NCBI GenBank assembly: GCA_003222055.1
Contig: QHUT01000054.1
Coordinates: forward strand, 15,022 to 79,021
Source: Gemmatimonadota bacterium
Lineage (GTDB): Bacteria > Gemmatimonadota > Gemmatimonadetes > Gemmatimonadales > GWC2-71-9
Direction: 5' to 3'
Length of the DNA stretch: 64,000 nt
Shown: positions 1 to 64,000 of the stretch, piece by piece
How the letters are laid out: each line of letters starts with the position of its first letter
Position numbering within the stretch: position 1 is the first letter of the stretch
Notes under the pieces: generated by a model
What the model saw: only the letters and a program-made list of their open reading frames with translations
Database searches by the model: none
What the model was told of the DNA's origin: nothing
Made by a program: the position numbers and the translations under genes

Positions 1-158
1 TCGATGCGCACTCGCCACCCCTCCTCGCGGGCGGTGCCGAGCAGCAGCGCCACGGCATCGGGGGAGGCGGGCGCGACGCGCGGCACGCCGTCGGGCGTCG
101 CCGCGACCTCGACGGCTTCATCGCCCAGCAGGGCGCGGACGCGATCCAAGAGACTCAT
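1..158 (-). CDS. FAD-binding oxidoreductase, GlcE-like (N-terminal fragment; runs off the window)
   Basis: My own minus-strand translation from ATG 158..156 gives MSLLDRVRALLGDEAVEVAATPDGVPRVAPASPDAVALLLGTAREEGWRVRI. This resembles the N-terminus of a PCMH-type FAD-binding subunit. The ATG overlaps the TGA of the upstream glcD-like gene (ATGA). Confidence 0.45.
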   Translation of the reverse strand, partial: MSLLDRVRALLGDEAVEVAATPDGVPRVAPASPDAVALLLGTAREEGWRVRI

Positions 159-1657
159 CGAGCGGTTGCCTTCCGATCGATTGCGGATTGTGGATTGCGG
201 ATTGCGGATTGAGCCCCAGGGTTCGGCGCTCGCCCCATCCGCAATCCACTCCATTCCCGACACGCGTGCACCGGAACCACCTTCCCCGGGTTCACCCGCT
301 CCTCCGGGTCCCACACGTGGCGCACCGCGCGCATGGCGGCGAGCGAATCGCCGTCGAACAGGAGCGGCATGTAGCGGAGCTTGTCGAGCCCGATGCCGTG
401 CTCTCCCGTGATGGTCCCGCCGGCGGCGATGCACGTGGCCATGATTTCCGCGCTGGCCGCTTCCACCCGCTCGCGCAGGCCCGGCGTGCGGCCGTCGAAC
501 GAAATGTTGGGGTGCAGGTTGCCGTCGCCCGCGTGGAACACATTGCTGACCGTGAGCCCGTACTCGGCGGCGATCCGGGCGATCGTTTCCAGCACGTCGG
601 GGAGCGTGGAGCGGGGAACGACGGCGTCCTGGACCACCAGGTCGCGCGACAGCCGGCCCATGGCGCCGAAGGCTTTCTTGCGGCCGAGCCACAGCTTCTC
701 GCGCTGTTGCGCGTCCGCGGCCACGAGCACCGACCGCGCCCCGTGCGCGCGCAGCACGGCTTGGATCGTCTCGGCGTCCGCCGCGACCGCCGCCTCGTGC
801 GCGCCGTCGAGCTCGGCGAGCAGCACCGCCGCGGCATCGCGCGGGTAACCGGCCGCGTACACCGAGTCCTCCACTGCCTGGATGCACGACTGATCCATCA
901 TCTCGAGCGCGGCGGGCACGATCCCGCTGGCGATCACGGCGGACACGGCCTCACCGGCGGTACGCAATGAGGTGAAGTCGGCGAGCAAGGTGCGAACCGC
1001 CCGCGCGACGGGCAACAGCCGCACGGTGATGCGCGTCGCCACGCCGAAGTTGCCCTCCGAGCCGACGAACAGGCCGACCAGGTCGGGGCCCCACGGCTCG
1101 CCGCCGGGGCTGCCCAGCTCTACGACGCGTCCGTCCGCCAGCGCCACTTCCAGCGCGAGCACATGTGTCGCCGTCACCCCGTACTTGAGGCAGTGCGGGC
1201 CGCCCGCGTTTTCGGCCACGTTGCCGCCGATCGTACACGCGGTCTGACTCGAGGGATCGGGCGTATACTGCAGTCCGTGCGGTGCGGCGGCGACGGAGAG
1301 ACGGACGTTGACGACGCCGGGCTCGACCACGGCCAGCCTGTTGCGGGCGTCGATCTTGAGGATGCGGTTCAGCCGGGTCAGCACGATCAGCACCGCGTCG
1401 CCGTCGGCCAGCGCGCCCCCCGAGAGGCCGGTGCCCGCGCCACGTGGCACGAACGGCATGCCGAGCGCGCCGAGCAGCCGCACGACCGCGATCACCTCGT
1501 CCCGACTCCCCGGGAGCACGACCACGCCGGGCACGCGCCGGTGCGTGGGCAGCCCGTCCTTCGCGTACGTCACGCGCTCCGGCAGCGCCGTCCGCACGTG
1601 GCGCGGTCCGACGATCTCGGCGAGGGTGTCGACTAACGGCGCGAGGTCCCGTGCCAT
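155..1657 (-). CDS. glcD: FAD-linked oxidase, glycolate oxidase subunit GlcD / D-lactate dehydrogenase family
   Basis: Track ORF 155..1753. The likely start is ATG 1657 (MARDLAPLVDTLAEIVGPRHV). Motifs include VVLPGSRDEVIAVVRL, PRGAGTGLSGGA and C-terminal NPGKVVPVHACREWSG, which aligns with the E. coli GlcD tail. The last ~27 codons are encoded by repeat element A1. Confidence 0.85.
   Translation of the reverse strand: MARDLAPLVDTLAEIVGPRHVRTALPERVTYAKDGLPTHRRVPGVVVLPGSRDEVIAVVRLLGALGMPFVPRGAGTGLSGGALADGDAVLIVLTRLNRILKIDARNRLAVVEPGVVNVRLSVAAAPHGLQYTPDPSSQTACTIGGNVAENAGGPHCLKYGVTATHVLALEVALADGRVVELGSPGGEPWGPDLVGLFVGSEGNFGVATRITVRLLPVARAVRTLLADFTSLRTAGEAVSAVIASGIVPAALEMMDQSCIQAVEDSVYAAGYPRDAAAVLLAELDGAHEAAVAADAETIQAVLRAHGARSVLVAADAQQREKLWLGRKKAFGAMGRLSRDLVVQDAVVPRSTLPDVLETIARIAAEYGLTVSNVFHAGDGNLHPNISFDGRTPGLRERVEAASAEIMATCIAAGGTITGEHGIGLDKLRYMPLLFDGDSLAAMRAVRHVWDPEERVNPGKVVPVHACREWSGLRMGRAPNPGAQSAIRNPQSAIDRKATAR
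179..249. repeat. Heptamer-array palindromic element, family A (GCGGATT/AATCCGC), copy A1, one arm degenerate
   Basis: GATTGCGGATTGTGGATTGCGGATTGCGGATTG at 179..211, with partner CATCCGCAATCCAC at 236..249. It is translated as the GlcD-like C-terminus. Confidence 0.9.
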
Positions 1658-1674
1658 GGGTAAATAGTATACCG

Positions 1675-1790
1675 GCAGACGCCCAGACGCCGAGACGCCC
1701 AGCGGTGCGTAGCAGAGAGGGGCCAGGAATCCGTCTTCCTGGCCCCTTATCACGACATCCCGCTAGGCGTCTGAGCGTCTCGGCGTCTGC
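1675..1790. repeat. Composite palindrome: 30-nt arms of NNGCGTCT/AGACGCNN octamers around an inner 11-bp hairpin
   Basis: GCAGACGCCCAGACGCCGAGACGCCCAGCG (1675..1704) against CGCTAGGCGTCTGAGCGTCTCGGCGTCTGC (1761..1790), 26 of 30 complementary. The inner hairpin is GGGGCCAGGAA-TCCGTC-TTCCTGGCCCC at 1719..1746. Confidence 0.9.
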
Positions 1791-1791
1791 T

Positions 1792-2685
1792 CTATGCCGC
1801 TCTCCAGAACCCCCTGAGGGCCCGTCCGTCCGGCGACTCCCGCAGCTTCTCGAACGCGCGCTCTCGTATCTGTCTGATGCGCTCCCGCGTCACACCCATC
1901 AGCGCCCCGATCTTCTCGAGGGTCATGGCCTCGCTGCCCTCTTCGAGGCCGTAATAGAGATAGAGAATCTTGCGCTCGCGGGGCGTCAAGTACTTCTGGA
2001 AGATGCGGTCGATGAACTCGCGCATCAGCTTGCCGTCGGTCTTCTCCTCGATCTCGCCGCCTTCCTGGCCGGCGAAGCGCTCGCCCAGAGTAGCCGCGTC
2101 CTTGTCGCTCCGGTCCACCGGAGCGTCGAGCGACAGCTCCGCCGCCGTCATGCGACGCGCGGTGCGGACGTTCTCGACGGTGTCCTGGAGCGCCATCGCG
2201 ATCTCGTCGTCGGTCGGCTCGCGCCCGAGCTCCTGGGACAGATAGGTCTCGGTGCGGCTCATGCGGATCAGCTGCGAGTTCTGATTCAGCGGAATGCGCA
2301 CGCTGCGGGTCTGCTCGGCGAGTGCCTTCAACACCGCCTGCCGCACCCACCACACCGCATACGAGATGAACTTCACGCCTTGATCCGGATCGAATTTCTT
2401 GACCGCCTTGAGGAGCCCTTCGTTCCCGATCGCCACCAGCTCGGACAGGTCGAGACCGTGACCCTGATATTTCTTGACGTAGGAAATGACGAAGCGGAGG
2501 TTGGCGGTGACGAGCCGCTCGGCGGCTTTTTCATCGCCCCGCTGCACCCGTCGCGCGAGTCTGCGTTCTTCAGCGGGCTCTTTGATGAGGGGGAGCTTCT
2601 GAATGTCCTGCAGGTACTGGTCGAAGGCGCCGGAAGGATTGGCACGAAAAAACGCCTTGGCCTTGCCTCCGTTGGATCGCTCCAT
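1792..2685 (-). CDS. RNA polymerase sigma factor, sigma-70 family (RpoD/SigA-like short form, 297 aa)
   Basis: Region 2 is visible as RFVISYVKKY and FISYAVWWVRQAVLKAL. Region 4 is visible as LTPRERKILYLYYGL and MTLEKIGALMGVTRERIRQIRERAFEKLR. Confidence 0.9.
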   Translation of the reverse strand: MERSNGGKAKAFFRANPSGAFDQYLQDIQKLPLIKEPAEERRLARRVQRGDEKAAERLVTANLRFVISYVKKYQGHGLDLSELVAIGNEGLLKAVKKFDPDQGVKFISYAVWWVRQAVLKALAEQTRSVRIPLNQNSQLIRMSRTETYLSQELGREPTDDEIAMALQDTVENVRTARRMTAAELSLDAPVDRSDKDAATLGERFAGQEGGEIEEKTDGKLMREFIDRIFQKYLTPRERKILYLYYGLEEGSEAMTLEKIGALMGVTRERIRQIRERAFEKLRESPDGRALRGFWRAA

Positions 2686-2962
2686 GCTAGGGCTCCGACG
2701 GTGAAGACTTATGTTGAGCCAGTGGATAACTCTTTAAACGGCGCCCAATATAGGAGTTGCCCGCGAATGGTGCAAATCTACCCATTTTTCCACATCACAA
2801 ATTGTTAGAGCGTCGCACGACTGTCCCATTTGTCCACTATCCACATAGCATGTGGAAAAATACGTGTTGATGCCGCGTTGACGCTGGACCGTGCGCCATG
2901 TGGAGAGGTGGAGAGTAATGTGGGAAGTTGTTGACGCACTTGTAATTAGTCTCAACCCGCGA
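2686..2962 (-). promoter_or_regulatory. Low-GC upstream/leader region of the sigma factor gene with repeated CCACAT/ATGTGG motifs
   Basis: A 277-bp gap that is visibly less GC-rich than its flanks. It holds a perfect 12-nt inverted repeat ATTTTTCCACAT (2784..2795) / ATGTGGAAAAAT (2850..2861) and the palindrome CCACATAGCATGTGG (2841..2855). Further ATGTGG copies are at 2898 and 2918. Confidence 0.5.
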
Positions 2963-4066
2963 CTACCGCCCTGCCAGCACCTCGCGCACCACCCGCTCCG
3001 GTGCGGTCATCGTCCAGCTGCTGCCGTCGGCGTGCATGCGCCCCACCGCCTCCGGTAGCGCGAACCGCACCGTTCCGGCGCGTGCCTTCTTGTCGAGCTG
3101 CATCGTGGCGAGCAGGGCGTCCGCGGGCGCGCTCTTGGGGAGCTCGACCGGGAGACCGTAGCGCTCCAGCAGCTTGCGAATCCGATCGGCGGTTCCCGCT
3201 GCGGCGATCCCGAGCACCTCGGCGAGCCGCGCTTCGTACGCCATGCCGATCGCCACGGCCGCTCCGTGCAGCACGGCGAACTTGACGGTAGCCTCGACCG
3301 CGTGCGCCACGGTGTGACCGAAGTTGAGGATGGCGCGACGACCGGTCTCACGCTCGTCCGCGGCGACCACGCCCGCCTTGATTTCCACGGAGCGCCGCAC
3401 CAGCTGCTCGAGGGCGTCGGGTTGCCCGGTCGTCACGGCGTCGTGCTCGCGCTCCAGGAATGCGAAGTAGTCGGCGTCGGCGATCGCGGCGTGCTTGACC
3501 GCTTCGGCGACCCCCGCGGCGAGCTGCGGCGCCGGCAGGGTGCCGAGCAGGCCCAGGTCGGCCAGGACGAGCCGGGGTTGGTGAAAGGCACCCAGCAGGT
3601 TCTTGCCGGCGGGGACGTCGACACCCGTCTTGCCGCCGATCGACGAGTCGATCATCGCGAGCAGCGTCGTCGGTACCTGCACGTAGGGAACGCCCCGCAG
3701 GTAGGTGGCCGCGACGAACCCCGCCACGTCGCCCACGACGCCGCCGCCCAGCGCGATGACCCCGCAGTCGCGACCGAACTGACGCTGGAGCAGCCGATCC
3801 GAGAGGGACGCCCACGTTTCCCGCGTCTTGTTCGCTTCCCCTGCGGGAAACTCGAACAACTCCGCGTGCAACGTGGCGTCGTGGCATCGTGCCACGAGCT
3901 TCTTGCCGTACAGCGTCGCGACGTGCGAGTCGGTGATCACGGCGTAGCGGGCCGCGGGGCACGGGGCGTTCACCAAGGCGGGCAGATCCGCCAGCAGGCC
4001 GCGGCCGATCAGGATGTCGTACGAGGTGTTGCGCGGCTCTGCGATCGCGACGCGGATCGTCACCAC
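2963..4066 (-). CDS. aroB: 3-dehydroquinate synthase
   Basis: Contains GGGVVGDVAGFVAATYLRGVPYVQVPTTLLAMIDSSIGGKTGVD. The Arg-rich N-terminus of track ORF 2963..4213 overlaps the upstream gene and looks out of frame. The likely start is GTG 4066 or 4063 (GTGA overlap with the upstream stop). Confidence 0.85.
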   Translation of the reverse strand: MVTIRVAIAEPRNTSYDILIGRGLLADLPALVNAPCPAARYAVITDSHVATLYGKKLVARCHDATLHAELFEFPAGEANKTRETWASLSDRLLQRQFGRDCGVIALGGGVVGDVAGFVAATYLRGVPYVQVPTTLLAMIDSSIGGKTGVDVPAGKNLLGAFHQPRLVLADLGLLGTLPAPQLAAGVAEAVKHAAIADADYFAFLEREHDAVTTGQPDALEQLVRRSVEIKAGVVAADERETGRRAILNFGHTVAHAVEATVKFAVLHGAAVAIGMAYEARLAEVLGIAAAGTADRIRKLLERYGLPVELPKSAPADALLATMQLDKKARAGTVRFALPEAVGRMHADGSSWTMTAPERVVREVLAGR

Positions 4067-4611
4067 TTGACGTCGGGGCGCCCGGCGTGTGCGTTGGCGG
4101 CGCGCGCCAGGACGAACAGGAGATCCGACAGGCGGTTCAGATACCGCAGGATCGCGGGATTGATCTGCTCGTGGCGCGCCAGGGCGACGACGGCGCGCTC
4201 GGCCCGACGACACACCGTCCGCCCCAGGTGCAGGGCCGCGGCCTTGGGCGCTCCGCCCGGCAGGATGAAGTTCTTGAGCGGCTCGAGCCGCGATTCGTGA
4301 CCGTCAATGACATCCTCGAGCGCCGCGATGTCCGATTCGCCGATGGCCGCACCGCTCCGCGAGAGCGCTTTGTGCAGCTTGTCCGGATCGGGCGTCGCGA
4401 GCTCGGCCCCGACGGTGAACAGGTCGCGCTGGATAGTCTGGAGCAGCGAATCGGCGAACTCTGCGGGATCGAGTGTGCGTGCCAGCCCGAGCGCCGCGTT
4501 CAACTCATCCACCTCACCGTACGCCGCGACCCGGAGACTGTCTTTGGGCGTCCGCCCTCCACCAAACAGGCCCGTTTCCCCGCCGTCGCCGGTCTTGGTG
4601 TAGATCTTCAA
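4060..4611 (-). CDS. ATP:cob(I)alamin adenosyltransferase, PduO type
   Basis: MKIYTKTGDGGETGLFGGGRTPKDSLRVAAYGEVDELNAALG is a typical PduO/MMAB N-terminus. The start codon is TTG. Confidence 0.85.
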   Translation of the reverse strand: MKIYTKTGDGGETGLFGGGRTPKDSLRVAAYGEVDELNAALGLARTLDPAEFADSLLQTIQRDLFTVGAELATPDPDKLHKALSRSGAAIGESDIAALEDVIDGHESRLEPLKNFILPGGAPKAAALHLGRTVCRRAERAVVALARHEQINPAILRYLNRLSDLLFVLARAANAHAGRPDVKW

Positions 4612-4660
4612 CCGCGCCCCTCTCCCTTCTCTCCCGGGCTTCCGTTACGATTGAAAGCCC

Positions 4661-5683
4661 ATGCAGGACGTCAAAGATATCACGATAATCGGCGCCGGCC
4701 CGACGGGGTTGTTCGGCGCGTTTTACGCCGGCATGCGCGGGGCATCCTGCCGCCTCATCGACAACCTCGACCAGGTGGGCGGGCAGCTCACCGCGCTCTA
4801 TCCCGAGAAATACATCTTCGACGTGGCCGGCTTCCCGAAGGTCCTCGCCAAAGACCTCGTGAAGGGCATGGCCGAGCAGGCGCTGCAGTTCAAGCAGCCG
4901 GTCCATCTCGGCGAGAACGTGATGGGCCTGAAGCGCGACTCAGAGAACGGGAAGCCGGCCTTCACGGTGGTGACGGAGAAGGACGAGTACCCGTCGCGCA
5001 CGGTGCTGATCGCGGGGGGGATCGGCGCGTTCACCCCCCGCAAGCTGCCGCTCAAGGACGTGGACCGCTGGTACGGGAAAGGGCTGCACGATCGCGTCCT
5101 GGATCCGAAGGTGTTCAGCGGCAAGCGCGTCCTGCTGGTCGGGGGCGGTGATTCGGCGTTCGACTGGGCCGTGAACCTCCAGGGGATCGCGCGGTCCATC
5201 GTGATGATCCACCGCCGCGACGGCTTCCGCGCGCACGCCGCGACGGTACGTCAGGTGCAGGAGCTGTGCGCGGCGGGCAAAATGGAGCTCCGTACGTTCT
5301 GGGAGCTGAAGATGATCCACGGCGAGGACGTGATCGATGCCGTGACCATCTATAACAGCAAGACCAAGGTCGAGGAACGCCTGGCGGTCGACAGCGTGAT
5401 TCCGCAACTCGGCTTCATCTCCTCACTCGGCGCCATCGCGCAGTGGGGGCTCGACATCGAGAAGGGCGAGATCAAGGTCTCGCAGACCATGGCGACCAAC
5501 CTGCCGGGTGTGTTCGCGGCCGGGGACATCACCACCTATCCGGGCAAGCTCAAGCTGATTGCGACCGGCGCCGCCGAGGCGGCGATCGCCGTCAACCACG
5601 CGGTGCACTTCATCAATCCCGCGGTGAAGGTCGAGCCGGGGCACTCCTCGAACATGGCGCTGTTTGGGCAGACGGAAGACTGA
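4661..5683 (+). CDS. Ferredoxin-NADP+ reductase, thioredoxin-reductase-like type (YumC family)
   Basis: ITIIGAGPTGLFGAFYAGMRG...GGQLTALYPEKYIFDVAGFP and a second dinucleotide fold, VGGGDSAFDWA. Confidence 0.85.
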   Translation: MQDVKDITIIGAGPTGLFGAFYAGMRGASCRLIDNLDQVGGQLTALYPEKYIFDVAGFPKVLAKDLVKGMAEQALQFKQPVHLGENVMGLKRDSENGKPAFTVVTEKDEYPSRTVLIAGGIGAFTPRKLPLKDVDRWYGKGLHDRVLDPKVFSGKRVLLVGGGDSAFDWAVNLQGIARSIVMIHRRDGFRAHAATVRQVQELCAAGKMELRTFWELKMIHGEDVIDAVTIYNSKTKVEERLAVDSVIPQLGFISSLGAIAQWGLDIEKGEIKVSQTMATNLPGVFAAGDITTYPGKLKLIATGAAEAAIAVNHAVHFINPAVKVEPGHSSNMALFGQTED

Positions 5684-5721
5684 CGGTAGTGGCATGGTCC
5701 TCTACCGTCTTCTACCGCCCT
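5671..5721. terminator. Hairpin between convergent stops, arms made of two ~10-nt direct repeats (GACGGWAG / CTACCGYC)
   Basis: GACGGTAG (5682..5689) pairs with CTACCGTC (5702..5709). The outer units GACGGAAG (5671..5678) and CTACCGCC (5712..5719) pair 6 of 8. It sits exactly between the FNR TGA and the dacB TAG. There is no U-tract. Confidence 0.4.
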
Positions 5722-7235
5722 ATCTGTACCACCACCGAGTCAATCTGGTTGAGCATCTGCTGATACGGCACCGCGTGCCCGTTCGCCTGGACGCTGAACG
5801 TGACGGTCCGGCCGTTGGGCTGCTCGATGTAGCCCGACAGGCTGTTGACGCGGTCGATGCTGCCGGTCTTGGCGATCACGCGGCCTTCCAGGGGCGTGCC
5901 GACGAAGCGCTTGAGGAGCGAGCCCGGTTGTCCCGCGTGCGGCAGCGCGGCGACGAACGCCGCTCCCTTGGGATGGCGATGCATGTAGGCGAGGAGCTGC
6001 GCGAACGCGTGCGGGGTGACCAGGTTGCCGGCCGCCAGCCCCGACCCGTCCTCCAGTGCGAACGCGGTCGAGTCGATCTTCACCGAATCGATCAGGAAAC
6101 GGCGCTCCACGTCGAGCCCCGCCGCCCAGCTGCCCTCTCCCTTGATTTCGCGACCCAGCACCTTGAGCAGCATCTCCGCGAACCAGTTCTGGCTGGTGTT
6201 GAGGATCGGGAAGAGGACGTCGGGCAGCGGTCGCCCGCGGTATTCGACGAGCGGGGAGCCGCAGCAGCGGGCGGCCCGATAGGCGAGTGAATCCGTGGTG
6301 CTGATCGCGCCGCCCGCCACCGCGACGCCCTTGCGCCCGAGCGACGTCGCCAGGGCCCGCGCGGCGTAGAGATTCGGGTCCGGGACCGCGACGCTCTCCA
6401 CCCCGGGCTTCCTGCCGAGCGCGACCGTTCCCTCGGCCCGGATGCCCCACCCCCCGCCGCTGCGGAAGAAGTTGTCTCCGATGGTCGACGTCGAGTCCGC
6501 GGCTACGGTGCGGGCGCGGTTTTCGAACGTGATGAGCCCCAGGTCGGGCGACCAGGTGATCACGGGGGGCGCGTCCACGCCCGGCCCGGGCGCGATGTGG
6601 AAGTCCACGCTGTTGTCGTGGAACCCGAGGCCGGACACCGGCGCCGCGTACCACCACGTCAGGTCCCACGCATTCCAGCTGTAGTGAATCAGGGTCGGCT
6701 CGAAATACGATCCGTCGCCCACCAGTTTCCCCGTGATGCGCCGGATGCCGCGGCCGCGCACGGAGTCGGCGATGGCGTCGACGGCGGTGAACGCCGAATC
6801 ACACGCCCCGGGCGCGAGCGTGTCGACGGAGAAGCACCGCTCGGACCAGGTGGGATCGCCCCGCCCGTAGAAGATCAGGTCACCGTACAGCACGCCGCTG
6901 TCCACCCGCCCGTTCACGTACAGGCTGGTGGTCACGCGGTAATCCACCGGCAGCAGCACCGCCGCGGCCGCGGTGACCACGAGCTTCGTGTTGCTCGCCG
7001 GCACGGAGAAGTGATCGGCGTTGCGTCGATACAGGACGCGGCCGCGATCGTCGACGACGTAGAGCCCCCACGTGGCGCGGTCGAACGGCGGGGCGTCGAT
7101 CAGCTGCGCCAGCCGGTGCTCCAGAGAGCCGCGCAACGCCGCGGTGCGCGGTCGCGCGGCGGAGGGAGGCGCGGGGGACGACTGCGCCGCCAGGCCCGAG
7201 CTAATCGTAAGCGATGCGAGGATCAGCTTTCGCAT
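5712..7235 (-). CDS. dacB: D-alanyl-D-alanine carboxypeptidase/endopeptidase, PBP4 (peptidase S13)
   Basis: Signal peptide MRKLILASLTISSGLAAQ. SxxK motif in PASNTKLV. KTG motif in IAKTGSIDRVNSLSGY. Confidence 0.85.
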   Translation of the reverse strand: MRKLILASLTISSGLAAQSSPAPPSAARPRTAALRGSLEHRLAQLIDAPPFDRATWGLYVVDDRGRVLYRRNADHFSVPASNTKLVVTAAAAVLLPVDYRVTTSLYVNGRVDSGVLYGDLIFYGRGDPTWSERCFSVDTLAPGACDSAFTAVDAIADSVRGRGIRRITGKLVGDGSYFEPTLIHYSWNAWDLTWWYAAPVSGLGFHDNSVDFHIAPGPGVDAPPVITWSPDLGLITFENRARTVAADSTSTIGDNFFRSGGGWGIRAEGTVALGRKPGVESVAVPDPNLYAARALATSLGRKGVAVAGGAISTTDSLAYRAARCCGSPLVEYRGRPLPDVLFPILNTSQNWFAEMLLKVLGREIKGEGSWAAGLDVERRFLIDSVKIDSTAFALEDGSGLAAGNLVTPHAFAQLLAYMHRHPKGAAFVAALPHAGQPGSLLKRFVGTPLEGRVIAKTGSIDRVNSLSGYIEQPNGRTVTFSVQANGHAVPYQQMLNQIDSVVVQIGR

Positions 7236-8118
7236 AGAGGAGATCCGTCACCAGGTTGACCAGCACGAACACGATGGACATGAACAGAATACTTCCCTGG
7301 ATCGCGGGCAGGTCGCGCTTCTCGATCGCGGTCAGCACGTAGCGCCCCAGACCCGGCCAGCCGAAGATCGTCTCGGTGAGAATGCTGCCGGTCAAATAGC
7401 TCCCCGTGTCGAGACCCAACACGGTGATCACCGGGATCAGCGCGTTGCGGAGCCCGTGACGCAGCACCACGGCCGCCTCGCTCAGACCCTTCGCCCGCGC
7501 CGTGCGCACGAAATCGCTCGACAGCACGTCGAGCATGGCCGCGCGCGTGATGCGCGACAGGAATGCGATCGAGCGCATCCCGAGCGTGAGCGCCGGCAAG
7601 ACGAGATACGCGAGGCCGCCCGAGCCGGACGGGGGCAGCCAGTGGAGTCCCAGGGCGAACACGAGGATCAGGAGGAGCCCCACCCAGTACACGGGGAACG
7701 ACACTCCCACATACGACACCAGCATGGCGAGCCGGTCGACCGCGCCCCCCGGCTGCACCGCCGACACCGCTCCCAACGTGATGCCGCACAGCGCGGCGAG
7801 GAGCATCGCGGCCAAGGCGAGCTGGACCGTTTTGGGGAAGCGCTCCTCCAGGTCCCGGGTGATCGGTCGCTGCGTGATGTAGGAGCGCCCGAAGTCGCCG
7901 TGCAGCACGCCCCAGAGATAGTGCCCGAACTGAGCCGGGAGCGGATCGTCGAGGTGCAGCTCGGCCCGCAGCCGCGCGATCGTGGCCGAGTCGGCGCGCT
8001 CGCCCACCATCGCGGCGACGGGGTCGCCCGGTGCGACGTTCAGCAGCAGAAAGGCGACCACCAGCACCCCGAACAGCGTCGGCAGCGTCATGAGGAGGCG
8101 GCGCCCCACCAGTCGCAT
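7201..8118 (-). CDS. ABC peptide/nickel transporter permease (DppB/OppB-like)
   Basis: Only the C-terminal 305 aa of the spurious 1583-aa ORF 7201..11952 is real: MRLVGRRLLMTLPTLFGVLVVAFLLLNVAPGDPV...FVRTARAKGLSE. ATG 8118 overlaps the stop of the upstream binding-protein gene. Confidence 0.85.
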   Translation of the reverse strand: MRLVGRRLLMTLPTLFGVLVVAFLLLNVAPGDPVAAMVGERADSATIARLRAELHLDDPLPAQFGHYLWGVLHGDFGRSYITQRPITRDLEERFPKTVQLALAAMLLAALCGITLGAVSAVQPGGAVDRLAMLVSYVGVSFPVYWVGLLLILVFALGLHWLPPSGSGGLAYLVLPALTLGMRSIAFLSRITRAAMLDVLSSDFVRTARAKGLSEAAVVLRHGLRNALIPVITVLGLDTGSYLTGSILTETIFGWPGLGRYVLTAIEKRDLPAIQGSILFMSIVFVLVNLVTDLLYAKADPRIAYD

Positions 8119-9665
8119 CACCGGTCCCCGAGACGCGCGTGAGTCCAGCGCTGTCCGTTGAAGATGACCGGCAGGTCCCAGCCGCTCAGCTCGGGCCGGT
8201 GGGCCCACAGGTCCTTGGGGAACCAGAGGTAGAGCCACGGCGCCGCGGCGTACACGCGGTCGTCGATCCGCCGGTACAGCGCCGTGCGGGCGGCCTCGTC
8301 CACCGTGCGACGAGCGGCGAGGATCAGCGAGTCCGTCACCGCGTCCGCGTAGAACGCATAGTTGCCGCCCGGCCCGAAACTGCCGGAATTGAAGAGGGGA
8401 TAGAGGAAGTTGTCGGCGTCGGGATAGTCCGCCCACCAGTCGAGGATCACCATGTCGGCCTGACCCTTGCGGGCGGCCTCGCGTTGGCTCGAGGCGTCGC
8501 GCTCGACCAGCTCCACCCGCACTCCCACGCCGGCGAGCTGAGACTGGATCGCCTGCGCCGCGCGCGACAACTCGACATTGGCCGCCGTTCGCCACAGCTG
8601 CAAGTCGATACCCGTGGCGTAGCCGGCCTGGGCGAGCAGCCGCCGCGCCGCGGCCGGATCGTAGTCGTACGCGGGCCGCGTGGTGTCGCTCCCGGCCAGC
8701 GCCGGCGGGATCGCCCCGCGTGCCCGGATGCCGCGCCCGCCGTACACCGTGGCCAGGATCTCCGGAACGTTCACCGCCTGGTTGATGGCCCGACGCACCC
8801 GCACGTCGGAGAGCGGCCCGCGCCGGTTGTTGAGCGCGACGTATACCGCGCGCAGCGCCGGCTTCTCCACCAACCAGTGAGGGTGCTGCGCGCGCCACCG
8901 CGCCGTCTCGCCGAAGGGCACTTCGATCACGCTCAGCCGGCCCGCCTCGAACTCGGCGGCCCGGGTGAGCGGCTCGGGGATGATACGCACGATCAGCGTG
9001 TCCGTGAGCGGGGCGCCGCCCCAGTAATCGGGGTTGCGCGCGAACGTGAGCGCATCGTCGTGCTGCCACGCCACGAACCGCCACGGGCCCGTGCCGATCG
9101 GTCGCTCCGCCGGGTCCGCCGGGGGCGGGGGCACCACACTCGCCACCGGCATGGCGAGAAACTTGGGAAAAATGGCGAGCGGCTCGGTGAGCGTGAAGGC
9201 GAGCCCCGAGTCGCCCACGAGCGTCATGCCCGTGACGTCCCCGGCGCGCCCCGTCGCGTACGCCTCCGCCCCGGCGATCGGATAGAGCGGCCAGGGGCGA
9301 CCGCCTTTGGTCCCCGGGGCCAGCACCCGCAAAAAGCTCACGCGCACCGCCGCGGGGGTGAGCGGCGTCCCGTTGTGGAACTTGACACCCGCTCGCAGGT
9401 GAAACACGTAGCGTCGACCGTCGCGCGACGCGGTCCAGCGATCGGCCAGCGCCGGCTCGAGCCGGCCGTCGGGGTCGAACTGGGTCAACCGGTCGTAGGC
9501 GAGCGTCACCATCTCGCCGGTGGGCACGTCGGTCGAGAGCGCCGGATCGAGCGAGCGCGGGTCGTACGACTCGTAGTAGACCAGCCCGGCGCGCCCGGCC
9601 GCCGCGCGACTGCATGCGACGGCCGCAACGAGGGCGGTGTGGAGGAGGATGCAGCGCGCGCGCAT
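8118..9665 (-). CDS. ABC transporter substrate-binding protein, family 5 (DppA/OppA-like)
   Basis: Signal peptide, then LVYYESYDPRSLDPALSTDVPTGEMVTLAYDRLTQFDPDGRLEPALADRW...VKFHNG. Confidence 0.85.
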   Translation of the reverse strand: MRARCILLHTALVAAVACSRAAAGRAGLVYYESYDPRSLDPALSTDVPTGEMVTLAYDRLTQFDPDGRLEPALADRWTASRDGRRYVFHLRAGVKFHNGTPLTPAAVRVSFLRVLAPGTKGGRPWPLYPIAGAEAYATGRAGDVTGMTLVGDSGLAFTLTEPLAIFPKFLAMPVASVVPPPPADPAERPIGTGPWRFVAWQHDDALTFARNPDYWGGAPLTDTLIVRIIPEPLTRAAEFEAGRLSVIEVPFGETARWRAQHPHWLVEKPALRAVYVALNNRRGPLSDVRVRRAINQAVNVPEILATVYGGRGIRARGAIPPALAGSDTTRPAYDYDPAAARRLLAQAGYATGIDLQLWRTAANVELSRAAQAIQSQLAGVGVRVELVERDASSQREAARKGQADMVILDWWADYPDADNFLYPLFNSGSFGPGGNYAFYADAVTDSLILAARRTVDEAARTALYRRIDDRVYAAAPWLYLWFPKDLWAHRPELSGWDLPVIFNGQRWTHARLGDR

Positions 9666-9738
9666 GGGGTCGAGTGTCGAAAAGGTTGACAGTGTGGCGG
9701 GAGCGAGCCAACATAGGGAGGCAGCCCGACCGCGTCAA

Positions 9739-11847
9739 TTGCGTGCGTCTCTTCCGGTCCTCGTCGTCGCCGTATTCGCGGCGGCTCGCCTCGCCGCGCA
9801 GCAGGAGCCGCAGCGGGTAGTCCGTGGGCTTTCCTTCGAGGGCAATCACGCGATCGACCACTATACGCTGAGTGCCGCGATCGCGACCACCAATTCGAGC
9901 ACGTTCGCGACCAGCCCCTTCCTTCGCTGGCTCGGCCTCGGGGAAAAGCGGCCCTTCAACGAGCTCGAGTTCCGTCGCGACGTGGTGCGCCTGCTGCTGC
10001 TGTACCGCCAGAGCGGGTACATGAACGCGGTGATCGACACGGTGGTGCGCCGCGAGGCGAGAGACGTATACGTGAAGTTCCGGATCTACGAGGGCGACCC
10101 GGTGCGCCTCACCAGGCTCGACGTGTTGGGGGTCGACTCGATCCTCGACGTCCCGGCCGTGAAACGCGCGTTGCCGCTGCAGGTCGGGGACCCGTTCAAC
10201 CGGGCGCTGTTCCAGGCGTCCGCCGACACGATCGTGGGCCGGCTCAAGAACCGCGGGTACCCCTACGCCGACGTGTTGCGGAGCTACGACGTGGATGCCG
10301 CGGCGCTCCGGGCGGTGGCTGGGCTCGAGGGTGTCACGGGGCGGCGCATGCGGGTGGGCGAGGTGATCATCACGGGTGCCGGTCACGTCGACACGGGCAG
10401 CGTGCGGCGGATGCTCTCGGTGCGGCCGGGAGACTGGTTTCGGCAGGATCAGCTGTATGTGACACAGCGGGACCTGTACGGCCTCGGGATGTTCCGCTCG
10501 GTCAACGTGGTACTGGCCGACACGCTGCCGCGGTCCGGCGGCGACTCGACCGTGCGGGTGATGGTCCGTGTCGCCGAGGCGCCGCTGCGCCGCATCCGGA
10601 TCGGGGCGGGGTACGGCTCGCTCGACTGTTTCCGGGCGCAGAGCGGCTGGACGGCCTACGATTTCCTGGGCGGCGCGCGCTCGCTCGACTTGAGCGGCCA
10701 GGTCTCGAAGCTGGGCGTGGGCTTCCCGGCGGACGCCGGGTTCCGGGACAACGTGTGCCGCTTCCTGCAAAACGATCCGACATCCGATACCGCCAATTAC
10801 AACGCCACGCTCGCCCTGCGGCAGCCGGCGTTCCTGTCGCCGCGCCACACGGCGAGCCTCGCTCTGTTCGCGGAGCGGCGCTCGGAGTTCAGGGCGTACA
10901 CGCGGCAGGATATCGGTGTGAACGTGGGGGTCACGTTCAACGCCCGGCGCGAGATTCCCCTCACCGTCGCCTACAGCTACGCGGTGGGGCGCACGACGGC
11001 GGACCCGGTGCGGTACTGCAAGGAGTTTCTCGCGTGCAACCAGGCCGATCAGTCGTTTCTCGCCAACCGCCGGCGCTTCGGCGCCGTCACGATCTCGGGC
11101 GTCCGCGGTCGCGTGAACTCGGTGCTCGACCCCTCCGCGGGGAGCCTGATTCAGATGACGCTGGTCCACGCGTCGCGCTTGGTGCTCTCCGACACGTTGT
11201 ACGAGTTCAACCGCGGTGAGCTCGAGCTCTCGCGGTACTATCCGGTGTCGCGCCGGAGCGTGTTGGCGTGGCGGATCCGGGGCGGCACGATCCTGCCGCA
11301 ACGCATCACGCTCCTGGGGCAGAGTACGCAGTTCGTGCCGCCGGACCAGCGGTTCTACGCCGGGGGGCCGAATTCGGTGCGCGGGTACGCCCGCAACGAG
11401 CTGGGGCCCCGGGTGTACGTCGCCGACACGATTCTCCAAGTGAGCGGGGCCGACACGACCTATGGGGACATCAAAGCGTCCCCGACCGGCGGCAACACCG
11501 TGTTCACCGCCAACCTGGAGCTGCGCGTTCCTACGCCGATCTTTCCGGATCGCGTGCGACTCGGCTTGTTCGTGGACGCGGGGCAGGTGTGGGAGCGGGG
11601 AGACACGCTGAGCACGGTCAGTGGACTGCGCGTCACGCCCGGGGTGGGCTTGCGGTTCGTCACGCCGCTCGGGCCGGTGCGACTGGACGCCGCCTACAAC
11701 GGCTACCCGCCGGAGCCCGGACAGGTGTATTTCCTGAACAAGAGCGACAAGAGCATCCGGGCAACCGGGAAGACGCACGATCCCGGCCTGCCGCCCGGGT
11801 TCTGGCGCCGCGTCGTGGTGCAGTTCGCGGTGGGACAGGCGTTCTGA
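9739..11847 (+). CDS. Omp85 (BamA/TamA) family outer-membrane protein, TamA-like
   Basis: POTRA-like N-terminal part and a C-terminal barrel with QRFYAGGPNSVRGY. Track ORF starts at 9637 but that overlaps the divergent gene. TTG 9739 gives the signal peptide MRASLPVLVVAVFAAARLAAQQ. The start is uncertain (9664 is also possible). Confidence 0.8.
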   Translation: MRASLPVLVVAVFAAARLAAQQEPQRVVRGLSFEGNHAIDHYTLSAAIATTNSSTFATSPFLRWLGLGEKRPFNELEFRRDVVRLLLLYRQSGYMNAVIDTVVRREARDVYVKFRIYEGDPVRLTRLDVLGVDSILDVPAVKRALPLQVGDPFNRALFQASADTIVGRLKNRGYPYADVLRSYDVDAAALRAVAGLEGVTGRRMRVGEVIITGAGHVDTGSVRRMLSVRPGDWFRQDQLYVTQRDLYGLGMFRSVNVVLADTLPRSGGDSTVRVMVRVAEAPLRRIRIGAGYGSLDCFRAQSGWTAYDFLGGARSLDLSGQVSKLGVGFPADAGFRDNVCRFLQNDPTSDTANYNATLALRQPAFLSPRHTASLALFAERRSEFRAYTRQDIGVNVGVTFNARREIPLTVAYSYAVGRTTADPVRYCKEFLACNQADQSFLANRRRFGAVTISGVRGRVNSVLDPSAGSLIQMTLVHASRLVLSDTLYEFNRGELELSRYYPVSRRSVLAWRIRGGTILPQRITLLGQSTQFVPPDQRFYAGGPNSVRGYARNELGPRVYVADTILQVSGADTTYGDIKASPTGGNTVFTANLELRVPTPIFPDRVRLGLFVDAGQVWERGDTLSTVSGLRVTPGVGLRFVTPLGPVRLDAAYNGYPPEPGQVYFLNKSDKSIRATGKTHDPGLPPGFWRRVVVQFAVGQAF

Positions 11848-14800
11848 TGGTCCGGCGCTCGCTCGGCGTGGCATTGTGGATGCTCGCGGGGCTGCTCGCC
11901 TGCTTCCTGGGGGCACTCGCGTCGCTCGTGGGTACGGACGCGGGACGCGCACTGCTCACGCGCGTGACGGCGGGGGCCCTGCACCAGGTGTTCACGGGCA
12001 CCATCGAGATCGGCGACGTCGGAGGCTCGCTGCTCACCGGCCTCACCCTCTCCCAGGTCCGGTTGTTCGACGCCGACTCGACACTGGTCGCCTGGCTGCC
12101 GCGGGTCGACGTGAGCTACAACCCGTTCGATTTCGCCGCGGGGCGGGTGGTGCTGTTCGAGTTCGATCTGCGCCGACCCGTGATCAACATCGTACAGCAC
12201 CCGAGCGGGCGGCTGAACATCGAGGAGCTGTTGCGTTTGGGCGGGCCGGACACGGGCAAGCACGGGCCGGCGGCGCTGATCCTGCTCCGGAACGTGCGCG
12301 TCACGGACGGCAGCGTAACGCTGCGACTGCAGGCGCGCCACGCCGAGCCCGGCGATTCGGCGCTCGAGATCGCCGGTGGCGGCCCGAACGGGCGGCTGCG
12401 CGTGCGGCGCTTCGAGCATCTGGACGCGCACCTCGCGGCCCTGCAGGTCTCCTCGCCGCGCGAGCGCGGCATCCGCATCGACGTGTCGCGGCTCGCGTTC
12501 GAGAGCACCGACCCCGCGGTGCGCCTCGTCGACGTCGCGGGCCGGCTCCGCGTGATCGGCGACTCGATGGAGGTGCGCCTCGCCCGCGTGCAGCTGCCCG
12601 CGTCCGCGCTGCGGGACGCCCATGGCGCCGTCCGCTGGCCGCACGGCCCCCTGCTGTTCGATCTCCGGCTGCGTGCCGACTCGGCGACGCTCGGCGATTT
12701 CCCGTTCATTGATCGCCGCTTCACCGGCCCGCCCGCCACCGGAGTGCTCTCGGGAGACGTGCGGCTGCGCTCCCACGGGAGTCGGGTCTTGGAGGTAGGG
12801 TTGGATTCGCTGCGCTTGGCGTTTGCGGGGGGCACGGTCGCCGGCCGGCTGACCGCCTTGAGCGTCGCGGACTCGGGGCTCGTCGCGCTGCGCGACGCCG
12901 ACCTGGACGCCCGCGACTTCGACCTCGAATTCGCCCGGCCGTTTCTCGACACCCTGCCCTTTGCCGGACGGCTCACCGGGCGCACCATCGCCACGGGACC
13001 GCTCACCGCCCTCGCTCTGGAAACTGACTGGTCGTTCCGCGACTCGCTCGTACCGGCGTGGCCGCAGACACAGGTGCGGGGCAAGGGCGAGGTGAACCTC
13101 AGGGCGGCCGACGGCATCCGGTTCCAGCCGTTCGCCGTGGAGGCGGCGAGCGTCGATCTGGGTACACTGGCCCGGCTGGCGCCGGCGGTGCGACTGCACG
13201 GCACGCTCCTGGCCAACGGCAGCCTCGCGGGCCCGCTCAAGAACGCGCAGTTCACCGGCACCCTCGAGCATCGGGACGGCGAGCGGCCGCCGAGCCACTT
13301 CACGGGCGCCGTGCGCCTCGATACGCGCGGCCGGGTGCTCGGCATCTACGCCGACGTGACGGCCGACTCGCTCTCCTTCGACGGCCTCAGGGGCAGCTTT
13401 CCCACGCTCCCGTTGCGAGGAGCCGCGTCGGGGCCGCTGAAGCTGACGGGCCCGCTCGACGCGCTCGAAACCCACGCCGAGCTGTACGCCGGTGGAGAGG
13501 GAGGCGACGTGCGCGCCGACGGCGTGCTGATGCTCGATCTGCCGCACTATGGTGCGCGCGAGTTCGAGCTGGCCACGCGGGACTTGGATCTCGCGCACTG
13601 GCTCACCGGCGCCCCGCCCTCGCGCCTCGGCCTCACCGTCCGCGGCGCCTTGACGGGTGACAGCGGCGTCGCGCCCAGCGGCGCCGTCACCGCGCTGCTC
13701 GGGCCGTCGCTGTTCGCCGGCGCGGGGCTCGACTCGGGCGCCGTGCGCCTGCGCCTCGCCGACCGCCGGGTGTACGTCGACTCGCTGCGCCTGGCGCAAC
13801 CCGGGCTCGTCACCACCGGGTCGGGATCGCTCGGCTGGACGCGCGGCACGAGCGGCCAGCTGGCGCTCGATTTCGACGCCGACAGCTTGAGCGCCATCGA
13901 TTCCCTGGTGAGCTGGCTCGCGGGGAGCAACGCCGCGGCGCGCGCCGATCCCGACCCCGACCCCGAGCCGATCCGGCCGCTCGCGGGCTCGGCCCGCGTG
14001 GTCGCGACGCTCGGGGGGTCGCTCGACTCGCTCGGCGTCGAGGTGCGCGCCAGCGTGGAGCGGGTGGCGTGGCGTGGCTGGCAGCTCCCCGCCGGCCGCG
14101 CGCGCCTCCAATGGCGCCCCGGCCCCACGCCCGCGTTCGCGCTGGAGGCGACGCTCGACTCCCTCGCCTACGGCACGCTGGGGTTCTCGGGGGCGGCGGC
14201 GGTGGGGCGCGGGACGCTGGACTCGCTCACGTGGTTCGCGCGCTCCCGCATGGGCGGGGGGGGCGCCTTCCTCGCCGGCGGGCGCTTCGCCCGCCGCACC
14301 ACCGCGGCGGGCGGGCGTGTACTCGCCGTGGGTCTCGACTCGCTGGCGGTGCAGCTGCCGGGCGACGTCTGGGTGCTCGAGCGGCCGGCGGAGCTCAGCG
14401 TGACCGATTCGGCCGCTCGCGTGAGCCACCTGGCGCTACACAGCGTGTACGGGTCGGGCAAGCTCGCACTCGAGGGGGACCTCCCCACGCACGGCCGGGC
14501 CGACGCCCACCTGCAGCTCGAGGGTTTTCCGCTGGCGGGCGTGTATGCGCTGCTCGAGCGGGACACCGCGGGCGTCGGCGGGTCGGTCACCGCGACCGCC
14601 GGCCTCTCGGGGAGCCGGGCCGATCCGGTGTCGAGCGGCGCGTTCTCGCTCTCGAACGGACGGCTCGGCGAGTTCCGCGCCCCGTTCGTCGACGGCACCT
14701 TCGAGTACCGCGACCGCCGGCTGCGGACCGCCCTGCACCTCTGGCGCTCGGGGCAGCAGATCCTCGACGTGCAGGCATTTCTGCCGCTGGACCTCGCCCT

Positions 14801-16274
14801 CACGCGCGTGGAGCATCGTCAGCTCCCCGACACCCTGTCGGTACGCGCCACGGCGGACAGCGTGGATCTCTCGGTGCTCGAAGCGCTCACGCCGGCCGTG
14901 CGCCAGGTGACCGGGGTGTTCTCGACCGACCTGGGGATCGCCGGGACCTGGGACGCCCCCCGGCTGCGCGGCGCGCTGCAGATCGCCGACGCCGCTGCCA
15001 CGATTCCGACTCTGAACGTCCGCTACGAAAACCTGAACGGCCGACTGGCGCTCTCGGGGGACACGATCGCCGTCCAGTCGCTCTCGGCGTCGAGCGAGCG
15101 GGGCCGGGCCGACGTATCCGGCGTCGTGCGGCTCGAGCGGCTCACGCATCCCGTGCTCGATTTGCGGATCGCGGCCGACCAGTTCAAGGCCCTGGACCTG
15201 AAGAACAACGTGACGATCACGGCAAGCGGGCGGCTCACACTCCAGGGCCCCATCTTCGGCGCCGCGCTCACCGGCCAGGTCAACGTGACGTCGGGCGTCC
15301 TCTATTTCGCAGACCTCGTGCAGAAACGCATCGTGAACCTGGACGAGCTCGCCGACACGTCGCTCGCCTCGCTCATCGAGCAGCAACGCCTCGGCCCGGA
15401 GTTCCAGAACGTCTTCCTCGACAGCCTGCGGATCGACGATCTGGCGCTCGAGATGGGAAGCGACGTCTGGCTGCGCTCGAACGAGGCCAACATCCAGCTC
15501 GCCGGGTCGGTGCGACTCACCAAGCAGCGCAACCTGTATCTCGTGAGCGGCACGTTGCAGGCCGTGCGCGGCACGTATCGGCTCAAAGTCGGCCCGGTCT
15601 CGCGGGAGTTCGTCGTGTCGCAGGGAACCGTCCGGTACTTCGGTACCCCGGATCAGGACGCGGCCCTCGACATCGAGGCGAAGCATCTGGTTCATCCCGT
15701 GCCGACGCCCGGCGAGACTACCGAAGACATCAGTGTCGTGGCGCACATCACCGGTACGCTGCTCGTGCCGAAAGTGACCCTCGCGGCGGAGAAACAGGAC
15801 TTGTCGCAGACGGAGCTGATCTCGTACCTCCTGTTCGGCAAGCGGACCGTGGATCTGGGGGGCGACCAGGGCGGGATCGCGGATCAGCGAGCCGTCCTCC
15901 AGGGCGCGCTCTCGGTGCTGTCGGGCGAGATCGAGCAGACGATCGTGTCCGGGGGCGTGCCGGTGGACTACGTGGAGATCCGGCCCAGCGGCGGGGGACA
16001 GGGCACTGCGCTGCTGGGCTGGCAGCTCGCGGTGGGGCGACAACTCGGCCCCAAGACGTTTCTCGTGGTGAACGCCGGGTTCAACTCCGAGGTGTGCCAG
16101 GCGCAGCAGCAGGCGGGGGTCACCAACACGCTCGGACTGTCGCTGCAATTCCGCATCAGCCCGGAGTGGCGTACCGAGGCGAGCTTCGAGCCCGTGCAGA
16201 CGTGCGATCCCTACGGCACGCAGGCGCCCGCGCGGCAGCTCGGTCTGGACCTCTTTTGGGAGCGGCGCTACTAG
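11847..16274 (+). CDS. tamB: Translocation and assembly module protein TamB-like (AsmA/DUF490 family), about 1475 aa
   Basis: The real start is MVRRSLGVALWMLAGLLACFLGAL (TM anchor) inside track ORF 11268..16274. ATG 11847 shares one nt with the TGA of the Omp85 gene. The protein is long, beta-rich and repetitive. Confidence 0.75.
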   Translation: MVRRSLGVALWMLAGLLACFLGALASLVGTDAGRALLTRVTAGALHQVFTGTIEIGDVGGSLLTGLTLSQVRLFDADSTLVAWLPRVDVSYNPFDFAAGRVVLFEFDLRRPVINIVQHPSGRLNIEELLRLGGPDTGKHGPAALILLRNVRVTDGSVTLRLQARHAEPGDSALEIAGGGPNGRLRVRRFEHLDAHLAALQVSSPRERGIRIDVSRLAFESTDPAVRLVDVAGRLRVIGDSMEVRLARVQLPASALRDAHGAVRWPHGPLLFDLRLRADSATLGDFPFIDRRFTGPPATGVLSGDVRLRSHGSRVLEVGLDSLRLAFAGGTVAGRLTALSVADSGLVALRDADLDARDFDLEFARPFLDTLPFAGRLTGRTIATGPLTALALETDWSFRDSLVPAWPQTQVRGKGEVNLRAADGIRFQPFAVEAASVDLGTLARLAPAVRLHGTLLANGSLAGPLKNAQFTGTLEHRDGERPPSHFTGAVRLDTRGRVLGIYADVTADSLSFDGLRGSFPTLPLRGAASGPLKLTGPLDALETHAELYAGGEGGDVRADGVLMLDLPHYGAREFELATRDLDLAHWLTGAPPSRLGLTVRGALTGDSGVAPSGAVTALLGPSLFAGAGLDSGAVRLRLADRRVYVDSLRLAQPGLVTTGSGSLGWTRGTSGQLALDFDADSLSAIDSLVSWLAGSNAAARADPDPDPEPIRPLAGSARVVATLGGSLDSLGVEVRASVERVAWRGWQLPAGRARLQWRPGPTPAFALEATLDSLAYGTLGFSGAAAVGRGTLDSLTWFARSRMGGGGAFLAGGRFARRTTAAGGRVLAVGLDSLAVQLPGDVWVLERPAELSVTDSAARVSHLALHSVYGSGKLALEGDLPTHGRADAHLQLEGFPLAGVYALLERDTAGVGGSVTATAGLSGSRADPVSSGAFSLSNGRLGEFRAPFVDGTFEYRDRRLRTALHLWRSGQQILDVQAFLPLDLALTRVEHRQLPDTLSVRATADSVDLSVLEALTPAVRQVTGVFSTDLGIAGTWDAPRLRGALQIADAAATIPTLNVRYENLNGRLALSGDTIAVQSLSASSERGRADVSGVVRLERLTHPVLDLRIAADQFKALDLKNNVTITASGRLTLQGPIFGAALTGQVNVTSGVLYFADLVQKRIVNLDELADTSLASLIEQQRLGPEFQNVFLDSLRIDDLALEMGSDVWLRSNEANIQLAGSVRLTKQRNLYLVSGTLQAVRGTYRLKVGPVSREFVVSQGTVRYFGTPDQDAALDIEAKHLVHPVPTPGETTEDISVVAHITGTLLVPKVTLAAEKQDLSQTELISYLLFGKRTVDLGGDQGGIADQRAVLQGALSVLSGEIEQTIVSGGVPVDYVEIRPSGGGQGTALLGWQLAVGRQLGPKTFLVVNAGFNSEVCQAQQQAGVTNTLGLSLQFRISPEWRTEASFEPVQTCDPYGTQAPARQLGLDLFWERRY

Positions 16275-16276
16275 CC

Positions 16277-17203
16277 ATGACCCGGGCCCTGCTCATCGCC
16301 AACCCGGCGGCGGCGCGCACCGACGCGCGGGCGGTGACGGCGATCCGCGACACGCTGCGGCACGGCGGCTGGACCGTGGAGGTGCGCGCCACGGCGCAGG
16401 CAGGGGATGCGCGCCGCTTCGCGCGCGAGGCGGCCGACCAGGAGTTCGACGCCCTGGTGTGCTACGGCGGGGACGGCACGGCGATGGAGATCGCCGCCGG
16501 GGCGGTGAATGGCGGCATCCCGCTCGGCCTCGTGCCGGGCGGTACGGGAAACTTGCTGGCGGGGAACCTGCGGCTACCGCGAGACGCGGCGGCGGCGGCG
16601 CGCGTGATCCTCGCCGGCCAGACGGCGGCGATCGACTTGGGAACCGTGGAGCGCCCCGACGGCATGCATTACTTCGCGGTGTGCAGCGGCACCGGGTTCG
16701 ACGCCCGCCTCATGGCCCGCACGGGGGCGGCCGAGAAGCGCCGCTGGAAGATGGCCGCCTATGTGATGCACGCCTTCGCCACCCTCCCCGACGTCACGAG
16801 CCCGCTCCATCGCGTGACGGTAGACGGCGTGGCGCACGAGCTGCCGGCGGCGATGGTGCTGGTGGCGAACTGCGGCGAGCTGGTGCCCCCCTTTCTGCGG
16901 CTGCGCGACAACGTCGCCCCAGACGACGGCTGGCTCGACGTGCTGGTGCTCCGGGCGGACGGTGCACTGGAGAGCCTTGCCGCGTTCTACGAGCTGCTGC
17001 GGCGACCGCGCAATGGCGCGCGGCGGCTGTGGTTCGGCCGCGGCCGTACGGTGCGCGTGGACGTGCTCGAGGGCCCGCCGCGGCCGATGCAGCTCGACGG
17101 CGAGCCCGCGGGGAACGCTCCGTTCGAGGCCCGGCTGCTGCCGCACGCCTTGCGGGTGATCGTGGATCCGCGCACGGCGCCGCTCGGGAAGCGTCATGCC
17201 TGA
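16277..17203 (+). CDS. Diacylglycerol/lipid kinase family protein (YegS/BmrU type)
   Basis: MTRALLIANPAAARTD..., DALVCYGGDGTAMEIA and LVPGGTGNLLAGNL. It is the C-terminal part of the spurious ORF 14069..17203. Confidence 0.8.
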   Translation: MTRALLIANPAAARTDARAVTAIRDTLRHGGWTVEVRATAQAGDARRFAREAADQEFDALVCYGGDGTAMEIAAGAVNGGIPLGLVPGGTGNLLAGNLRLPRDAAAAARVILAGQTAAIDLGTVERPDGMHYFAVCSGTGFDARLMARTGAAEKRRWKMAAYVMHAFATLPDVTSPLHRVTVDGVAHELPAAMVLVANCGELVPPFLRLRDNVAPDDGWLDVLVLRADGALESLAAFYELLRRPRNGARRLWFGRGRTVRVDVLEGPPRPMQLDGEPAGNAPFEARLLPHALRVIVDPRTAPLGKRHA

Positions 17204-18539
17204 CAGCGTGCTCCTGATCGACGACGACGCCGATGTGCTGCGCGCGGTCGGCGATTACTTCGACCGCATCGGCTACGAGGTGGGCCGGGCGGCGACCGCC
17301 CAGGCGGGGCTCGACGCGTTCGACCGGCTCCGCCCCGACGTGGTGATTCTCGACCTGCATTTGCCCGACGTGGGTGGGCTCGAGGTGCTCGAGCGGCTCC
17401 GCTCGCACGGTGGCTCGGTCATTTTGCTCACGGGCCAGGGGGACATCGAAACGGCGGTGCGGGCCATGCAGCTCGGTGCCGAGCACTTCCTCACGAAGCC
17501 GGTCGATCTGAACCACCTCGCGGCCGCCACGGCGCGGGTGTCCGAGAAGATCCGCCTGGTGCGCCAGAACGCGATGCTGCGGGCGCGCGAGCACGAGGAC
17601 GAGGGGCTCGAGTCGCTGGGCGCGTCGCCGGCGATGCGCGAGCTGGGACGCCAGATCGAGCTGCTCGCGGCGAGCGAGCGCTCCACGGTGCTGCTCACGG
17701 GCGAGAGCGGCACGGGCAAGGGCTGGGTGGCGCGCATCATCCATCATCTCTCGCCGCGCGCGAGCGGTCCGTTCGTCGAGGTGAACTGCGGCGGCCTCTC
17801 GGCCACGTTCCTCGAGTCGGAGCTGTTCGGGCACGAGAAGGGCGCCTTCACCGACGCCAAGGACCGCCGCCAGGGCCTGTTCGAGCTCGCCGACCGCGGC
17901 ACCATCTTCCTCGACGAAATCGGTGATCTCGCGTCCGAGCTGCAGCCCAAGCTGCTGCACGTGCTCGAGACGAAGACGTTCCGACGGCTGGGCGGGAGCC
18001 GCGAGATTACGGTGGACGTGCGCCTCGTCGCGGCGACCAATCGCGATCTCGTGGCGGACGTGCACGCCGGACGGTTCCGCGAGGATCTGTACTACCGCTT
18101 GAGCGTCATGCCGCTGCGCCTGCCCGCCGTGCGCGAGCGGTCGCGCGACGACCGGCTCGCGCTCCTGACCCGCATCCTGGCCGACTTCGCCCCGCAGATG
18201 CCCGGGTGCCCCAGCGCCTGCAGCGCGGAGGCGCTGGACCGCTTGCTCTCCGCGCCCTGGCCCGGCAACGTGCGCGAGATGCGCAACGTGGTCGAGCGCG
18301 CGATGATCCTGGCCAGGGGCGCGGCGCAGCTCGGCGTCGAGCATCTTCCGGCCGACCTGCGCAAGGCCGGGGGCGGGGACAAGCGCCACCAGCCGCAGGC
18401 GCTCGCGGACGTGGAGCGGGTGCACATCGAGAAGACCCTCAGGTTCCACGGCGGCAACCGCACCCGCGCCGCCCTGGAGCTCGGCATTTCGCGGGCGACG
18501 CTGATCAATAAAATTAAGGTGTACGGGCTCGACCTCTGA
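17196..18539 (+). CDS. Sigma-54-dependent response regulator (NtrC family: REC + AAA+ + Fis HTH)
   Basis: Receiver domain LLIDDD...VVILDLHLPD. AAA+ motifs GESGTGKG and GAFTDA. C-terminal HTH RAALELGISRATLINKIKVYGL. Confidence 0.9.
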   Translation: MPDSVLLIDDDADVLRAVGDYFDRIGYEVGRAATAQAGLDAFDRLRPDVVILDLHLPDVGGLEVLERLRSHGGSVILLTGQGDIETAVRAMQLGAEHFLTKPVDLNHLAAATARVSEKIRLVRQNAMLRAREHEDEGLESLGASPAMRELGRQIELLAASERSTVLLTGESGTGKGWVARIIHHLSPRASGPFVEVNCGGLSATFLESELFGHEKGAFTDAKDRRQGLFELADRGTIFLDEIGDLASELQPKLLHVLETKTFRRLGGSREITVDVRLVAATNRDLVADVHAGRFREDLYYRLSVMPLRLPAVRERSRDDRLALLTRILADFAPQMPGCPSACSAEALDRLLSAPWPGNVREMRNVVERAMILARGAAQLGVEHLPADLRKAGGGDKRHQPQALADVERVHIEKTLRFHGGNRTRAALELGISRATLINKIKVYGLDL

Positions 18540-18546
18540 GGCGACC

Positions 18547-18735
18547 ATGACCGAGAAACCGAAACTGATGGAGCACGATGCGATGGTGTGCCGCTACTGC
18601 GGCAATGAAGAGCGTGCCTCGGAGGGATACCCCTGCGCGGACTGCGGGACCTTCATCTGTCTCATCTGCTCGTTTCGCGGGATCACGCGTTGCAAGGCGT
18701 GCGAGGACAAGGCGAAGGCGGCGAAGCAGGCCTAG
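18547..18735 (+). CDS. Small Cys-rich protein (four CxxC pairs, double zinc-ribbon-like), 62 aa
   Basis: The sequence reads CRYC...CADC...CLIC...CKAC. GAGG lies 5 nt before the ATG, 7 nt after the NtrC-like stop. Third codon positions are mostly G/C in this frame. Confidence 0.55.
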   Translation: MTEKPKLMEHDAMVCRYCGNEERASEGYPCADCGTFICLICSFRGITRCKACEDKAKAAKQA

Positions 18736-19352
18736 CCCGCCCCACGCCGCTTGCGGATCTCCCGCTGCACGTCGTCGGGCGAGGTCCCGAGCTCCTTCGC
18801 GAGCTTCTGCACCGCGTCGCCCACCCCCGCCCAATCGCCCGCGGCCGCTAGGGCGGTCAGGGCGATGTCTTCTACGACCGTCGTCCGCTCCTCCAGGTCG
18901 CGTGTCCGCACCGCGACTTCACGCGCCAGCCACTGCTCCAGCTCGCGCCGGTCGACCTCGAGCTGCCGCTGCCGCAATGCGCCCTGCAACGACAGCTCCA
19001 GCTCGTCCAGGTCGACTGGCTTGATGAGGTAATCGTACGCGCCCAGCTTCAGACACTCGATCGCGGTCCGTGGCTCGTCGATCGCCGTCAGCATGATGAT
19101 GGCGAGGTCGGAATCGGCGGCCAGCGCCTTGGGCACGAGCTCCACGCCGCTCATGTTCGGCATGCGGATGTCGGAGAGCATCACGTGCGGCTGCTCGGTC
19201 GCCTGGCGGTCGAGCGCTTCCGCACCGCTCGACGCCTGCAGCACGCGGTAGCCGAGTCGGGTCAGAAACCGGTGCAGCGCCTGGCGGATGCCGTCTTCGT
19301 CGTCGACCACCAGCACGGTGGTCGGCTGGTCTTGCGGTTGGGGGTTGGGCAT
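18732..19352 (-). CDS. Response regulator, receiver domain with a helical C-terminal region and no recognisable DNA-binding domain
   Basis: TVLVVDDEDGIRQAL...HVMLSDIRMPNMSG...YDYLIKP, followed by a coiled-coil-like tail. Confidence 0.8.
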   Translation of the reverse strand: MPNPQPQDQPTTVLVVDDEDGIRQALHRFLTRLGYRVLQASSGAEALDRQATEQPHVMLSDIRMPNMSGVELVPKALAADSDLAIIMLTAIDEPRTAIECLKLGAYDYLIKPVDLDELELSLQGALRQRQLEVDRRELEQWLAREVAVRTRDLEERTTVVEDIALTALAAAGDWAGVGDAVQKLAKELGTSPDDVQREIRKRRGAG

Positions 19353-19408
19353 GCGCTAACGTATGTACCCTCCACAAGGCCAGCAAGCCGAGCTATCTTC
19401 GCGCTCCC

Positions 19409-20386
19409 ATGACGTCGTCCGATCCCACCAGCATCACCGCCGTCCCCGGACTCACCGTGGGTCATTGGACCGACCTGCCGCGGGCGACCGGATGCACCGT
19501 CGTGCTCGCGCCCGAGGGCGGGATGCGCGCGGCCGGCGCGGTGCGCGGCCGCGCCACCGGCACCCGTGAGCTCGACGCCCTCAACCCGCGCCATCTGGTC
19601 GGCCATATCGACGCGATCCTGCTCACCGGCGGCTCGGCGTACGGACTCGGAGCCGCCGACGGCGTCATGCGCTGGCTGCGCGAGCGGCACCGCGGCCTGC
19701 CGCTCGGGCCGGCGGGGGTCGTGCCGATCGTGCCGACCGCCGTGATCTTCGACTTCGACCTGGCGCCGGGCGGGAAGGCAGACCGTTGGCCGACCGCGGA
19801 CGACGCGTATCGCGCGTGCGGCGCGGCGTCCGCCGACGTGCTCGAGGGGACGGTCGGCGCGGGCACGGGCGCGACGGTGGGCAAAGCGCTGGGGCCGCGC
19901 CGCGCCATGAAGGGCGGTGTGGGGACGTGGGCGGCGCGCGGTGGAGACATTGTGGTGGGGACGCTCGTGGTGCTGAACGCGGTGGGCAACATCCTCGACG
20001 GAACGGGGTCGATCGTCGCGGGCGCCCGCCGCCCGGACGGTCGGTTCGCGGACGCGCTCGCGCATTTCGCCGGGGGCGGCGCCCCGTTCGGCCGCGCCAA
20101 CACGACCCTCGCCGTGGTGGCGACCAACGCCACGCTCGATCGCCCGGCGCTCGAGAGCCTGGCCCATGCGGCGGGAGACGCGCTCGCCCGCCGCATCGTT
20201 CCCTACGGCACCCTGTTCGACGGCGACGTCGTCTTCGCCGTGAGCACCGCCGCGGCCGTGCCCGCCACGCCGCTCCAGGCGGAGGCGCTGGCCGCGCTGG
20301 CGGTCCCGGTGGCGGTGGAGCGCGCCGTGCGGCTGGCGCGCGGTCTCGGGGACGTGCCGGGATTGGCCGACGGCGCCAAGCCGTGA
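19409..20386 (+). CDS. P1 family peptidase (DmpA/S58 L-aminopeptidase-D-esterase family)
   Basis: SITAVPGLTVGHWTDLPRATGCTVVLAPEG...AGAVRGRATGTRE, typical of the DmpA/Ntn fold. Confidence 0.75.
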   Translation: MTSSDPTSITAVPGLTVGHWTDLPRATGCTVVLAPEGGMRAAGAVRGRATGTRELDALNPRHLVGHIDAILLTGGSAYGLGAADGVMRWLRERHRGLPLGPAGVVPIVPTAVIFDFDLAPGGKADRWPTADDAYRACGAASADVLEGTVGAGTGATVGKALGPRRAMKGGVGTWAARGGDIVVGTLVVLNAVGNILDGTGSIVAGARRPDGRFADALAHFAGGGAPFGRANTTLAVVATNATLDRPALESLAHAAGDALARRIVPYGTLFDGDVVFAVSTAAAVPATPLQAEALAALAVPVAVERAVRLARGLGDVPGLADGAKP

Positions 20387-21396
20387 CCGATCGTCTCGAG
20401 CGCGACGTCGGAGACGTCGCGCGCCAATGGGTGCCCGACCCGCGGCTGGGCGTGCTCGAGGTCGCCGTCCAGCCTGCGGCGCTCACGGGCTGTACCACGA
20501 GTCGCGACGCCCTGGAGCAGCTGCGTCGCATCGCCGCCGCGGCGCGCCGCGCGGCCGACATCCGCCTCCTGCCCGACGCGTCGGTGCGCGACGCGCCCGC
20601 CGCGGTGACGACGGCCGCCGTCGCGCCGCTGTTGCGGGAGCCGCGCATCGCGGCCGACCGTGTGAGCGAGGTGCTGCACGGCGAGCCCTTGACGCTGCTC
20701 GAGCGACGCGACGGGACATGGCTGCGCGTGCGCGTGCCCGACGGCTACCATGGCTGGCTGCACGCGGGCTACGTGCAGACCGGTCCGGACGACTGGGTGG
20801 AGGACTGGACGACGCGCGCCACGGCGCGATCGCTCGGCGCGGAGCTCAAGTTCGAAGATCGGCGCTTCCGCCTGGCCGTGGGGGCGCGCCTCGTGGTGCG
20901 GCGTGACGGGCTGGTGGACACCGCGGACGGGCGCGCGTGGACCGTCGCCTGGGGCGTGGTGCGGTCCGAGCTGGAGTATCGGGCCGAAGCGCGGCTCGTC
21001 GCCGCCCCGGAGTGGGCGCAACGCTGGTTTTCCGGCGCCCCGTACCGGTGGGGCGGACGCACCGAATGGGGCGTCGATTGCTCGGGGCTGGTCCAGGCGA
21101 CGTATGCGGCCCGGGGCGTCAGCCTCCCGCGCGACAGCGATCAACAGGCACTCACCGGCCGCGCGGTCGCGATCGACGCCGCCGGCGCCGGCTACAGCGC
21201 GGGAGACATTCTCTGCTTCGCCGACGGCCAGGGCATTTCTCATGTGGCCCTGTGGGCGGGGAGCGGTCACGTCGTGCACTCGGCGCTGGCGCGTGGAGGT
21301 GTGGCATCGGACGACTTGTTCGCGGACACGCCCGCCGCCCGGCGGCTGCGGGACATGCTTGTCGCCGTGCGGCGCCCCGAGACTTCGCGCGGCTGA
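20383..21396 (+). CDS. NlpC/P60 (C40) peptidase with SH3-like N-terminal region
   Basis: PYRWGGRTEWGVDCSGLVQATYAARGVSLPRDS...GDILCF...ISHVALW. The start is GTG 20383 (GTGA overlap with the upstream stop). No signal peptide is apparent. Confidence 0.8.
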   Translation: MTDRLERDVGDVARQWVPDPRLGVLEVAVQPAALTGCTTSRDALEQLRRIAAAARRAADIRLLPDASVRDAPAAVTTAAVAPLLREPRIAADRVSEVLHGEPLTLLERRDGTWLRVRVPDGYHGWLHAGYVQTGPDDWVEDWTTRATARSLGAELKFEDRRFRLAVGARLVVRRDGLVDTADGRAWTVAWGVVRSELEYRAEARLVAAPEWAQRWFSGAPYRWGGRTEWGVDCSGLVQATYAARGVSLPRDSDQQALTGRAVAIDAAGAGYSAGDILCFADGQGISHVALWAGSGHVVHSALARGGVASDDLFADTPAARRLRDMLVAVRRPETSRG

Positions 21397-21413
21397 CGGC
21401 GTATTTTTCGCGC

Positions 21414-22115
21414 ATGAAGCTCGTGCTCTTCGACATCGACGGCACCCTCCTCTGGACTGACGGCGCCGGGCGGCGGGCGATTCACCGCGCGCTCGTCGAC
21501 GAGGCGGGCACCGCGGGGCCGATCGAGGGCTACCGGTTCGACGGGAAGACCGATCCGCAGATCGTGCGCGACCTCCTCTCGCTGGCGGGCCATCCGGCGG
21601 CGGAGGATGCGAACCGCATCGACGCGGTGTGCCGCCGCTACGTGGAACACCTGCGCGCCGAGCTCGCCAACCCCGCCCAGACGACCATGCTCATGCCGGG
21701 TACCCGGCAGCTGCTCGCTGCCCTCGAGCCGCACGAGGCGCAGCAGCGCGCGCTCGTGGGACTATTGACTGGGAACATCGCGCCCGGCGCGGCGCTGAAG
21801 CTGCGCTCGGCGGGGCTCGACCCGGCGCGCTTCCGCGTCGGCGCCTACGGGTCGGATTCCGCGCGGCGGGCGGACCTGCCGGCGGTCGCGGCACAGCGCG
21901 CGGCGCAGCTCACCCGCCGCCCGTTCGCGGGCGCCGATGTGATCGTGATCGGGGACACGCCGGACGACGTCGCGTGCGGCCGGCCGATCGGCGCCCGCAG
22001 CGTGGCCGTCGCCACCGGCTCCTACGACGTCGCGGCCCTGCGCGCCGCCGGCGCCGCGTACGTGTTCGCGACGCTCGCCGACACGGCCGCGGTGCTCGAA
22101 GCGATCTTCGCATGA
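21414..22115 (+). CDS. HAD-superfamily hydrolase (phosphoglycolate phosphatase-like)
   Basis: MKLVLFDIDGTLLWTDGAG contains the DxDGT motif. IVIGDTPDDVACG lies near the C-terminus. Confidence 0.8.
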   Translation: MKLVLFDIDGTLLWTDGAGRRAIHRALVDEAGTAGPIEGYRFDGKTDPQIVRDLLSLAGHPAAEDANRIDAVCRRYVEHLRAELANPAQTTMLMPGTRQLLAALEPHEAQQRALVGLLTGNIAPGAALKLRSAGLDPARFRVGAYGSDSARRADLPAVAAQRAAQLTRRPFAGADVIVIGDTPDDVACGRPIGARSVAVATGSYDVAALRAAGAAYVFATLADTAAVLEAIFA

Positions 22116-22702
22116 GCCGGTCCCCCCCCGCCCCGCCAGCCCTAGACGAGCTCGAGGTCAAGGCGCGGGTGGAGGATCCCGACGCGCTGCGCGCCGCCCT
22201 GATGCGCGCCGGCGCGGTCCTCGAGTTCCGGGGCGACATGCTCGACCGGCGGTTCGACCGCGACGCCCCTCCCACCCTTGCGGAGCGCGACGAGGTCCTG
22301 CGGCTGCGCGTGTACCGGCAGGCCGACGGGGTGCCGGCGTACGGGATGCTCGGTTGGAAAGGGCCGCACTCGAAGCGCGGGCGCTACCGTCGCCGCGCCG
22401 AGACCGAGGTGCGAGTCGGCGATCCGGAAGGCGTCGTGACCATTCTCGCGCGGCTCGGTTTCGCCGTGTCGCTGCGCATCGATCGGCGGGTCGAGGTCTA
22501 CCGCTTGGGGGAAGCGGTGCTGCGGCTCGAGTGGTATCCGGAAATGGACGTCCTCCTCGAGGTGGAAGGTGAGCCGGCCGACATCGAGCGGGCGATCGCG
22601 GCGACCGGTCTGGCGCGCGCGAGCTTCCTCGCGGAGTCGCTGCCGTACTTCGTCGCCGCGTTCGAGCGGCGCACCGGCCGCGCCGCCCTGCTGGCACGAT
22701 GA
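22112..22702 (+). CDS. CYTH domain protein (class IV adenylyl cyclase / triphosphatase family)
   Basis: ELEVKARV carries the ExExK signature. The size is about 196 aa. ATGA overlap with the HAD gene stop. Confidence 0.7.
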   Translation: MSRSPPAPPALDELEVKARVEDPDALRAALMRAGAVLEFRGDMLDRRFDRDAPPTLAERDEVLRLRVYRQADGVPAYGMLGWKGPHSKRGRYRRRAETEVRVGDPEGVVTILARLGFAVSLRIDRRVEVYRLGEAVLRLEWYPEMDVLLEVEGEPADIERAIAATGLARASFLAESLPYFVAAFERRTGRAALLAR

Positions 22703-23433
22703 GCCCCGGTGTGAAGATCCCGATGCCGCTGCGCGTCCCGGAGCTCGCGTCTTCGCTGGGGCGTCTGCTGGTGCCGCGTCGCTTGGAAGAACCGTGGGTG
22801 CCGCTCGACGACCTGCGCGAAGAGCTGGCGACGCGCGTGATGGAGCTGGGAGGCCAGGCACGGGCCGCGGCGGCGGGCGAAGCGCGTGAGCAGGTGCTCG
22901 AGGCCGTAAGCCGCCGCGCGTGGCTGGCGGCGTGGGAAGCCGCGGTGCGGCAGGCGGCGGCACGGGTGACGGCCGCGCTCGACGGGGAGATCGAGCGCGC
23001 GGCGCGGCGCGTCCGGATGCCGGCACGGCGGCGGCGCCGGCGGCTGCTCACGGGATCCGAAAAGCGCGCGATCGCAGCCCGCCTCGCCGCCGGCGGCGAG
23101 GCGTTTGTGGCCGCGCTCGACGCCCTCGACGGCGCGGGCCTCCTGGTTCGGGACGCGGGGGTCCTCGACAAGACGCTGCACGCCGAATGGCAGGACGCGC
23201 TGCGGGCGGCGGCCCGGCGGCTGGAGGCGGCATGGCTCGCCCTCGAGACGGGTGTGGCCGAGGAGCGGCGGCGCTGGGCGGTCGAGACCGATGCCATCGC
23301 CCGGTGGCGGCCGTCCCTCTGGCCTGTGATCGTTGGGTTGACGCCACTCGCGGCCGGGCTGATTTGGCTGGGGCTGGTCCTCGGCGGCTACCTTCCCGCC
23401 CCGGCATGGCTCGCGGGCCGGCTCGGCTTCTGA
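22699..23433 (+). CDS. Hypothetical protein, helical, Ala/Arg-rich, with a C-terminal transmembrane segment
   Basis: ATGA overlap with the CYTH stop. C-terminal WPVIVGLTPLAAGLIWLGLVLGGYL. I recognise no family. Confidence 0.5.
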   Translation: MSPGVKIPMPLRVPELASSLGRLLVPRRLEEPWVPLDDLREELATRVMELGGQARAAAAGEAREQVLEAVSRRAWLAAWEAAVRQAAARVTAALDGEIERAARRVRMPARRRRRRLLTGSEKRAIAARLAAGGEAFVAALDALDGAGLLVRDAGVLDKTLHAEWQDALRAAARRLEAAWLALETGVAEERRRWAVETDAIARWRPSLWPVIVGLTPLAAGLIWLGLVLGGYLPAPAWLAGRLGF

Positions 23434-23816
23434 GCGCGATCGGCGTCGGCGTCGACCTCGTGGAAGTGTCGCGCGTCGCGGCAATCATCGCCGACAAGGG
23501 CGCACGTGTGTTCCAGCGCCTGCTCACACGCGACGAGCGCGCGTATTGCGAGAGCCGACCCGACCCCGCGACCCACGTGGCCGTACGACTCGCGGCCAAG
23601 GAGGCGGTCTACAAGGCACTGCAGGGCACCGCGGCGGCCCGTGGCATCGGCTGGCGGGAGATCGAGATCACGCGGGCGTCCGACGGCCGGCCCGACGTGC
23701 GGCTCAGCGGCACTGCGGCCGAGCGGGCGCACGAGCTCGGCGTGGGACGCGTGCTGCTGTCGCTCTCCCACACCCACCAGGCGGCCGTAGCGGTGGTTGT
23801 GCTGGAGCGAGTGTGA
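23406..23816 (+). CDS. acpS: Holo-[acyl-carrier-protein] synthase
   Basis: IGVGVDLVEVSRV...ERAYC...RLAAKEAVYKAL...EIEI...SLSHT. The ATG at 23406 lies inside track ORF 22920..23816. Confidence 0.85.
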   Translation: MARGPARLLSAIGVGVDLVEVSRVAAIIADKGARVFQRLLTRDERAYCESRPDPATHVAVRLAAKEAVYKALQGTAAARGIGWREIEITRASDGRPDVRLSGTAAERAHELGVGRVLLSLSHTHQAAVAVVVLERV

Positions 23817-23853
23817 CGGTTTGCCTTGCATTCCCGACAAAATCACTCTAGTA

Positions 23854-25965
23854 TTGAAACTCCCCCTTCTGAGAACAGTTCTCATCTACCGTAAGTCAAT
23901 TGTCGGCTTGCTGTTGGGCACGTGCGTGGCGGCCCCCGCCGGGGCGCAGGCGATGGATTCGCTGGCCGTGGCCCGGCGCATCGTGGCCGCGGCCTCGCTC
24001 GCTGCCAAGGAGTACGCCATCGGTGTTACGCCCCGCGGGGGCCAGGTGACGAATCCCGAGGAGGTCTCGGAAGCGAAGCAGTTTCTCGACCAGGCGCGCC
24101 TCGACGTGGGCTCGCTCCCTCGGGCCGTGCGGGCGACCGCCGACTCCGATCTCGCGGCGCTGCGCGCCATGCTCGACCGGGCCGCGGCGCCGGACTCGGT
24201 CGCCGCGCGGGCCGGACTGCTCGCGCAGCGTATTGCAAGGGTCGTGGGAGGCGCGCTCGAAAGCTTCCCGGCGCGCCCGCCGTCGCTGGTGCGCGGCGCG
24301 GCCGTGTACCAGGAGCAGTGCGCGCAGTGTCACGGTCCGACCGGGCGGGGTGACGGGCCGAAGGCGAAGCACCTGGAGGGTCCGTCGCCCGCGAGCCTCG
24401 CCGACCGGGAGGGCATGAGCACGGTCTCTCCGGTGGACGTGTACCGCAAGCTCACGATCGGGGTAGCGGGCACGGCCATGCCGCAGTTCGAGGAGACGCT
24501 CTCGCCCGAGGACCGCTGGGCCGTGGCCACGTACGTGGCGACGCTGCGCGCCGACGAAGGGCTGGTCCGCGAGGGCGAGGGGCGATACGCGACGACGTGC
24601 GCGTCGTGCCACGGCGCCACCGGCGGCGGCGACGGCCCGCTCGCCGCCACGCTCTCGGTCCGGCCGCCCGCGCTCCGCGACCTCGCCGTCCAGGGCCGAT
24701 TCACCGACCGCGAGCTCGAGGGTCTCATTCTGCGGGGCCGGCCGGGGACGGCGATGCCCGGGTTTGCGCGGACGCTCGATCCCGGGGACCCGGCCAAGAT
24801 CGTGGCGTTCCTGCGGGTGCTCCCCACGGCCGAACGGCAGAAGTACGAGGCGTCCCCCGCGGCCGCGACGTTCTCCGTGGTGCGACGCCAGCTCGACTCG
24901 GCCGTGGCGGTCAAGTCCGACAAGATCGCCTTCGACGCCTATCTCAGCTTCGAACAGGTGGAGACGGAGGTGCGGGTGAAGAACCCCGCTCTCGCCGGCG
25001 AGCTCGAGCAGGCATTCACCCTGCTGCGCGCCCGGACCGCGGCCGGCGCCGGCCCGGACGAGCTGGGCGCGATCCAGGCCCGGCTGCTCGCGGATCTGGA
25101 GCGCGCCGAGCGGCTCGTCGCCGACCGCAGCTCGGGCGCCAGCCTGTTCGTGCAATCGTTCGTGCTGCTCTTGCGGGAAGGCTTCGAGGCGATCCTCATC
25201 GTCGCGGCGCTCACGGCGTTTCTCTCGAAGGCCGGCGCCCTCGAGCGCCGGCGTCACGTCGCGCGAGGCGCCTGGGCCGCGGTCGCCGCGAGCGCCGCCA
25301 CCGCGATTGTGATCGAGCTGCTGTTCGAGATCACGCCCGGCCAGCGGGAAGCGCTCGAGGGTGGCACCATGCTCCTCGCTACCGCCGTGTTGTTCTACGT
25401 CAGCTATTGGCTGCTCTCGAAGATCGAGGTGGCCAAGTGGAATGCGTTCGTGAAGGGCCGGATGGAGGATGCGCTGTCGACCGGCTCGGGGTTCGCGCTC
25501 TCGTCGGTGGCCTTCCTCGCGGTGTATCGGGAGGGCTTCGAGACCATCCTGTTCTACAAGGCGCTGCTCTCCTCGGCGGGCTCCACCAGCGCCGCGGGAG
25601 TGGCGGGAGTTATGGCCGGGATCGCCGCGGGCGCGCTGGCGCTGGTGATCATCTACGTGGCGGTGAACCGCTTCGGGATGAAGGTGCCGCTCAAGCCGTT
25701 CTTCGCGGTGACGAGCGCGATGCTCTACTACATGGCGTTCGTGTTCGCGGGAAAGGGGATCGCGGACCTGCAGGAGTCCGGACTGGTGCGGGTGAGCGTG
25801 GTCCCATGGGCGCCTCGCATCCCGGTGCTCGGCATCTATCCGACCGTGCAATCGCTGGCGCTCCAGCTGCTGCTCCTCCTGCTGCTGCTGGTGGCCGTGG
25901 TGTGGTTGCAGCGGAACCGCTTGGGCGGAGCGGGGGGGGACCGCCGCCGGCCGTCGTTCCCGTAG
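23854..25965 (+). CDS. Cytochrome c / FTR1-family iron permease fusion (two CxxCH haem sites plus two REGFE motifs)
   Basis: CAQCHGPTGRGDGP and CASCHGATGGGDGP, then LLREGFEAILIV and VYREGFETILFY within a polytopic membrane region. A signal-like segment RKSIVGLLLGTCVAAPAGAQA is present. The start is uncertain (track ORF TTG 23797; TTG 23854 chosen). Confidence 0.8.
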   Translation: MKLPLLRTVLIYRKSIVGLLLGTCVAAPAGAQAMDSLAVARRIVAAASLAAKEYAIGVTPRGGQVTNPEEVSEAKQFLDQARLDVGSLPRAVRATADSDLAALRAMLDRAAAPDSVAARAGLLAQRIARVVGGALESFPARPPSLVRGAAVYQEQCAQCHGPTGRGDGPKAKHLEGPSPASLADREGMSTVSPVDVYRKLTIGVAGTAMPQFEETLSPEDRWAVATYVATLRADEGLVREGEGRYATTCASCHGATGGGDGPLAATLSVRPPALRDLAVQGRFTDRELEGLILRGRPGTAMPGFARTLDPGDPAKIVAFLRVLPTAERQKYEASPAAATFSVVRRQLDSAVAVKSDKIAFDAYLSFEQVETEVRVKNPALAGELEQAFTLLRARTAAGAGPDELGAIQARLLADLERAERLVADRSSGASLFVQSFVLLLREGFEAILIVAALTAFLSKAGALERRRHVARGAWAAVAASAATAIVIELLFEITPGQREALEGGTMLLATAVLFYVSYWLLSKIEVAKWNAFVKGRMEDALSTGSGFALSSVAFLAVYREGFETILFYKALLSSAGSTSAAGVAGVMAGIAAGALALVIIYVAVNRFGMKVPLKPFFAVTSAMLYYMAFVFAGKGIADLQESGLVRVSVVPWAPRIPVLGIYPTVQSLALQLLLLLLLLVAVVWLQRNRLGGAGGDRRRPSFP
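23870..23884. promoter_or_regulatory. Perfect 7-1-7 palindrome TGAGAAC-A-GTTCTCA upstream of, or at the 5' end of, the cytochrome c/FTR1 gene (candidate Fur-family operator)
   Basis: Read directly from the sequence. It lies in a short low-GC patch with TTGCAT (23826..23831), a 17-nt spacer and TAGTAT (23849..23854). Confidence 0.4.
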
Positions 25966-25972
25966 CCCGCAA

Positions 25973-26860
25973 CTACCGCGTGACTTGAGCCTGGGGTTGC
26001 GGCCTGAGTGCGGGGGGCACGGCCACGGTCGTGGGCTCGGGCAAGCGCAGCCGTTGCATCAGCCACACCCCCGCCGCGACGAGCAGCAGGCTGGTCACCT
26101 GTGCCAGCGTGAACGGTCCCAGCAGCCGATCGTCCTTGGCGCGCACGATCTCGACCAGGAAGCGCTCCGTCCCTGCCAGGACGAGATAGACGCCGAACCG
26201 CCAGCCCGTCCCGTGCCGGTGGTCACGCCAACGCCATAACAGGGCAAACGCCAGCAGCATCAGCGTCGTCTCGTAGATCTGCGTCGGGTGCACCGCCACG
26301 ATCTGCATGGGATCGGTACCGGGGGGAAAGCGCACGTGCATGTTGCTCAGCTCGGCCACCGTGGTGGGTGGGAGGCCGCGGGGGAACTTCATCGCCCAGG
26401 GCAAGCTCGACGGGATGCCGTAGTCGTCGTTGACGAGGAAGCACCCGACCCGCCCCAGCCCGTAGCCGAGGGCGAGGGGGGCAGCGGTGAGTTCCATGGT
26501 CCAGCGGGCGGGCACGCGCTTCCACCACCCGGTCGCCAGCACGGCCGCCACGCCGCCGAGAAAGCCCCCGTACCAAACGAACCCGCCGCGCCGCAGCAGC
26601 GCTTCCCATTCGCCCGTCAGCAACACGTACCAGATCTTCGCTCCCACGATGCCGCCGAGCACGGCGGCGAACACGATGTCGGCCGCGTACTCCTCGGCCA
26701 TCCCGCGGCGCCGCAGGTCGATCTGGATCGCCCACCCGGCCATAAGGAAGGCGACCATCATCATCAGCCCGTATCCCGTGACCTGCAGCGGACCGAGGTG
26801 GATGAACAGGAGGTCGATCCGGGGCAGCGGGATCGTGAAGCCGAAGGGATAAATCGTCAT
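25973..26860 (-). CDS. lgt: Prolipoprotein diacylglyceryl transferase
   Basis: The C-terminal 295 aa of track ORF 25973..27877: MTIYPFGFTIPLPRIDLL...GRVGCFLVNDDYG...HPTQIYE. ATGA overlap with the tsaD stop. Confidence 0.9.
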   Translation of the reverse strand: MTIYPFGFTIPLPRIDLLFIHLGPLQVTGYGLMMMVAFLMAGWAIQIDLRRRGMAEEYAADIVFAAVLGGIVGAKIWYVLLTGEWEALLRRGGFVWYGGFLGGVAAVLATGWWKRVPARWTMELTAAPLALGYGLGRVGCFLVNDDYGIPSSLPWAMKFPRGLPPTTVAELSNMHVRFPPGTDPMQIVAVHPTQIYETTLMLLAFALLWRWRDHRHGTGWRFGVYLVLAGTERFLVEIVRAKDDRLLGPFTLAQVTSLLLVAAGVWLMQRLRLPEPTTVAVPPALRPQPQAQVTR

Positions 26861-27909
26861 GGGTGGGCCGCGCCGAGGGTGGTGGGTGCCGGCTCCAGGC
26901 CGGGCAGCGGGAGGTCCGCACGGGCGTCCAGGGTCCAGTCGCTGCGCTCGCCCAGGCCGAGACGGTACCAACCCGCGCGGGCGATCATGGCGGCGTTGTC
27001 GGCGTTCAGGCGTGGGCTCGCAACGGCCACGCGGGCCAGCCCTCCGTCCGAGAGCCGCCGGGCGGCGAGGCCGGCAAGCGCCCGGCTGCACGCCACACCG
27101 CCGCCCAGCACGGCGGTGCGGTGGCCTGTCGCGCGGATCGCACGCTCGAGCTTGGTGATCAGCACGTCGAGCACCGCGTCCTGGAAGGCGCGGGCCAGAT
27201 GCGGACGGTCGCGCTCGAGATCGTCGCTCGAGCGCACCGCGCGCAGCACCGCGGTCTTCAGTCCGGAGAACGAGAACTCGTAGCCTTCGTCCCGCATGGG
27301 ACGCGGAAACGAGAAGCGGGTCGGATCGCCCTGAGGCGCGAGCCGCTCGATGGCCGGGCCGCCCGGGTACCCCAGGCCCAAGAGCGTCGCCACTTTGTCG
27401 AACGCCTCGCCGGCCGCGTCGTCGCGGGTCGCGCCCAGCAGGCGGTAACGCCCCCAGGCGGGAACGTCGAGCAGCAGCGTGTGACCCCCCGACACGAGCA
27501 GCGCGACGAACGGCGGTGCCAAGTCCGGATCCTCCACGAGCGGGGCGAAGAGATGCCCTTCCATGTGATGGACGCCGATCAGCTCGCGGTCGCCGGCGTA
27601 GGCCAACGCCTTGGCGTAGACGACGCCGACGAGCAGCGCGCCGACGAGCCCCGGGCCCTGCGTCACGGCGACGGCGTCCACCGCGCTCCAGCCGATGCCG
27701 GCCTCGGCGAGCGCCCGGTCCACGACCGCCGGCAACGCCGCCAGATGCGCCCGGCTCGCGAGCTCCGGCACGACGCCTCCGAACACTCGGTGCACGTCCT
27801 GCGACAGGATCACGAGCCCGGCGAGCTCGGGACGTCGGCGCTCGCCCACCAGCACCGCGGCCGAGGTCTCGTCGCACGACGTCTCGATCCCGAGGACGAC
27901 GTCAGCCAC
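26857..27909 (-). CDS. tsaD: tRNA N6-adenosine threonylcarbamoyltransferase
   Basis: VLGIETSCDETSAAV, HHMEGH and LLVSGGHT. The start is taken as GTG 27909, just before the conserved N-terminus. Confidence 0.9.
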   Translation of the reverse strand: MADVVLGIETSCDETSAAVLVGERRRPELAGLVILSQDVHRVFGGVVPELASRAHLAALPAVVDRALAEAGIGWSAVDAVAVTQGPGLVGALLVGVVYAKALAYAGDRELIGVHHMEGHLFAPLVEDPDLAPPFVALLVSGGHTLLLDVPAWGRYRLLGATRDDAAGEAFDKVATLLGLGYPGGPAIERLAPQGDPTRFSFPRPMRDEGYEFSFSGLKTAVLRAVRSSDDLERDRPHLARAFQDAVLDVLITKLERAIRATGHRTAVLGGGVACSRALAGLAARRLSDGGLARVAVASPRLNADNAAMIARAGWYRLGLGERSDWTLDARADLPLPGLEPAPTTLGAAHP

Positions 27910-28837
27910 GTCCGGTCTTGCGTCTGAGGGAGACGGAGTCGGGCACGGCGTGTGCGACGATTCCGGGAGGGGCGTTGACCGTGAGGCGGGCATAGCCGCC
28001 CGGGCCGGCCTTGCCCACGAGGTGCGCCACCACCCGCACGCTGTCGCGTGTCAGTGTGTTCACCTTCGATTCGGGGCCCCGCACGGTCACCGCCACCCGC
28101 TCCACCGACAGCAGGAACCCCGTGAAGCCCGACGCCGCCGCGGTGATCGGGACGCCCGAGAGCGAGCGCTCGACGATCGCCGCGACTTCGCCCGCCATGC
28201 GCACCTCTTTGGGAACGATGCGCACGATGCCGAGCGGGGCCGTATCGAGCGGGACGGTGCGGAAGAAGGGGCCGTTCACGCTCGAGATGACGGTCGGCAG
28301 GGTGGTCACGGAGTCGATCAGCGCCAGGCTCTTCTCCGGGCCGATGACGCGCGCCATGCTCGGCGTGATGGACAGCCCTCGCATCACGTACCCCGACTCG
28401 GCCTCGACCCGCACCCGCGCCACGATCCGAACCTCCTTGTGCACCACCGAATCCAGCATCACCTCGACGTCGCGCGGGCGGATGTCGGCGACCTGGACGT
28501 CGCTCCCCTTGGGGAGCTCGACATCGGTCGGCTGCAGCTGTACGCGCCACGCCGCCGCCGAGAAGGTGTCGGGGATGACCTTGCGGATCACGCGTGGGAA
28601 GGTGCGGAGCTTGAGGATCTCGCTGCCCTTTCCGGTAATGACCACGGTCACGCCCGCGGGTTGCTGGCGTACGGTGCGTCCGGGCGGGACGACGACGGCG
28701 AGCCGCATGGCGAAGCTCTGCGCCAGCGGCTGCTGCGCCGCGACCGCCACGTACAACATGGCGGCGAAGAAGCCGGCCGCCAGCTTGATCGGCCAGTTGC
28801 GCACCAGCAGCTGCCCCACGCTAGCGCGAACGCTCAT
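27902..28837 (-). CDS. YbbR-like domain protein (CdaR family), N-terminal TM anchor
   Basis: N-terminal TM segment NWPIKLAAGFFAAMLYVAVAA, followed by repeated beta-rich modules. The family call is by resemblance only. Confidence 0.5.
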   Translation of the reverse strand: MSVRASVGQLLVRNWPIKLAAGFFAAMLYVAVAAQQPLAQSFAMRLAVVVPPGRTVRQQPAGVTVVITGKGSEILKLRTFPRVIRKVIPDTFSAAAWRVQLQPTDVELPKGSDVQVADIRPRDVEVMLDSVVHKEVRIVARVRVEAESGYVMRGLSITPSMARVIGPEKSLALIDSVTTLPTVISSVNGPFFRTVPLDTAPLGIVRIVPKEVRMAGEVAAIVERSLSGVPITAAASGFTGFLLSVERVAVTVRGPESKVNTLTRDSVRVVAHLVGKAGPGGYARLTVNAPPGIVAHAVPDSVSLRRKTGRG

Positions 28838-29363
28838 CCATGAGCCGCCCGATGAGGGTTTCGTTGACCGGGCTGTCCCACTCGGAGGGCCCGATCACCT
28901 TCTTGATGATCACGCCGTCGGGGCTGATGACCCAGGTCTCGGGGACGCCCGTGGCCTGGTACGTTTGCTTCATGGCCCCCGTCTGGTCGTGCAGGATGTC
29001 GAAGCTGAGCCCCAGGTCGCGCGCGAACGCGGCGACGACCGAGTCGCCGTCCTCGTCGATGCTCACCGCCACGACCGTGAAGCCGCCGCCCCCGAGCTTG
29101 CGGGACAGCCGCTCGAGCGATGGCATCTCGACCCGGCACGGCTCGCACCACGTCGCCCAGAGATTCAGCAGCACCACCCGGCCGCGATAGTCCGCGAGCG
29201 TGGCGGGGCGCCCGGTGGCCAGGTTCCGGGCATGGAAATCCGGCGCCCGCGATCCGACGCCGAGCAGGTCGATCTGGGGACGGATCTTCACCGCCAGCGC
29301 GGTCCCGAATAGCAGCGTCATGGCGACGCCGACCGCGAACGCCCGGCGCCGCGCGTCGCTCAT
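28821..29363 (-). CDS. TlpA/ResA-family thiol-disulfide oxidoreductase (thioredoxin fold)
   Basis: GRVVLLNLWATWCEPCRVEMPSL (WCxxC) after a signal anchor. The C-terminal 180 aa of track ORF 28821..29936. Confidence 0.85.
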   Translation of the reverse strand: MSDARRRAFAVGVAMTLLFGTALAVKIRPQIDLLGVGSRAPDFHARNLATGRPATLADYRGRVVLLNLWATWCEPCRVEMPSLERLSRKLGGGGFTVVAVSIDEDGDSVVAAFARDLGLSFDILHDQTGAMKQTYQATGVPETWVISPDGVIIKKVIGPSEWDSPVNETLIGRLMDERSR

Positions 29364-30040
29364 ACCGTCACCAGGCAGCGGCGCTTCAGGTCGCGCACCT
29401 CGCGCGCCGGGTCGGGGCTCGCGAAAATCGCGTTCCCCACGACGAACGTGTCGGCGCCCGCCGCGTGCGCGGTGGCGATGGTCTGCGCGGTGATGCCGCC
29501 GTCCACCTCGAGGAACGCGCCCGACCCGTGCGTCGTGAGCAGCTCGCGCGCGCGGCGGATCTTGTCGTCCGCCGAGGCAAGATACGACTGGCCCCCGAAC
29601 CCCGGGTTCACGGTCATCACGAGCAGCAGATCCAGGTCGGCGATCACCTCTGCGGCGAGCGCGAGCGGCGAGCCGGGGTTGAGCGCCAGTCCCGCGAGCA
29701 TGCCGCGGCTCCGCGCCTCGGCCAGCTGGCGCTGGACGTGCACCGTCGCCTCGGGGTGGAACGTGAACACCGACGCGCCCGCCGCCGCGAAGGGCTCGAG
29801 GTAGCGCTCCGGCTCGACCACCATCAGATGCACGTCGATCGGCTTGTCCGTGAGCCGGCGCAGCGCTTCGATCATGTTGGCACCGAACGTGAGATTCGGC
29901 ACGAACCGTCCGTCCATCACGTCGACGTGCAGCCAATCGGCGCCCGCCTCGAGCACCTGACCCACCTGCTCGGCGAGGCGGGTGAGATCGGCCGCCAAGA
30001 GGCTGGGCGCGATGCGGATGCCGTTCATCCTCTTGATCAT
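29360..30040 (-). CDS. rpe: Ribulose-phosphate 3-epimerase
   Basis: IAPSLLAADLTRLAEQV...DWLHVDVMDGRFVPNLTFG...VMTVNPGFGGQ...EVDGGI. Confidence 0.9.
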   Translation of the reverse strand: MIKRMNGIRIAPSLLAADLTRLAEQVGQVLEAGADWLHVDVMDGRFVPNLTFGANMIEALRRLTDKPIDVHLMVVEPERYLEPFAAAGASVFTFHPEATVHVQRQLAEARSRGMLAGLALNPGSPLALAAEVIADLDLLLVMTVNPGFGGQSYLASADDKIRRARELLTTHGSGAFLEVDGGITAQTIATAHAAGADTFVVGNAIFASPDPAREVRDLKRRCLVTV

Positions 30041-30810
30041 CACGGGCTCCGGGCCACGACGACGTCCACCACGGTGCCGGGGGCGGCCAGCGTACCCGCC
30101 GCCGGCCGCTGCGCGATCACGGTGCCCGGCGTCGCTTCGCCCGAGCGGCGCCGCGTCACGGTACCCAGCGCGAGCCCCTCCTGCTCCAGACGGGTGCGAG
30201 CATCCGCCTGCGACAGGCCGAGCAGGCCCGGCACCGCGATGGTCGGGGCGCCCCGGCTCACCACCACCGTCACCGGCGCCCCCGGGGCCAGGAGCGTCGT
30301 GGCGGCCGGCCGGGTGAGCATCGTCACGCCGGGGGCCGCCGCGGCCTGCACCGACTCCACCTGCGCCACGGTGAGCCCGGCCGCGACGATCAGCTGCTGC
30401 GCCAGCGGTCCATCCAGGCCGGCCACGTGCGGTACCGGAATCTTGGGGGGACCGTCGCTCGACACCAGGGTCACCCGCAGCCCCGCCGGCGCGCTCACGC
30501 CGGCAGGCGGGTCCTGCCAAATGATGCTGCCCTGTGGGGCGCTGGGGTGCGACTCTGAGCCGCCGTCCTGCACCTGCAGCCCCGCCTTGCGGAGCGCGGC
30601 CGAGGCCTCCTGCAGCGACAGACCCAGCACGCGTGGTACGACATCGTGTCCGTGCAGGATGGGGGCGGGAAAGAGAACGAGGTACGCCGTCAGATACCCT
30701 ATCACGATGGCTCCGACGAGGGCGAGTCCCCAACGTCGCGCCCCGGACAGGTCGCCGAAGGCGGGCAGCTTCCATTCCTGCAGCGGCGGGACGTGACGGC
30801 GGAGCTGCAT
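30040..30810 (-). CDS. Membrane-anchored PASTA-domain protein (three PASTA-like repeats, no kinase or PBP domain)
   Basis: One TM segment (WGLALVGAIVIGYLTAYLVLF), then three repeats ~65-70 aa long of the type VPxVxGLsxxxAxxxLxxaGL...V. Confidence 0.7.
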   Translation of the reverse strand: MQLRRHVPPLQEWKLPAFGDLSGARRWGLALVGAIVIGYLTAYLVLFPAPILHGHDVVPRVLGLSLQEASAALRKAGLQVQDGGSESHPSAPQGSIIWQDPPAGVSAPAGLRVTLVSSDGPPKIPVPHVAGLDGPLAQQLIVAAGLTVAQVESVQAAAAPGVTMLTRPAATTLLAPGAPVTVVVSRGAPTIAVPGLLGLSQADARTRLEQEGLALGTVTRRRSGEATPGTVIAQRPAAGTLAAPGTVVDVVVARSP

Positions 30811-32060
30811 CAGCGCGTCCGCGCGAAGCGCGCCGCGTATGCACCGTCGATTCCGTCGCGCTGTGGCAGGGACTGCAGGTCGCCGTCCGGAGTGAGCAGG
30901 GCAGCCGGCACCGCGGCCGGCACGGGCGCGCGCCCGAACTCAGGGTGGCAGGCGAGGAACTCGGTCACGATGTCGTCGTTCTCCTCCGGCTCGAGCGAGC
31001 AGGTACTGTAGACGAGCAGTCCTCCCGCACCGACGAGCGTTGCGGCGGCCGCGAGCAGCGCCCGCTGCCGCCGGGCGGCGTGTACGATCGTGCGCGGCGT
31101 GATCCGCCAGCGGGCGTCCGGATGCCGGGCCATGGTGCCGGTAGCGGAGCACGGGGCGTCCACCAACACGGCGGATGCGGTTCCCGGCGCGAGCGGTGCC
31201 GACAGAAGATCGGCGACCGTCACCCGGATCGCCACTCCCGCCCGTCGCGTCGTCTCGGCCAGCCGGCGCATGCGCTCCGGCCGGGCGTCCCCCGCCACGA
31301 CTCGAGCGCCGCCCCGCTCCAGCATCACGGCCTTGCCGCCCGGCGCGGCACAGGCGTCGTACACGAGCGCTCCCGGGGGGATCGCGGCGTAGCGGCAGAC
31401 GAGGGCGTGGGCGGGGTCCTGGACGATAAAGCCGCCTTCCGAATACCCCGGCAACTGCACGGGAAACGGGAAACGGGAAACGTGGTCGAGGCGTGACACC
31501 CGCAGGCCGGCTCCATGGGGCGCTTCTTCTACACCAAACCCGACCTTCCGGAGCTCGAGCGCGAGCACATCGGCGGACCAACGGGCAGGCTGAAGCGTGA
31601 GATTCGGCTTCGTGTCATTCCAGGCGACCAGCCGGGTTGTGTCGGTCGCCCCAAAGAGGCGCCGCCAGCGCTCGACGAGCCACGACGGGTGCGTGTTCTC
31701 GCCCGTTTCCCGTTTCCGGTTTCCCGTTTCCCGAGCGAGCCTTCGCAGCGCCTGGTTCACATACCTCGCTGCCGCGTCGCCCGCCGCTTCCCGCGCCAGC
31801 TCCACGCTGGTGGCGACCGCCGCGTAGGCCGGCACGCGGGCCAATGCGGCCAGCTGGTAGGCGCCAAGACGGAGGACATCGTGCAGGCGCGGGTCGGCGT
31901 GGCGCAGCCGCAGCCGGCGGTCGAGATCCGCTCGCCCCCGCAGCACGCCGGCGGCGAGCTCATAGGCGAGCCGGCGGTCCCGCCCGGCGAGCGTGGGAAG
32001 CACCCGGTCCCGCGCCGCCTGGAACGTGCCGCCGGAGCGCACCGCCTGGAGGATGTGCAA
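30810..32060 (-). CDS. rsmB: 16S rRNA (cytosine967-C5)-methyltransferase
   Basis: HPSWLVERW, FIVQDPAHALV, DACAAPGGK, DAPCSATGT and YSTCSLEPEEN. It contains two in-frame heptamer arrays (see repeats). Confidence 0.9.
   Translation of the reverse strand: MHILQAVRSGGTFQAARDRVLPTLAGRDRRLAYELAAGVLRGRADLDRRLRLRHADPRLHDVLRLGAYQLAALARVPAYAAVATSVELAREAAGDAAARYVNQALRRLARETGNRKRETGENTHPSWLVERWRRLFGATDTTRLVAWNDTKPNLTLQPARWSADVLALELRKVGFGVEEAPHGAGLRVSRLDHVSRFPFPVQLPGYSEGGFIVQDPAHALVCRYAAIPPGALVYDACAAPGGKAVMLERGGARVVAGDARPERMRRLAETTRRAGVAIRVTVADLLSAPLAPGTASAVLVDAPCSATGTMARHPDARWRITPRTIVHAARRQRALLAAAATLVGAGGLLVYSTCSLEPEENDDIVTEFLACHPEFGRAPVPAAVPAALLTPDGDLQSLPQRDGIDGAYAARFARTR
31459..31482. repeat. (GGGAAAC)x3 heptamer array inside rsmB
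   Basis: ACGGGAAACGGGAAACGGGAAACG. It is translated on the minus strand as SRFPFP. Confidence 0.9.
31702..31733. repeat. (CCCGTTT)x4 heptamer array inside rsmB, inverted partner of 31459..31482
   Basis: CCCGTTTCCCGTTTCCGGTTTCCCGTTTCCCG. It is translated on the minus strand as RETGNRKRETG. Confidence 0.9.
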
Positions 32061-32088
32061 CGCCGCGCGCCGGGCGGCGGTGGCGTCG

Positions 32089-32886
32089 CTAATCCAGCAT
32101 TCCTTCGAGCGGCGACGACGGCACGGCGACCTCGCGCTTGGGCATGCGGCCCGCGAGGTAGGCGGTCCGGCCGGCCTCGACGGCCAGCCGCATCGCGTGC
32201 GCCATGCCCACGGGGTCTCGGGCCGCCGCCAGTGCGGTGTTCATCAGGATTCCGTCCACGCCCTGCTCCATCGTCACGCAGGCATCCGAGGCGGTCCCGA
32301 CGCCGGCGTCCACCACGACCGGCACCGTGAGCCGGTGCTTGATCGTCCGGACCCCGTACGGATTCAGGAGCCCCAGCCCGCTGCCGATCGGCGACGCCAG
32401 CGGCATCACGGCGGCGCACCCCGCGTCCTCGAGACGCAACGCGGTGACGAGATCCTCGTTGGTATAGGCCAGTACTTTGAAGCCGTCCTTGACCAGGGTG
32501 CGCGCTGCGTCCAGCAAACCCTGGACGTCGGGGAGCAGCGTCTCCTGGTCGCCGATCACCTCGAGCTTGACGAACTCGTTGAACCCGGCTTCGCGCGCCA
32601 GGCGGGCGTAGCGCACGGCGTCGTCGGCCGTGAAGCAGCCCGCGGTGTTCGCGAGCAGGACATAGCGGTTCGGATCGAGGTGGTGCAGGATCCCCGTCTC
32701 TTTCGAGCGATCGAGGTCCACGCGGCGCACCGCCACGGTCACGACCTCGGCCCCCGAGGCCTCGATTGCGCGAGCCATCGTTTCATTGTCGCGATACTTG
32801 CCCGTGCCCACCATGAGGCGCGAGTGGAACGTGCGACCGCCCACGACGAACGGCGTGTCCCGGACGGCGTCTACGGCCATGGTCAT
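32089..32886 (-). CDS. thiG: Thiazole synthase
   Basis: FHSRLMVGTGKY...VTVAVRR...LANTAGC...VMPLASPIGSGLG. Confidence 0.9.
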   Translation of the reverse strand: MTMAVDAVRDTPFVVGGRTFHSRLMVGTGKYRDNETMARAIEASGAEVVTVAVRRVDLDRSKETGILHHLDPNRYVLLANTAGCFTADDAVRYARLAREAGFNEFVKLEVIGDQETLLPDVQGLLDAARTLVKDGFKVLAYTNEDLVTALRLEDAGCAAVMPLASPIGSGLGLLNPYGVRTIKHRLTVPVVVDAGVGTASDACVTMEQGVDGILMNTALAAARDPVGMAHAMRLAVEAGRTAYLAGRMPKREVAVPSSPLEGMLD

Positions 32887-32891
32887 GCGTG

Positions 32892-33104
32892 TCAGCCCCC
32901 TCCCACGAAATGCACCAGCTCGATCGCGTCGCCTGCGGCCACGGTCACGTCGCCCAGCCTGGGGCGCCGCACGATCGCGCGGTTGTGCTCGACCACGACG
33001 GCGCGGGGGTCGAGCTCGAGCGCGCGGAGCAGCTCGAGCAGCGTGGCGCCGCGCGCCACCGTTCGGGGCTCCCCGTTCACCATCACGTCGATCGAATCGT
33101 TCAC
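32892..33104 (-). CDS. thiS: Sulfur carrier protein ThiS
   Basis: VNGEPRTV...IELVHFVGGG with a C-terminal GG. GTG 33104 forms a GTGA overlap with the thiE stop. ATG 33083 is an alternative start. Confidence 0.8.
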   Translation of the reverse strand: MNDSIDVMVNGEPRTVARGATLLELLRALELDPRAVVVEHNRAIVRRPRLGDVTVAAGDAIELVHFVGGG

Positions 33105-33733
33105 GACTGCCACTCCTCGAGCATCAGCCGCGCTGCGTCCGCGGGATCGCCTGCATCCCACAGCGCCCGGATCGCGGCGACACCGTAAGCTCCCGCGCCC
33201 CGCACCTCCGCCACCCGCTGGGGCGTCACACCGCCGATCGCGATCACCGGGAGGCCTAGGCCAACAATGGGCCCGAGCCGCGCGAGTCCCAGGGGCTCGC
33301 GGTCGGGATGGGTGGCGGTGCCGTACAGCGGTCCTGCTAAAAGATAGTCAGCTCCGCTGGCGCGCGCGGCTTCCGCCTCGGCCAAGTCGTGCACCGACTT
33401 GCCGATCCACCACCTGGGTTCGAGCCGGCGGGCGTCCTGCGGATCGAGACTCGCCGCTCCGAGCTGAACGCCCGCGGCTCCGACGGCGAGCGCCACGTCG
33501 AGGCGGTCGTTGATAAAGAGTCGGGTAGGCGGATAGACGGCCAGACGGGTAGCGAGTTCGTAGTGCTCTCGTCCCGACAGACCGCGGCCGCGCGCGTGCA
33601 GGGCGAGGCGCTCACCGCCGCCTGCCGCCAGCGCGCGGGCGACATCGTCCATGTCGGGCCTGCGGGCGATGCGCTCATCCGTAATGGCGTGCAGCCGCGG
33701 CAGCGCCCCCCCCTTCTCTCCGGCGCGCGTCAC
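33101..33733 (-). CDS. thiE: Thiamine-phosphate synthase
   Basis: LHAITDE...LHARG...INDRLDVALA...GVQLG...IAIGGV. The start is taken as GTG 33733 (GTGA overlap with the fmt stop). The track ORF starts at 33775. Confidence 0.85.
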   Translation of the reverse strand: MTRAGEKGGALPRLHAITDERIARRPDMDDVARALAAGGGERLALHARGRGLSGREHYELATRLAVYPPTRLFINDRLDVALAVGAAGVQLGAASLDPQDARRLEPRWWIGKSVHDLAEAEAARASGADYLLAGPLYGTATHPDREPLGLARLGPIVGLGLPVIAIGGVTPQRVAEVRGAGAYGVAAIRALWDAGDPADAARLMLEEWQS

Positions 33734-34653
33734 GCGAACCGCTGGCCCGCTCGCACCCCGCGCCCGCGCAGCCATTCCGCGGCGGCCATGCGCGGCTTTC
33801 CGGCCGCCTGGACTTCTTCCACCGCCACCGCGCCTCGGCCCGTCGTGATGCGTAATTCGTCATCCGTCGTCCGGACCTCTCCGGGGGCACCGCGATCCTC
33901 CACGACGCGGGCGCCGAACAGCTTTACCTCGCGACCGTCCAGCTCGGTCCACGCGCCGGGTTTGGGGTCGAGGCCGCGGATCACGCGCGCCACTCGCTCG
34001 GCGGGCTCGTCCCACGGGATCCGCGCCGCCTCACGGGTGAGCTTGGGGGCATAGGTGGCGCGGGAGTGGTCCTGGGGGCGCGGCTCGAGGCCGTCGGTCT
34101 CGAGCAGCGCAAGGGCCTCGACGAGCGCCTGCGCCCCCATTTCCGAGAGGTGCTCGGACAGCTCGCCGCCTGTGGCCTCCGGGTCGACGTGGTGCGGGAT
34201 CTGATGGAGGATCGGGCCTGAGTCGAGTCCCGCGTCCATGAGCATGATCGTGACGCCGGTCTGCTCGAGACCGTTCAAGATGGCCCATTCGACGGGAGCC
34301 GCACCGCGCAACTCGGGGAGGAGCGAAGGGTGGACGTTGATCATGCCGCGGCGCGGGACCGCAAGCAGGTCGGGCTTGAGGATGTGCCCATAGGCGACCA
34401 CGACCCCCACGTCGGGGCTGAGGGCGCGGACCCGGGCGACGAACTCGGGGTCGGAGGGCCGCACGGGCTGGAGCACCGGGATGCCTTCGGCCTCGGCGGC
34501 CCGCTTCACGGGCGGCGGCACGGCGGTCGAGCGCGACCGTCCCTGCGGCTTGTCGGGCTGCGTGACCGCCGCCACGACGTCGAAGCCCTCGCCCAGGAGC
34601 GCCTCGAGCGGCGGGACCGCGAACTCGGGCGTTCCGAAGAAGACGACGCGCAC
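33730..34653 (-). CDS. fmt: Methionyl-tRNA formyltransferase
   Basis: MRVVFFGTPEFAVPPLEAL...NVHPSLLPELRGAAP. Confidence 0.92.
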   Translation of the reverse strand: MRVVFFGTPEFAVPPLEALLGEGFDVVAAVTQPDKPQGRSRSTAVPPPVKRAAEAEGIPVLQPVRPSDPEFVARVRALSPDVGVVVAYGHILKPDLLAVPRRGMINVHPSLLPELRGAAPVEWAILNGLEQTGVTIMLMDAGLDSGPILHQIPHHVDPEATGGELSEHLSEMGAQALVEALALLETDGLEPRPQDHSRATYAPKLTREAARIPWDEPAERVARVIRGLDPKPGAWTELDGREVKLFGARVVEDRGAPGEVRTTDDELRITTGRGAVAVEEVQAAGKPRMAAAEWLRGRGVRAGQRFA

Positions 34654-35202
34654 CTAGAGTTCGCCCGCCGGCTCCGGCGTGACCTCCTTCAGGTAGCCCG
34701 ACTGCCCCTTCCGCGCTTTCTTCCATTTGGCCAACAGCAGGCCGCGCTTCACGGCGCTGAGATGGTCGAGGAACAGCACGCCGTCGAGGTGATCGATCTC
34801 GTGCTGCACGGCCCGCGCCTTGAAGCCCGACAGCTGGGTGCGGTAGGGCCGGCCGTCGCGGTCCAGGGCTTCGAGCGTCATGGTGAGGGCGCGCTCGACA
34901 TCACCGTAGATATCGGGGATGGAGAGACAGCCCTCTTCCGCCGTCTCGCGCTCGTCCGACGCGGTGACGATCCGCGGGTTGACGAGGACCAGGGGTGGGG
35001 GATCGTCCTCGCCGACATCCACCACCGCCACCCGGCGCGCGATCCCCACCTGATTGGCGGCGAGGCCCACGCCCTTGGCCGCCCGCATCGTGTCGAACAG
35101 GTCGTCCACCAGCTGGCGCACCTCGTCGTCGACGGCGGCGACGGGCGCCGCGCGCTGCCGCAGCACTGGCGAGCCGAGCAGGTGGAGCTTGCGGACCGTC
35201 AC
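34654..35202 (-). CDS. def: Peptide deformylase
   Basis: GVGLAANQVG, EGCLSIP and QHEIDHLDG. The start GTG 35202 forms a GTGA overlap with the yajC stop. Confidence 0.92.
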   Translation of the reverse strand: MTVRKLHLLGSPVLRQRAAPVAAVDDEVRQLVDDLFDTMRAAKGVGLAANQVGIARRVAVVDVGEDDPPPLVLVNPRIVTASDERETAEEGCLSIPDIYGDVERALTMTLEALDRDGRPYRTQLSGFKARAVQHEIDHLDGVLFLDHLSAVKRGLLLAKWKKARKGQSGYLKEVTPEPAGEL

Positions 35203-35534
35203 TGGGGCTTGGCTTCGATCGACCGGTTGAGGATGTTGGCGATGTTGGTGCGCATCACGACGACGCGCGACTCGCCGCTCTTCACGGTCACTTCGTCGTC
35301 CTTCAGATGCACCACTTCGCCGATGATGCCGCCCGAGGTCACGACTTTGTCGCCGCGCTGCAGCGAGGCGAGCAGCTGGCGGTGGCGCTCCTGCTGCTTG
35401 CGCTGGGGTCGGATGAGCATGACGTAGAAGATCGCGATCAGCGCGGCGATCTGGACCAGGAAAATGGTGAGCCCGCCCGAAGCGTTCTGGCCCGAGGGGG
35501 CGAACAGCAGCGCCAGCATGGGGTGCGCGGTCAT
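35199..35534 (-). CDS. yajC: Preprotein translocase subunit YajC
   Basis: IFLVQIAALIAIFYVMLIRPQRKQQERHRQLLASLQRGDKVVTSGGIIGEV. ATGA overlap with the tgt stop. Confidence 0.88.
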   Translation of the reverse strand: MTAHPMLALLFAPSGQNASGGLTIFLVQIAALIAIFYVMLIRPQRKQQERHRQLLASLQRGDKVVTSGGIIGEVVHLKDDEVTVKSGESRVVVMRTNIANILNRSIEAKPQ

Positions 35535-36727
35535 GCGGATCCCGATCGCAGGTAGCGGCGGCGCCAGGCATCGGCCCACGGGCCGAAGGCGTTCCGCCGG
35601 ATCGCGGCCCGCATGTCCTGCGCGAGCCGGATCAGGTAGCGGACGTTGTGCAGCGACAACAGTCTCAGGCCCAGCAGCTCTTCCGCTACGAACAGGTGCC
35701 GGAGGTACCCCCGCGAGAACGTGGTGCACGCCTCGCAGTCGCACGAGTCGTCGAGCGGCCGCGGGTCCTCGCGGTGCTCGGCGTTGCGAATGTTCACGGG
35801 GCCGTCGGGCGTGAAGGCCGAGCCGTTTCGCCCGTTGCGCGTCGGCGCCACGCAGTCGAACAGATCCAGCCCGCGCTCCACCGCCGCCACCAGGTCCTCG
35901 GGAAACCCCACGCCCATAAGATAACGCGGCAGGGCGGGGGGGAGCCGCGGCTCGAGCGCGTCGAGCATCGCGTACATCGCCGCCTTGGGCTCGCCGACCG
36001 AGAGGCCGCCGATCGCGAGACCGGTCCAGTCGCGCATGTCGCAGATCCGGCGCAGTCCTTCCTCCCGCAGCGCGAGATGGACGCCGCCCTGGAGAATGGG
36101 CCACAAGGTCTGGTTGCACGACGCTACGACGCCACGTTGCAAGGAGTGCCCGGCGTCAGTCGTGGAACGTGGCGTCGTAGCGTCGTGTGACGCTTTCAGT
36201 TCCTCATGCCGCTTCCGGCACCGCTCCAACCATCTCAGCGTTCGCTCGAGGGCGTCCCTGGCCGCGCTCTCGTCCGCGCCCCCGGGGACCACGTGGTCGA
36301 ACGCCATCGCGACGTCGGCGCCCAGGGTCCACTGGATCTCCGTGGCGCGCTCGGGCGTGAGCCGGCGACGGCCGCCGTCCACGTGGCTCTGGAACTCGAC
36401 GCCGTCGTCGTCCACGCGCCGGAAGCCCTCGAGCGAGAATACCTGGAAGCCGCCCGAGTCCGTGAGCAGCGGTCGATCCCAGCCCATGAAGCGGTGCAGC
36501 GCGCCGAGCGTCGCCACCACCTCCTCGCCCGGGCGCACGTGCAGGTGATAGGTGTTCGCGAGCACGAGCGTCGCGCCCGCGGCGCGGAGGTCGTTGGGCG
36601 AAAGCGCCCGCACGGTGCCTTGAGTCCCGACCGGCATGAAGACCGGCGTTTCGACGCTACCGTGCGGGAGGGTGAGGGTGCCGGCGCGGGCGGGGCCGGA
36701 GGTCGCGTCGACCTTGAACTCGAACAC
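35531..36727 (-). CDS. tgt: Queuine tRNA-ribosyltransferase (tRNA-guanine transglycosylase)
   Basis: The start GTG 36727 gives (M)FEFKVDATSGPARAGTL, which aligns with E. coli MKFELDTTDGRARRGRL. Also LTDSGGFQVFSL, GLAIGGLSVGE and CDCEAC. The ~25-aa loop HDATTPRSTTDAGHSLQRGVVAS is encoded by palindrome B1. The track ORF N-terminus (to 36811) runs through repeat A2 and is rejected. Confidence 0.92.
   Translation of the reverse strand: MFEFKVDATSGPARAGTLTLPHGSVETPVFMPVGTQGTVRALSPNDLRAAGATLVLANTYHLHVRPGEEVVATLGALHRFMGWDRPLLTDSGGFQVFSLEGFRRVDDDGVEFQSHVDGGRRRLTPERATEIQWTLGADVAMAFDHVVPGGADESAARDALERTLRWLERCRKRHEELKASHDATTPRSTTDAGHSLQRGVVASCNQTLWPILQGGVHLALREEGLRRICDMRDWTGLAIGGLSVGEPKAAMYAMLDALEPRLPPALPRYLMGVGFPEDLVAAVERGLDLFDCVAPTRNGRNGSAFTPDGPVNIRNAEHREDPRPLDDSCDCEACTTFSRGYLRHLFVAEELLGLRLLSLHNVRYLIRLAQDMRAAIRRNAFGPWADAWRRRYLRSGSA
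36117..36187. repeat. Octamer-array palindromic element, family B (CACGACGC/GCGTCGTG), copy B1, inside tgt
   Basis: Perfect 22-bp inverted repeat: CACGACGCTACGACGCCACGTT (36117..36138) and AACGTGGCGTCGTAGCGTCGTG (36166..36187), with a 27-nt loop. Confidence 0.95.
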
Positions 36728-36734
36728 GGGCGTT

Positions 36735-36812
36735 ATTGCGGATTGCGGATTTCGGATTGCGGATTCGAAAGTCGGGCGTCCAATCCGCAATCCACAATCC
36801 GCAATCCGCAAT
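36735..36812. repeat. Heptamer-array palindromic element, family A, copy A2
   Basis: Left arm ATTGCGGATTGCGGATTTCGGATTGCGGATT (36735..36765). Loop CGAAAGTCGGGCGTCC. Right arm AATCCGCAATCCACAATCCGCAATCCGCAAT (36782..36812). 29 of 31 positions are complementary. It fills the queA-tgt gap. Confidence 0.95.
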
Positions 36813-37864
36813 CAGAGTACCGCCATTGCATCCCCATACGAGTAAAACCGGTATCCCTCCCTTACCGCTTCCCCGTACGCCCGCATGACGTTGTCATAGC
36901 CCCCGAACGCGCACACCAACATTAGCAGGGTCGAGCGCGGCAGGTGGAAGTTCGTGAGCAGCCGGTCGACCGCGCGGAACGAGTACGGGGGGTGAATGAA
37001 GAGCCGGGTCTCGCCGGCGCCCGGAGCGATGCGGCCGCGCTCGCCGGCAAGCGTTTCGAGCGTGCGCACGACCGTGGTCCCGACCGCCCAGACGCGACCT
37101 CCCGCTTCCCGTCGCTCGTTGATGATCCCGGCCGCGCTGTCGCTCACCCGGTACGGCTCGTCGTGCATCGCATGGCGCGCGAGGTCGTCGGTCTCGACCG
37201 GCTTGAAGGTGCCGGGGCCGACGTGCAGGTCCACTTCCGCGAGCGCCACGCCCTTGTCGCGCAGCCGGTCCAACAGGTCGCGCGTGAAATGCAATCCGGC
37301 CGTGGGAGCGGCGACGCTGCCGTCGTGTGCCGCGTACACCGTCTGGTAGCGCTCGCGATCCTCGGGGCGCGGCGCGCGGCGGATGTAGGGCGGCAGTGGC
37401 ACCTCGCCGTACTTGGCGAGCGTGGCCGGGGCGTCGAGCGCGCCGACGAACCGCACCCGGCGGAGGCCGCCTCCCAACGCCTCGACGATCTCCGCGGTGC
37501 TGTCGGGGCCGAACGTCACGCGGCGTCCCGACTTGAGCTTGCCTCCGGGATGCCCCATGGCGAGCCAGGTCCCATCGGGTAGCTCCCGGACGAGCAAGAG
37601 TTCGGCCTTGCCGCCGGACCCGCCCATCCCGCTTCCCGCAAGCCGCATCCCGTGCAGTCTCGCCGGAATCACGCGTGACACGTTGACGACGAGCACGTCC
37701 TCCGGCGCCACCAGATCGACGACGTCGACGAACCGCCCGTGGCGGATCGCCCCGCTGGCGCGATCGAGCACCAGGAGGCGACTCCCGCCCCGATCGGGGA
37801 GCGGGTCTTGGGCGATCTGCTCGGCTGGCAGACTGTAGTCGAAGTCTGAAGTTCGGTAGAGCAC
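36812..37864 (-). CDS. queA: S-adenosylmethionine:tRNA ribosyltransferase-isomerase
   Basis: The start GTG 37864 gives (M)LYRTSDFDYSLPAEQIAQDPL, which aligns with E. coli MRVTDFSFELPESLIAHYP. Also TRVIPARL-like VSRVIPARL, AAPTAGLHFT and FRFYSYGDAM. The track ORF N-terminus runs through repeat A3. Confidence 0.92.
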   Translation of the reverse strand: MLYRTSDFDYSLPAEQIAQDPLPDRGGSRLLVLDRASGAIRHGRFVDVVDLVAPEDVLVVNVSRVIPARLHGMRLAGSGMGGSGGKAELLLVRELPDGTWLAMGHPGGKLKSGRRVTFGPDSTAEIVEALGGGLRRVRFVGALDAPATLAKYGEVPLPPYIRRAPRPEDRERYQTVYAAHDGSVAAPTAGLHFTRDLLDRLRDKGVALAEVDLHVGPGTFKPVETDDLARHAMHDEPYRVSDSAAGIINERREAGGRVWAVGTTVVRTLETLAGERGRIAPGAGETRLFIHPPYSFRAVDRLLTNFHLPRSTLLMLVCAFGGYDNVMRAYGEAVREGYRFYSYGDAMAVL

Positions 37865-37870
37865 GCCGAG

Positions 37871-37952
37871 AATTGCGGATGGCGGATTTCGGATTGCGGA
37901 TTCGAAGGTCGTGGGTCCAATCCGCAATCCGCACTCCACAATCCGCAATCCG
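37871..37952. repeat. Heptamer-array palindromic element, family A, copy A3
   Basis: AATTGCGGATGGCGGATTTCGGATTGCGGATT, loop CGAAGGTCGTGGGTCC, then AATCCGCAATCCGCACTCCACAATCCGCAATCCG. It fills the ruvB-queA gap. Confidence 0.95.
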
Positions 37953-37954
37953 TG

Positions 37955-38995
37955 TTAGCCGTCAAACATCGTCGGCTGGTCCGCGCTTCGGGGCGGCGTG
38001 AAGCCGAAATGCTTGTACGCGCCTGCCGTGGCGCAGCGGCCGCGCGGCGTGCGCGCCAGGAACCCCTGCTGCATCAGGAACGGCTCGTACACTTCTTCGA
38101 GCGTGCCGGCGTCCTCCCCCACGGCGGCGGCGATGGTGGTGAGTCCCACCGGGCCCCCGTCGAACTGCTCGATGATCGTCTTGAGGATACGCCCGTCCAT
38201 GTCGTCGAGACCGAACTCGTCTACGTCCAGGCGTTGGAGGGCCTCCCCCGCTACCTGCGCCGTGATCTTGCCGCCGGCGCGCACCTGGGCGTAGTCGCGG
38301 ACCCGCTTCAGCAGCCGGTTCGCGACGCGGGGCGTCCCGCGACTGCGGCGGGCGATTTCGGCGATGCCTGCGACGTCCGCGGGGACGCCCAGGATCCCGG
38401 CCGAGCGGCTGATGATCTGCGCCAGGTCGTCCGGCGGATAGTAGGAGAGGCGCTCTACCAGCCCGAAGCGCGCGCGCATCGGCGGCGTCAGCAGGCCGAA
38501 TCGGGTGGTCGCCCCGATCAGCGTGAACCGCTCGAGCGCCATCGGAATGGTCTGCGCGTGCGGACCCTCGGCGACGCGGACGTCGACCCGGTAGTCCTCC
38601 ATCGCGGGGTAGAGGAATTCCTCGAGCGCCGGGCGCAGGCGGTGCACTTCGTCGATGAACAGGATGTCGTTCGCCTGGAGCGACGTGAGCAGGCCCACCA
38701 GGTCTCCCGGCCGCTCGAGCACCGGGCCCGAGGTCGTGCGGACGCTCACGCCCAGCTCCTTCGCCATGAGCAGCGCGAGGGTCGTTTTGCCGAGTCCCGG
38801 GGGCCCGAAGAACAGCGTGTGGTCGAGGGGCTCCCGCCGCTGCTTCGCTGCGTCGATGGCGATTTGGAGCGACTCCTTCACCTTCGCCTGGCCGACGAAC
38901 TCGTCCAGCCCCGACGGCCGCAGCGCGGCGTCGGTGAGCCGCTCGTCGGGCAGGGCGTCCGGCGTGGTGACCTGGGTCCGCGCGCGCGTGCTCAC
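37955..38995 (-). CDS. ruvB: Holliday junction branch migration helicase RuvB
   Basis: [19 protein letters not shown]...[14 protein letters not shown]...IDEVHRL. The start GTG 38995 forms a GTGA overlap with the small ORF stop. The Arg-rich extension to 39154 is judged off-frame. Confidence 0.92.
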
Positions 38996-39177
38996 GCCGC
39001 CTTGTTCCCCAGGGGCCGCGCGCGCCACCGCACCGGTCGCGCGTCGGCTTCGAGCGCATGCCTGGTGTGGCAGGCGACGCACTCGTCCGTGGCGCGCGTC
39101 GCGCCGTCGGGCACGAGGAGCCGGTTGGTCGAGCCGCAGCGTGTGCAGATCCACTCAGCGGTGAGGGCCATGGTCAT
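38992..39177 (-). CDS. Small zinc-ribbon protein (CxxC...CxxC), 61 aa, between ruvA and ruvB
   Basis: [40 protein letters not shown]... Its ATG overlaps the ruvA stop (ATGA) and its TGA overlaps the ruvB GTG (GTGA). Nearly all third codon positions are G/C in this frame. Confidence 0.65.
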
Positions 39178-39779
39178 CCTTTGGTGAGCAGTTGCAGGGC
39201 GCGCCGCACCAGCGTCTCCGGGTCGACACCGCTTCCACCGTCCGCGGCGAGCACGTGGCGCAACGCGCGGTCGGCCTCGACGGTCGCGTACCCGAGCCGC
39301 TCGAGTGCGTGGAGCGCCGCTTCTGCCGCCCCCGCCGCTCCTCCCGCCACCATCGCTCCCCCCGCTTCCTCAAACTCGCCGAGCTTGTCGGCCAGTTCAA
39401 GCGCCAGCCGCTCGGCCGTCTTCTTCCCGATCCCGCTCACCGACGCGAGCAACGCGATGTTCCGCTCCTTCACCGCCCGCGCCCCACGCTCCACCCCCAG
39501 GGCGGACATCAAGGCGATCGCGATCTTCGGCCCCACGCCGCTCACGCCGATGAGCCGCTGGAAGAAGCGGCGGCCGGCGTCGTCGTGAAACCCGTAGAGC
39601 GACCAGCCGTCCTCGCGCACCACCAGCTCGGTGGCGAGGGTGACCGTCTCGCCCACCGCGGGCAGTCGCTCCATCACGCCCAGCGGCACCACGATCTCGT
39701 AGCCGACGCCGCCCGCGGTGTGGATCAGGACGCGGTCCGCCTGCTTGGCGGCGAGGCGCCCGGCGACCTGAGCGATCAC
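39174..39779 (-). CDS. ruvA: Holliday junction DNA-binding protein RuvA
   Basis: MIAQVAGRLAAKQADRVLIHTAGGVGYEIVVP...LIGVSGVGPKIALALM-like...GIGKKTAERL. Confidence 0.92.
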   Translation of the reverse strand: MIAQVAGRLAAKQADRVLIHTAGGVGYEIVVPLGVMERLPAVGETVTLATELVVREDGWSLYGFHDDAGRRFFQRLIGVSGVGPKIAIALMSALGVERGARAVKERNIALLASVSGIGKKTAERLALELADKLGEFEEAGGAMVAGGAAGAAEAALHALERLGYATVEADRALRHVLAADGGSGVDPETLVRRALQLLTKG

Positions 39780-40270
39780 GTCCGCAGGATGTGGGTGAGC
39801 GCCACGGCCACGCCGTCGGCCGCGTCGGCGGGTCGGGGGGCCTCTTTGAGCCGCAACAGCCGGGCGACCACGCTGCCGATCTGCGCCTTCGGGGCCCCGC
39901 CCGCCCCCGCCACCGTTTTCTTGACCGTCGCCGGCGGATACTGCGCGATGGCGAGGCCCGCCTGCTCGGCGGCGAGCAGGATGACGCCCCGGGCGTGCCC
40001 GAGGACCAGCGTGGTATGGACGTTCTTCGCGTAGAAGGCGTTCTCCAGCGCCAGCGTGCCGGGGCGATGCCGCGCGATCAGGCCGGTGATGTGCTCATGG
40101 AGGGCGCGCAGCCGCTCGGGGAGGGGGCTCTTGGCGGCGAAGCGGATCACGCCACACTCGATCAGCCGGGCCACCCGGTCCGGCCGGTCCCGTGCGGAGC
40201 CGCCGTTCCCGGTCTCGATCACGCCATAGCCGGTGACCGCCGTGCCCGGGTCGACGCCCAGGACCTTCAC
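39776..40270 (-). CDS. ruvC: Crossover junction endodeoxyribonuclease RuvC
   Basis: MKVLGVDPGTAVTGYGVIE...ALENAFYAKN...ADAADGVAVAL. Confidence 0.92.
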   Translation of the reverse strand: MKVLGVDPGTAVTGYGVIETGNGGSARDRPDRVARLIECGVIRFAAKSPLPERLRALHEHITGLIARHRPGTLALENAFYAKNVHTTLVLGHARGVILLAAEQAGLAIAQYPPATVKKTVAGAGGAPKAQIGSVVARLLRLKEAPRPADAADGVAVALTHILRT

Positions 40271-40271
40271 G

Positions 40272-41021
40272 TCACGCCGTCGCCGCCGCCAGCGCCTCGG
40301 CGTCGATGTCGAAGTTGGATGACACCTTGGCGACGTCGTCCATTTCTTCGAGCGCGTCGATCAGCGAGAGCAGCTGCTTCGCGTCCCTGCCGTCCACCTT
40401 CACGGTGCTCTTGGGGAGCAGCGCGATCTCGGCGGCCTGTACCGCGATTTTCTTCGCCTTGAGCCGCTCGCTGATCAGATGCAGCCGGCCCGCGGGTCCG
40501 GTGATGAGAAACACCTCGCCCTCGCGCACCATGTCTTCCGCGCCGGCATCGAGCGCCGCCTCCATCACCGCGTCCTCGTCGGCACGCGTCGCGTCCACGG
40601 TGATCTGGGCCTTGCGGTCGAACATCCACGCCACCGAGTTCGCGGCACCGAGGTTGCCGCCGTGGCGCTGGAACACGTGGCGAATCTCCGCGACGGTGCG
40701 GTTGGCGTTGTCCGTGGTCGCTTCGATGAGCAGCGCCGCGCCGCCGGGACCGTACCCCTCGTAGGTGACCTCTTCGTAGGTCACGCCTTCGAGCTCGCCG
40801 GTCCCCTTCTTGACGGCGCGCTCGATATTGTCGAGCGGCATGTTCTCCGCCTTGGCGGCGTCGATGGCGGTGCGGAGCCGGGCGTTGCCCGCGGGATCGC
40901 CGCCGCCCTGCTTGGCGGCGATCGTGATCTCGCGGATCAGCTTGGTGAAGAGCGCGCCCCGCCGCGCGTCGGTGACGGCCTTCTTCCGCTTGATCTGTTT
41001 CCACTTACTGTGGCCGGCCAT
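40272..41021 (-). CDS. YebC/PmpR family DNA-binding transcriptional regulator
   Basis: MAGHSKWKQIKRKKAVTDARRGALFTKLIREITIAAKQGGGDPAGNARLR. Confidence 0.92.
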   Translation of the reverse strand: MAGHSKWKQIKRKKAVTDARRGALFTKLIREITIAAKQGGGDPAGNARLRTAIDAAKAENMPLDNIERAVKKGTGELEGVTYEEVTYEGYGPGGAALLIEATTDNANRTVAEIRHVFQRHGGNLGAANSVAWMFDRKAQITVDATRADEDAVMEAALDAGAEDMVREGEVFLITGPAGRLHLISERLKAKKIAVQAAEIALLPKSTVKVDGRDAKQLLSLIDALEEMDDVAKVSSNFDIDAEALAAATA

Positions 41022-41039
41022 GGCCCTAACCTACACGTT

Positions 41040-41930
41040 TCACCGATCCGGGTCGAGCATATCCTCGAACCGCATCCAGCGTCGATAGAAGTACAGGTCG
41101 ACGAAGCCGGTCGGCCCGTTGCGGTTCTTGAGCACGATCAATTCCGTGGCGCCGTCCACGCCGTAGCCCGGGTTGTACATCTCCTCCCGGTACAGCCCGA
41201 GCACCAGATCGGCGTGCTGCTTGATCGCGCCCAGGTGTCCGAAGTCGTCGAGCGCGGGCCTGGCGTTGGGGCGCTTGGCGTCGAACCGGGGCAGCTGCGA
41301 CACCACGACGAGCGCCACCTGGCGCTCGAGCGCCAGCGCCTTGAGCCGCTGCAGCACCAGCGCCAGGTCCTCGTCCTGCGTCGAGCGGGCCACACCCGAA
41401 GGCGACGGCACGAGCTGCAGGTAGTCCACGATCACGAGACCCAGCGGTGGCAGGGGCTCGAGCCGCCGGGCGACGGACTCGAAATCCGGGGCCGCGAGGG
41501 ACAGCGTGGTGAGCGGGAGGTCGCGCAGCCGCACGGCCGCACCGCCGATGCCGGCGCGCGTCTCGTCGTTGAGCTTGGCGCCGCGCAGCTCGTCCACGGC
41601 CACCCGCCCCTCGATCGCGAGCGCGCGCTCCATGAGGCGCTCTTGGTCCATCTCTCCCGAGAACAGCGCGACCGCGGTGCCGCGCTGCGCCACGCGCAGG
41701 GCCAGTCCCAGCGCGAGCGCCGACTTGCCGGAGCCGATGTCGCCTCCCAGCACCACGAGGTCGCGGCGACGCACCCCACCCCCCAACAGCCGGTCGATGG
41801 ACGGGAAGCCCGTGGGGATCGTGTCGCTCGGGACGTCGCCCGGGCGCTGCTGATCCACCCGCGCGACGAGGGACTCGGGTGAGGGTGAAGAGGACTGGGA
41901 CAGGCGTTTCGGGAACCGACGGCTCGGCAT
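41040..41930 (-). CDS. DnaB-helicase C-terminal (RecA-fold) domain protein lacking the N-terminal domain, about 296 aa
   Basis: PTGFPSIDRLLGGGVRRRDLVVLGGDIGSGKSALALGLAL (Walker A), LVIVDYLQLV (Walker B), VVVSQLPR, ADLVLGLYREEMY and LKNRNGPTGFVDLYF. The start is ATG 41930. The track ORF extension to 42005 crosses repeat E. Confidence 0.75.
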   Translation of the reverse strand: MPSRRFPKRLSQSSSPSPESLVARVDQQRPGDVPSDTIPTGFPSIDRLLGGGVRRRDLVVLGGDIGSGKSALALGLALRVAQRGTAVALFSGEMDQERLMERALAIEGRVAVDELRGAKLNDETRAGIGGAAVRLRDLPLTTLSLAAPDFESVARRLEPLPPLGLVIVDYLQLVPSPSGVARSTQDEDLALVLQRLKALALERQVALVVVSQLPRFDAKRPNARPALDDFGHLGAIKQHADLVLGLYREEMYNPGYGVDGATELIVLKNRNGPTGFVDLYFYRRWMRFEDMLDPDR

Positions 41931-41943
41931 GACGGCCCCTCCT

Positions 41944-41989
41944 GTGCGTCTGTGCGTCTGTGCGTCTAGCCTACTATAGATGTAGACGC
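41944..41989. repeat. (GTGCGTCT)x3 octamer array ending in a 7-bp hairpin
   Basis: GTGCGTCTGTGCGTCTGTGCGTCT at 41944..41967. GCGTCTA (41962..41968) pairs with TAGACGC (41983..41989). The GCGTCT core is the same as in element 1675..1790. Confidence 0.85.
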
Positions 41990-42351
41990 GCCGAGCGCGC
42001 TGCAACCGCGATGGCGTCGCCCGCCTCGGCGCCGAGCACCTCGCGGGCCGGCGCGACCAGCTGGGAGAGGACCATCGCGGCGGCGGCGGGTGTGGCGGGC
42101 TCGAGCTGCTGGCGCGCCGCGGCCAGCGCCCGCCGCAGCGGCCCCGACAGGGCGAGGCTCGTGAGGCGGGCCTCGAGGGCTTGGAGCCGGCGACGGTGGT
42201 TCCTCCCCGTCACGGGGTGCGGCGGCAGCAGCGCCTCGGCGCAGCGCACGACCAGCCAGAGCGCGAACAGGTCCTGGCGCGCGGGTCCGCGGACGGCGTC
42301 GGCCACGAGACCGATCAACCGCTCTTCCGCCGGCGTGGTGGCGCGGCTCAC
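41974..42351 (-). CDS. Hypothetical protein, about 125 aa
   Basis: GTG 42351 forms a GTGA overlap with the GT9 stop. G/C-rich third positions. The upstream Arg-rich part of track ORF 41974..42864 is rejected. I recognise no family. Confidence 0.45.
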   Translation of the reverse strand: MSRATTPAEERLIGLVADAVRGPARQDLFALWLVVRCAEALLPPHPVTGRNHRRRLQALEARLTSLALSGPLRRALAAARQQLEPATPAAAAMVLSQLVAPAREVLGAEAGDAIAVAARSARLHL

Positions 42352-43343
42352 GCGACCAGGCGATCCACCGCGGCGGCCACGTCCGCGGGCGTGATGTCGG
42401 CGAGGCAGCGATGGTGCCCGAGGGGGCAGGCGGCCGTGCCGGTGGCCGAGCAGGGACGGCAGTCGAGCTCGCGTTCGAGCACCACGGAGGGGGCCACGTA
42501 CGGGAAGAAGCCGAACTGCGCGACCGTAGGCCCGAACAGCGCGACGACCGGCGTGTCGACGCCGGTCGCCATGTGCATGATGCCCGTGTCCCCCGATACG
42601 ACGACGCGGGCGCATTGCAGCAGGGCGCCCGTCTCCTGGAGCGAGAACTCTCCGGCGGCGCTCGCCGCTGCGCCTCCCGCCACGAGCTGCTGGGCGAGGC
42701 CGCGGTCTTCCGGCCCGCCGACCACGACGGCCCGGTACCCGGCCGTGCGCAGGCGTTCGGCCAGGGCAGCCCAATGCGCGATGGGCCAGCGCTTGGTGGC
42801 GTGGGCGGCGCCGGGCCCGAGCGCCGCGAGCGGCGCGTCGGCGAGGCCGCGCTCCGCGAGCCACTGCGCCACCCGTGCGGTGGCGCCCGCGCCGAGCCAG
42901 AACTCAGGGGGACCGCCGTCGGGGCGGGCGTCGAGCCGGCGCGCGGCCTCGAAGTAGCGCTCGGCCACGGGCGTGGGGCGGCGGTAGGCGTCGAGCTTGG
43001 TGGAGATGAGCAGCGAGCGGGCCAGCTTCCGCTTGCGGTACCCCGACCAGCGGCAGCGCACCAGCAGGCGCAGCCCGGCGCTGCGGATGCTGCCGTGGAG
43101 GTCGAGCCCGTGGGTCGGCGCCAGTGTTCGCAGCCGCCGGGCCAGGTGGCGCAGCGGCTCGTCCTGCTCGAGCGCGACGACTGCGGCGACGTAGGGGTTG
43201 TCGGCGACGAGCGGCGCCATCGCGCGCTTCGTCACATACACGAGCTTCGCCTCGGGGTGGCGGCGGGCGAGCGCCCGCACGAGCGGCGTGGTGAGCAGGA
43301 TGTCGCCGATGGAGCTGAACCGGACGAGGAGGACGCACAGCAC
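42348..43343 (-). CDS. Glycosyltransferase family 9 (LPS heptosyltransferase-like)
   Basis: VLLVRFSSIGDILLTTPLVRALARRHPEAKLVYV...SGDTGIMHMA. GTG start. Confidence 0.85.
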   Translation of the reverse strand: MLCVLLVRFSSIGDILLTTPLVRALARRHPEAKLVYVTKRAMAPLVADNPYVAAVVALEQDEPLRHLARRLRTLAPTHGLDLHGSIRSAGLRLLVRCRWSGYRKRKLARSLLISTKLDAYRRPTPVAERYFEAARRLDARPDGGPPEFWLGAGATARVAQWLAERGLADAPLAALGPGAAHATKRWPIAHWAALAERLRTAGYRAVVVGGPEDRGLAQQLVAGGAAASAAGEFSLQETGALLQCARVVVSGDTGIMHMATGVDTPVVALFGPTVAQFGFFPYVAPSVVLERELDCRPCSATGTAACPLGHHRCLADITPADVAAAVDRLVA

Positions 43344-43399
43344 GTGCCAAATAAGTCCTGCGTTGCCCGGGTTCGCCAGTCGCCATTAGCTTAGGCCTT

Positions 43400-45001
43400 A
43401 TGGCGCGGCCCAAGACCATTCTGTGGGTGGACGACGAAGTGGAGGGGCTCGCCGCCCACCGTCGCTTTCTCGAAGCCCAGGGGTTCAGCATCGCGTCGGC
43501 GGCGCACGGCGACGACGCTCTCGCGCTCCTGCGGCGCCAGTCCTACAGCATCGTGCTGCTCGACGAGCAGATGCCGGGGCGGCGCGGGCTCGAGCTGATC
43601 GGCGAGATCCGGGCGATCGACGCCGGCGTCCCGGTGGTGATGGTCACCCAGAGCGAGGACGAAGGCACGCTGCGCGAAGCGATCGGCATCGAGGTGGACG
43701 ATTACTTGGTCAAGCCGGTCCAGCCGCGCCAGATCCTCTCGGTCGTGACGCGCCTGCTCGAGGGCGACCGCATCCGCCAGCAGCGGCTGGCACGCGACTT
43801 CGTCACCCGGTTCCGCGAGCTCGAAGGGCGCCGCGGCGCGACGCTCGCCTGGCGCGAATGGATCGAGCTGGTCGCCGAGCTGGCCCGCTGGGAGGTGCGG
43901 CTGGCGGCCGCCAACGAGCCCGGGCTGTCGGAGGCGCTGCGCGCGCTGCAGCGGTCGCTTCGCAAGGACTTCGCCGAGTACGTGGCGCGCCAGTATCCCC
44001 GCTGGCTCGCCGCCCCGGAAGGCGACCGGCCGCCGCTCTCGGTCGACGTGGGAGCGGAGTTCCTGGTGCCGGTGCTCAAGGCCGAGGGACGCGCGCTGTT
44101 CGTCGTGATCGACTGCCTCCGGCTCGACCAGTGGGAGGTGCTGCGCGATCTGGTGACGCCGCTGTTCGACGTCGAGGAGTCGCACTACTACAGCATCCTC
44201 CCGACCGCGACGCCGTTCGCGCGCAACGCCATCTTCTCCGGGATGTTCCCGATGGAGATCGCGGCACGGCATCCTGCGTGGTGGGGGCAGCCGTCCGACG
44301 AGGAGAGTCTCAACGCGCACGAGGGTGAGCTGCTCGCCGAGCAGCTGGCGGAGCTCATCGGACGACCGGTCGCGGTGCGTTACGAGAAGCTGTTCAGCTC
44401 GGGCGAGGGGGACCTGGTGCGCCGGCTCCCGGCGCACCTCGCGCAGGACGGCGTCACGGCCCTGGTGTTCAACTTCGTGGACCAGCTCACGCACGGGCGC
44501 TCCGAGAGCGCGATCCTGTACGAGGTCGCGCGCGACGAGGCCGCGCTGCGGAGCCTCACGCGCACCTGGTTCGAGCGCTCCCCCGTGCTCGCGGCGCTGC
44601 GTGAGGCCGAGCGCCGCGGCGTGACGGTGCTGCTCACCACCGACCACGGCTCGATTCACTGCGAGACGCCGGCCACGGTGTACGCCAAGCGCGACGCGAC
44701 GGCCAACCTGCGCTACAAGTTCGGCGAAGATCTCCGCAGCGAGGATCCGGAGGCCGCGATCGCCGTGGAGGAGCTGAAGGCCTTCGGGCTGCCGGGCATG
44801 GGGCTCGGCGTCCGGCTGCTGCTGGCCACGTCGGACCGCTTCTTCGTCTATCCCACCAAGCTGCGCGAGTATCAGGCCCGCTACCGCGGGTCGTTTCTGC
44901 ACGGCGGCGTGACGCCGGAAGAAGTGATTCTCCCGGTCGCCCTGCTCACGCCGCGCGGGCGGTCGGGAGGCGGGCGCGCGGGCGGGGGAGGGACACGCTG
45001 A
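43400..45001 (+). CDS. Response regulator receiver fused to a PglZ/alkaline-phosphatase-superfamily domain (PorX-like)
   Basis: REC domain: ILWVDDEVEG...IVLLDEQMPGRRG...DDYLVKP. C-terminal domain: LFVVIDCLRLDQWEVL...ATPFARNAIFSG...FNFVDQLTHGRS...LLTTDHGS. Confidence 0.8.
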   Translation: MARPKTILWVDDEVEGLAAHRRFLEAQGFSIASAAHGDDALALLRRQSYSIVLLDEQMPGRRGLELIGEIRAIDAGVPVVMVTQSEDEGTLREAIGIEVDDYLVKPVQPRQILSVVTRLLEGDRIRQQRLARDFVTRFRELEGRRGATLAWREWIELVAELARWEVRLAAANEPGLSEALRALQRSLRKDFAEYVARQYPRWLAAPEGDRPPLSVDVGAEFLVPVLKAEGRALFVVIDCLRLDQWEVLRDLVTPLFDVEESHYYSILPTATPFARNAIFSGMFPMEIAARHPAWWGQPSDEESLNAHEGELLAEQLAELIGRPVAVRYEKLFSSGEGDLVRRLPAHLAQDGVTALVFNFVDQLTHGRSESAILYEVARDEAALRSLTRTWFERSPVLAALREAERRGVTVLLTTDHGSIHCETPATVYAKRDATANLRYKFGEDLRSEDPEAAIAVEELKAFGLPGMGLGVRLLLATSDRFFVYPTKLREYQARYRGSFLHGGVTPEEVILPVALLTPRGRSGGGRAGGGGTR

Positions 45002-46804
45002 ATGGGCCGCAGCACCCGGCTGCTGCTGCTGCTCCGTCCGTACACGCCGCTGTTCATCGTCAACCTCGTCGCCACCGTCGTGGCCTCGGTGCTCGATGGC
45101 GTCACGTTCGTGCTGCTCATCCCGTTCCTGCGCACGCTGTTCGGGCAAGAGGCGCTGCCCGCGTCGGGCGGCTCCGCCGTGGAGCGGCTGCTCGCCGCGG
45201 TCGTGGGCCCGGTGCTCGGGGCCGGGGCGCCCCACACCGCGCTGGGCAGCGTCGTGCTGGTGCTCCTGGGCACGCTGGTGCTCAAGAACGTGCTGGCCTA
45301 CGTCGCGGCGCTCACGAGCGTGTCCATCCAGGAGAACGTGGTGCGCGACCTGCGGGTGCGCCTGTTCGAGCACCTGCAGACGCTCTCGCTCGGATTCTTC
45401 CAGCGCACGCGCGGCGGGCAGCTCCTGGCGCGGGTGATCAACGACACCGACCAGGTGAAGACGGCGATCACCGCCGCGCTCGCGTCGCTGCTGCAGAACG
45501 CCAGCCTCATCGTCGTCTACGTCGGGATTCTCGTCGGTCTGTCCTGGCGCCTGACGCTCGTGGCCCTGGTGTGCGCGCCGCTCCTGGTGCTCATCGTGCG
45601 GCCGATGGTCGGCAAGGTGCGCCGCCGCTCGCGCGAGCAGGCCGACCAGCGCGGCGAGCTCACGAGTCTCGTGAGCGAGCTCGTCGCCTCCATCAAACTG
45701 GTACGGGCGTACGTGGCGGAGCGGTTCGAGGCCGATCGGTTTCGCGCGCTCGCCGACCGCTACCGCAAGGGGGTGTTGCGGGCGCAGCGCTATGCGTTGC
45801 TCACGAGCCCGGTGAGCGAGGTGTTTGGCGGGGGAGTCATCGTGTTGATTTTCGCGGTCGGTACGCGACTCGCGCTCGGGCAAACCGCCGTCCTGCGACC
45901 CGAAGTGTTGATCGCGTTCATCGCGGTGGCGCTGCGCCTCATGTCCCCGGTCAAGTCCGTGGCGAATTACCCCACGGCGATGGCCGGCGCGCTCGCGGCC
46001 GCGGATCGCGTGTTCGAGGTGCTCGACCTGAGCCCCGAGGAAGGGGATCGGCCCGGCGAGGTGCCCGCGCGCTTCGAGCGGTGCATCGAATACCGCGGCG
46101 TCACGTTCTCCTACAACGGCCAGGCGCCCGTGCTGCACGGCATCGACCTGGAGGTCCGGCGCGGTCAGGTGGCGGCGGTCGTGGGTCCGTCCGGGGCGGG
46201 GAAGACCACGCTGGTGGACCTGCTGCCGCGCTTCTACGAGCCGACGGGCGGCACGATCCTCGTGGACGGCGTTCCGATCTCACGGTTCACGCGCTCCAGC
46301 CTGCGGTCGCTGATGGGCATCGTCTCTCAGGAGACGATTCTCCTGAACGACACGGTGTTCGCGAACATCGCCTACGGGCGGAGCGATTTCACGCTCGCCC
46401 AGGTGCAGGCCGCGGCCCGCGCGGCCAACGCGGACGCCTTCGTCTCGCAGCTCCCCGACGGCTACGACACGCTCCTGGGGGAACGCGGCACGCGGCTCAG
46501 CGGGGGCGAGCGTCAGCGGATCGCCATCGCACGCGCCCTGCTGCGGGACCCGCCGATCCTGATTCTGGATGAGGCGACCAGCGCCCTGGACATGGAGTCC
46601 GAGCGTCTGGTGCAGGAGGCGATCGACCGGCTGATGGCGCACCGCACGACGTTCGTCATCGCCCATCGGCTCGCCACCGTGCAGCACGCCGACCTGATCG
46701 TGGTGCTCGCCGACGGGCGGGTCGTCGAGCACGGGACGCACGCCACGCTGTACGCGGCGGGCGGGTTGTATCGGCGCCTGCACGACATGCAGTTCCGCCC
46801 CTGA
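45002..46804 (+). CDS. ABC transporter permease/ATP-binding fusion, MsbA-like lipid exporter family
   Basis: Six-TM domain, then GPSGAGKTT, LSGGERQRIAIARAL and ILILDEATSALD. The ATG immediately follows the REC-PglZ stop. Confidence 0.88.
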   Translation: MGRSTRLLLLLRPYTPLFIVNLVATVVASVLDGVTFVLLIPFLRTLFGQEALPASGGSAVERLLAAVVGPVLGAGAPHTALGSVVLVLLGTLVLKNVLAYVAALTSVSIQENVVRDLRVRLFEHLQTLSLGFFQRTRGGQLLARVINDTDQVKTAITAALASLLQNASLIVVYVGILVGLSWRLTLVALVCAPLLVLIVRPMVGKVRRRSREQADQRGELTSLVSELVASIKLVRAYVAERFEADRFRALADRYRKGVLRAQRYALLTSPVSEVFGGGVIVLIFAVGTRLALGQTAVLRPEVLIAFIAVALRLMSPVKSVANYPTAMAGALAAADRVFEVLDLSPEEGDRPGEVPARFERCIEYRGVTFSYNGQAPVLHGIDLEVRRGQVAAVVGPSGAGKTTLVDLLPRFYEPTGGTILVDGVPISRFTRSSLRSLMGIVSQETILLNDTVFANIAYGRSDFTLAQVQAAARAANADAFVSQLPDGYDTLLGERGTRLSGGERQRIAIARALLRDPPILILDEATSALDMESERLVQEAIDRLMAHRTTFVIAHRLATVQHADLIVVLADGRVVEHGTHATLYAAGGLYRRLHDMQFRP

Positions 46805-46805
46805 C

Positions 46806-47672
46806 ATGCTCTCGGGTTTCACCATCGTCCGCAACGCGGTCACGCTCGACTACCCGATCGTGCCCGCGATTCGCTCGATCCTCGACATCTGCGACGAGGT
46901 GGTGGTCAACGTGGGATGCTCGGAGGACGGGACGCGCGACCTCGTCGCCGGCATCGGAGACCCGCGGGTGCGCATCCTCGACCGCGTGTGGGACTTCTCG
47001 CGTGGCGGCGGTACGCTGTCGTTCGAGACCAATCAGGCGATGGCGGCCTGCGGCGGGACGTGGGGCGTCTACATCCAGGCCGATGAGGTGCTACACGAGA
47101 CGGGGGCGGCGCTGATCCGTGATCGCCTGCGCGAATGGGACGCGGACTCGCGAGTCGAGGGTCTGCTGGTCGATTACCTGCACTTCTACGGTGACTTTTC
47201 CACGATCGCGACGGACCGGCATTGGTACCGCCGCGAAGTGCGCGTCGTGCGGCTCGGTGGACAGATCCACTCGTTCCAGGACGCCCAGGGGTTTCGGGTG
47301 GGGGCCGGAGACCGGCGCGTGCGGGCGCGGGTCACGGGCGCCAGGATGTTCCATTACGGGTGGGCGCGGCCGCCGGCATCCATCCGCACCAAGATCCTGG
47401 CCTCCAAGGCGATCTTCACCTCGCCCGTGGACCGGCTGGAGCGCCGGGCGGCGCAAGAAGGGCTCAACTGGCAGCCGTTGCTACGACGGTTCGCCGACGG
47501 CCATCCGCGGGTGGCGCAGCCGTGGATCGCCGCGCGGCGTGCCGCCTGGACCGGCCCCCCCATCCGCCCACGTCGTCTGTACCTGGGCCATGTGCGACTC
47601 TATCTGTCTCACTGGATCGAGCGGCTCACGGGGCACCGCCCGTTCGAATACCGGAACTACGTCGAGGTGTGA
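46806..47672 (+). CDS. Glycosyltransferase (GT2-like, A-type fold)
   Basis: MLSGFTIVRNAVTLDYPIVPAIRSILDICDEVVVNVG...YIQADEV. The family call is by resemblance. Confidence 0.6.
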   Translation: MLSGFTIVRNAVTLDYPIVPAIRSILDICDEVVVNVGCSEDGTRDLVAGIGDPRVRILDRVWDFSRGGGTLSFETNQAMAACGGTWGVYIQADEVLHETGAALIRDRLREWDADSRVEGLLVDYLHFYGDFSTIATDRHWYRREVRVVRLGGQIHSFQDAQGFRVGAGDRRVRARVTGARMFHYGWARPPASIRTKILASKAIFTSPVDRLERRAAQEGLNWQPLLRRFADGHPRVAQPWIAARRAAWTGPPIRPRRLYLGHVRLYLSHWIERLTGHRPFEYRNYVEV

Positions 47673-48643
47673 CGCGCGGGGCCGCTCACGGTCCCCCCTG
47701 TGGCAGCGACCCGGGGCGCGGACCGGCCCGGCGGCAGCCGTCCCGTCTCGAGCAGGCCCCGGTACATGCGCAAGTATTCCTGAGTCATCACGAGGTGTGA
47801 GAAGTGCCGCTCCGCATGCGCGCGGCAGGCGTGCGGGTCCCAGCCGGCCAGGCGGCGGCGCAGCTCCACCAACTCGTCCAGGGTCGTTCCCAATCCGCCG
47901 GTCTCGGCGGATACCAGCTCCGGCAGCGAGCCGCGGGGAGATCCGATGATCGGTGTACCGCTGGCGAGCGCCTCGAGGACGTTCACCGGGCAGGGATCTT
48001 CCCAGCGGACCGGCATCCACAGGCAGCGTGCTCCCGCCAGCAGGTCGCGCTTCCTCGTGCCTCCGACTTTGCCCACGAACTTCACAAAGCGCGAGAGACT
48101 CGGGCGCCATCCGCCCGCGAGTACCAGACGCACGCGACACCGCTTCGCGGCCGCGATGGCCACCTGCCAGCCCTTCACGCTGTGCAATCGGGCCAGGAAG
48201 AGGTCGTAGTCGTCCTTCTGGACGCGGAATTCGTATTCGTCGAGGCGAACGCCGTTGCGCACGAACGCGTCGGTTCCATGACGCCGTGCGTGGTCCTGAC
48301 TGACGCAGATAGTGCGGTCATCGGCCCGCTGCCCGCCGCTCAGGTTTCCGTGCAGCGTCCACACGCTGGGCACGCCGGCTGGAGGGTGTCGAAGCGTGCA
48401 GTGAAAGTGCATGAGGTCGACCGGCTCGCTGACGTAGCGGCGCAGCTCGAACTGCGGCGTCAGCACGTCTTCGGGCGACACTTCGACGACCCGTACGCCG
48501 GCGACGTGACTACCCTTTGGGGCGAGCAGAGTGACCTGGTGACCAAGCTCGATGAGTCCCTGACACAACCACACGACGATGCGCTCCGCGCCCCCGTACT
48601 TCGGAACGGGGAGCCGCACATGATGGAATTGGACGATGTGCAT
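47657..48643 (-). CDS. Glycosyltransferase family 4 (GT-B)
   Basis: MHIVQFHHVRLPVPKYGGAERIVVWLCQGLIELGHQVTLLAP...EALASGTPIIGSPRGSLPELV. It is a paralogue of the next gene. The C-terminal 328 aa of track ORF 47657..48970. Confidence 0.85.
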   Translation of the reverse strand: MHIVQFHHVRLPVPKYGGAERIVVWLCQGLIELGHQVTLLAPKGSHVAGVRVVEVSPEDVLTPQFELRRYVSEPVDLMHFHCTLRHPPAGVPSVWTLHGNLSGGQRADDRTICVSQDHARRHGTDAFVRNGVRLDEYEFRVQKDDYDLFLARLHSVKGWQVAIAAAKRCRVRLVLAGGWRPSLSRFVKFVGKVGGTRKRDLLAGARCLWMPVRWEDPCPVNVLEALASGTPIIGSPRGSLPELVSAETGGLGTTLDELVELRRRLAGWDPHACRAHAERHFSHLVMTQEYLRMYRGLLETGRLPPGRSAPRVAATGGTVSGPARHTST

Positions 48644-48648
48644 GGCCG

Positions 48649-49599
48649 TCAGGCCGGAACGCGTGACGTGGACCTTCCGGCCGGTAGCGTGCCGGTCTCG
48701 AGCAAGTGGCGGTACATGCGCAGGTATTCCTCCGCCATCACCAGGTGCGTGAAGAACCGCTCGGCGTGCGCCCGGCACGCCGCGGGGTCGCGCGTGTGGA
48801 TCTGCTCCGCGGCGGCAATGATCTCTTCCATCGTGTCGCACAGCGCGCCCACGTCGGACGATATCAGCTCCGGCAGCGCGCCGCGTCGCGTGCCCAGCAC
48901 CGGCGTGCCCGAGAGCAGCGCCTCGACGGTGACGAGGCCGAACGGCTCGTCCCATTGCGCCGGGTTCCACAGACAGCGAGCGCGCGCCAGCAGCGCGGCC
49001 TTGGTCGTGCCGTCCACTTCACCGACGTACTGCACCGATCCCGTGAAGCTGGGCCGCCAGCCGCCCGCCACGATCAGGCGGTGCCCGCTGTGCTTCGCGG
49101 CCTCGACCGCCCAGTGATAGCCCTTGGCGCTGTGCAGCTTGCCGAGGAACAGGTCGTACTGCGATACGCGCTTCGGAAACCGGCGGAAGACATAGTCGGC
49201 CGGATCGAGCCCGTTGTACACGAAGGTGTCGCTCTGGTGGCGGCGCGCGTGATCGTGGGACAGAAAGATGCTGTTGGGGGACGGAGGCGCGCCTCCCTTC
49301 AGGTTGCCGTGCACCGTCTGTACCAGCGGCGGGGAGGCGGGCGCGCGGCGCACCGGGAAGTGCACGTGCACCAGGTCGGCGTCACGCGGGACGTACGGCG
49401 CGAGCGCGGCGCCGTCGCCGAACTTGCGGGGCGGCACCGCCACGACCGTCGCCTCCGGGACGCGCGAGCCGGGGGGCGCGAGCAGCGTGACGCGCGCCCC
49501 CAGCGCCGCGAGCCCGCGTACCAGCGCCATGACCACGCGTTGTGGACCGCCGTAACCCTTCGCCGGCAGCGGCTGATGGGAGGCGACCGCGATGTGCAT
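48649..49599 (-). CDS. Glycosyltransferase family 4 (GT-B), tandem paralogue
   Basis: MHIAVASHQPLPAKGYGGPQRVVMALVRGLAALGARVTLLAP...EALLSGTPVLGTRRGALPELI. Confidence 0.85.
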   Translation of the reverse strand: MHIAVASHQPLPAKGYGGPQRVVMALVRGLAALGARVTLLAPPGSRVPEATVVAVPPRKFGDGAALAPYVPRDADLVHVHFPVRRAPASPPLVQTVHGNLKGGAPPSPNSIFLSHDHARRHQSDTFVYNGLDPADYVFRRFPKRVSQYDLFLGKLHSAKGYHWAVEAAKHSGHRLIVAGGWRPSFTGSVQYVGEVDGTTKAALLARARCLWNPAQWDEPFGLVTVEALLSGTPVLGTRRGALPELISSDVGALCDTMEEIIAAAEQIHTRDPAACRAHAERFFTHLVMAEEYLRMYRHLLETGTLPAGRSTSRVPA

Positions 49600-49628
49600 G
49601 GGCGAAATAGTATAACTACCTTTGTCGC
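49600..49628. promoter_or_regulatory. 29-bp divergent intergenic region with a single AT-rich block (AAATAGTATAAC)
   Basis: This is the only non-coding DNA between two divergently transcribed GT4 genes. TATACT (minus sense) lies 9 nt from one ATG, and TATAAC (plus sense) lies 12 nt from the other. Confidence 0.4.
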
Positions 49629-50723
49629 ATGCCAGGCCGGTCGCTCACGATCCTGCAGCTGACGCATCAGGGTGGTGGCTCCGGCTCGACGGTGGCGATC
49701 GCGAACCTGAGCCGGCAGCTCGCGCGGCGCGGGCATCGCGTGCTGATCGGCTGCCGGCCCGGCACCATGCTCGCGGGCCTCGCGCGCGACGCGGGGCTCG
49801 AGGTCGTGCCGCTCGACTTCCGCCGACTCGGGCCCCTGGCCACGGCGCTCGACGCCGTGATGGTGCGCGAGGCCGTCGACGTGGCGAACAGCAACGCCAC
49901 CCGCGACCGCCGCGCGCTCACCTGGCTGCGGTGGCGGCGGCGGCTGCCGCGCCCCTTCGTCGTGACGCGCCACACGATGCCCCTCACGCTGGCGCCGGAG
50001 CTGATCGCGGTGGCGCTCTCGGCCGATCGCACCATCGCCGTGAGCCCCGCGGTGGCGCGCGCGCTGCGCCGGCGCCTGCACCCGGGCGCCCGGCTCCGCG
50101 TCGTACCGAACGGCATCGACTGCGAACGGGTCGACGCGCCGCCTTCGCCCGCGGACCTTACCGCCGCGCGCGCGACCCTGGGCGACCTGGCCGGCCGGCC
50201 GGTCGTGCTCGTGCTGGCGCGCCGCAAGGACCAGCACATCCTGCTGGAGAGCCTCGCGGCCTTGCAGCAGCCGGTCGTGGTTGCGTGCGTGGGCATCGAA
50301 GGTGACGCCGAGCTGCGTGCGATCGAGCGGCGCCTGCCGGCGCGCCATCGCGTCGTGTACGTGCCCTTCACCGACCGGCCCCTCGCCTTCGCCCGCCTCG
50401 CGGACGTCTCCGCTCTGCCGTCGCGCATCGAGGGGCTCTCCATCGCGCTGCTCGAGACCATGGCCCTGGGATTGCCCGCGGTGGCCTCGCGTGCCGGGGG
50501 CAACCCGGACGTCATCACGTCGGGAGAGACCGGCGTGTTGGTGCCGCCGCTCGATGCGCTCGGCTGGGCCCGGGCGCTCGAGCGCGTGCTGGCGGATCGC
50601 GAGTTCGCGCGGCGCATCGCGCGGGCCGGGCGAGACCGCGTGCGGCATGAATTCACGCTGGAGCGTGCCGCCGAGCGGACCGAGGCGGTGTACGGCGAGG
50701 CCCTGGAGCGACGGCGCGGTTGA
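49629..50723 (+). CDS. Glycosyltransferase family 4 (GT-B)
   Basis: LTILQLTHQGGGSGSTVAIANLSRQLARRGHRV...EGLSIALLETMALGLPAVASRAGGNPDVI. Confidence 0.85.
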   Translation: MPGRSLTILQLTHQGGGSGSTVAIANLSRQLARRGHRVLIGCRPGTMLAGLARDAGLEVVPLDFRRLGPLATALDAVMVREAVDVANSNATRDRRALTWLRWRRRLPRPFVVTRHTMPLTLAPELIAVALSADRTIAVSPAVARALRRRLHPGARLRVVPNGIDCERVDAPPSPADLTAARATLGDLAGRPVVLVLARRKDQHILLESLAALQQPVVVACVGIEGDAELRAIERRLPARHRVVYVPFTDRPLAFARLADVSALPSRIEGLSIALLETMALGLPAVASRAGGNPDVITSGETGVLVPPLDALGWARALERVLADREFARRIARAGRDRVRHEFTLERAAERTEAVYGEALERRRG

Positions 50724-51895
50724 GTCCGACGCTCCTCCTCGCCCTCAATTTTCCGCCGTTCGGCGGCGGCATCGCCCGCATGATGGGGGAGGTCGCGCTC
50801 CGCTATCCGGAGCACGCCCTGCTGGTTTCCACGGGAACCTGGCCGGGGAGCGACGCCACCGACCCGCGGGTCCCCCAGACCGTCGACCGGGTGGCGGTGG
50901 GCGCGAAGCGGCTGCGCACCCTGAACGGGCTATTCCGCTGGACCCGGCGCGCCGCCACCCTGGCACGCGGGACGGACCCGGGATTCGCCTGGTGCGACGA
51001 GATCAAGCCCGCGGGGTACGCGGCGGCCTGGCTGCACGCCCGCCGCGGTCTCCCGTTCGGCGTGCTGGCGCACGGGGCGGACTTCCTGCTGCTCCAGGCG
51101 AAGGCACGACGCTCGCGCTTCAAGGGCTGGACGGCGAGGCGGATCCTCGAGCGCTGCGCGGTGGTCGTCGCCAACAGTCGCTGGACTGCGGACCTCGTCC
51201 GAGGGGTCCTCGAGTCCCTCGGCTGCCACGCCCTCGCCGCCGACGTGCGGGTCGTCCACCTCGGGACCACTCCCTCTCGTTTCCGGCCGGGAATCGATCC
51301 GGCGCCGGTGCGGCACAAGTATGGGCTCGACGGAGGCCCGTGGCTGCTCACGGTCGCCCGGCTCGACTTCCACAAGGGGGTCGACACGGTCATCCGTGCG
51401 CTCCCCGCAATCCGGGACGCCGTTCCGGGGACGCGCTATGCCATCGCGGGGATCGGAAGCCGGCGCGGCGCGCTCGAAGCGCTCGTCGCGGAGCTTGGTC
51501 TGGGCGACGCGGTTCGCCTGCTCGGCTTCGTGCCCGACGAGGAGCTGCCGGCGCTGTACAACGCGGCCGACCTGTTCGTGCTCGCCTCCCGGCGACACGA
51601 CCTGCTGGTGGAGGGATTCGGGATCTCGTGTGTAGAGGCATCCGCGTGCGGCCTTCCGGTGATCGGCAGCCGCTGCGGGGGCATTCCCGAGGCCATCCTC
51701 GAGGGGGAAACGGGGCTCCTCGTCGAGCCGGAGGATCCGGCCGCGGTGACGGCGGCGACGGTGCGGGTGCTCGAGGACGAGGCGCTGCGCCACCGCCTGG
51801 GCGCCGCCGGGCGCGCCGCGGTCGAGGGCTACTACAACTGGGACCGGGTCACGGCCGATCTGGTCCGGATCGACCGGGAATTCCGGCGACCGTGA
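50720..51895 (+). CDS. Glycosyltransferase family 4 (GT-B)
   Basis: LLLALNFPPFGGGIARMMGEVALRYP...EGFGISCVEASACGLPVIGSRCGGIPEAI. 4-nt overlap with the upstream gene. Confidence 0.85.
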   Translation: MSPTLLLALNFPPFGGGIARMMGEVALRYPEHALLVSTGTWPGSDATDPRVPQTVDRVAVGAKRLRTLNGLFRWTRRAATLARGTDPGFAWCDEIKPAGYAAAWLHARRGLPFGVLAHGADFLLLQAKARRSRFKGWTARRILERCAVVVANSRWTADLVRGVLESLGCHALAADVRVVHLGTTPSRFRPGIDPAPVRHKYGLDGGPWLLTVARLDFHKGVDTVIRALPAIRDAVPGTRYAIAGIGSRRGALEALVAELGLGDAVRLLGFVPDEELPALYNAADLFVLASRRHDLLVEGFGISCVEASACGLPVIGSRCGGIPEAILEGETGLLVEPEDPAAVTAATVRVLEDEALRHRLGAAGRAAVEGYYNWDRVTADLVRIDREFRRP

Positions 51896-51902
51896 CCGTA
51901 GA

Positions 51903-53096
51903 TTGTTCTCGATGACCACGCTGCTCCTGGCGCAGGACTTCCCTCCGATGGGCGGCGGCATCGCCCGGTTGCATGGCGAGCTGGCCAAGCGGTTTCCTCG
52001 TGGCGACCTCGTCGTCTCCACGCCGGCGGATCCCGATGCGTCGGAGGTCGACGCGGGGTTTGCGGCCGCCGTCGATCGTCTCCCGATCGGCGTACGACGC
52101 ACCAAGACGCTGCCGGCCGTCCTCTTCTGGTCGCGGCGCGCGGCCAGCCTGGCGCGCCAGCATCGCGTCCGCTTCGTGCATTGTGGCAACGTGAAGCCGG
52201 CGGGGTATCCGGCCCGCTGGGTCCACGAGCGCCTGCACATTCCCTACGGGATCTTTTTCCACGGAGCCGACCTGCTCAGCGAGCAGCACAAGATCCGGCA
52301 CTCGCGCCTCAAACGCCGCACGGCCCGCATCATTTTCGGCGGGGCGGCGGTCTTGATGACCAACAGCGCCTGGACCCGCGACCTCGCGCTCTCGCTGCTC
52401 GGCGATTTGGGCCTCGACGGGCACGGCCGGCGGCTCCGCGTCGTGCACCTGGGCACGGACCCGACGTACTTCCGTCCCGGTGTCGATGCGCGCGCGCTGC
52501 GTGACAAGTTCGACCTCCCCGACAACGGCACCCGCTGGCTCGTGACCGTCGCCCGCCTGCAGCAGCACAAAGGCATGGACACGGTGATCGAGGCCCTGCC
52601 GGCCATCCTCGAGCGTGAGCCGGACGTGCGTTACGCGGTTGCCGGAACCGGTCCCGACCGCGAGCGGCTGGAGAAACGGGCACAGCAGCTGCGCCTCGGC
52701 GACCGCGTGCGCTTCCTGGGCGGCGTCGGCGATCGGGACCTGCCGGCGTTCTATAATCTCGCGTCCGTGTACGTCGGCGCGTCGCGGCGCGCCGAGCGGC
52801 TGGGCGTGGAGGGGTTCGGGATCTCGCTGGTGGAAGCCTCCGCGTGCGGGCTGCCGGTGGTAGCGGGCGACTCAGGCGGCGTGTCGGACGCCGTGCGCGA
52901 CGGCGAGACGGGCATTCTCGTGCCTCCCGAGGAGCCAGCGGCCATCGCCGACGCCATCTGCCGTCTGCTGGCGGACCCCGCGGCGGCCAAACGAATGGGA
53001 CAGAACGGCCGCCGGGCGGTGGAGACCTACTTCAACTGGGACCGCGTGGTGCGCGATCTCCGCGACATCGAATCCCAGGCCGTGTCCGGCGCTTGA
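51903..53096 (+). CDS. Glycosyltransferase family 4 (GT-B), tandem paralogue of 50720..51895
   Basis: LLLAQDFPPMGGGIARLHGELAKRFP...EGFGISLVEASACGLPVVAGDSGGVSDAV. Confidence 0.85.
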   Translation: MFSMTTLLLAQDFPPMGGGIARLHGELAKRFPRGDLVVSTPADPDASEVDAGFAAAVDRLPIGVRRTKTLPAVLFWSRRAASLARQHRVRFVHCGNVKPAGYPARWVHERLHIPYGIFFHGADLLSEQHKIRHSRLKRRTARIIFGGAAVLMTNSAWTRDLALSLLGDLGLDGHGRRLRVVHLGTDPTYFRPGVDARALRDKFDLPDNGTRWLVTVARLQQHKGMDTVIEALPAILEREPDVRYAVAGTGPDRERLEKRAQQLRLGDRVRFLGGVGDRDLPAFYNLASVYVGASRRAERLGVEGFGISLVEASACGLPVVAGDSGGVSDAVRDGETGILVPPEEPAAIADAICRLLADPAAAKRMGQNGRRAVETYFNWDRVVRDLRDIESQAVSGA

Positions 53097-53139
53097 GCCG
53101 TCCTGTGGTTCCCGGGCGTCCGGTCTGACGTCTGGTGCG

Positions 53140-54102
53140 ATGGACGACATCCGCTGGTTCGCTCCGGAAGGGTTCTTCGCGCTCGTGGTGCCGCGCCTGC
53201 GGCAGCGGGGCGTCGCGATCGCGCTGGATGGCGACCGGCCCGCGCGACTCGCGATCGCGATGGACGCGCGGGTCGCGGCGCGAGCGTACGCGTACGCGGC
53301 GCGGGCCCGGTGCCCACTGATCCATTACCTGTGGGATCTTCCGCCCTGGCGGTTGGGGCGAGGCCGACACGACTGGGTCTGGCACGTGTTCGGGCGGTAT
53401 CTGCGGGTCCCGCGTTTGGGACGGCGTTACGCGGAACGACCGGGGTACTACAGCCGGCTACGCTTCGTCGCGTCGCACGCCCGGGAGGTGTGGGTGCCGA
53501 GCGCGCAGACCGCCGCCAGCGTGCGGGAGCATTGGGGAATGCAATGCCGCCGGGTGCCGTTCTGCTTCGATTCGGATCGGTTCACCCCCGCGCCGGCGGC
53601 GCGGGCGCGCGGCCTGCTCAGCGTATCCCGTCTGACCGCTCACAAGGACCACGCCGCCGTGATTCGCGCCGCGGCGCGGTTCGTCCCCGAGCTGCCGGTG
53701 CGGATCGTGGGCAGCGGTCCCGAACGCGCCGGGCTCGAGCGGCTGGCGGCGGACCTCGGCGTGGCGTGCACGATCGAGTCCGGGCTGTCGGACGACGACA
53801 TGGTGATGGCCTACCGTAGGGCGGAGGTGGTGGTCTGCCCCAGTCGGTTCGAAGGCTTCGGGCTCACGCCGATGGAGGCCATCGCGTGTGGGAGGCCGGT
53901 GGTCGCGTCCGACATTCCGCCGCACCGGGAGTTTCTGGGGACGGCCCCCCACTTTTTCACAGTGGACGACGACGACAGTCTCGCGGCGGCCATCGCCGCA
54001 GCGCGCGCTGGCCCCGTCCCGACCGACGCGGTGTTGCGCCCGCTGCGCATCGAAGCGGCCGTGGAGCGCTTCAGCGCCGGGCTCGCGCCTTATCTCGGCT
54101 AA
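53140..54102 (+). CDS. Glycosyltransferase (GT-B, GT4-like)
   Basis: SVSRLTAHKDHAAVIRAAARF...PSRFEGFGLTPMEAIACGRPVVASDIPPHREF. Confidence 0.75.
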   Translation: MDDIRWFAPEGFFALVVPRLRQRGVAIALDGDRPARLAIAMDARVAARAYAYAARARCPLIHYLWDLPPWRLGRGRHDWVWHVFGRYLRVPRLGRRYAERPGYYSRLRFVASHAREVWVPSAQTAASVREHWGMQCRRVPFCFDSDRFTPAPAARARGLLSVSRLTAHKDHAAVIRAAARFVPELPVRIVGSGPERAGLERLAADLGVACTIESGLSDDDMVMAYRRAEVVVCPSRFEGFGLTPMEAIACGRPVVASDIPPHREFLGTAPHFFTVDDDDSLAAAIAAARAGPVPTDAVLRPLRIEAAVERFSAGLAPYLG

Positions 54103-55181
54103 CCCGCAGCGTCAGCGGCCTTGGGCGCGGCCGCGGGGCGCGCGCTGATCGCGTACGTGGGACAATGCCGGATGAACTCGCCGTCGATGGGCGACCATTC
54201 CTGTTCGGGTCGCGTGACGACCGCCTTGCCTTGCGCGTCGAGCACGAACATCCCCGGGGGTGCCTGCACCAGGCACGCCCCGCACCCGATGCAGCGTTCC
54301 CGCTGGACCCGGATGGTCACGGCGCGGCGCGGATAGACGCCCGCGTCCCCCGGGGCCGGCCACTCGGCCGGGCGATCGAGCCCGGCAACGGTGGCGCGAT
54401 ATCCTTCCTCGACGATCTCGCGCAAATGGTCGAAGTCGAAGGCCGAAATGTGCTCGACGCGCGGGTGGATGTAATAGATCGGCGGCGTGGTCCACTCGCG
54501 CATTCGCAACTCGAGCAGCGATTGCATCGCGATCTCCGTGGCGCGCGCGAACACCGCCGAGAAGCCGTCCTCCTGTGTGTCCGCGCGAAACGCGTTCGAC
54601 GCGGACACGTCGATCGCGAGGATCACGTCGGCGCCCAGGATGCGTGCCGTGCCGACCGGAAGGTTGTCCACGGTGGCGCCGTCCACGTAGAAGCGCCCCC
54701 GGATCTCGCGCGGCGGCAAAAAGCCGGGAATGGCGCACGAGGCGAACACGGCGTCTTTCACCGGCGCCTCGTCCAGCCCCTCGAGCCCCCAGAAGACCTG
54801 CATCCCCGAGTTCACGTCCACGGTGTTCACGATGAGCGGAAGGTGCAGGTCTTGGAAGGTGGCGTCGCCGACGAGGCGGTGGATCAGGAGGTCGAGGGGC
54901 TCGCGCCGGAACAGCGCGGGGGAGCGCATTCGCTTGAAAGCCATGTCGGCGTGGGCGACCACGAACACGTCCTTGCGGCGCAGCTTGACCGCGACATCGC
55001 GCAGCTCGGCGATGCTCCGCCCCGCGGACCAGGCGGCGCCCACCAACGCGCCCACGCTCGAGCCGACGATCTGCGCCGGCACGAGACCGCGCTCGGTGAG
55101 CGCCTGCAGCACGCCGATGTGGGCGACGCCCTTCATGCCGCCGCCGCCCAACACGAGGGTGAATCGCGTTTGGCTGTCCAC
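54099..55181 (-). CDS. Patatin-like phospholipase with a C-terminal single-cluster ferredoxin-like domain
   Basis: LVLGGGGMKGVAHIGVLQAL (GxGxxG), VGSSVGALVG (GxSxG) and a DGA/DGG-type Asp region. The C-terminus is RCIGCGACLVQAP...RHCPTYAI (CxxCxxC...CP). Confidence 0.75.
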   Translation of the reverse strand: MDSQTRFTLVLGGGGMKGVAHIGVLQALTERGLVPAQIVGSSVGALVGAAWSAGRSIAELRDVAVKLRRKDVFVVAHADMAFKRMRSPALFRREPLDLLIHRLVGDATFQDLHLPLIVNTVDVNSGMQVFWGLEGLDEAPVKDAVFASCAIPGFLPPREIRGRFYVDGATVDNLPVGTARILGADVILAIDVSASNAFRADTQEDGFSAVFARATEIAMQSLLELRMREWTTPPIYYIHPRVEHISAFDFDHLREIVEEGYRATVAGLDRPAEWPAPGDAGVYPRRAVTIRVQRERCIGCGACLVQAPPGMFVLDAQGKAVVTRPEQEWSPIDGEFIRHCPTYAISARPAAAPKAADAAG

Positions 55182-55228
55182 GTGAACCCGCCGCTTGCCC
55201 GGAAGGTGAGCCTCCGAGTAACGTAGTC

Positions 55229-56068
55229 GTGATCCCCAGCCCCGCGCTACTCATGTACCACCGCGTCGTGCGCAGTCGTTGGACTCTGACCGGTCTCGCC
55301 GTCGTCGTCGCACTCGCGCTCGCTGCGCTGGCGGCGCCGCTCATCGCGCCGGGCGATCCCTATCACGGACACCTCGCCGCCGCGTTGCAGGCGCCGTCGC
55401 GCGCCTTCCCGCTCGGCACCGACGCGCAGGGACGCGACGTCCTGAGCCGGCTGCTGTTCGGCGCCCGGTTGTCGCTCGCCGTCGGGCTCGCGAGCCAGGT
55501 GATCGCCCTCGCGGTCGGGCTCACGCTGGGTCTGGCGGCGGGCTTCTACGGGCGCTCCGTGGACGCGGTGGTGATGCGCGCCGCCGATGTGACCCTCGCC
55601 TTCCCGTCCCTCCTCCTGCTCATCGCCGTCGCCGCCGCCGTGAAGCCCACGCTGCCGGTCGTGTGCGTGGTGATCGGCATCGTGGGCTGGGCGGGCATGG
55701 CCCGCCTGGTGCGCGCCCAGGTCCTCGTGGTGCGTCGTCTCGACTACGTCCACGCGGCGCGCGCGTTCGGCGCCTCCGACGCACGCCTCGCCGCGCGCCA
55801 CGTGCTCCCCAACGTGCTGGGCCCGGTGATCGTCGCCGCCACCCTCGGTGTCGGTGGTGCGATCATGGCCGAAGCCGCGCTCTCGTTCGTGGGGCTGGGC
55901 GCGCCACCGCCCACGCCCTCGTGGGGCGCGATGGTGGCCGAGGGCCGCGACCTGCTGCGGGTGGCGCCGTGGGTGTCGCTCTTTCCCGGGCTCGCGATCG
56001 GCCTGACTGTGCTAGCCGTCAATCTCATCGGCGACGGCTTACGTGACGCCCTGGATGTGCGGGCATGA
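55229..56068 (+). CDS. ABC peptide/nickel transporter permease (DppC/OppC-like)
   Basis: LAAPLIAPGDPY...GTDAQGRDVLSRLLFGARLSL...YVHAARAFGAS. Confidence 0.85.
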   Translation: MIPSPALLMYHRVVRSRWTLTGLAVVVALALAALAAPLIAPGDPYHGHLAAALQAPSRAFPLGTDAQGRDVLSRLLFGARLSLAVGLASQVIALAVGLTLGLAAGFYGRSVDAVVMRAADVTLAFPSLLLLIAVAAAVKPTLPVVCVVIGIVGWAGMARLVRAQVLVVRRLDYVHAARAFGASDARLAARHVLPNVLGPVIVAATLGVGGAIMAEAALSFVGLGAPPPTPSWGAMVAEGRDLLRVAPWVSLFPGLAIGLTVLAVNLIGDGLRDALDVRA

Positions 56069-57252
56069 CCGACATCGCCTACCACCCGACGCGCCTGCGC
56101 GCCTTGCGCGACCAGTTCCGCGCGCTGCGCGCCGCCGAGTTTCCCTGGACCGCGGACACCGTCTATTTGAACAACGCGTCCATCGGGCCCATCCCGGAGC
56201 GCACCCGCCGCGTACTCGACGAGTTCACCGCCAAGCGCACCGCCCCACACCTCCTCCCGGACCGCGAGCTGCAGGCGGGGCTGCAGGCGGCGCGCGCGGC
56301 GGTCGCCCGCCTGCTCAACGCGGAGCCGGCCGAGATCGCGCTCGCCACCAACACCAGTCACGGGCTGAACCTCGCGGCGCGCGCCCTGCCGCTCAAGCGC
56401 CGCGACGTGGTGCTCGTGTCCGATCGCGAGTTCCCTGCCAACGTGTACCCGTGGCTGCTGCTCAAGAAGCAGGGGATCGAAGTGGAGCTCGCTCCGTGCG
56501 CCGGCGAAGGCTGGCCCGACGAGGACTATCTGGTCGAGCGTCTGCATGACCCGCGCGTGCGCGTGCTCGCCGTCTCGTTCGTCCAGTTCGCCAACGGGTA
56601 CCGCGCAGACCTGGGGCGCCTCGGGGCCGCCTGCCGTGCCAACGGGACGTTTCTCGTGGTGGATGGGATTCAGGGCGTAGGAAACTCGACCCTCGACGTG
56701 CGCGAGACCCCCGTGGACATCCTCGCGTGCGGCGGCCAGAAGTGGCTGCTCTCCCCCTGGGGCTCGGGCTTCGTGTACGTGCGGCGCGAGCTCATCTCGG
56801 CGCTCGAGCCCGCCGTCACCGGCTGGATGGCGTTCGAAGGGACCGACGACTTCTCCCGCCTCACCGAGTACAACCCCACCTTCCGCGCCGACGCCCGCCG
56901 CTTCGAAATGGTCACCCTGCCGTTCCAGGACTTCCACGGCATGACGACATCAGTCGGCATGCTCGCCGAGCTGGGCGTCGACGACATCGCGCAGTACGCC
57001 CGTACACTGCACGAGCCGGTGCTCCACTGGGCCGAGGAGAACGGCATCCGCGTCGTCTCACCCTCGGACGATGCGCACCGCTCGGCCATCGTCTGCCTCG
57101 CACCCCAGCATCCCGCCGAGGCGTATCACGCGCTCAAGCGCGCGCACGTCGTCTGCTCGTTGCGCGAGGGCGCCATCCGCCTGGCTCCGCATTGCTACAA
57201 CACCGTCGAAGAGATGGAGCGGGTGGTCGACGTACTCGACCAGTTAGAGTAA
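56065..57252 (+). CDS. Class V aminotransferase-fold PLP enzyme (cysteine desulfurase/selenocysteine lyase-like)
   Basis: VYLNNASIGPIPERT...TNTSHGLN...DGIQGVG...GGQKWLLSPWGSGF. 4-nt overlap with the dppC-like stop. Confidence 0.8.
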   Translation: MTDIAYHPTRLRALRDQFRALRAAEFPWTADTVYLNNASIGPIPERTRRVLDEFTAKRTAPHLLPDRELQAGLQAARAAVARLLNAEPAEIALATNTSHGLNLAARALPLKRRDVVLVSDREFPANVYPWLLLKKQGIEVELAPCAGEGWPDEDYLVERLHDPRVRVLAVSFVQFANGYRADLGRLGAACRANGTFLVVDGIQGVGNSTLDVRETPVDILACGGQKWLLSPWGSGFVYVRRELISALEPAVTGWMAFEGTDDFSRLTEYNPTFRADARRFEMVTLPFQDFHGMTTSVGMLAELGVDDIAQYARTLHEPVLHWAEENGIRVVSPSDDAHRSAIVCLAPQHPAEAYHALKRAHVVCSLREGAIRLAPHCYNTVEEMERVVDVLDQLE

Positions 57253-57259
57253 AGCGTTA

Positions 57260-57330
57260 CACGACGCCACGACGCCACGACGCCACGTTGCGAGAGCCTC
57301 TTTCGTGGAACGTGGCGTCCTGCCGTCATG
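57260..57330. repeat. Octamer-array palindromic element, family B, copy B2 (between convergent genes)
   Basis: (CACGACGC)x3 + CACGTT at 57260..57289, with partner AACGTGGCGTCCTGCCGTCATG at 57309..57330 (19 of 22 complementary). The loop starts GCGAG and ends TCGTGG, like B1. Confidence 0.9.
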
Positions 57331-57982
57331 CAACGCTCTCTCGGTGCTTATCCCCCCACCACGCCCACGCCACAAACAGCCACCCGAAGATGATACCGCC
57401 GATGGCGAGCGCGACGCGCGTCGTCGGCGGTGGCGGACTGAACAGCGAGCCGACGTACGACAGCAGCAGCACCGCGACGAGCGCCCAGAATCCGTAGCTC
57501 CCCGCGCGGTCGCGGGCTCGCGTGGCGGTGGCGTAGAGCCAGACGCCCGCGACGAACATCACTCCCTCGACGACCACCGTGCCGGCGACGGAGTTCCAGA
57601 GACCGAGCCCCAGCGGCGTGCCGCCCGGGTACAGCGGCATGTCGGGGCGATGGGTGACGTAGTCGAGCACCCAGTGGCTCACGACGAGGAGCGCGATCAC
57701 GACCCCTCCGCGGTCGTCCAGCGTGCGCGCGCGGTACACCAACCCGAACAGCGCGCCCCATCCGATCAGGGTGACGAGGCTGTGCGAGATCGGGATCGAG
57801 TCGAGCCACAGCGTCAGGAACGGATTCGGCCCCGGCACGACGTGGGCCTGCTCCCAGCCGAGCAGCAGGAACACCGGCCACAGCAGATCGGCGAGCGACG
57901 TGGCGGCGAACAGCGTGCCCAGCGAGGCTCGCGGCGCGGCACGCTTCGCGGCCAGGGCGACGGCGTAGTGGCCGATGAACAT
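57326..57982 (-). CDS. Integral membrane protein (putative membrane-bound metal-dependent hydrolase-like)
   Basis: MFIGHYAVALAAK... with about six hydrophobic segments and conserved His residues. The family is uncertain. The last codons lie in repeat B2. Confidence 0.5.
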   Translation of the reverse strand: MFIGHYAVALAAKRAAPRASLGTLFAATSLADLLWPVFLLLGWEQAHVVPGPNPFLTLWLDSIPISHSLVTLIGWGALFGLVYRARTLDDRGGVVIALLVVSHWVLDYVTHRPDMPLYPGGTPLGLGLWNSVAGTVVVEGVMFVAGVWLYATATRARDRAGSYGFWALVAVLLLSYVGSLFSPPPPTTRVALAIGGIIFGWLFVAWAWWGDKHRESVA

Positions 57983-57984
57983 GT

Positions 57985-59247
57985 CTAGCGCGCCCGCCGC
58001 AGCAATCCGTAATCCTTCTTTCCCTTGCGCAGCAGCAGGTTGCCGCCTCGGAGCCAGTCCGCGGGGCCGAGCGTGCGGGCCGCGTCTTTCACGCGCTCCT
58101 GGTTCACGTAGATCCCGCCCTGCTCGATCGCACGCCGCGCTTCGCTCTTCGACTTCGCCAGGCCTGCCTGGATGACGGCGTCGACGAGCGTCAGCCCGTC
58201 GGGGCTCTCCAGCGCCACCGTGGGGATCTCCTGCGCGAGCGCGTCGAATGCGCTCGGTTCCACCTCGCGCGGGCTGAATTCGTCGAACAGGATCGCGCTT
58301 GCGGCGACGGCGCTGTAACGGGCCTGCTCACCGTGCACGAGCTGGGTGACCTCGATCGCGAGCCTCTTCTGCGCCTGGCGTCGGCTCGCGTCCTGGTGAT
58401 GCATCTTGAGCAAGGCCTTGATGTCGTCCTGCGGGAGCAGCGTAAACACCTTCAGATACCGCTCCACGTCCCGGTCGTCCGTGTTGATCCAGAACTGGTA
58501 GAACTGGTACGGGGAGGTGAGGGTCGGGTCGAGCCAGATGGCTCCGGCTTCGCTCTTGCCGAACTTGGCGCCCGAGGCGGTCGTGACGAGCGGCCCGACG
58601 AGCCCGTGCGCGTCGCCGCCCTCGACGCGCCGGATCAGGTCGATGCCCGCGGTGATGTTGCCCCACTGATCGCTCCCGCCCACCTGGATGCTGCACTGCT
58701 TGTTGCGGAACAGATGGAGGAAGTCGTAAGCCTGCAGCAACATGTAGCTGAATTCGGTGTAGGAGATGCCACTCTCGAGCCGCGCCTGGACCGATTCCTT
58801 CTGCAGCATGACGTTGACCGTGAAATGCTTCCCGATGTCGCGCAGGAAGTCCACCAGGCGTTGCTCGACGAGCCACTCGGCGTTGTTCAAGACCAGAGCC
58901 TGCGCCGGCCCGGGATCGAAGTCGAGCAGTCGCGCCATCTGGTCGCGCTGGCGGTGCACATGCTCGCGTGCTTGTTCCTTCGAGAGCAGCGGGCGCTCAC
59001 CGGGTTTGCCGCTCGGATCCCCGATCAGGCCGGTGCCGCCGCCCATGAGCGCGATCGGCCGGTGGCCGGCCAGCTGGAAATGTCGCAGCAGCATGACCGG
59101 CATGAGATTGCCGAGCTGCAGGCTCGGGGCCGTGGGGTCGAACCCGCAGTACACGGTGCGGCGGCCGCCCGCGAGGTGTGCGTGCAGCTCGCGCGTGGCG
59201 TGATGCACGAGGCCCCGCCACTCGAGCTCGGCAAGGAGGTCCGGCAT
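57985..59247 (-). CDS. tyrS: Tyrosine--tRNA ligase
   Basis: VYCGFDPTAPSLQLGNLM (HIGH region), KFGKSEAG (KMSKS) and a C-terminal S4-like domain. The start is ATG 59247, inside track ORF 57985..59334. Confidence 0.92.
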   Translation of the reverse strand: MPDLLAELEWRGLVHHATRELHAHLAGGRRTVYCGFDPTAPSLQLGNLMPVMLLRHFQLAGHRPIALMGGGTGLIGDPSGKPGERPLLSKEQAREHVHRQRDQMARLLDFDPGPAQALVLNNAEWLVEQRLVDFLRDIGKHFTVNVMLQKESVQARLESGISYTEFSYMLLQAYDFLHLFRNKQCSIQVGGSDQWGNITAGIDLIRRVEGGDAHGLVGPLVTTASGAKFGKSEAGAIWLDPTLTSPYQFYQFWINTDDRDVERYLKVFTLLPQDDIKALLKMHHQDASRRQAQKRLAIEVTQLVHGEQARYSAVAASAILFDEFSPREVEPSAFDALAQEIPTVALESPDGLTLVDAVIQAGLAKSKSEARRAIEQGGIYVNQERVKDAARTLGPADWLRGGNLLLRKGKKDYGLLRRAR

Positions 59248-59315
59248 GGCGCGGAATCGTACGAGAACCCCCAACCGCTGGCAAGCGCCCGGCGACCTCA
59301 CTAGGTTGTAATCCG

Positions 59316-61475
59316 ATGGCGTCCATCCCTGCACCCGTCACTCTGCCCGGACCGCTCTCCTGGTGGCACAATCCGAAGACGCGTCGCCGCGTGATCGCGG
59401 CCGCGGTGCTCGCCGCCGCCTACGGCGTGGGATTGACGTATGGCGCGTGGACCCGCGTGTGCGCCGGGGAGCACTGCCCCAGCATCTCGCGGCTGGTGGC
59501 AAATCCCAACCATCAGGTGCAGACCTCCAAGGTGTACGCCGCCGACGGACGCTTGATCAGCGAGCTCGGTGCCGAGCGGCGCACGGTGCTGCCGCTCAGC
59601 GCCATTCCCGTGTCGGTGCGCCAGGCGTTCATCGCCACCGAAGACAAGCGCTTCTACGAGCATCACGGGATCGACTTCTTACGCATCCTCGGCGCTATCA
59701 AAGCCAACGTGTTTTCGCTCGGGTTCGCGCAGGGCTTCTCGACCATCACGATGCAGCTGGCCCGCAACATCTTTCCCGACGACATCAGCCGCGAGAAGAC
59801 GCTCACGCGCAAGCTCAAGGAAGCCCGCGTCGCCGTGGAGATCGAGCGCAACTTCGTCAAGGACACGATCCTGCAGCTCTACCTGAACCAGATCAACCTG
59901 GGGGCTGGGGCGCACGGGGTGGAGGCCGCGGCGCTGATCTACTTCGGCAAGTCGGCGCGCCAGCTCAATGTCGCGGAGGCCGCGATGCTGGCCGCGCTTC
60001 CCAAGCTGCCCGCGTTCTACAATCCGCGCACCCACCCCGACCGCGCCGTCCGCCGTCGCAACGTCGTGCTGGGTCTCATGCGCGACCAGGGTTTCCTCAC
60101 GCCGGAGGAGTGCGAGCTGTGGCGCTCCTACCCCCTCGTGCTCACCGGGAACCGCACCAACTACGGCGACGTGGCGCCGTATTTCGTCGAATGGCTGCGC
60201 GTGCAGATGGACGCGAAGTTCGGGCGCGATCTGTACGAGGGTGGCCTGCGCATCTACACCACGCTCGATCTCGACATGCAGGAGGCGGCGGAACGCGCCC
60301 TGCAGTCCCAGCTCGACGCCATCGAAGCCGGCGTGTACTCGAATGGCAAGTTCCCCGGGCGCATCACCTACCGTGAATACCTCGAGTCGTCCAAGGCGTC
60401 CGGGCAGGACCACGGAGACTACACGCCCTACCTCCAGGGCGCGCTCGTATCGCTCGAGGCGAACACCGGCTACATCCGCGCCATGATCGGGGGCCGCGAC
60501 TTCGACGACTCGAAGTACAACCGCGCCACCCAGGCGGTCCGCCAGCCGGGCTCCACGTTCAAGCCGTTCGTCTATTCCGCGGCCGTCCGGGCCGGCCACC
60601 CCGTGACCGAGATGCTCGACGACTCGCCGCTCAACCCGCCGGTGATCCAGCTCGACTCCACGCTGTGGCAGCCGAAGGACGACGACGACACGACGCTGGG
60701 GATGATCCCGATGCGCGAGGCCCTCTATCTCTCGCGCAACCTCGCGACGATCAAGCTCGGCCAGACGCTGGGCGAGCAGACGGTCATCGGCGAAGCCCGC
60801 AACTACGGCATCACCACGCCGCTCCCCGCATATCCGTCCATCTTCATCGGGGCGAAGGGAGTCAAGCCCTACGAGATCATCGGCGCCTACACCGCGTTCG
60901 CCACGCTCGGCACGCGCGCCGAGCCCGTGGGCATCCTGCGCGTCGAAGACCGTCAGGGGAACATCCTGTGGCAGCCCGCCGTGCGCCGCGAGACCGTGAT
61001 GGACTCCTCGCACGCCTGGCTCATGGTCGACATGATGAAAGACGTGATCCGCCGCGGCACCGCGTTCACGGCCGTGTGGAAAGCCGGCTTCACCCTGCCG
61101 GCGGCCGGCAAGACCGGCACGACCGACGACTACACCGACGCCTGGTTCATCGGGTACACGCCCGAGCTCGTGACCGGGATCTGGGTCGGCTACGACATCC
61201 AGCAGCGGATCCTCGAGCACAACGCGGGCGGCGGCCGCATCGTCGCCCCCGCCTGGACCGCGTTCATGCGCGACGTGTACGACCGCCGGCCGGCGCCCCC
61301 GGACTGGGTACGCCCCGACTCGCTCGTGACGCGCGAGGTCGATTGGTCGAACGGCTATCTCGCCACGGCGTTCTGCCCGCAGGAAGTGCGGCACTGGGAC
61401 TGGTTCTATCCCGGCACTGAGCCGTCGCAGGCCTGCCCAGTACACCCGCCGTTCGGCACGGGGATCTCGCCGTGA
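59316..61475 (+). CDS. Penicillin-binding protein 1A (bifunctional glycosyltransferase/transpeptidase)
   Basis: GT51 motifs FIATEDKRFYEHHGID, GFSTITMQLARN and RKLKEARVA. Transpeptidase motifs QPGSTFKPFVY (SxxK) and KTGTTDD. The start is ATG 59316. Confidence 0.9.
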   Translation: MASIPAPVTLPGPLSWWHNPKTRRRVIAAAVLAAAYGVGLTYGAWTRVCAGEHCPSISRLVANPNHQVQTSKVYAADGRLISELGAERRTVLPLSAIPVSVRQAFIATEDKRFYEHHGIDFLRILGAIKANVFSLGFAQGFSTITMQLARNIFPDDISREKTLTRKLKEARVAVEIERNFVKDTILQLYLNQINLGAGAHGVEAAALIYFGKSARQLNVAEAAMLAALPKLPAFYNPRTHPDRAVRRRNVVLGLMRDQGFLTPEECELWRSYPLVLTGNRTNYGDVAPYFVEWLRVQMDAKFGRDLYEGGLRIYTTLDLDMQEAAERALQSQLDAIEAGVYSNGKFPGRITYREYLESSKASGQDHGDYTPYLQGALVSLEANTGYIRAMIGGRDFDDSKYNRATQAVRQPGSTFKPFVYSAAVRAGHPVTEMLDDSPLNPPVIQLDSTLWQPKDDDDTTLGMIPMREALYLSRNLATIKLGQTLGEQTVIGEARNYGITTPLPAYPSIFIGAKGVKPYEIIGAYTAFATLGTRAEPVGILRVEDRQGNILWQPAVRRETVMDSSHAWLMVDMMKDVIRRGTAFTAVWKAGFTLPAAGKTGTTDDYTDAWFIGYTPELVTGIWVGYDIQQRILEHNAGGGRIVAPAWTAFMRDVYDRRPAPPDWVRPDSLVTREVDWSNGYLATAFCPQEVRHWDWFYPGTEPSQACPVHPPFGTGISP

Positions 61476-61477
61476 GA

Positions 61478-61564
61478 GAGGGGCTAGGGGTCGGGGGCTA
61501 GGGGCTGGGGACTGCGCTGCCATCCCGAATCCCTGACCCCTGACCCCTGATCCCTGACCCCTGA
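61478..61564. repeat. G-tract / C-tract heptamer palindrome (GGGGCTA-type arm against CCCTGAC-type arm)
   Basis: GGGGCTAGGGGTCGGGGGCTAGGGGCTGGGG at 61480..61510 and CCCTGACCCCTGACCCCTGATCCCTGACCCCTGA at 61531..61564. The right arm ends at the ATG of the amidohydrolase gene. Confidence 0.9.
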
Positions 61565-62772
61565 TGTTGCGCATCCGCGCAGGGTCCGTGCACCCCGTCA
61601 CGGCGCCGCCCATCACGGACGGCGCCGTTCTCGTTGCGGACGATGGCCGGATCGCGGCGGTCGCGGCGCATGCGCAATTGCCCGACCCTCCAGGATCCCG
61701 CCGGGTCGAGTTTCCCGACGCCGTCCTCGTCCCGGGCCTCGTCAACACGCACACCCACCTCGAGCTCACCCATCTCGCCGGTCGCAATCCGGAGCGCGAG
61801 TTCTCCCGCTGGATCCGCACCATCCGGGCGCTGAAGGACGCGACCACGCCCGAAGAGTTCGATCACTCGGCCGAGCAGGGCGTGCGGGACTGCTGGACGG
61901 CGGGCGTCACCTGCGTCGCGGACACGGGAAGTACCGGAGCGCCCCTCAGGGCGCTCGCCCGCCTCGGCGCGCGCGGGATCTATTATCAGGAGGTATTCGG
62001 CCCCGATCCGGCGGACCGGGCGGTGAGCCTGGCCGACCTGCAGGCCGCCGTGGTCCGGCTCGGTCCCGTCGCCTCCGCCCGCGCACGGCTCGGCGTGTCG
62101 CCGCACGCGCCGTACACCGTGAGCGAGCCGCTCTATCGCGCGGTCGCCGATTTTGCACGGCGCGAAACGCTCCCCGTCGCGATGCACCTGGCCGAGTCGC
62201 GCGATGAGACGGCGCTGGTACGCGACGGGGCGGGCTCGTTCGCCCAGGCGCTGCGCGCGCGCGGTATCCCCGTGCAAGCGCACCACTGCTCGCCGGTGCA
62301 GTATCTCCTGCAACTTGGCGTCTTAGAACATGCAACGGGGTGGCTCTTCATCCACTGCGTTCAAGTGGACGCACGGGACATCGCGATTCTGCGGGACTCG
62401 GGTGGGGCGGTGGCCGCCTGCCCCCGTTCCAACCGCGCCCACGGGCACGGCACGGCGCCCCTGGCTGCATTCCGGGCCGCCGGCATCCCGGTCGGGCTCG
62501 GCACCGACTCGGTGGTCAGCGCGGGCGATGTCAACCTGTGGGCCGAGGCGGCGGCCGCCGGACTGCACGGGGAGGACGCGATCCGCATGCTCACGATCGA
62601 GGGAGCGCGGGCGCTCGGGCTCGACGGCGAGATCGGCTCGCTCGAGGTCGGGAAGCAGGCCGACCTCGCGGTTTTTCCCTCTGCCGCCCTCGCCCGCCCT
62701 TTGCCGCCATCTGCCGCCCTTCTCACCCTCGTCGCCGGACGGGTCGTTCGCGGCTACATTCCCGCCCCATGA
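61564..62772 (+). CDS. Amidohydrolase-family protein (chlorohydrolase/deaminase-like)
   Basis: VLVPGLVNTHTHLELT (HxH metal site), MHLAES and GLGTDS. The C-terminal part contains tandem decamers. Confidence 0.8.
   Translation: MLRIRAGSVHPVTAPPITDGAVLVADDGRIAAVAAHAQLPDPPGSRRVEFPDAVLVPGLVNTHTHLELTHLAGRNPEREFSRWIRTIRALKDATTPEEFDHSAEQGVRDCWTAGVTCVADTGSTGAPLRALARLGARGIYYQEVFGPDPADRAVSLADLQAAVVRLGPVASARARLGVSPHAPYTVSEPLYRAVADFARRETLPVAMHLAESRDETALVRDGAGSFAQALRARGIPVQAHHCSPVQYLLQLGVLEHATGWLFIHCVQVDARDIAILRDSGGAVAACPRSNRAHGHGTAPLAAFRAAGIPVGLGTDSVVSAGDVNLWAEAAAAGLHGEDAIRMLTIEGARALGLDGEIGSLEVGKQADLAVFPSAALARPLPPSAALLTLVAGRVVRGYIPAP
62671..62730 (+). repeat. Tandem decamers (CTGCCGCCCT-like, about 5-6 units) in the 3' part of the amidohydrolase CDS
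   Basis: GTTTTTCCCT CTGCCGCCCT CGCCCGCCCT TTGCCGCCAT CTGCCGCCCT TCTCACCCTC, read in register from 62671. No inverted partner was seen. Confidence 0.75.
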
Positions 62773-63227
62773 AAACGCAGCGCCACGCCGCGATCCTGAA
62801 GATCGTCCGCTCGCTGACCGTCGCGAGCCAGGAACAGCTGCGCGAGCTGCTCAAGGCCGAGGGGTTCGACGTCACCCAGGCGACGCTGTCGCGGGACATC
62901 CGGGACTTGGGGCTGGCCAAGGTCGCGGCGCCGGACGGAGGCTCGCACTACGCTCCGCCGCCCGAGGCCGGGGCGGCGATCCGGCCGCAGCTGCAGCAGC
63001 TCCTGCCCACGACCCTCGTGTCGTTGGACGGGGTGGGCCCGTTGCTCGTGCTGAAGACACCGGCGGGGAGCGCCCAGGCACTCGGGCTCGCGCTCGATGC
63101 CGCCGGGTGGACCGAGATCATCGGGACCGTGGCGGGAGACGACGCCGTGCTCGTCATCACGCGGAGCGAGCGGGCGCGACGCGCCGTCGAGACCCGGCTC
63201 AAAGAGACGGCGGGCATGCCGGACTGA
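62769..63227 (+). CDS. argR: Arginine repressor
   Basis: MKTQRHAAILKIVRSLTVASQEQLRELLKAEGFDVTQATLSRDIRDLGLAKV...GTVAGDDAVLVI. ATGA overlap with the upstream stop. Confidence 0.88.
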   Translation: MKTQRHAAILKIVRSLTVASQEQLRELLKAEGFDVTQATLSRDIRDLGLAKVAAPDGGSHYAPPPEAGAAIRPQLQQLLPTTLVSLDGVGPLLVLKTPAGSAQALGLALDAAGWTEIIGTVAGDDAVLVITRSERARRAVETRLKETAGMPD

Positions 63228-63244
63228 GCCGGCGTCGCGCCGGC
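63228..63244 (+). terminator. Short GC hairpin after argR (GCCGGCG-TCG-CGCCGGC)
   Basis: A 7-bp stem immediately after the argR stop. There is no clear U-tract, so support is weak. Confidence 0.3.
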
Positions 63245-63324
63245 GCAACGCACCGAGCGCCCCTTGAACTTCCGATTCCACGTACGGGTGGTAGGGTTGA
63301 ACCATCGTTTCTACAGGAGACACC

Positions 63325-64000
63325 GTGACACACGCAAGGCTGGTGACCGCTCTGGCGAGCGGTCTCTTACTCGCGGTGACCGCCGTCGCGGCGCCGCGCA
63401 TCGTCCTCGCTCAAACCGCCACGGGGAGCGCCACCGAGCGGCTCAACATCTTGACCCCGGAAGAGCGCGCCGCGGGTTGGCGCCTGCTGTTCGACGGCCA
63501 CAGCACCGTCGGCTGGCGGGGCTGGAAGATGGACACCATCCCGTCGGGATGGGGAGTTCGGGAAGGCGCGCTCACGCGCGTGCGACCCGCCGCGGACATC
63601 ATCACCACCGAGAAGTTCAAGAACTTCGAGCTCACGCTCGAATGGAACGTCTCCCCGAAAGGCAACAGCGGCATCTTCTACCGCGTGAGCGAGGACACTG
63701 CCGACGACGCCATCTATTGGAGCGGTCCGGAGATGCAGGTGCTCGACGACGCGGGGCACGCCGACGGCCAGTCGCGCTTGACGGCCGCGGGCTCCGACTA
63801 CGGTCTCTATCCTTCGCCGGCCGGCGTCGTGAAGCCCGCGGGTCAGTGGAATGCGGTGCGTCTGGTGGTGAACGGGCACCACGTCGAGCACTGGCTCAAC
63901 GGCGTCAAGGTCGTCGAGTACGAGCTGGGCAGCCCCGATTGGGAGGCGAAGGTGAAAGACAGCAAGTTTGCCACCCACCCACGCTACGGGCGCAATGCCG
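63325..64000 (+). CDS. DUF1080 / 3-keto-disaccharide hydrolase-like secreted protein (partial; runs off the window)
   Basis: My own translation from GTG 63325 (AGGAGA at 63315..63320) gives VTHARLVTALASGLLLAVTAVAAP...GWRLLFDGHSTVGWRGWK...FELTLEWNVSPKGNSGIFYRV...VVNGHHVEHWLNGVKVVEY. It is not in the ORF track because there is no stop in the window. Confidence 0.7.
   Translation, partial: MTHARLVTALASGLLLAVTAVAAPRIVLAQTATGSATERLNILTPEERAAGWRLLFDGHSTVGWRGWKMDTIPSGWGVREGALTRVRPAADIITTEKFKNFELTLEWNVSPKGNSGIFYRVSEDTADDAIYWSGPEMQVLDDAGHADGQSRLTAAGSDYGLYPSPAGVVKPAGQWNAVRLVVNGHHVEHWLNGVKVVEYELGSPDWEAKVKDSKFATHPRYGRNA

Follow-up and report, generated by a model that had tools for sequence, protein, structure and literature searches.

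Few DNA-repair machines have been studied as thoroughly as RuvABC, whose three proteins are taken to make up the complete machine. The ruv genes are arranged in canonical operons with the order ruvA-ruvB in E. coli and yebC-ruvC-ruvA-ruvB(-queA-tgt) in many bacteria. To our knowledge, RuvAB functions in all studied bacteria without a subunit of the kind described below, and we know of no intervening gene in any ruvAB pair.

We analyzed a 64,000-nucleotide stretch of Gemmatimonadota DNA, hereafter called the window, in which an open reading frame of 61 codons, designated X, lies between ruvA and ruvB on the minus strand (yebC-ruvC-ruvA-X-ruvB-queA). This locus shares with the canonical operons the gene order, the canonical domains of RuvC, RuvA and RuvB, and the tight overlaps between stop and start codons of successive cistrons, but differs in the extra cistron, which was present in 90/90 Gemmatimonadota loci. 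The first-pass annotation of the window had named no canonical ruvAB operon known to contain an intervening gene. Our searches agreed with this, as they returned no curated family for X and, in the literature searched, no description of an intervening gene or a zinc-ribbon partner of any ruvAB pair. The X protein belongs to a previously undescribed family, and the operon that contains it is a ruv variant that is likewise new. A fourth, strictly co-located micro-protein that is strongly conserved across a phylum would be a candidate accessory factor worth testing.

Organization of the ruv locus and the junctions of X

The conserved block begins with yebC (40272..41021), a member of the TACO1/YebC family (Pfam Transcrip_reg, 1.2e-54; TACO1_YebC_N, 1.8e-32), which was located 5' of ruvC in all related loci long enough to display it. 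The stop codon of ruvC (39776..40270; Pfam RuvC, 2.5e-41) overlaps the GTG start codon of ruvA as GTGA. ruvA (39174..39779) encodes a canonical three-domain protein of 201 aa (Pfam RuvA_N, HHH_5 and RuvA_C), and its residues 1-196 are collinear with P. aeruginosa RuvA (7x7q_A, E 2.4e-37). ruvB (37955..38995) encodes 346 aa (Pfam RuvB_N, 1.2e-71, AAA_lid_4 and RuvB_C; PDB 7x7q_M, E 2.3e-124). The block ends with queA (36812..37948), encoding S-adenosylmethionine:tRNA ribosyltransferase-isomerase (Pfam Queuosine_synth, 3.1e-124); the Pfam match opens at residue 33 of the longest open reading frame, which leaves the start of queA uncertain. queA was located 3' of ruvB in most related loci, and a TPR-repeat gene occupied this position in L088-L090. 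No second copy of X was detected in a search of the 64-kb window, and the window gave no Rfam matches. A scan of positions 36500-41500 gave no promoter-like or terminator-like sites within ruvC-ruvA-X-ruvB, and its single terminator-like match was inside queA. An RNA element or regulatory signal in place of X, or within it, was rejected on these results.

The longest form of X (38992..39177) encodes 61 aa. Its ATG (39177-39175) overlaps the ruvA TGA (39176-39174) as ATGA, and its TGA (38994-38992) overlaps the GTG start codon of ruvB (38995-38993) as GTGA. Both overlaps had been claimed before and were read directly in the sequence. To examine the start codon of X, we compared 80 related loci. 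The overlapping start was present in 63/80 loci, and 74/80 had an ATG located 3-14 nt past the first base of the ruvA stop codon, at exactly +5 in 57 of them. The downstream ATG occurred alone in 17/80 loci, and the overlapping start alone in 6/80; in some of the 17, the overlapping start is impossible because the ruvA stop codon is TAA. The window has its downstream ATG at 39171, 2 nt beyond the ruvA stop codon, preceded at a distance of 5 nt by a Shine-Dalgarno-like AGGA (39177..39180) in the final ruvA codons. GGA or GGG recurs at this position in most related loci, and we infer that AGGA is the putative Shine-Dalgarno sequence of X. Given this ATG and its spacing from AGGA, the X protein is probably 59 aa. 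Thus, the overlapping ATG of the first-pass annotation exists, but the second ATG is most probably the conserved one, which gives a likely coding sequence of 59 aa (38992-39171, MALTAEW...).

X is packed closely on ruvA in every relative: its start was at most 14 nt from the ruvA stop codon in 80/80 loci, with a spacer of at most 11 nt. The junction with ruvB was more variable. A 4-nt overlap was found in 37/80 relatives and a gap of at most 16 nt in most others, while 11/80 had a spacer of 34-138 nt, which in 8 cases contained a repeat element. Because this element parts X from ruvB in 8 relatives, coupling to RuvB at a fixed stoichiometry is non-essential. The overlaps and the lack of promoter-like and terminator-like sites suggest that X is co-transcribed and translationally coupled. 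It would probably be transcribed within a polycistronic yebC-ruvC-ruvA-X-ruvB-queA unit, and translation would most likely start at the ATG 2 nt beyond the ruvA stop codon, using the AGGA inside ruvA. As the X stop codon overlaps the ruvB GTG, ribosomes may be able to run from ruvA through X to ruvB. The translational coupling proposed earlier is therefore allowed by the tight packing; coupling to ruvB is not obligatory, given the spacers in the 11 relatives.

Coding evidence and distribution of X

An open frame of 61 codons is uninformative by itself, since the DNA is 70.7% GC, and conservation decides. The X frame has a GC3 of 0.903, in line with the earlier remark that nearly all third codon positions are G or C; the values for ruvA, ruvB and ruvC are 0.896, 0.919 and 0.933, respectively. 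We compared the three reading frames in 81 sequences. The dN/dS ratio was 0.20 in the X frame versus about 2 in both other frames, which were interrupted by stop codons in 30/81 and 43/81 sequences. An ungapped core of 45 residues was present in 81/81 sequences, and the open reading frame was retained in a 57%-GC genome, where long open reading frames are rare by chance. X is under purifying selection. Almost certainly, it is a genuine gene, as had been proposed, and a conserved one that belongs to a new family; the homologous clusters, the synteny in 90/90 loci and the dN/dS ratio of 0.20 all speak against an off-frame artefact.

A search with the single sequence detected 278 protein clusters (90% identity), and a search with the family profile detected at least 1,265. 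A scan of genome contigs, which demands exact motif patterns and therefore gives a lower bound, found X in at least 305 species-level genomes. Every named source is a member of Gemmatimonadota, and the family has so far been seen in this phylum only. We examined the gene neighborhood in 90 loci, comprising 80 species loci, 6 divergent family members and 4 loci reached via RuvB. The order ruvA-X-ruvB, for which the first-pass annotation had suggested a synteny check, was kept in all of them (80/80, 6/6 and 4/4), including 57%-GC genomes and loci in which gene callers had missed X. The extra cistron was 52-62 codons long across the Gemmatimonadota loci examined, and RuvA identity falls to 60% across the sampled divergence. 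No relative devoid of X turned up when loci were approached via RuvB of the most divergent lineage that carries X. X was never found away from ruvA and ruvB in the 90 loci, and no paralogues or homologues in other contexts were detected in protein-cluster and HMM searches. X would have become established at the ruvA-ruvB junction early in the evolution of Gemmatimonadota.

When 1.84 billion representatives were searched exhaustively with an HMM, 41 matches were obtained, nearly all of which were members of the X family or frameshift chimeras with RuvA or RuvB. The long database proteins that resemble X-RuvA or X-RuvB domain fusions (P0141, P0144, P0149, P0158 and P0159) were frameshifted or chimeric gene calls with Arg-rich off-frame stretches, and no true fusion was found among them. 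P0152 and similar candidates were unrelated repeat proteins. In public annotations, X is mislabelled ('RPC12/RpoP' or 'SIR2') or uncalled; in 2/4 loci reached via RuvB, no gene was called in the ruvA-ruvB gap. With at least 1,265 clusters and no Pfam or NCBIfam model, the family merits a model. As a clean case of a taxonomically restricted small gene inside a universal operon, X is of use to small-protein annotation and to studies of gene origin.

Two readings deny the X peptide a function of its own or make it secondary. RuvB could instead start at GTG 39154 with an extension of 53 residues, the 61-codon frame being a chance open reading frame. The RuvB frame is indeed open back to 39154 in the window, and it is open for at least 50 codons in 37/79 relatives, which is common at about 70% GC. 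However, in 35/79 loci the frame stays open no further than 30 codons from the consensus start, and it is the one that has stop codons in 43/81 sequences and a dN/dS of about 2. Its GC3 is 0.66 compared with 0.92 in ruvB proper, and 13 of its 53 residues are Arg, which bears out the earlier description of the extension as Arg-rich. The Pfam RuvB_N match begins no earlier than residue 78 of the long form, whereas the 346-aa form from GTG 38995 can be aligned one to one with solved RuvB proteins from position 17 onward (its residue 17 pairs with the same residue of P. aeruginosa RuvB, 352 aa, 7x7q). RuvB starts at GTG 38995 (38993..38995), not at 39154, with the normal N-terminal length of the solved protein, as the first-pass annotation held, and we consider the extended form extremely improbable. 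A second reading is that the act of translation matters, delivering ribosomes to the ruvB GTG or setting the RuvA:RuvB ratio, and that the peptide is secondary. The stop and start signals that overlap or abut on both sides of X in the window and in many relatives would suit such a role, as would the weak GTG start of ruvB in the window. Strong selection on the amino acid sequence (dN/dS 0.20) is unexpected for a mere spacer, as are ten invariant residues over 82 diverse members and a confidently predicted globular fold. Moreover, the X frame is intact in the 11 loci in which 34-138 nt separate it from ruvB, so that this role appears very unlikely, albeit less so than a chance open reading frame.

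Motif, predicted fold and comparison with known families

The X product of about 59 aa has a molecular mass of 6.5 kDa and a pI of about 9. The two CxxC pairs described earlier were checked on the translation and are located at C11/C14 and C33/C36 (61-aa numbering). Family members share the pattern E-W-x-C-x2-C-x3-N-R...D-x-C-x2-C...W, and ten residues, among them two Trp and all four Cys, are invariant in 82 diverse sequences. In alignments A1, A2 and A3, the first knuckle (W9-I-C11-T-R-C14-G-S-T-N18, 39124..39153) contains invariant E, W, C, C, N and R. The second knuckle (D31-E-C33-V-A-C36-H-T-R-H40, 39058..39087) contains invariant D, C and C, and H40 is nearly invariant. In the same alignments, the C-terminal motif R47-P-V-R-W51 (39025..39039) ends with the invariant W51. 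The residues past W51-R-A are variable and dispensable; in L041, P0029, P0043 and P0116, the frame reads through past RPVRWRA into a repeat element, which takes the place of the usual tail.

Two AlphaFold models (pLDDT 86.8 and 89.9) showed a five-stranded Cys4 zinc ribbon. In both models the CxxC pairs are at the hairpin turns between strands 1 and 2 and between strands 3 and 4, as in a zinc ribbon, and the two knuckles at these turns, C11-x2-C14 and C33-x2-C36, did not vary among the 82 sequences. The two beta-hairpin knuckles (W-x-C-x2-C-x3-N-R and D-x-C-x2-C) would chelate one metal ion, presumably zinc, and the fifth strand (RPVRW) would pack its invariant Trp onto the sheet. The invariant Cys pairs and the models thus support the Cys4 zinc ribbon put forward in the first-pass annotation as the predicted fold, metal binding being a prediction.

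We searched Pfam-A 2025, NCBIfam 20.0 and PDB sequences with the single protein and three profiles and found no above-cut-off match to a curated family. The best sub-threshold scores were 17.5 bits in Pfam (cut-off 25.6) and 15.5 bits in NCBIfam (cut-off 32). The best PDB profile match was to the zinc-ribbon repeats of trypanosomal mitoribosomal mS66, with an E of 1.6e-4 split over two weak stretches. A Foldseek search of the PDB with the two models gave nothing at E 0.001 or better; the best matches, none significant, were LysW and archaeal ribosomal zinc ribbons. Many members are named RPC12/RpoP in IMG. The Pfam Zn_ribbon_RPAB4 match (E 0.056) reached 13.6 bits, short of the cut-off of 24, and we know of no RpoP subunit in bacteria; the name is a generic zinc-ribbon label.

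RanBP2/NZF fingers (PF00641 Zn_ribbon_RanBP and PF16988 Vps36-NZF-N) resemble X in that both are small and all-beta with four Cys ligands, and the first knuckle of X carries the invariant W-x-C-x2-C-x3-N. Vps36-NZF-N matched 6/20 X members (best E 4.9e-4, 15.9-16.4 bits versus a gathering cut-off of 27), and Zn_ribbon_RanBP matched 2/20 (best E 0.0021, below the gathering cut-off). Weak PDB profile matches included the TAB2 NZF and the RBM10 RanBP2 finger. However, X departs from the signature W-x-C-x(2,4)-C-x3-N-x6-C-x2-C, because its spacing from N to C is 14, not 6, in all members, and it has an additional conserved C-terminal strand (RPVRW). NZF/RanBP2 fingers are essentially eukaryotic modules inside larger proteins and are not free-standing bacterial proteins.

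The LysW/ArgW amino-group carrier proteins (about 54 aa; 3wwl, 3wwn_B, 5eio_C and 3vpb_E), with a similar size and a zinc-ribbon core, were the best structural matches (TM 0.6-0.67, Foldseek probability up to 0.91, identity 19-24%), although the E values of 0.4-1.2 were not significant. The acidic C-terminal tail of LysW is the site of substrate attachment. This EDWGE-type tail ending in Glu is absent from X, whose tails are variable and basic or neutral (for example, ...RPLGNKAA, ...RARPAGS and ...NARLDD). The neighbors of X were ruvA and ruvB in 90/90 loci, not the lysX/Y/Z/J/K genes of a lysine or arginine (AAA pathway) cluster. X was therefore rejected as a LysW/ArgW carrier, the likeness being confined to the fold.

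Possible relation of X to RuvAB

Our preferred reading, with a probability of roughly 0.4, is that the RuvAB branch-migration machine has in X an accessory or regulatory partner that is specific to this lineage and co-translated with it. The protein would be synthesized in concert with RuvA and RuvB, and its mode of action would be protein-protein contact. A more specific and tentative form of this proposal is that X is an extra subunit or regulator of RuvAB(C), invented once in Gemmatimonadota, that binds RuvA or RuvB and tunes loading, hexamer assembly or branch migration. If true, a lineage-restricted gene has been integrated into a universal repair complex. YacG, a zinc-finger inhibitor of DNA gyrase of roughly 65 aa, regulates a DNA-dependent ATPase by direct binding. 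It is likewise a free-standing bacterial Cys4 zinc micro-protein and offers a precedent for the proposed mechanism by analogy only, as the Pfam scan gave no PF03884 match to X at E<=1 and the genomic contexts differ.

Other roles have to be set against a partnership with RuvAB. The four Cys might coordinate iron or haem instead of a structural zinc, which would make X a rubredoxin-like or cytochrome-like electron carrier. Sub-threshold matches to NCBIfam rubre_like_arch (E 0.01), Pfam Paired_CXXCH_1 (E 0.05) and PDB rubredoxins (E 0.03-1) point in this direction, as does C33-V-A-C36-H37 in the window protein. However, every rubredoxin or CXXCH match was far under the curated cut-offs, and CXXCH is no family feature, because many members have R, G or K in place of H37. 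X has neither a signal peptide nor an N-terminal hydrophobic signal, and covalent haem attachment by the Ccm pathway needs a signal peptide. With a predicted zinc-ribbon topology as well, and with zinc proteins as the best fold matches, a redox or iron protein seems improbable. A far more serious alternative, a possibility short of even odds, is a real zinc-ribbon protein whose function is unrelated to Holliday junctions and which entered or originated at the ruvA-ruvB junction in an early Gemmatimonadota ancestor and has been inherited there since. Such a protein could be a micro-protein that binds nucleic acids or proteins, or its role could relate to the block's genes for translation and tRNA (yebC, queA and tgt). 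The genes yebC and queA, with tgt beyond, match X in synteny. Because the yebC-ruvC-ruvA-X-ruvB-queA block, including the non-recombination genes yebC and queA, is equally conserved, position alone shows no functional link, and vertical inheritance of the six-gene operon would be expected to keep X in place anyway. RuvA and RuvB in the window are canonical in length and domain order, and therefore nothing in them hints at a missing function for X to supply. The similarities of X lean the same way: the W-x-C-x2-C-x3-N of its first knuckle belongs to generic protein- or RNA-binding modules, with sub-threshold matches; the weak profile match is to mS66 (E 1.6e-4); and no recombination protein is among its best fold matches, which are LysW and archaeal ribosomal zinc ribbons. 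On the other hand, an unrelated gene is expected to move or vanish occasionally over a divergence in which RuvA identity goes down to 60%, whereas X was never apart from ruvA and ruvB in 90 loci, had no paralogues or homologues in any other context, and was packed on ruvA in all 80 loci.

A weak pointer to RuvAB is that the searches made found X nowhere outside the ruvAB pair and detected no paralogues. We also compared the evolution of the proteins encoded in the block. The mean distances of X, RuvC and RuvA were 0.29, 0.29 and 0.34, respectively, indicating that X evolves at an equal pace. In a mirror-tree analysis of X with the five neighbouring genes, which gave a small signal from non-independent pairs, the distance matrix of X was closest to that of RuvA (r 0.65, partial r 0.31). 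The partial r values with RuvB, QueA and YebC were -0.09, 0.21 and 0.16, respectively, those for QueA and YebC being positive too. RuvA has a slight edge over RuvB as the putative partner of X.

The ruv block of the window and the start of RuvB

Six genes, yebC to queA, are arranged head to tail on the minus strand of the window, whose GC content is 70.7%: yebC (40272–41021), ruvC (39776–40270), ruvA (39174–39779), a 61-codon ORF designated X (38992–39177), ruvB (37955–38995; 346 aa) and queA (36812–37948). The end of ruvA reads …ACC AAA GGA TGA CC ATG GCC… on the minus strand. The first ATG of X overlaps the ruvA stop codon (ATGA), and a second ATG lies 2 nt past this stop, preceded by AGGA at a distance of 5 nt. 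Where X meets ruvB (…AAG GCG GCG TGA GCA CGC…), the TGA of X overlaps the GTG that opens the 346-aa RuvB (GTGA). The first-pass annotation had described both overlaps, the two CxxC pairs and the predominance of G/C at third codon positions; all were found again here, with Cys at residues 11, 14, 33 and 36 (61-aa numbering) and a GC3 of 0.903 in the X frame versus 0.66 in the other two frames.

A RuvB start at 39154 had been named as the alternative that would speak against X. The resulting 53-residue extension is indeed Arg-rich, as stated then (13 Arg), and it fails on four counts. The codon bias of its frame is that of non-coding DNA, and in 35 of 79 relatives this frame does not stay open for 30 codons from the consensus start. 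The match to Pfam RuvB_N covers the long form only from residue 78 onward, and residue 17 of the 346-aa RuvB aligns with residue 17 of P. aeruginosa RuvB.

A scan of 36500–41500 detected no promoter-like or terminator-like sequence inside ruvC-ruvA-X-ruvB; its single terminator-like match fell within queA, and Rfam gave no match in the window. We infer that the block is co-transcribed. X would be expressed from the ruv polycistron, with ribosomes passed from ruvA to X and often onward to ruvB. The longest queA ORF opens with TTG just 7 nt past the ruvB stop; its Pfam Queuosine_synth match starts at residue 33, after 32 residues of low-complexity appearance, and queA translation therefore probably begins at a later codon.

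Conservation of X as a coding sequence

Since 61 open codons are not significant alone in DNA this GC-rich, we relied on comparative evidence. A protein search with X returned 278 clusters at E ≤0.01 with identities up to 95%, all named ones from Gemmatimonadales MAGs, and 1,265 clusters (90% identity) were matched by a profile of divergent members. Exhaustive searching of 1.84 billion 50%-identity representatives with an HMM gave only 41 matches, nearly all of which were the X family or its frameshift chimeras with RuvA or RuvB. When one genome per GTDB species was scanned, X was found in at least 305 species, a lower bound as the scan demanded exact peptide patterns; the best 80 of these were all Gemmatimonadota. 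The 45-residue core (AEW…RW) aligns without gaps across the window and these 80 loci, and column entropy at the first, second and third codon positions is 0.42, 0.41 and 0.97, respectively. Nei-Gojobori dN/dS was 0.20 in the X frame (81 sequences) and approximately 2 in the other two frames, which contain stop codons in 30 and 43 of the 81 sequences. X is also kept in a complete 3.17-Mb chromosome (CP070792.1, locus L087), where the locus has only 57% GC. By these sequence comparisons, X encodes a protein and is under purifying selection, and the probability that it is not a gene is negligible.

The order yebC-ruvC-ruvA-X-ruvB-queA was observed in 80 of 80 species loci, as far as the contigs extend (tblastn with the six window proteins). 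Six divergent members, including database protein P0156 (~35% identical), likewise lie between ruvA and ruvB. To avoid selection on X, RuvB of the most divergent lineage was used as the query and four long contigs were opened; all four carry X. No gene is called there in L087 or in a second such locus, L089 (JADFNB010000013.1), and the ruvA-ruvB 'intergenic gap' of 157–160 nt is the intact X ORF (2340–2504 and 2337–2501, respectively). The synteny check proposed in the first-pass annotation thus placed X between ruvA and ruvB in 90 of 90 loci, a sample outside which cultured Gemmatimonas and other classes of the phylum fall, and absence from close relatives was not found. Two different ruvA-X-ruvB loci occur on separate contigs of one MAG (JBOHSI010000021.1 and JBOHSI010000235.1), more likely through strain mixture or bin contamination than true duplication.

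Public entries name X 'hypothetical protein' or 'zinc ribbon domain-containing protein', or use generic or misleading names ('RPC12/RpoP', 'SIR2 family protein deacetylase'). Five database proteins of 150–400 aa (P0141, P0144, P0149, P0158 and P0159) could pass for domain fusions; they were rejected as frameshifted or chimeric gene calls that join RuvA, X and RuvB through Arg-rich off-frame stretches.

Start site, coupling to ruvB and a palindromic repeat

An ATG lies 3–14 nt past the first base of the ruvA stop in 74 of the 80 loci (exactly +5 in 57 of them), and an overlapping start is present in 63. The downstream ATG occurs alone in 17 loci, including those with TAA ruvA stops and with X in another frame relative to ruvA, and the overlapping one alone in six. 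Because of these counts, the conserved start is most likely the second ATG of the window (39171), predicting a 59-aa protein; the overlap reported in the first-pass annotation exists, but its ATG is the less likely conserved start.

X overlaps ruvB by 4 nt in 37 of the 80 loci, and most others have gaps of 2–16 nt. Spacers of 34–138 nt separate the two genes in 11 loci, and eight of these spacers consist of a palindromic repeat (85–110 nt) with multiple hairpins; coupling of X to ruvB is therefore common but not obligatory. The copies lie at 4187–4304 (L002), 3773–3890 (L003), 4190–4324 (L010), 4187–4294 (L016), 4181–4286 (L028), 4183–4286 (L037, with a second copy elsewhere at 6482–6567), 4180–4285 (L044) and 4191–4285 (L069) of the respective ruv loci, with the pattern …CCCAGGCTGAAGCCTGGGCTCGGC…GTGCTGAAGCAC…TGTCCTTCAGGACA…GCCGAGC·CACCCTTCAGGGTGGGA. 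In locus L041 (4154–4236) and in database proteins P0029, P0043 and P0116, the repeat replaces the C-terminal tail of X past RPVRWRA, indicating that residues beyond W51-R-A are dispensable. The repeat looks like a REP/MITE-type element of the Gemmatimonadales lineage; nhmmer found no copy in the window.

Predicted fold and possible role of X

Among 82 diverse members, E8, W9, C11, C14, N18, R19, D31, C33, C36 and W51 are invariant, and T6, A7, T12, G15, T17, L21, V22, H40 and R47-P-V-R50 nearly so. The AlphaFold2 model is confident and all-beta (pLDDT 86.8 with 27 sequences, 89.9 with 82), with five strands, the fifth being RPVRW. Both CxxC pairs sit at hairpin turns, in agreement with the zinc ribbon proposed in the first-pass annotation and predicting a classic fold of this type. 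Foldseek gave no significant PDB match; its best matches were LysW carrier proteins (TM 0.6–0.67, E 0.4–1.2) and other zinc ribbons, but X lacks both the defining acidic tail and the gene context of LysW. The first knuckle, W-x-C-x2-C-x3-N, is the first half of the RanBP2/NZF signature, whereas the second knuckle follows after 14 residues instead of the 6 of that signature. This half signature accounts for the recurrent sub-threshold Pfam matches (Vps36-NZF-N in 6 and Zn_ribbon_RanBP in 2 of 20 members) and the weak PDB profile matches to TAB2 NZF, RBM10 and mS66 zinc-ribbon repeats. X is not covered by any family of Pfam, NCBIfam or PDB, and no match scored as high as a curated cut-off. A haem site is unlikely, because the C-x-x-C-H seen in the window is not a general property of the family and no signal peptide is present.

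X thus belongs to the zinc-ribbon fold class outside any curated family, constituting a new small zinc-ribbon family and, among otherwise ordinary ruv genes, a new operon architecture. We know of no described ruv operon with an extra cistron between ruvA and ruvB, and literature searches, consistent with the first-pass annotation, turned up no intervening gene.

We tentatively suggest, with a probability of about 40%, that X may be an accessory or regulatory partner of RuvAB. Its confinement to the ruvA-ruvB junction in the loci and searches made, without paralogues, its start never more than 14 nt from the ruvA stop in 80 loci, its evolutionary rate, equal to that of RuvA and RuvC, and its mirror-tree distances, which fit best with RuvA (partial r 0.31), favour a partner. 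This mirror-tree signal is weak, however, with QueA reaching 0.21 (RuvB, −0.09); yebC and queA are equally syntenic yet are not recombination genes, RuvA and RuvB of the window are perfectly canonical, and no real fusion of X with either was found. It is also quite possible, if less so, that X is a passenger protein unrelated to RuvAB. We consider a role as a rubredoxin-like metal or redox protein improbable; this reading concerns metal identity and is compatible with the other explanations. That X acts purely as a coupling spacer is more improbable still. X is firmly established as a gene and is undescribed, and partnership with RuvAB is directly testable, in a lineage that is poorly tractable experimentally.

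The gene immediately preceding yebC, in the same orientation (41040–42005), encodes a 321-aa DnaB_C/AAA_25 ATPase (RecA-superfamily, KaiC-like), which stands alone without the DnaB N-terminal domain (Pfam DnaB_C, 1.9e-51). As a same-domain gene precedes yebC in three related loci (L086, L087 and L089), the proximity of this ATPase gene to the ruv block may be conserved in this lineage.

Follow-up and report, generated by a model that had tools for sequence, protein, structure and literature searches.

A two-gene module that is real, conserved and specific to the Gemmatimonadota lies in the 64,000-nucleotide stretch of Gemmatimonadales DNA analysed here (contig QHUT01000054.1, hereafter the window). 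It consists of a 125-aa protein of six helices and a 296-aa paralogue of DnaB that has lost its N-terminal head. Judged from its sequence, the larger protein is an ATPase that keeps every catalytic residue, including the arginine finger which acts in trans, and is without both the primase-binding domain and the basic single-stranded DNA (ssDNA) contact of motif H4. The two genes are an obligately linked, translationally coupled pair that has been passed on vertically at a single chromosomal site throughout the order, and purifying selection acts on both. In our view the larger protein is probably a ring ATPase of accessory function whose obligate partner is the smaller one, and not a replicative machine.

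The headless DnaB gene (41,040–41,930, minus strand, stop codon included) encodes 296 aa from an ATG start codon, preceded by the ribosome-binding site AGGAGGGG (41,936–41,943). A 321-aa reading extended to a TTG codon is unsupported, as the homologues all begin MP/MT..RR. The family assignment made in the original prediction holds in profile searches, with Pfam DnaB_C (PF03796) matched over the whole model (positions 2–255 of 255) at 175.3 bits (cutoff 27; E 1.9e-51). The top 50 Foldseek matches of the AlphaFold (AF2) model are all DnaB or G40P (4ESV, TMq 0.82), and phmmer aligns the protein to residues 179–440 of the Taq and Bst DnaBs. The RecA-type ATPase core (codons 37–293; 41,052–41,822, minus strand) is modelled with high confidence, and the protein terminates directly after it.

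That this is a DnaB C-terminal domain standing by itself, as originally proposed, is borne out by the same full-length DnaB_C match and by the Pfam search for the DnaB N-terminal domain (PF00772), which gave no match in the protein. The N-terminal domain is truly absent, because the match to TIGR00665 covers only model positions 165–433 of 435 and its score (189.6 bits) falls below the cutoff of 385.25; the protein also scores under the cutoff of all 15 other NCBIfam DnaB models. The TIGR00665 and PDB alignments open at DnaB positions ~165–179, just before PTGF. A low-complexity leader of 40 residues had been described in place of the N-terminal domain, and this stands as regards the missing domain, but the leader is partly structured. 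Codons 1–16 (MPSRRFPKRL...; 41,883–41,930, minus strand) form a disordered basic tail (pLDDT <50) whose RR/K-rich start is kept in the family, while codons 18–26 (41,853–41,879, minus strand) are modelled, at low confidence, as a short helix where DnaB has its linker helix. A search of the whole window by tblastn, with 79 full-length DnaBs as queries, found no remnant of an N-terminal domain. The length of ~290 aa is kept in hundreds of species, and the gene is therefore neither misassembled nor split; a frameshifted dnaB is likewise ruled out.

All of the helicase motifs initially quoted for the protein are present. These are Walker A GSGKS (residues 66–70, with K69; 41,721–41,735), Walker B IVDYLQL (167–173, with an invariant D169; 41,412–41,432), SQLPR (211–215), ADLVLGLYREE and KNRNGPTG (268–275), the last including K268 and the arginine finger R270 (KNRNG, 41,115–41,129), all on the minus strand; the catalytic glutamate motif SGEM, with E93, is present too. 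Walker A K, catalytic E, Walker B D, H3 Q, K268 and R270 are each found in 188–189 of 189 close relatives, with the Walker A lysine, K268 and R270 in all 189. More distantly, the Walker A lysine is replaced by T or C in 6 of 26 divergent 50%-cluster representatives and the H3 glutamine is missing from many of them, and the family-wide function may therefore dispense with ATP hydrolysis.

The H4 or DNA-binding loop departs from DnaB across the family. Its sequence DFGHLG (41,229–41,246, minus strand), which aligns with R381–G384 of Bst DnaB, replaces the canonical D(L/I)RESG, and the position of Bst R381 is G in 188 of 189 short-family members, whereas it is R in all 79 full-length DnaBs. R381, E382 and G384 of this loop contact ssDNA phosphates (PMC6391071, PMC8421360), and the basic H4 side chain that touches the phosphate is R381 in Bst, R403 in E. 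coli and K373 in H. pylori (PMC6391071, PMC8421360). DNA binding could survive the loss of R381 via backbone-amide contacts at the positions of E382 and G384.

The partner gene (41,974–42,351, minus strand) is real, with 997 database homologues that are nearly all 122–128 aa long. Its AF2 model shows six helices (pLDDT 93.4, pTM 0.87), and no family for it was found in Pfam, NCBIfam, PHROG or PADLOC, nor any defence-system or phage annotation in PADLOC or PHROG. Foldseek returned no structural neighbour with E<1 in the PDB and none in BFVD. The partner had been considered as a detached DnaB N-terminal domain, for which the original prediction saw no convincing similarity, and our comparisons agree; hhalign against a profile built from the N-terminal parts of up to 79 full-length DnaBs gave a probability of 0.5%, and a DnaB N-terminal domain is absent from the best 50 PDB matches listed by Foldseek. 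No similarity of sequence or fold was found to the known loaders (DnaC/DnaI, DciA, lambda P, G39P), although a functional analogy to helicase loaders is compatible with this. The GTG start of the partner overlaps the stop codon of the upstream GT9 gene (GTGA). Between partner and ATPase gene lies a spacer of 43 nt (41,931–41,973, minus strand), which holds the ribosome-binding site and the repeat noted earlier in this gap, 3.2 tandem copies of an octamer at 41,942–41,967. Two apparent natural fusions of the proteins (P0033, 418 aa; P0306, 416 aa) are out-of-frame or frameshifted calls.

Homologues of the 296-aa protein fall into 5120 clusters, the best 120 of which are ~290 aa long, and at least 550 GTDB species genomes carry a relative. 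The best 80 genomes listed are essentially all labelled as Gemmatimonadota, Gemmatimonadales or Gemmatimonadaceae metagenome-assembled genomes. Gene order is identical in 82 of 82 loci and is kept in members that are only 41–43% identical, with the partner gene found beside the most divergent short DnaBs as well. The gap between partner and ATPase has a mode of 3 nt and measures 1–9 nt in most species, with a 4-nt overlap in one divergent locus (L086). The dN/dS of the partner (0.23) and of the short DnaB (0.21) compares with 0.17–0.22 for yebC, ruvC and ruvA.

The Gemmatimonadales also have a canonical DnaB of 460–468 aa, encoded beside radA. P0327, picked as a chromosomal, high-GC candidate with a tetranucleotide correlation of r 0.91 to Gemmatimonadales loci, was used as a query, and this protein and its 120 closest relatives (73–100% identical to it) are mostly 460–476 aa long, carry PF00772 and PF03796 and, wherever named, come from Gemmatimonadales or Gemmatimonadota. 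The gene sits in the context gmk-coaBC-udg-dnaB-radA-ispD, with udg-dnaB-radA common to all seven loci examined, and a relative is present on at least 548 metagenome contigs. Cluster look-ups for the closest full-length DnaBs, covering 30 proteins, supplied just four organism names (Acidimicrobiales, Desulfobaccales, Chloroflexota and Gemmatimonadales), with Gemmatimonadota assigned to none of the full-length DnaBs. No contig carrying both the canonical and the short DnaB was found among the two sets of loci or in the metagenome scan, and the 80 genomes listed for the short gene include none of four assemblies with the canonical dnaB (DATBLR01, JBBQFH01, JAICTD01, DATFHT01).

Phylogenetic placement of the C-domain among the DnaB, RadA and KaiC families had been suggested as a check. 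It is of DnaB type, scoring far below the cutoffs of the RadA model TIGR00416 and the KaiC model NF006799, and in an unrooted test the short family forms a separate long-branch clan in 100 of 100 bootstraps. It grouped with the DnaB of its host lineage, to which it is 34–37% identical, in none of the 100 replicates, and the sequence placed next to it changes between replicates (P0348 in 32, P0270 in 20 and P0281 in 19 of 100). The 24% monophyly of the short family in a rooted neighbour-joining tree is spurious, as the RadA outgroup attached inside the long-branch family. The view that the protein is unlikely to be the replicative helicase is thus supported by the canonical two-domain DnaB of the same order, the separate clan and the loss of the H4 arginine; with the canonical DnaB known at the level of the order, the short protein is, on these comparisons, almost certainly not the replicative helicase.

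Several known systems resemble the module in part. DnaB itself (TIGR00665; 4ESV, 2R6A, 6KZA) shares with the short protein a complete C-terminal RecA-type domain, Walker A and B, the catalytic Glu, the SQL of H3, the KNRNG arginine finger and a helix at the linker position, and solved DnaBs are 31–34% identical to it (TMq ~0.8). In contrast to DnaB, the short protein lacks the N-terminal collar that binds primase, has GHLG for RESG and stays under every NCBIfam DnaB cutoff. Loader and helicase genes occur as pairs in SPP1 (G39P-G40P), lambda (P-DnaB), DnaC-DnaB and DciA-DnaB, and as at this locus the gene for a small protein directly precedes that of a DnaB-type ATPase and is coupled to it, but the loaders bear no sequence or structural similarity to the 125-aa partner. 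RadA/Sms, marked by an N-terminal zinc finger, a KNRFG motif and a C-terminal Lon-like domain, is a P-loop ring ATPase of RecA/DnaB type that works outside replication; the short protein, for which we propose the same, is encoded close to recombination genes. The short protein has neither the zinc finger nor the Lon-like domain, and it matches TIGR00416 (RadA/Sms) only in the P-loop region (33.3 bits; cutoff 403). KaiC PF06745 likewise aligns at the P-loop, over model positions 1–68 only (27 bits), and NF006799 (KaiC) gives 24 bits against a cutoff of 408, with the duplicated RecA-like domains absent. C-domain-only helicases of mobile elements share with the short protein a single RecA-type DnaB-like domain of ~270–300 aa. 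We take RSF1010 RepA to be one of these, and NF004629 (PRK05973), named only 'DNA helicase' in NCBIfam and presumably the model for RSF1010 RepA-type plasmid helicases, scores just 42.9 bits, with its cutoff set at 156. The short protein also matches the whole profile of the phage family phrog_243, made up of C-domain-only DnaB-like helicases (positions 17–268 of 273, E 1.2e-28). The DnaB-type RecA core of a mycobacteriophage, truncated at its N-terminus, supported helicase activity by itself (PMC4523182), which is a precedent for an active short DnaB. Unlike these mobile-element proteins, the short DnaB is chromosomal, sits at one fixed locus, is vertical in the whole order and has a partner unknown in phages.

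The pair sits between a divergently transcribed gene for a response regulator with a PglZ domain (43,400–45,001, plus strand), which adjoins it even in distant members, and the genes yebC, ruvC, ruvA, a small zinc-ribbon ORF and ruvB, which lie downstream (37,955–41,021, minus strand). A GT9 heptosyltransferase-like gene (Pfam Glyco_transf_9; 42,348–43,343, minus strand) is coupled to the partner in the clade of the window only, and is missing at the divergent loci L084 and L086. Between the short DnaB and yebC there are 18 nt in the window and 17–42 nt within its clade only; the gap widens to 460–570 nt in ~45 of 82 loci, a few have inserts of 1.2–2 kb, and in locus L002 an antisense ORF occupies it. 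With so wide a gap in most loci, the two genes therefore usually make up a transcription unit by themselves. A scan for sigma-70 promoters and terminators around the genes found none.

The Ruv genes invite the reading, put forward in the original prediction, of a recombination or repair ATPase associated with them, which would be co-expressed with yebC-ruvCAB and act with RuvABC in branch migration or resolution. At every locus the pair does directly precede yebC-ruvC-ruvA-ruvB in the same orientation, the 18-nt gap of the window has no terminator-like site, and RadA is reported to be a DnaB-type ring able to drive recombination (PMC5512693). However, the same bacteria already encode RadA beside dnaB, yebC-ruvCAB-queA-tgt-yajC is an ancestral housekeeping block, and the support is all positional and from one phylum. 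The wide gaps, the larger inserts and the antisense ORF of L002 leave the claim unsupported as stated; the link to ruv is weak and may be mere conserved synteny, because an antisense gene usually intervenes, and we regard this reading as unlikely. The opposite flank suggests a nucleotide switch resembling KaiC, a ring ATPase outside DNA metabolism which would work with its partner in signalling or regulation and may be tied to the response-regulator-PglZ gene. That gene is the sole upstream-side neighbour to persist in distant members that have no GT9 gene, the whole family is without the DNA-contact arginine, some lineages have also given up catalytic residues, and the P-loop draws the weak KaiC match of 27 bits. 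Yet this similarity stops at model position 68, DnaB_C is overwhelmingly better, the protein has a single and not a double domain, and divergent adjacency in one phylum is weak evidence, such that a KaiC-like role seems quite improbable.

The other two alternatives concern where the pair came from and what its halves are. A 'loader plus DnaB-like helicase' cassette of a phage or plasmid may have been domesticated and fixed in the ancestor of the Gemmatimonadales, and now have a host function or simply be retained. The best-scoring full-length relative (P0270, 43% identity) lies on a ParA/ParB-ArdC-Rad52 element, another top relative (P0301) comes from a contig of phage-like character that also encodes RecT, SSB and an integrase, phrog_243 represents a separate phage family of C-domain-only DnaB-like helicases, and the short family never groups with the DnaB of its host. 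Set against this are the absence of mobile-element genes flanking the pair in any of ~85 loci, a locus that is fixed and vertical down to 41% identity, a partner with no PHROG family or BFVD structure match, and the unstable nearest neighbour in the tree. We hold a mobile origin to be possible but doubtful; it concerns ancestry, and is compatible with an accessory ATPase as the present function. A split replicative helicase, with the partner as the detached N-terminal domain and the pair as the DnaB of the cell, is largely refuted and to our minds hardly credible. The genes lie side by side with coupled translation, the partner consists entirely of helices and comes close to the N-terminal domain in size, and JGI labels the short protein 'replicative DNA helicase', but the hhalign probability of 0.5% and the 50 best PDB matches listed, with no DnaB N-terminal domain and none at E<1, speak against it, as do the canonical two-domain DnaB common in Gemmatimonadales, the lost equivalent of R381 and the disappearance of the Walker A lysine from some orthologous loci with the same synteny.

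In the accessory-ATPase explanation that we prefer, the short protein would assemble into a DnaB-like ring, as suggested by its arginine finger, because catalysis of that kind needs neighbouring subunits, and it is predicted to hydrolyse ATP. It would act as a complex with its small partner, which may stand in for the lost collar by capping or regulating the ring, or may bring the ring to its substrate, and the role would be that of an accessory motor or a nucleotide-dependent switch. DNA, in recombination, repair or fork processing, is the most plausible substrate, because of the ancestry of the family and the conserved yebC-ruvCAB neighbourhood; this is the weakest step, and DNA would have to be engaged differently from canonical DnaB. 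A bolder version, which we judge rather unlikely, is a two-component ring motor in which a non-homologous partner replaces the collar and the substrate is engaged without the arginine contact, giving a second, non-replicative machine of DnaB type for fork repair, recombination or replication restart throughout the phylum.

The JGI label of 'replicative DNA helicase' is very probably wrong, and could mislead surveys of marker or replication genes in the Gemmatimonadota. DnaB is usually regarded as a single, essential, two-domain helicase in each bacterium, and relatives with fewer domains have mostly been described in phages and plasmids. The reduced DnaB of this locus has stayed under selection for as long as its abundant soil order has existed, with the same partner throughout. 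Should the two proteins prove to be a working motor, they would show how a DnaB-type ring functions without a collar and without the standard DNA contact, and would be a new player in bacterial genome maintenance.

The DnaB-like gene (window positions 41040-41930, minus strand) has 296 codons, with an ATG start preceded by AGGAGGGG. A TTG-initiated reading of 321 aa is unsupported, as homologues start at the same MP/MT..RR residues. Pfam DnaB_C matches from model position 2 to 255 of 255 (175 bits). TIGR00665, the NCBIfam replicative helicase model, matches it only over model positions 165-433 of 435 (189.6 bits, cutoff 385), and it scores far under every cutoff of the remaining NCBIfam DnaB models. 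RadA, RadB and KaiC models match around the P-loop only. In phmmer searches of PDB sequences, residues 28-291 align to 178-440 of the Thermus and Geobacillus DnaBs. The AlphaFold2 model (pLDDT 84.9) consists of a confident RecA core (residues 37-293), preceded by a disordered stretch (1-16) and a low-confidence helix at the position of the DnaB linker helix (18-26). Its best 50 structural neighbours in the PDB are all DnaB or SPP1 G40P (TMq 0.82 for 4ESV; TMt 0.82 for 6KZA, an E. coli DnaB C-domain construct). No trace of a DnaB N-terminal domain was found in the 64-kb window by tblastn with 79 full-length DnaBs as queries. The full-length DnaB_C match, the presence of every motif originally quoted and the lack of an N-terminal domain trace together confirm the original prediction of a DnaB C-terminal-domain-only protein.

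This short protein is very probably not the replicative helicase, as had been proposed from the sequence, and several lines of evidence bear this out: a separate DnaB in the lineage, a distinct clan, a changed DNA-contacting loop and catalytic loss in divergent members. The lineage DnaB is represented by database protein P0327 (468 aa, PF00772 + PF03796), from a 194-kb chromosomal contig of 69.6% GC whose tetranucleotide profile correlates at 0.91 with Gemmatimonadales loci. Its best 120 relatives share 73-100% identity and are mostly 460-476 aa long, and all those with a named organism are labelled 'replicative DNA helicase' and come from Gemmatimonadales or Gemmatimonadota. Relatives are also encoded on at least 548 metagenome contigs. 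A udg-dnaB-radA core is common to all seven canonical loci examined, within a full context of gmk-coaBC-udg-dnaB-radA-ispD; radA directly follows dnaB (L087, L089, L090), and the dnaB stop and radA start often overlap or abut. None of the four NCBI assemblies with a canonical dnaB is among the best 80 of at least 550 carriers of the short gene, and no contig bearing both genes was found among the at least 548 metagenome contigs and the located assemblies.

On sequence comparison, the short family does not derive from a recent duplication of host dnaB. Its core is no closer to Gemmatimonadales DnaB (34-37% identity) than to DnaBs of other phyla (33-41%). In neighbour-joining trees it forms a clan on a long stem in 100/100 bootstraps; host DnaBs form a clade in 100/100 and group with it in none. 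In DnaB, R381, E382 and G384 (Geobacillus numbering) contact ssDNA phosphates (PMC6391071, PMC8421360). The R-E-S-G loop of DnaB is G-H-L-G in the window protein, and of 189 close members of the family, 188 have Gly at position 381, where 79 of 79 full-length DnaBs have Arg. The Walker A lysine is missing from six of 26 divergent 50%-cluster representatives and the H3 glutamine from several, although these degraded members keep the synteny of the pair; such losses are incompatible with an essential replicative motor. JGI/IMG labels many of these N-terminal-domain-less proteins 'replicative DNA helicase', probably a misannotation, and NCBI uses 'DnaB-like helicase C-terminal domain-containing protein' or 'hypothetical protein'.

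Relatives of the DnaB-like protein occur in at least 550 GTDB species genomes (one genome scanned per species), of which the best 80 are 66-96% identical and essentially all labelled as Gemmatimonadota, Gemmatimonadales or Gemmatimonadaceae MAGs. Gene order is the same in 82/82 loci, departures being accounted for by contig ends: an ABC transporter and a divergent response-regulator-PglZ gene, GT9, the small gene, the DnaB-like gene, yebC, ruvC, ruvA, ruvB and queA. The small gene (41974-42351, minus strand, 125 aa) starts at a GTG that overlaps the stop codon of the GT9 glycosyltransferase gene before it (GTGA). The gap between the pair is 1-9 nt in most species (mode 3 nt); in close relatives of the window it is 25-67 nt, filled by a variable octamer repeat. 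In the window this repeat is CTGTGCGT x 3.2 on the plus strand (41942-41967), with no other occurrence there; close relatives (L005, L009, L017 and L022 also have it) differ in its copy number and sequence, and it is missing in most species, where the pair is 1-9 nt apart. Three loci (L010, L012, L014) carry an insertion of ~690 nt between the two genes, with an extra ORF having a signal-peptide or lipoprotein-like start, which breaks the usual tight coupling. In the loci of two distant members, P0253 (43% identity) and P0258 (41%), the divergent response-regulator-PglZ gene precedes a 138-140-aa small gene and the DnaB-like gene, and GT9 is present in neither; both small proteins are homologues of the window's (45% and 23% identity). 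The two genes overlap by 4 nt in locus L086, and yebC-ruvCAB-queA-tgt-yajC continue after the pair in L084. Comparison with the window gives pairwise dN/dS values of 0.23 and 0.21 for the small and the DnaB-like gene respectively, vs 0.17 for yebC, 0.21 for ruvC and 0.22 for ruvA, and both genes are therefore functional.

The small protein has 997 database homologues; the best 120 are almost all 122-128 aa, carry no Pfam domain and, where an organism is named, belong to Gemmatimonadales or Gemmatimonadetes. Searches of Pfam, NCBIfam, PHROG and PADLOC gave it no family. Its AlphaFold2 model is confident (pLDDT 93.4, pTM 0.87) with six helices, and Foldseek returned nothing with E<1 from the PDB, which includes many DnaB N-terminal domains and known loaders, or from the viral BFVD library. 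The doubt first voiced over whether it is a detached N-terminal partner was justified: its gene is genuine and obligately adjacent to the DnaB-like gene, but a detached DnaB N-terminal domain is ruled out by the lack of a Foldseek match and by an hhalign probability of 0.5% (family profile against a profile of up to 79 full-length DnaB N-terminal parts).

On the same strand, yebC-ruvCAB invariably lie downstream of the pair, and in the window only 18 nt, with no terminator-like site, separate the pair from yebC. However, spacing this tight (17-42 nt) is seen in the window's clade alone; in ~45 of the 82 loci the gap is 460-570 nt, and a few have inserts of 1.2-2 kb. The ruv association is thus positional and weak, and the proposed tie of the ATPase to the Ruv genes was overstated. 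In L002, one of the loci with 460-570 nt before yebC, a 155-aa antisense ORF (10843-11310, minus strand; PF27226, AF_1845) fills the gap and overlaps the 3' end of the DnaB-like gene; it does not occur in the window's clade. Further along, between ruvA and ruvB, sits an ORF of 61 aa (38992-39177, minus strand) with the zinc-ribbon pattern CxxC...CxxCH, its ATG overlapping the ruvA stop (ATGA) and its end ~5 nt ahead of the inferred ruvB start. Found by tblastn in 69 of the Gemmatimonadales loci examined, distant L084 included, it possibly encodes a small, so far unannotated protein associated with Ruv. On either side of queA lies an 84-nt REP-like hairpin element (36735-36818 and 37872-37955); built from ATTGCGG heptamers, they are imperfect palindromes 89% identical to each other and produce spurious ORFs with 'IRNPQSAI' translations. 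Upstream, distant members retain a single neighbour, the divergent response-regulator-PglZ gene (43400-45001, plus strand), which has the architecture of the T9SS regulator PorX. The divergent intergenic region separating it from GT9 (43344-43399, 56 nt) is 56-59 nt across species and well conserved (...GCTAAT..GCGACTGGCGAACCCGGGCAACGC...).

The best-scoring full-length relative, P0270 (43% identity), sits on a ParAB-ArdC-Rad52 element and another, P0301, on a phage-like contig, as would fit an old capture from a mobile element. The tree does not place any one nearest neighbour of the family stably, and in the loci examined the pair has no mobile-element genes beside it.

All ATPase residues, among them K69, E93, D169, Q212, K268 and the arginine finger R270, are invariant in the window's clade. 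As the arginine finger acts on the adjacent subunit's ATP, the likeliest state predicted from these residues is a DnaB-like ring hydrolysing ATP. Motor function is possible by analogy, since RecA cores of the DnaB type can unwind DNA even when they lack N-terminal sequences (PMC4523182) and phrog_243 is a recognised phage family of single-domain DnaB-like helicases. The family-wide loss of a basic DNA contact (188/189 close members), joined in some members by loss of catalytic residues, suggests a mode of substrate engagement unlike that of DnaB and a conserved function that may be partly structural or regulatory. Tight coupling of both genes across the whole family argues that the six-helix partner and the DnaB-like protein act as a complex, in which, we infer, the partner would replace the missing collar, regulate the ring or load it. 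Within the DnaB family, the DnaB-like protein is a genuine, conserved variant specific to this lineage: a headless paralogue with an altered DNA-binding loop, encoded together with an obligate partner of unrecognised fold.

Follow-up and report, generated by a model that had tools for sequence, protein, structure and literature searches.

The gene for PorX, a regulator composed of a receiver and a PglZ domain, is linked to a gene for an MsbA-like ABC exporter throughout the Gemmatimonadota genomes that we compared, and at none of the loci from other FCB phyla. This phylum-wide and phylum-specific porX-msbA linkage is a new, conserved arrangement, the regulator is a genuine orthologue of PorX with intact active sites, and the genes downstream of porX are of LPS character. 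Joining these observations, we consider it likely that Gemmatimonadota PorX is a phosphodiesterase regulator devoid of a DNA-binding domain that was moved ancestrally to the head of an msbA/LPS operon and is co-transcribed with it.

Layout of the porX-msbA locus

The window, a 64,000-nucleotide stretch of DNA from a soil Gemmatimonadota bacterium, carries porX, msbA and a third ORF in a row on the plus strand, and a GT9 gene diverges upstream of porX. The features are:

42348-43343, minus strand: GT9 (heptosyltransferase-family) gene, Pfam Glyco_transf_9 with E 4.8e-35
43344-43399, no strand: divergent intergenic region of 56 nt, presumed promoter region of porX-msbA, read directly
43400-45001, plus strand: porX orthologue with a receiver (aa 7-116), a helical bundle and a phosphodiesterase domain of PglZ/alkaline-phosphatase fold (aa ~206-520)
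44999-45004, plus strand: TGA-ATG junction where the porX stop abuts the msbA start, reading frame shared
45002-46804, plus strand: MsbA-type ABC half-transporter (TMD and NBD) of 600 aa, candidate lipid A-core flippase, Pfam ABC_membrane and ABC_tran
46806-47672, plus strand: ORF of 288 aa, possibly GT-A/GT2-like, third gene of the porX unit, starting 1 nt after the exporter stop
47657-49599, minus strand: two GT4 genes (47657-48643, 48649-49599) transcribed towards the porX unit, Pfam Glycos_transf_1 and Glyco_transf_4
49629-54102, plus strand: four further GT4/GT1-family genes, Pfam and NCBIfam GT4 matches

The ORF at the head of the unit ends with TGA and encodes 533 aa with Response_reg and PglZ domains, in agreement with the original prediction of a receiver-PglZ gene. 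That the exporter starts at the very next nucleotide can be read directly from the sequence (...ACGC TGA ATG GGC...), with the stop codon at 44999-45001 and the ATG at 45002. The GT9 gene, which had been proposed to be divergent, is indeed on the opposite strand 56 nt from porX, and its top NCBIfam match is heptosyltransferase II with 130 bits, just below the cut-off of 134.6. A sigma-70-type consensus was not found between 43344 and 43399, a result that is uninformative for Gemmatimonadota, and no terminator-like site was found within the porX-msbA unit. An independent metagenome contig (L001) has the same gene layout, and the 0-nt junction of the window is found on it as well as at a further locus, L002. 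From this geometry and from the 4-nt overlaps seen in six other genomes we infer that porX and msbA are co-transcribed and translationally coupled.

The exporter had been called MsbA-like, and its best NCBIfam family is MsbA_lipidA (TIGR02203), although the score of 516.8 bits stays under the cut-off of 602 and the runner-up families are close behind (e.g. a HepA-family model with 496.8 bits, cut-off 725). ABC_membrane and ABC_tran match aa 59-315 and aa 378-527, respectively, and the Walker A Lys, the catalytic Glu and the switch His are kept. Similarity to PDB entries does not separate Sav1866 (358 bits) from MsbA (352 bits), and the identity to E. coli MsbA is 35%. With E. coli MsbA (b0914; 5TV4, 3B5W) the window protein shares the class of ABC type IV exporter half-transporters and a length of about 600 aa. 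E. coli msbA adjoins lpxK, which it precedes, and the window exporter likewise lies among lipid A/LPS genes; unlike Gemmatimonadota msbA, however, the E. coli gene has no response regulator gene before it. R78, R148 and K299 of E. coli MsbA are reportedly the basic residues that touch the lipid A phosphates (Mi et al. 2017). The positions of R78 and K299 are occupied by K in 21/21 Gemmatimonadota sequences each, and the position of R148 is Q, S, A or T in most of them and not basic in the window. Judged by its sequence, the product of 45002-46804 is a candidate lipid A-core flippase.

For the third ORF the predicted position, 1 nt after the exporter, was correct (start at 46806), whereas its assignment to GT2 is weakly supported, as the Pfam matches to Glyco_tranf_2_4 (E 0.022) and Glycos_transf_2 (E 0.032) are both under the gathering score. 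We found neither an NCBIfam match nor a real PDB relative for this 288-aa protein, and its single-sequence AlphaFold (AF2) model was unusable (pLDDT 38). Homologues directly follow msbA at two loci (L002, L003) and lie further downstream at two others (L007, L008). The glycosyltransferase cluster that was said to follow is present, with five GT4 genes and one further GT1-family gene between 47657 and 54102. The gene calls for both minus-strand GT4 genes agree with those on L001, and the plus-strand genes are located at 49629-50723, 50720-51895, 51903-53096 and, for the last one, within 52864-54102.

A PorX orthologue with intact active sites

In the 533-aa product of porX, Pfam identifies Response_reg (E 6e-25) at aa 7-116 and PglZ (E 2e-18) at aa 231-424. 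The receiver is of the CheY type with D55 as phospho-acceptor, and there is no DNA-binding domain. The protein scores 515.5 bits against NF052313, the NCBIfam equivalog model for T9SS_RR_PorX (cut-off 300), covering positions 2-513 of 513, and phmmer aligns it over its full length and without large gaps with the PorX structures 8TED (E 2e-111, residues 6-519) and 7PV7 (E 2e-106, residues 3-519). PorX of P. gingivalis (7PV7/7PVA) and PorXFj of F. johnsoniae (8TED, 8P6F) thus have the same architecture of receiver, helical bundle and PglZ domain and the same length class, and the phospho-acceptor Asp, the Zn ligands, the Thr nucleophile and the nucleotide-contacting Arg and Asn are identical.

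D55, D238, T271, R275, D361, H365, D415, H416 and H501 are invariant in 21/21 Gemmatimonadota PorX sequences, and all of these phospho-acceptor and PglZ catalytic or metal residues other than R275 were also scored as invariant in the 61 PorX sequences from other FCB phyla (61/61). The corresponding key residues of P. gingivalis PorX are the phospho-acceptor D58 and, in the PglZ domain, D239, T272, D361, H365, D415, H416 and H500 (PMC9757075). S385 at the PglZ dimer interface is found in 6/21 Gemmatimonadota sequences vs 55/61 from the other FCB phyla. Gemmatimonadota PorX forms a monophyletic clade with at least 50% identity within it and 33-46% identity to other FCB PorX; there are 22 clade-specific substitutions, and the clade-discriminating positions are distributed evenly among the three domains and give no hint that the receiver surface has been rewired.

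The PglZ domain is also found in BREX-type phage-defence proteins, which have the PglZ/alkaline-phosphatase fold and the metal ligands in common with the window protein (PMC9757075), and a weak match to BREX_PglZ_3 (NF033449) was obtained. Its 82 bits are, however, far under the cut-off of 250, BREX PglZ proteins have no receiver, are longer (at least 600 aa; PMC9757075) and are part of BREX gene sets, and the window protein combines an N-terminal receiver with the 533-aa architecture of PorX. Neither brxC, pglX nor other BREX genes occur among the Pfam-scanned ORFs of the window, and BrxC/PglX partners were seen at none of the 21 loci. We therefore rejected a BREX identity on the grounds of score and partners, its probability being close to nil.

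Alternatively, the PglZ domain might be a pathway enzyme rather than a signalling device, with a lipid A/LPS precursor or nucleotide-sugar by-product as its substrate at the cytoplasmic face, before MsbA flips the product. The junction geometry is in line with such a role, as translation of porX would be coupled to that of the exporter and of lipid A/LPS enzymes, but a membrane segment or lipid-binding feature is not evident in the porX product. Moreover, T9SS-linked PorX has an identical active site, down to R275 and N358, which contact the nucleotide. This points to oligonucleotide substrates shared with T9SS-linked PorX and speaks against a pathway enzyme, so that we regard this alternative as very improbable.

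PorX-type proteins had been described in the original prediction as known from Bacteroidota. The PorX identity holds, as NF052313 is passed, but the restriction to Bacteroidota does not: PorX has been reported FCB-wide (PMC9757075). The nearest loci and the named homologues of the window PorX are from Gemmatimonadales or other Gemmatimonadota, and NCBI taxonomy places Gemmatimonadota in the FCB group. As the organism belongs to the Gemmatimonadales, and hence to a group where PorX was already known, the premise was too narrow.

Gene order around porX in Gemmatimonadota and other FCB phyla

We compared 19 Gemmatimonadota reference genomes (Gemmatimonadales and Longimicrobiales), together with L001 and L002, with 61 loci from other FCB phyla. 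The linkage of the receiver-PglZ gene with msbA, whose conservation in relatives was to be checked according to the original prediction, is kept: 19/19 reference genomes as well as L001 and L002 have an msbA-like gene downstream of porX and on its strand, in 18 of the 19 as immediate neighbour, and such a gene is found next to porX at 0/61 loci of the other phyla. In most Gemmatimonadota the junction is 0, -1, -4 or +2 to +34 nt. One locus (L011) has an extra gene between porX and msbA and another (L020) a gap of 93 nt, indicating that the coupling is not absolute. The pair stays constant while the remaining neighbours vary. Loci of the Gemmatimonadales type have GT9 and GT4 genes, and the GT9 gene at this position is confined to them. 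Loci of the Longimicrobiales type carry a TonB-like gene upstream of porX, a gene for an LpxL/HtrB-family acyltransferase right after msbA (110-115 bits, below the equivalog cut-offs), GT2 genes and an ICMT-family methyltransferase gene with weak LmtA similarity.

The surroundings of porX in the other phyla are different. Directly upstream there is SprA (TIGR04189, 1015 bits) at 24 of the 61 loci and a histidine kinase at seven, and tsaE is directly downstream at 47/61, where the string continues tsaE-tsaB. In Ignavibacteriota, Chlorobiota and some Bacteroidota (L028-L079) porX is, as in Gemmatimonadota, an upstream member of a tight same-strand string, the gene following it is an essential housekeeping gene, and the junctions are often 4-nt overlaps. 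The strings differ in what flanks porX: a T9SS translocon gene upstream and t6A tRNA-modification genes downstream in sprA-porX-tsaE-tsaB, a divergent GT9 gene (or the TonB-like gene of the Longimicrobiales type) upstream and the lipid A exporter and LPS enzymes downstream in Gemmatimonadota. Gemmatimonadota porX differs from its P. gingivalis and F. johnsoniae counterparts in being wired to msbA and lipid A/LPS genes, and sprA, the kinase and tsaE are not its neighbours.

This exchange of partners, in which the msbA linkage outlasted changes in other neighbours while the sprA and kinase linkages of the other phyla were lost, favours a repurposed PorX: the T9SS would have been lost or never present, and signalling would be aimed at outer-membrane lipid biogenesis, possibly at MsbA or at late lipid A/LPS-core steps, either by protein contact or by nucleotide phosphodiesterase activity. 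The strong conservation of the enzyme agrees with this reading, as does the interplay of T9SS function with lipid A remodelling and A-LPS that is known from P. gingivalis (PMC12704123; see also PMC8545088). Its support is, however, genomic context, our literature search yielded no paper linking PorX and MsbA, be it by an interaction or an LPS phenotype, and the tsaE loci provide a control which demonstrates that adjacency need not mirror function. There, 36/47 porX/tsaE junctions are overlaps or gaps of no more than 10 nt, often in a geometry typical of translational coupling. As the coupling of porX to a functionally unrelated gene is no less tight in other phyla, adjacency alone is insufficient to assign an LPS-directed output, and we consider a repurposed PorX rather unlikely.

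The same control fits a conventional PorX in neutral synteny. In that case the T9SS would be encoded elsewhere in the genome, PorX would control it via PorL/GldL binding and SigP-type regulation, and porX would have come to precede msbA by an accident of history and would stay there since it is costly to disrupt an operon that contains an essential gene. That every functional residue of PorX is intact and that the clade-discriminating positions leave the receiver surface not visibly rewired is expected from this explanation, and PorX and T9SS are reported to co-occur throughout the Bacteroidetes (PMC9757075). We regard it as a serious possibility, if short of probable.

T9SS searches and the output of PorX

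Whether a conventional role is tenable depends on the T9SS, for which our searches were all negative. The 428 kb of Gemmatimonadota DNA that we searched gave no SprA, T9SS sorting domain, PorY-like kinase or tsaE; in the comparison set, 943 kb of other FCB loci, the SprA profile matched 32 ORFs and nine sorting domains were detected. The invariant SprA motif IAY[ILV]DDFE, used as a GC-codon probe with an estimated sensitivity of ~0.4 in Gemmatimonadota, returned only six metagenome contigs, all of 59-66% GC, against at least 36 close PorX clusters of JGI origin. A sorting-domain query in high-GC amino-acid style gave no Gemmatimonadota among the labelled matches, which were from Zixibacteria, Calditrichia, Krumholzibacteria, Latescibacteria and Eisenbacteria. 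These results speak for a repurposed and against a conventional PorX, and they leave the different output suggested in the original prediction as a possibility. In favour of the latter, a review lists Gemmatimonadetes among the phyla in which T9SSs "may also be present" (PMC11285876), but primary evidence for this could not be traced in the literature. A histidine kinase was found neither among the Pfam-scanned ORFs of the window nor beside porX at the 21 Gemmatimonadota loci. As PorY is unlinked to PorX in P. gingivalis (PGN_2001 vs PGN_1019, PMC4800418), the lack of a nearby kinase is uninformative. The absence of a T9SS from Gemmatimonadota is, in sum, unproven.

In the reading that we prefer, an ancestral move to the head of an msbA/LPS operon, porX would have left the sprA/kinase-porX-tsaE-tsaB arrangement of other FCB phyla in an ancestor of the Gemmatimonadota. 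It would now head an operon with the putative MsbA-type lipid A-core exporter in second place and genes for lipid A/LPS-core enzymes behind it. By analogy with PorX of P. gingivalis and F. johnsoniae, phosphorylation of the receiver on Asp55 would cause dimerisation and switch on the Zn-dependent PglZ phosphodiesterase. Its substrates would be small oligonucleotides, cyclic or linear, and its output may be exerted via nucleotide turnover and protein-protein contacts. As we read the gene orders, porX habitually heads an essential housekeeping operon, tsaE-tsaB elsewhere and msbA in Gemmatimonadota. The linkage would therefore ensure that porX is expressed together with outer-membrane lipid export, which by itself does not show control of LPS by PorX. 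A bolder version, namely that Gemmatimonadota are devoid of a T9SS and that their intact, constrained PorX is an envelope-lipid signalling enzyme for LPS export or remodelling, translationally coupled to the lipid A-core exporter, is in our judgement unlikely.

To our knowledge, PorX is the sole regulator class in which a two-component receiver is combined with a PglZ phosphodiesterase, and the studies known to us, made in two Bacteroidota species, treat it solely as controlling type IX secretion. A sister phylum that retains an intact PorX but has swapped its partners, from secretion pore and tRNA-modification genes to a lipid A exporter and LPS enzymes, is a natural experiment on what PorX signalling senses and controls. 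If a T9SS is present in Gemmatimonadota, the finding is a lineage-specific operon arrangement and the role of PorX is entirely conventional. If Gemmatimonadota are without one, PorX must have another target, most obviously outer-membrane lipid export, which would fit the known but unexplained interplay of the T9SS with lipid A and A-LPS in P. gingivalis. If the envelope-lipid reading is true, this would be a T9SS-independent, possibly ancestral role of PorX and the first two-component phosphodiesterase wired to MsbA. Either way, the label "T9SS response regulator PorX" assigned by annotation pipelines deserves checking in Gemmatimonadota.

The porX gene and its surroundings in the window

The window has a G+C content of about 71%, and the regulator gene lies there among the following features.

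Features of the porX locus (window coordinates and strand)
42348-43343, minus strand: GT9 (heptosyltransferase-family) gene, opposite in orientation, 56 nt 5' of the regulator gene
43400-45001, plus strand: regulator with receiver and PglZ domains, 533 aa (Response_reg E 6e-25, PglZ E 2e-18)
44999-45001, plus strand: stop codon TGA of the regulator gene (...ACGC TGA ATG GGC...)
45002-46804, plus strand: ABC exporter, 600 aa, transmembrane and ABC ATPase domains; its ATG at base 45002 adjoins the TGA
46806 (start), plus strand: 288-aa ORF, 1 nt past the exporter stop
47657-54102: five GT4 genes and one GT1-family gene, 3' of the unit

The arrangement of regulator, exporter and GT9 gene in the original prediction was confirmed by the ORFs, their domains and the junction sequence, and the same protein and gene layout recurs on an independent 9.4-kb metagenome contig (L001). 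Calling the 288-aa ORF GT2-like is weak, as it gave only sub-threshold GT2 matches (E 0.02-0.03); it has no NCBIfam match and no real relative in the PDB, and its AlphaFold single-sequence model is unusable (pLDDT 38). Scanning the locus for promoter and terminator consensus sequences yielded nothing.

The regulator covers the whole NCBIfam equivalog model NF052313 ('T9SS response regulator signal transducer PorX') with 515.5 bits, the cut-off being 300 bits, and aligns end to end with PorX of Flavobacterium johnsoniae (8TED, E 2e-111) and Porphyromonas gingivalis (7PV7, E 2e-106). We checked the functional residues listed by Schmitz et al. (PMC9757075), converting chain numbering to that of the paper with the offset read from the alignment. 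The phospho-acceptor D55, the Thr nucleophile T271, the nucleotide-contacting residues R275 and N358, and the complete set of metal ligands (D238, D361, H365, D415, H416, H501) are present in the window protein. D55, T271, R275 and all metal ligands are invariant in the collected sequences (21/21 from Gemmatimonadota, 61/61 from other FCB phyla), with N358 being replaced in one sequence of each set. Judged by its sequence, the regulator is thus an intact PorX orthologue, neither decayed nor merely a domain-sharing relative, and adds a further member to a known family. A BREX PglZ identity was rejected on score (82 vs 250), architecture and context.

The nearest named homologues come from Gemmatimonadales and Gemmatimonadota MAGs, the top reference-genome locus being that of a Gemmatimonadales MAG with 85% identity. 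In a neighbour-joining tree the Gemmatimonadota PorX proteins form one clade (at least 50% identity within, at most 46% to any outsider). The full-length family is compact, with only 306 matches at E <= 1e-30 when 1.84 billion cluster representatives were searched exhaustively. PorX is reported to be FCB-wide (PMC9757075), and NCBI taxonomy places Gemmatimonadota in the FCB group; limiting PorX-type proteins to Bacteroidota thus proved too narrow, and an orthologue in such an organism is by itself not surprising. Three loci labelled 'uncultured Hyphomicrobiales' (Alphaproteobacteria; L054, L064, L067) carry an FCB-type porX with 39-41% identity and probably stem from mis-binning or mislabelling of MAG contigs.

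The exporter scores 516.8 bits against the MsbA equivalog model, below the cut-off of 602, and is 35% identical to Escherichia coli MsbA. In the PDB it is equally similar to Sav1866 and MsbA, so this comparison cannot tell MsbA from generic exporters. It is basic at two of three E. coli MsbA positions that we take to be contacts to the lipid A phosphates. Given the sub-cut-off score, the Sav1866 tie and these two of three positions, we call the protein MsbA-type rather than MsbA; the lipid A/LPS biosynthesis genes surrounding the exporter in both types of Gemmatimonadota locus support its reading as a probable lipid A-core exporter.

Several further features of the locus and window were recorded. 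Only one in-frame TGA (44999-45001) parts porX from msbA, and read-through would give a 1,134-aa REC-PglZ-ABC exporter fusion; a few database homologues do exceed 600 aa (P0003, P0010, P0071). Beside the GT9 gene lie a protein whose only domain is a DnaB C-terminal/AAA_25 ATPase, without the helicase N-terminal domain (41040-42209, minus strand), and a small 125-aa ORF (41974-42351), both of which keep their position in the Gemmatimonadales-type loci L001-L003 and L009. The glycosyltransferase cluster ends with a patatin-like phospholipase carrying a C-terminal 4Fe-4S single-cluster domain (54099-55250, minus strand), which occupies the same place in the locus L002. Elsewhere in the window, genes for an Omp85/POTRA protein (9580-11847) and a TamB-like protein some 1,685 aa long (11220-16274) make up a TAM-type outer-membrane assembly pair (9580-16274), and two cytochrome c domains are joined to an FTR1-type iron permease in one 724-aa protein (23791-25965). 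Between 19300 and 23800 both strands are crowded with long overlapping ORFs, a common picture at such G+C, and the GC3-based gene caller gave weak signals; clear calls there are limited to a HAD hydrolase (20937-22115) and NlpC/P60 together with SH3 domains (19786-21396).

Gene order around porX in Gemmatimonadota and other FCB phyla

A profile of diverse PorX sequences was run against one GTDB genome per species, giving 80 loci with flanks of up to 10 kb on each side. Nineteen belong to Gemmatimonadota (Gemmatimonadales, Gemmatimonadaceae, Longimicrobium, Longimicrobiales; PorX identity 85% down to 53%) and 61 to other phyla with 36-43% identity (Latescibacterota/Krumholzibacteriia, KSB1, Zixibacteria, Calditrichia, Cloacimonadota, Ignavibacteriota, Chlorobiota, Balneolaceae, Bacteroidota). 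In tblastn searches with the window proteins, an MsbA-like gene lies 3' of porX on the same strand in 19/19 Gemmatimonadota loci and in L001 and L002, and adjoins porX in 0/61 loci of other phyla; one of the latter (L058) has an MsbA-like gene 3 kb off on the opposite strand. The porX-msbA linkage is therefore conserved among the relatives.

Spacing of the porX-msbA junction in Gemmatimonadota
0 nt: window, L001, L002
4-nt overlap: six Longimicrobiales-type genomes
-1 to +34 nt: most other Gemmatimonadota loci
93 nt: L020
another gene inserted: L011

The remaining neighbours vary between groups. Gemmatimonadales-type loci have the divergent GT9 gene 5' and the 288-aa ORF and GT4 genes 3', and the Longimicrobiales-type order is a TonB-like gene, porX, msbA, an LpxL/HtrB-family acyltransferase (110-115 bits, under the equivalog cut-offs), GT2 genes and a methyltransferase of the ICMT family that weakly resembles LmtA, the lipid A methyltransferase; sometimes a GT9 gene is close by. 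The simplest history would be one rearrangement in the Gemmatimonadota ancestor that has been kept since.

To find common neighbours, the genes of the 61 non-Gemmatimonadota loci were clustered. The gene directly 5' of porX codes for a 2,200-2,500-aa protein in 24 loci from Ignavibacteriota, Chlorobiota and some Bacteroidota, which in the annotated example (L048) is the outer-membrane translocon of the T9SS, SprA/Sov (TIGR04189, 1015 bits). A histidine kinase takes this position in seven loci (Latescibacteria, Zixibacteria, Ignavibacteriales and others) and is a candidate PorY. On the 3' side are tsaE (47/61), tsaB (36), rimI or another small gene, accD, and panC or folC. Neither sprA, a linked kinase, tsaE, tsaB, rimI nor accD was found in 428 kb of Gemmatimonadota DNA, indicating that the Gemmatimonadota arrangement is a genuine swap of one conserved context for another. 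No paper joining PorX and MsbA was found in our literature search, and the predicted phylum-wide operon of porX, msbA and lipid A/LPS genes, taking the place of the sprA/kinase-porX-tsaE arrangement, is new in that the literature searched holds no description of it.

The porX-tsaE junction served as control for the msbA adjacency. It is as tight as porX-msbA, with 36 of 47 junctions overlapping or spaced by at most 10 nt and the same 4-nt overlap in nine. TsaE is a tRNA-modification ATPase that is not known to be linked to secretion. Tight and conserved coupling to an essential housekeeping gene is thus generally typical of porX, and adjacency to msbA alone cannot be read as a regulatory relationship.

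Within L028-L079, the string sprA, porX, tsaE-tsaB (t6A tRNA modification), rimI, accD, panC occurs in Ignavibacteriota, Chlorobiota and some Bacteroidota; to judge from gene spacing its porX-tsaE-tsaB coupling is tight and would often be translational, and this multi-phylum sprA-porX-tsaE-tsaB string was not met in the literature searched.

The sprA-type string in L048
2950-9897: sprA
9992-11560: porX
11563-11985: tsaE
11982-12656: tsaB

The kinase-type loci (L026, L027, L029, L033, L034, L038, L042; Latescibacteria, Zixibacteria and Ignavibacteriales MAGs) carry a gene for a histidine kinase of about 416 aa (2618-3868 in L027) directly 5' of porX with a gap of -8 to 104 nt, itself preceded by serS. 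This linked kinase is a candidate PorY, in contrast to P. gingivalis, where PorY is unlinked.

Type IX secretion in Gemmatimonadota

Among the roughly 50 ORFs of the window, Pfam and NCBIfam scans found neither T9SS genes nor a PorY-like kinase. An SprA profile made of 18 sequences matched 32 ORFs of the other FCB loci and none in the Gemmatimonadota DNA. Type A sorting domains were sought with a profile that had cargo genes of those other loci as seeds; it found nine in their 943 kb and, even with E <= 10 allowed, none in the 428 kb from Gemmatimonadota.

The motif IAY[ILV]DDFE is nearly invariant in the 18 SprA sequences and is also kept in an SprA family with distant relatives only 24-34% identical. 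Written with G/C-ending codons and run on the JGI metagenome collection, it retrieved only six contigs, all with true SprA genes, of 59-66% G+C and none near 70%; the sensitivity of this probe in the lineage, estimated from codon usage, is about 0.4, and analogous PorX-motif probes retrieve 6-14 of the 21 Gemmatimonadota sequences. Among the 120 closest PorX clusters, at least 36 stem from JGI data. No porX was found near the six SprA loci. Homologue search and cluster look-up with the most divergent SprA (L083) returned only the labels 'bacterium', Latescibacteria and Krumholzibacteria, and no Gemmatimonadota. A sorting-domain query designed in high-GC amino-acid style gave 7,947 matches but only about 12 labelled organisms; the absence of Gemmatimonadota among these labelled top matches (Zixibacteria, Calditrichia, Krumholzibacteria, Latescibacteria, Eisenbacteria and one Nitrospirales MAG) is suggestive only. 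The divergent SprA family itself (L083, 2432-6889, and the relatives P0271-P0322; about 2,060 aa) retains IAY[ILV]DDFE and is hosted by large genomes of 6-8 Mb labelled 'bacterium' or Latescibacteria.

In the literature searched, T9SS in Gemmatimonadota is mentioned in a single review sentence, stating that T9SSs 'may also be present' in Gemmatimonadetes (PMC11285876); the primary evidence behind it could not be traced, one cited source containing no such statement. We estimate that the odds tilt modestly towards a canonical T9SS being absent from this high-GC Gemmatimonadales lineage.

Possible roles of PorX at the head of the predicted operon

PorX of P. gingivalis and F. johnsoniae has been demonstrated to be phosphorylated, to dimerise and to hydrolyse oligonucleotides (PMC9757075; PMC10951265), and the conserved residues suggest the same activities for the Gemmatimonadota protein. 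By analogy, D55 would be phosphorylated by an unlinked kinase, phosphorylation and Zn would promote dimerisation, and the PglZ domain would hydrolyse small cyclic or linear oligonucleotides. As PorX has no DNA-binding domain, its output would run via nucleotide turnover and protein contacts. Specific to Gemmatimonadota, PorX and the presumed lipid A-core exporter would be made from one message, probably with coupled translation. The PglZ dimer-interface serine (S385 in P. gingivalis numbering) is present in 55/61 other FCB PorX proteins vs only 6/21 from Gemmatimonadota; an S385E/S389E mutation blocks dimerisation of P. gingivalis PorX.

PorX might still act in a conventional T9SS, its synteny with msbA being neutral. 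The porX-tsaE control speaks for this role and the SprA and sorting-domain searches of Gemmatimonadota DNA against it; we regard it as possible, if on the doubtful side. Alternatively, PorX may be a repurposed, LPS-directed regulator in a phylum without T9SS, which would give it a different output as suggested in the original prediction. The ties between T9SS, A-LPS and lipid A in P. gingivalis would be a plausible backdrop: A-LPS anchors T9SS cargo, and the lipid A 1-phosphatase LpxE depends on a functional T9SS (PMC8545088; PMC12704123). A rewired receiver surface was sought among the positions that discriminate the clade, but these spread evenly over the domains and leave that idea without support. 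We consider repurposing unlikely.

The most defensible reading is that porX heads an essential operon, which guarantees its co-expression with outer-membrane lipid export, and that its signalling target in Gemmatimonadota is left open. The porX-msbA pattern is a clean and testable case of comparative genomics, and its weight for the biology of the phylum hinges on whether Gemmatimonadota lack T9SS.
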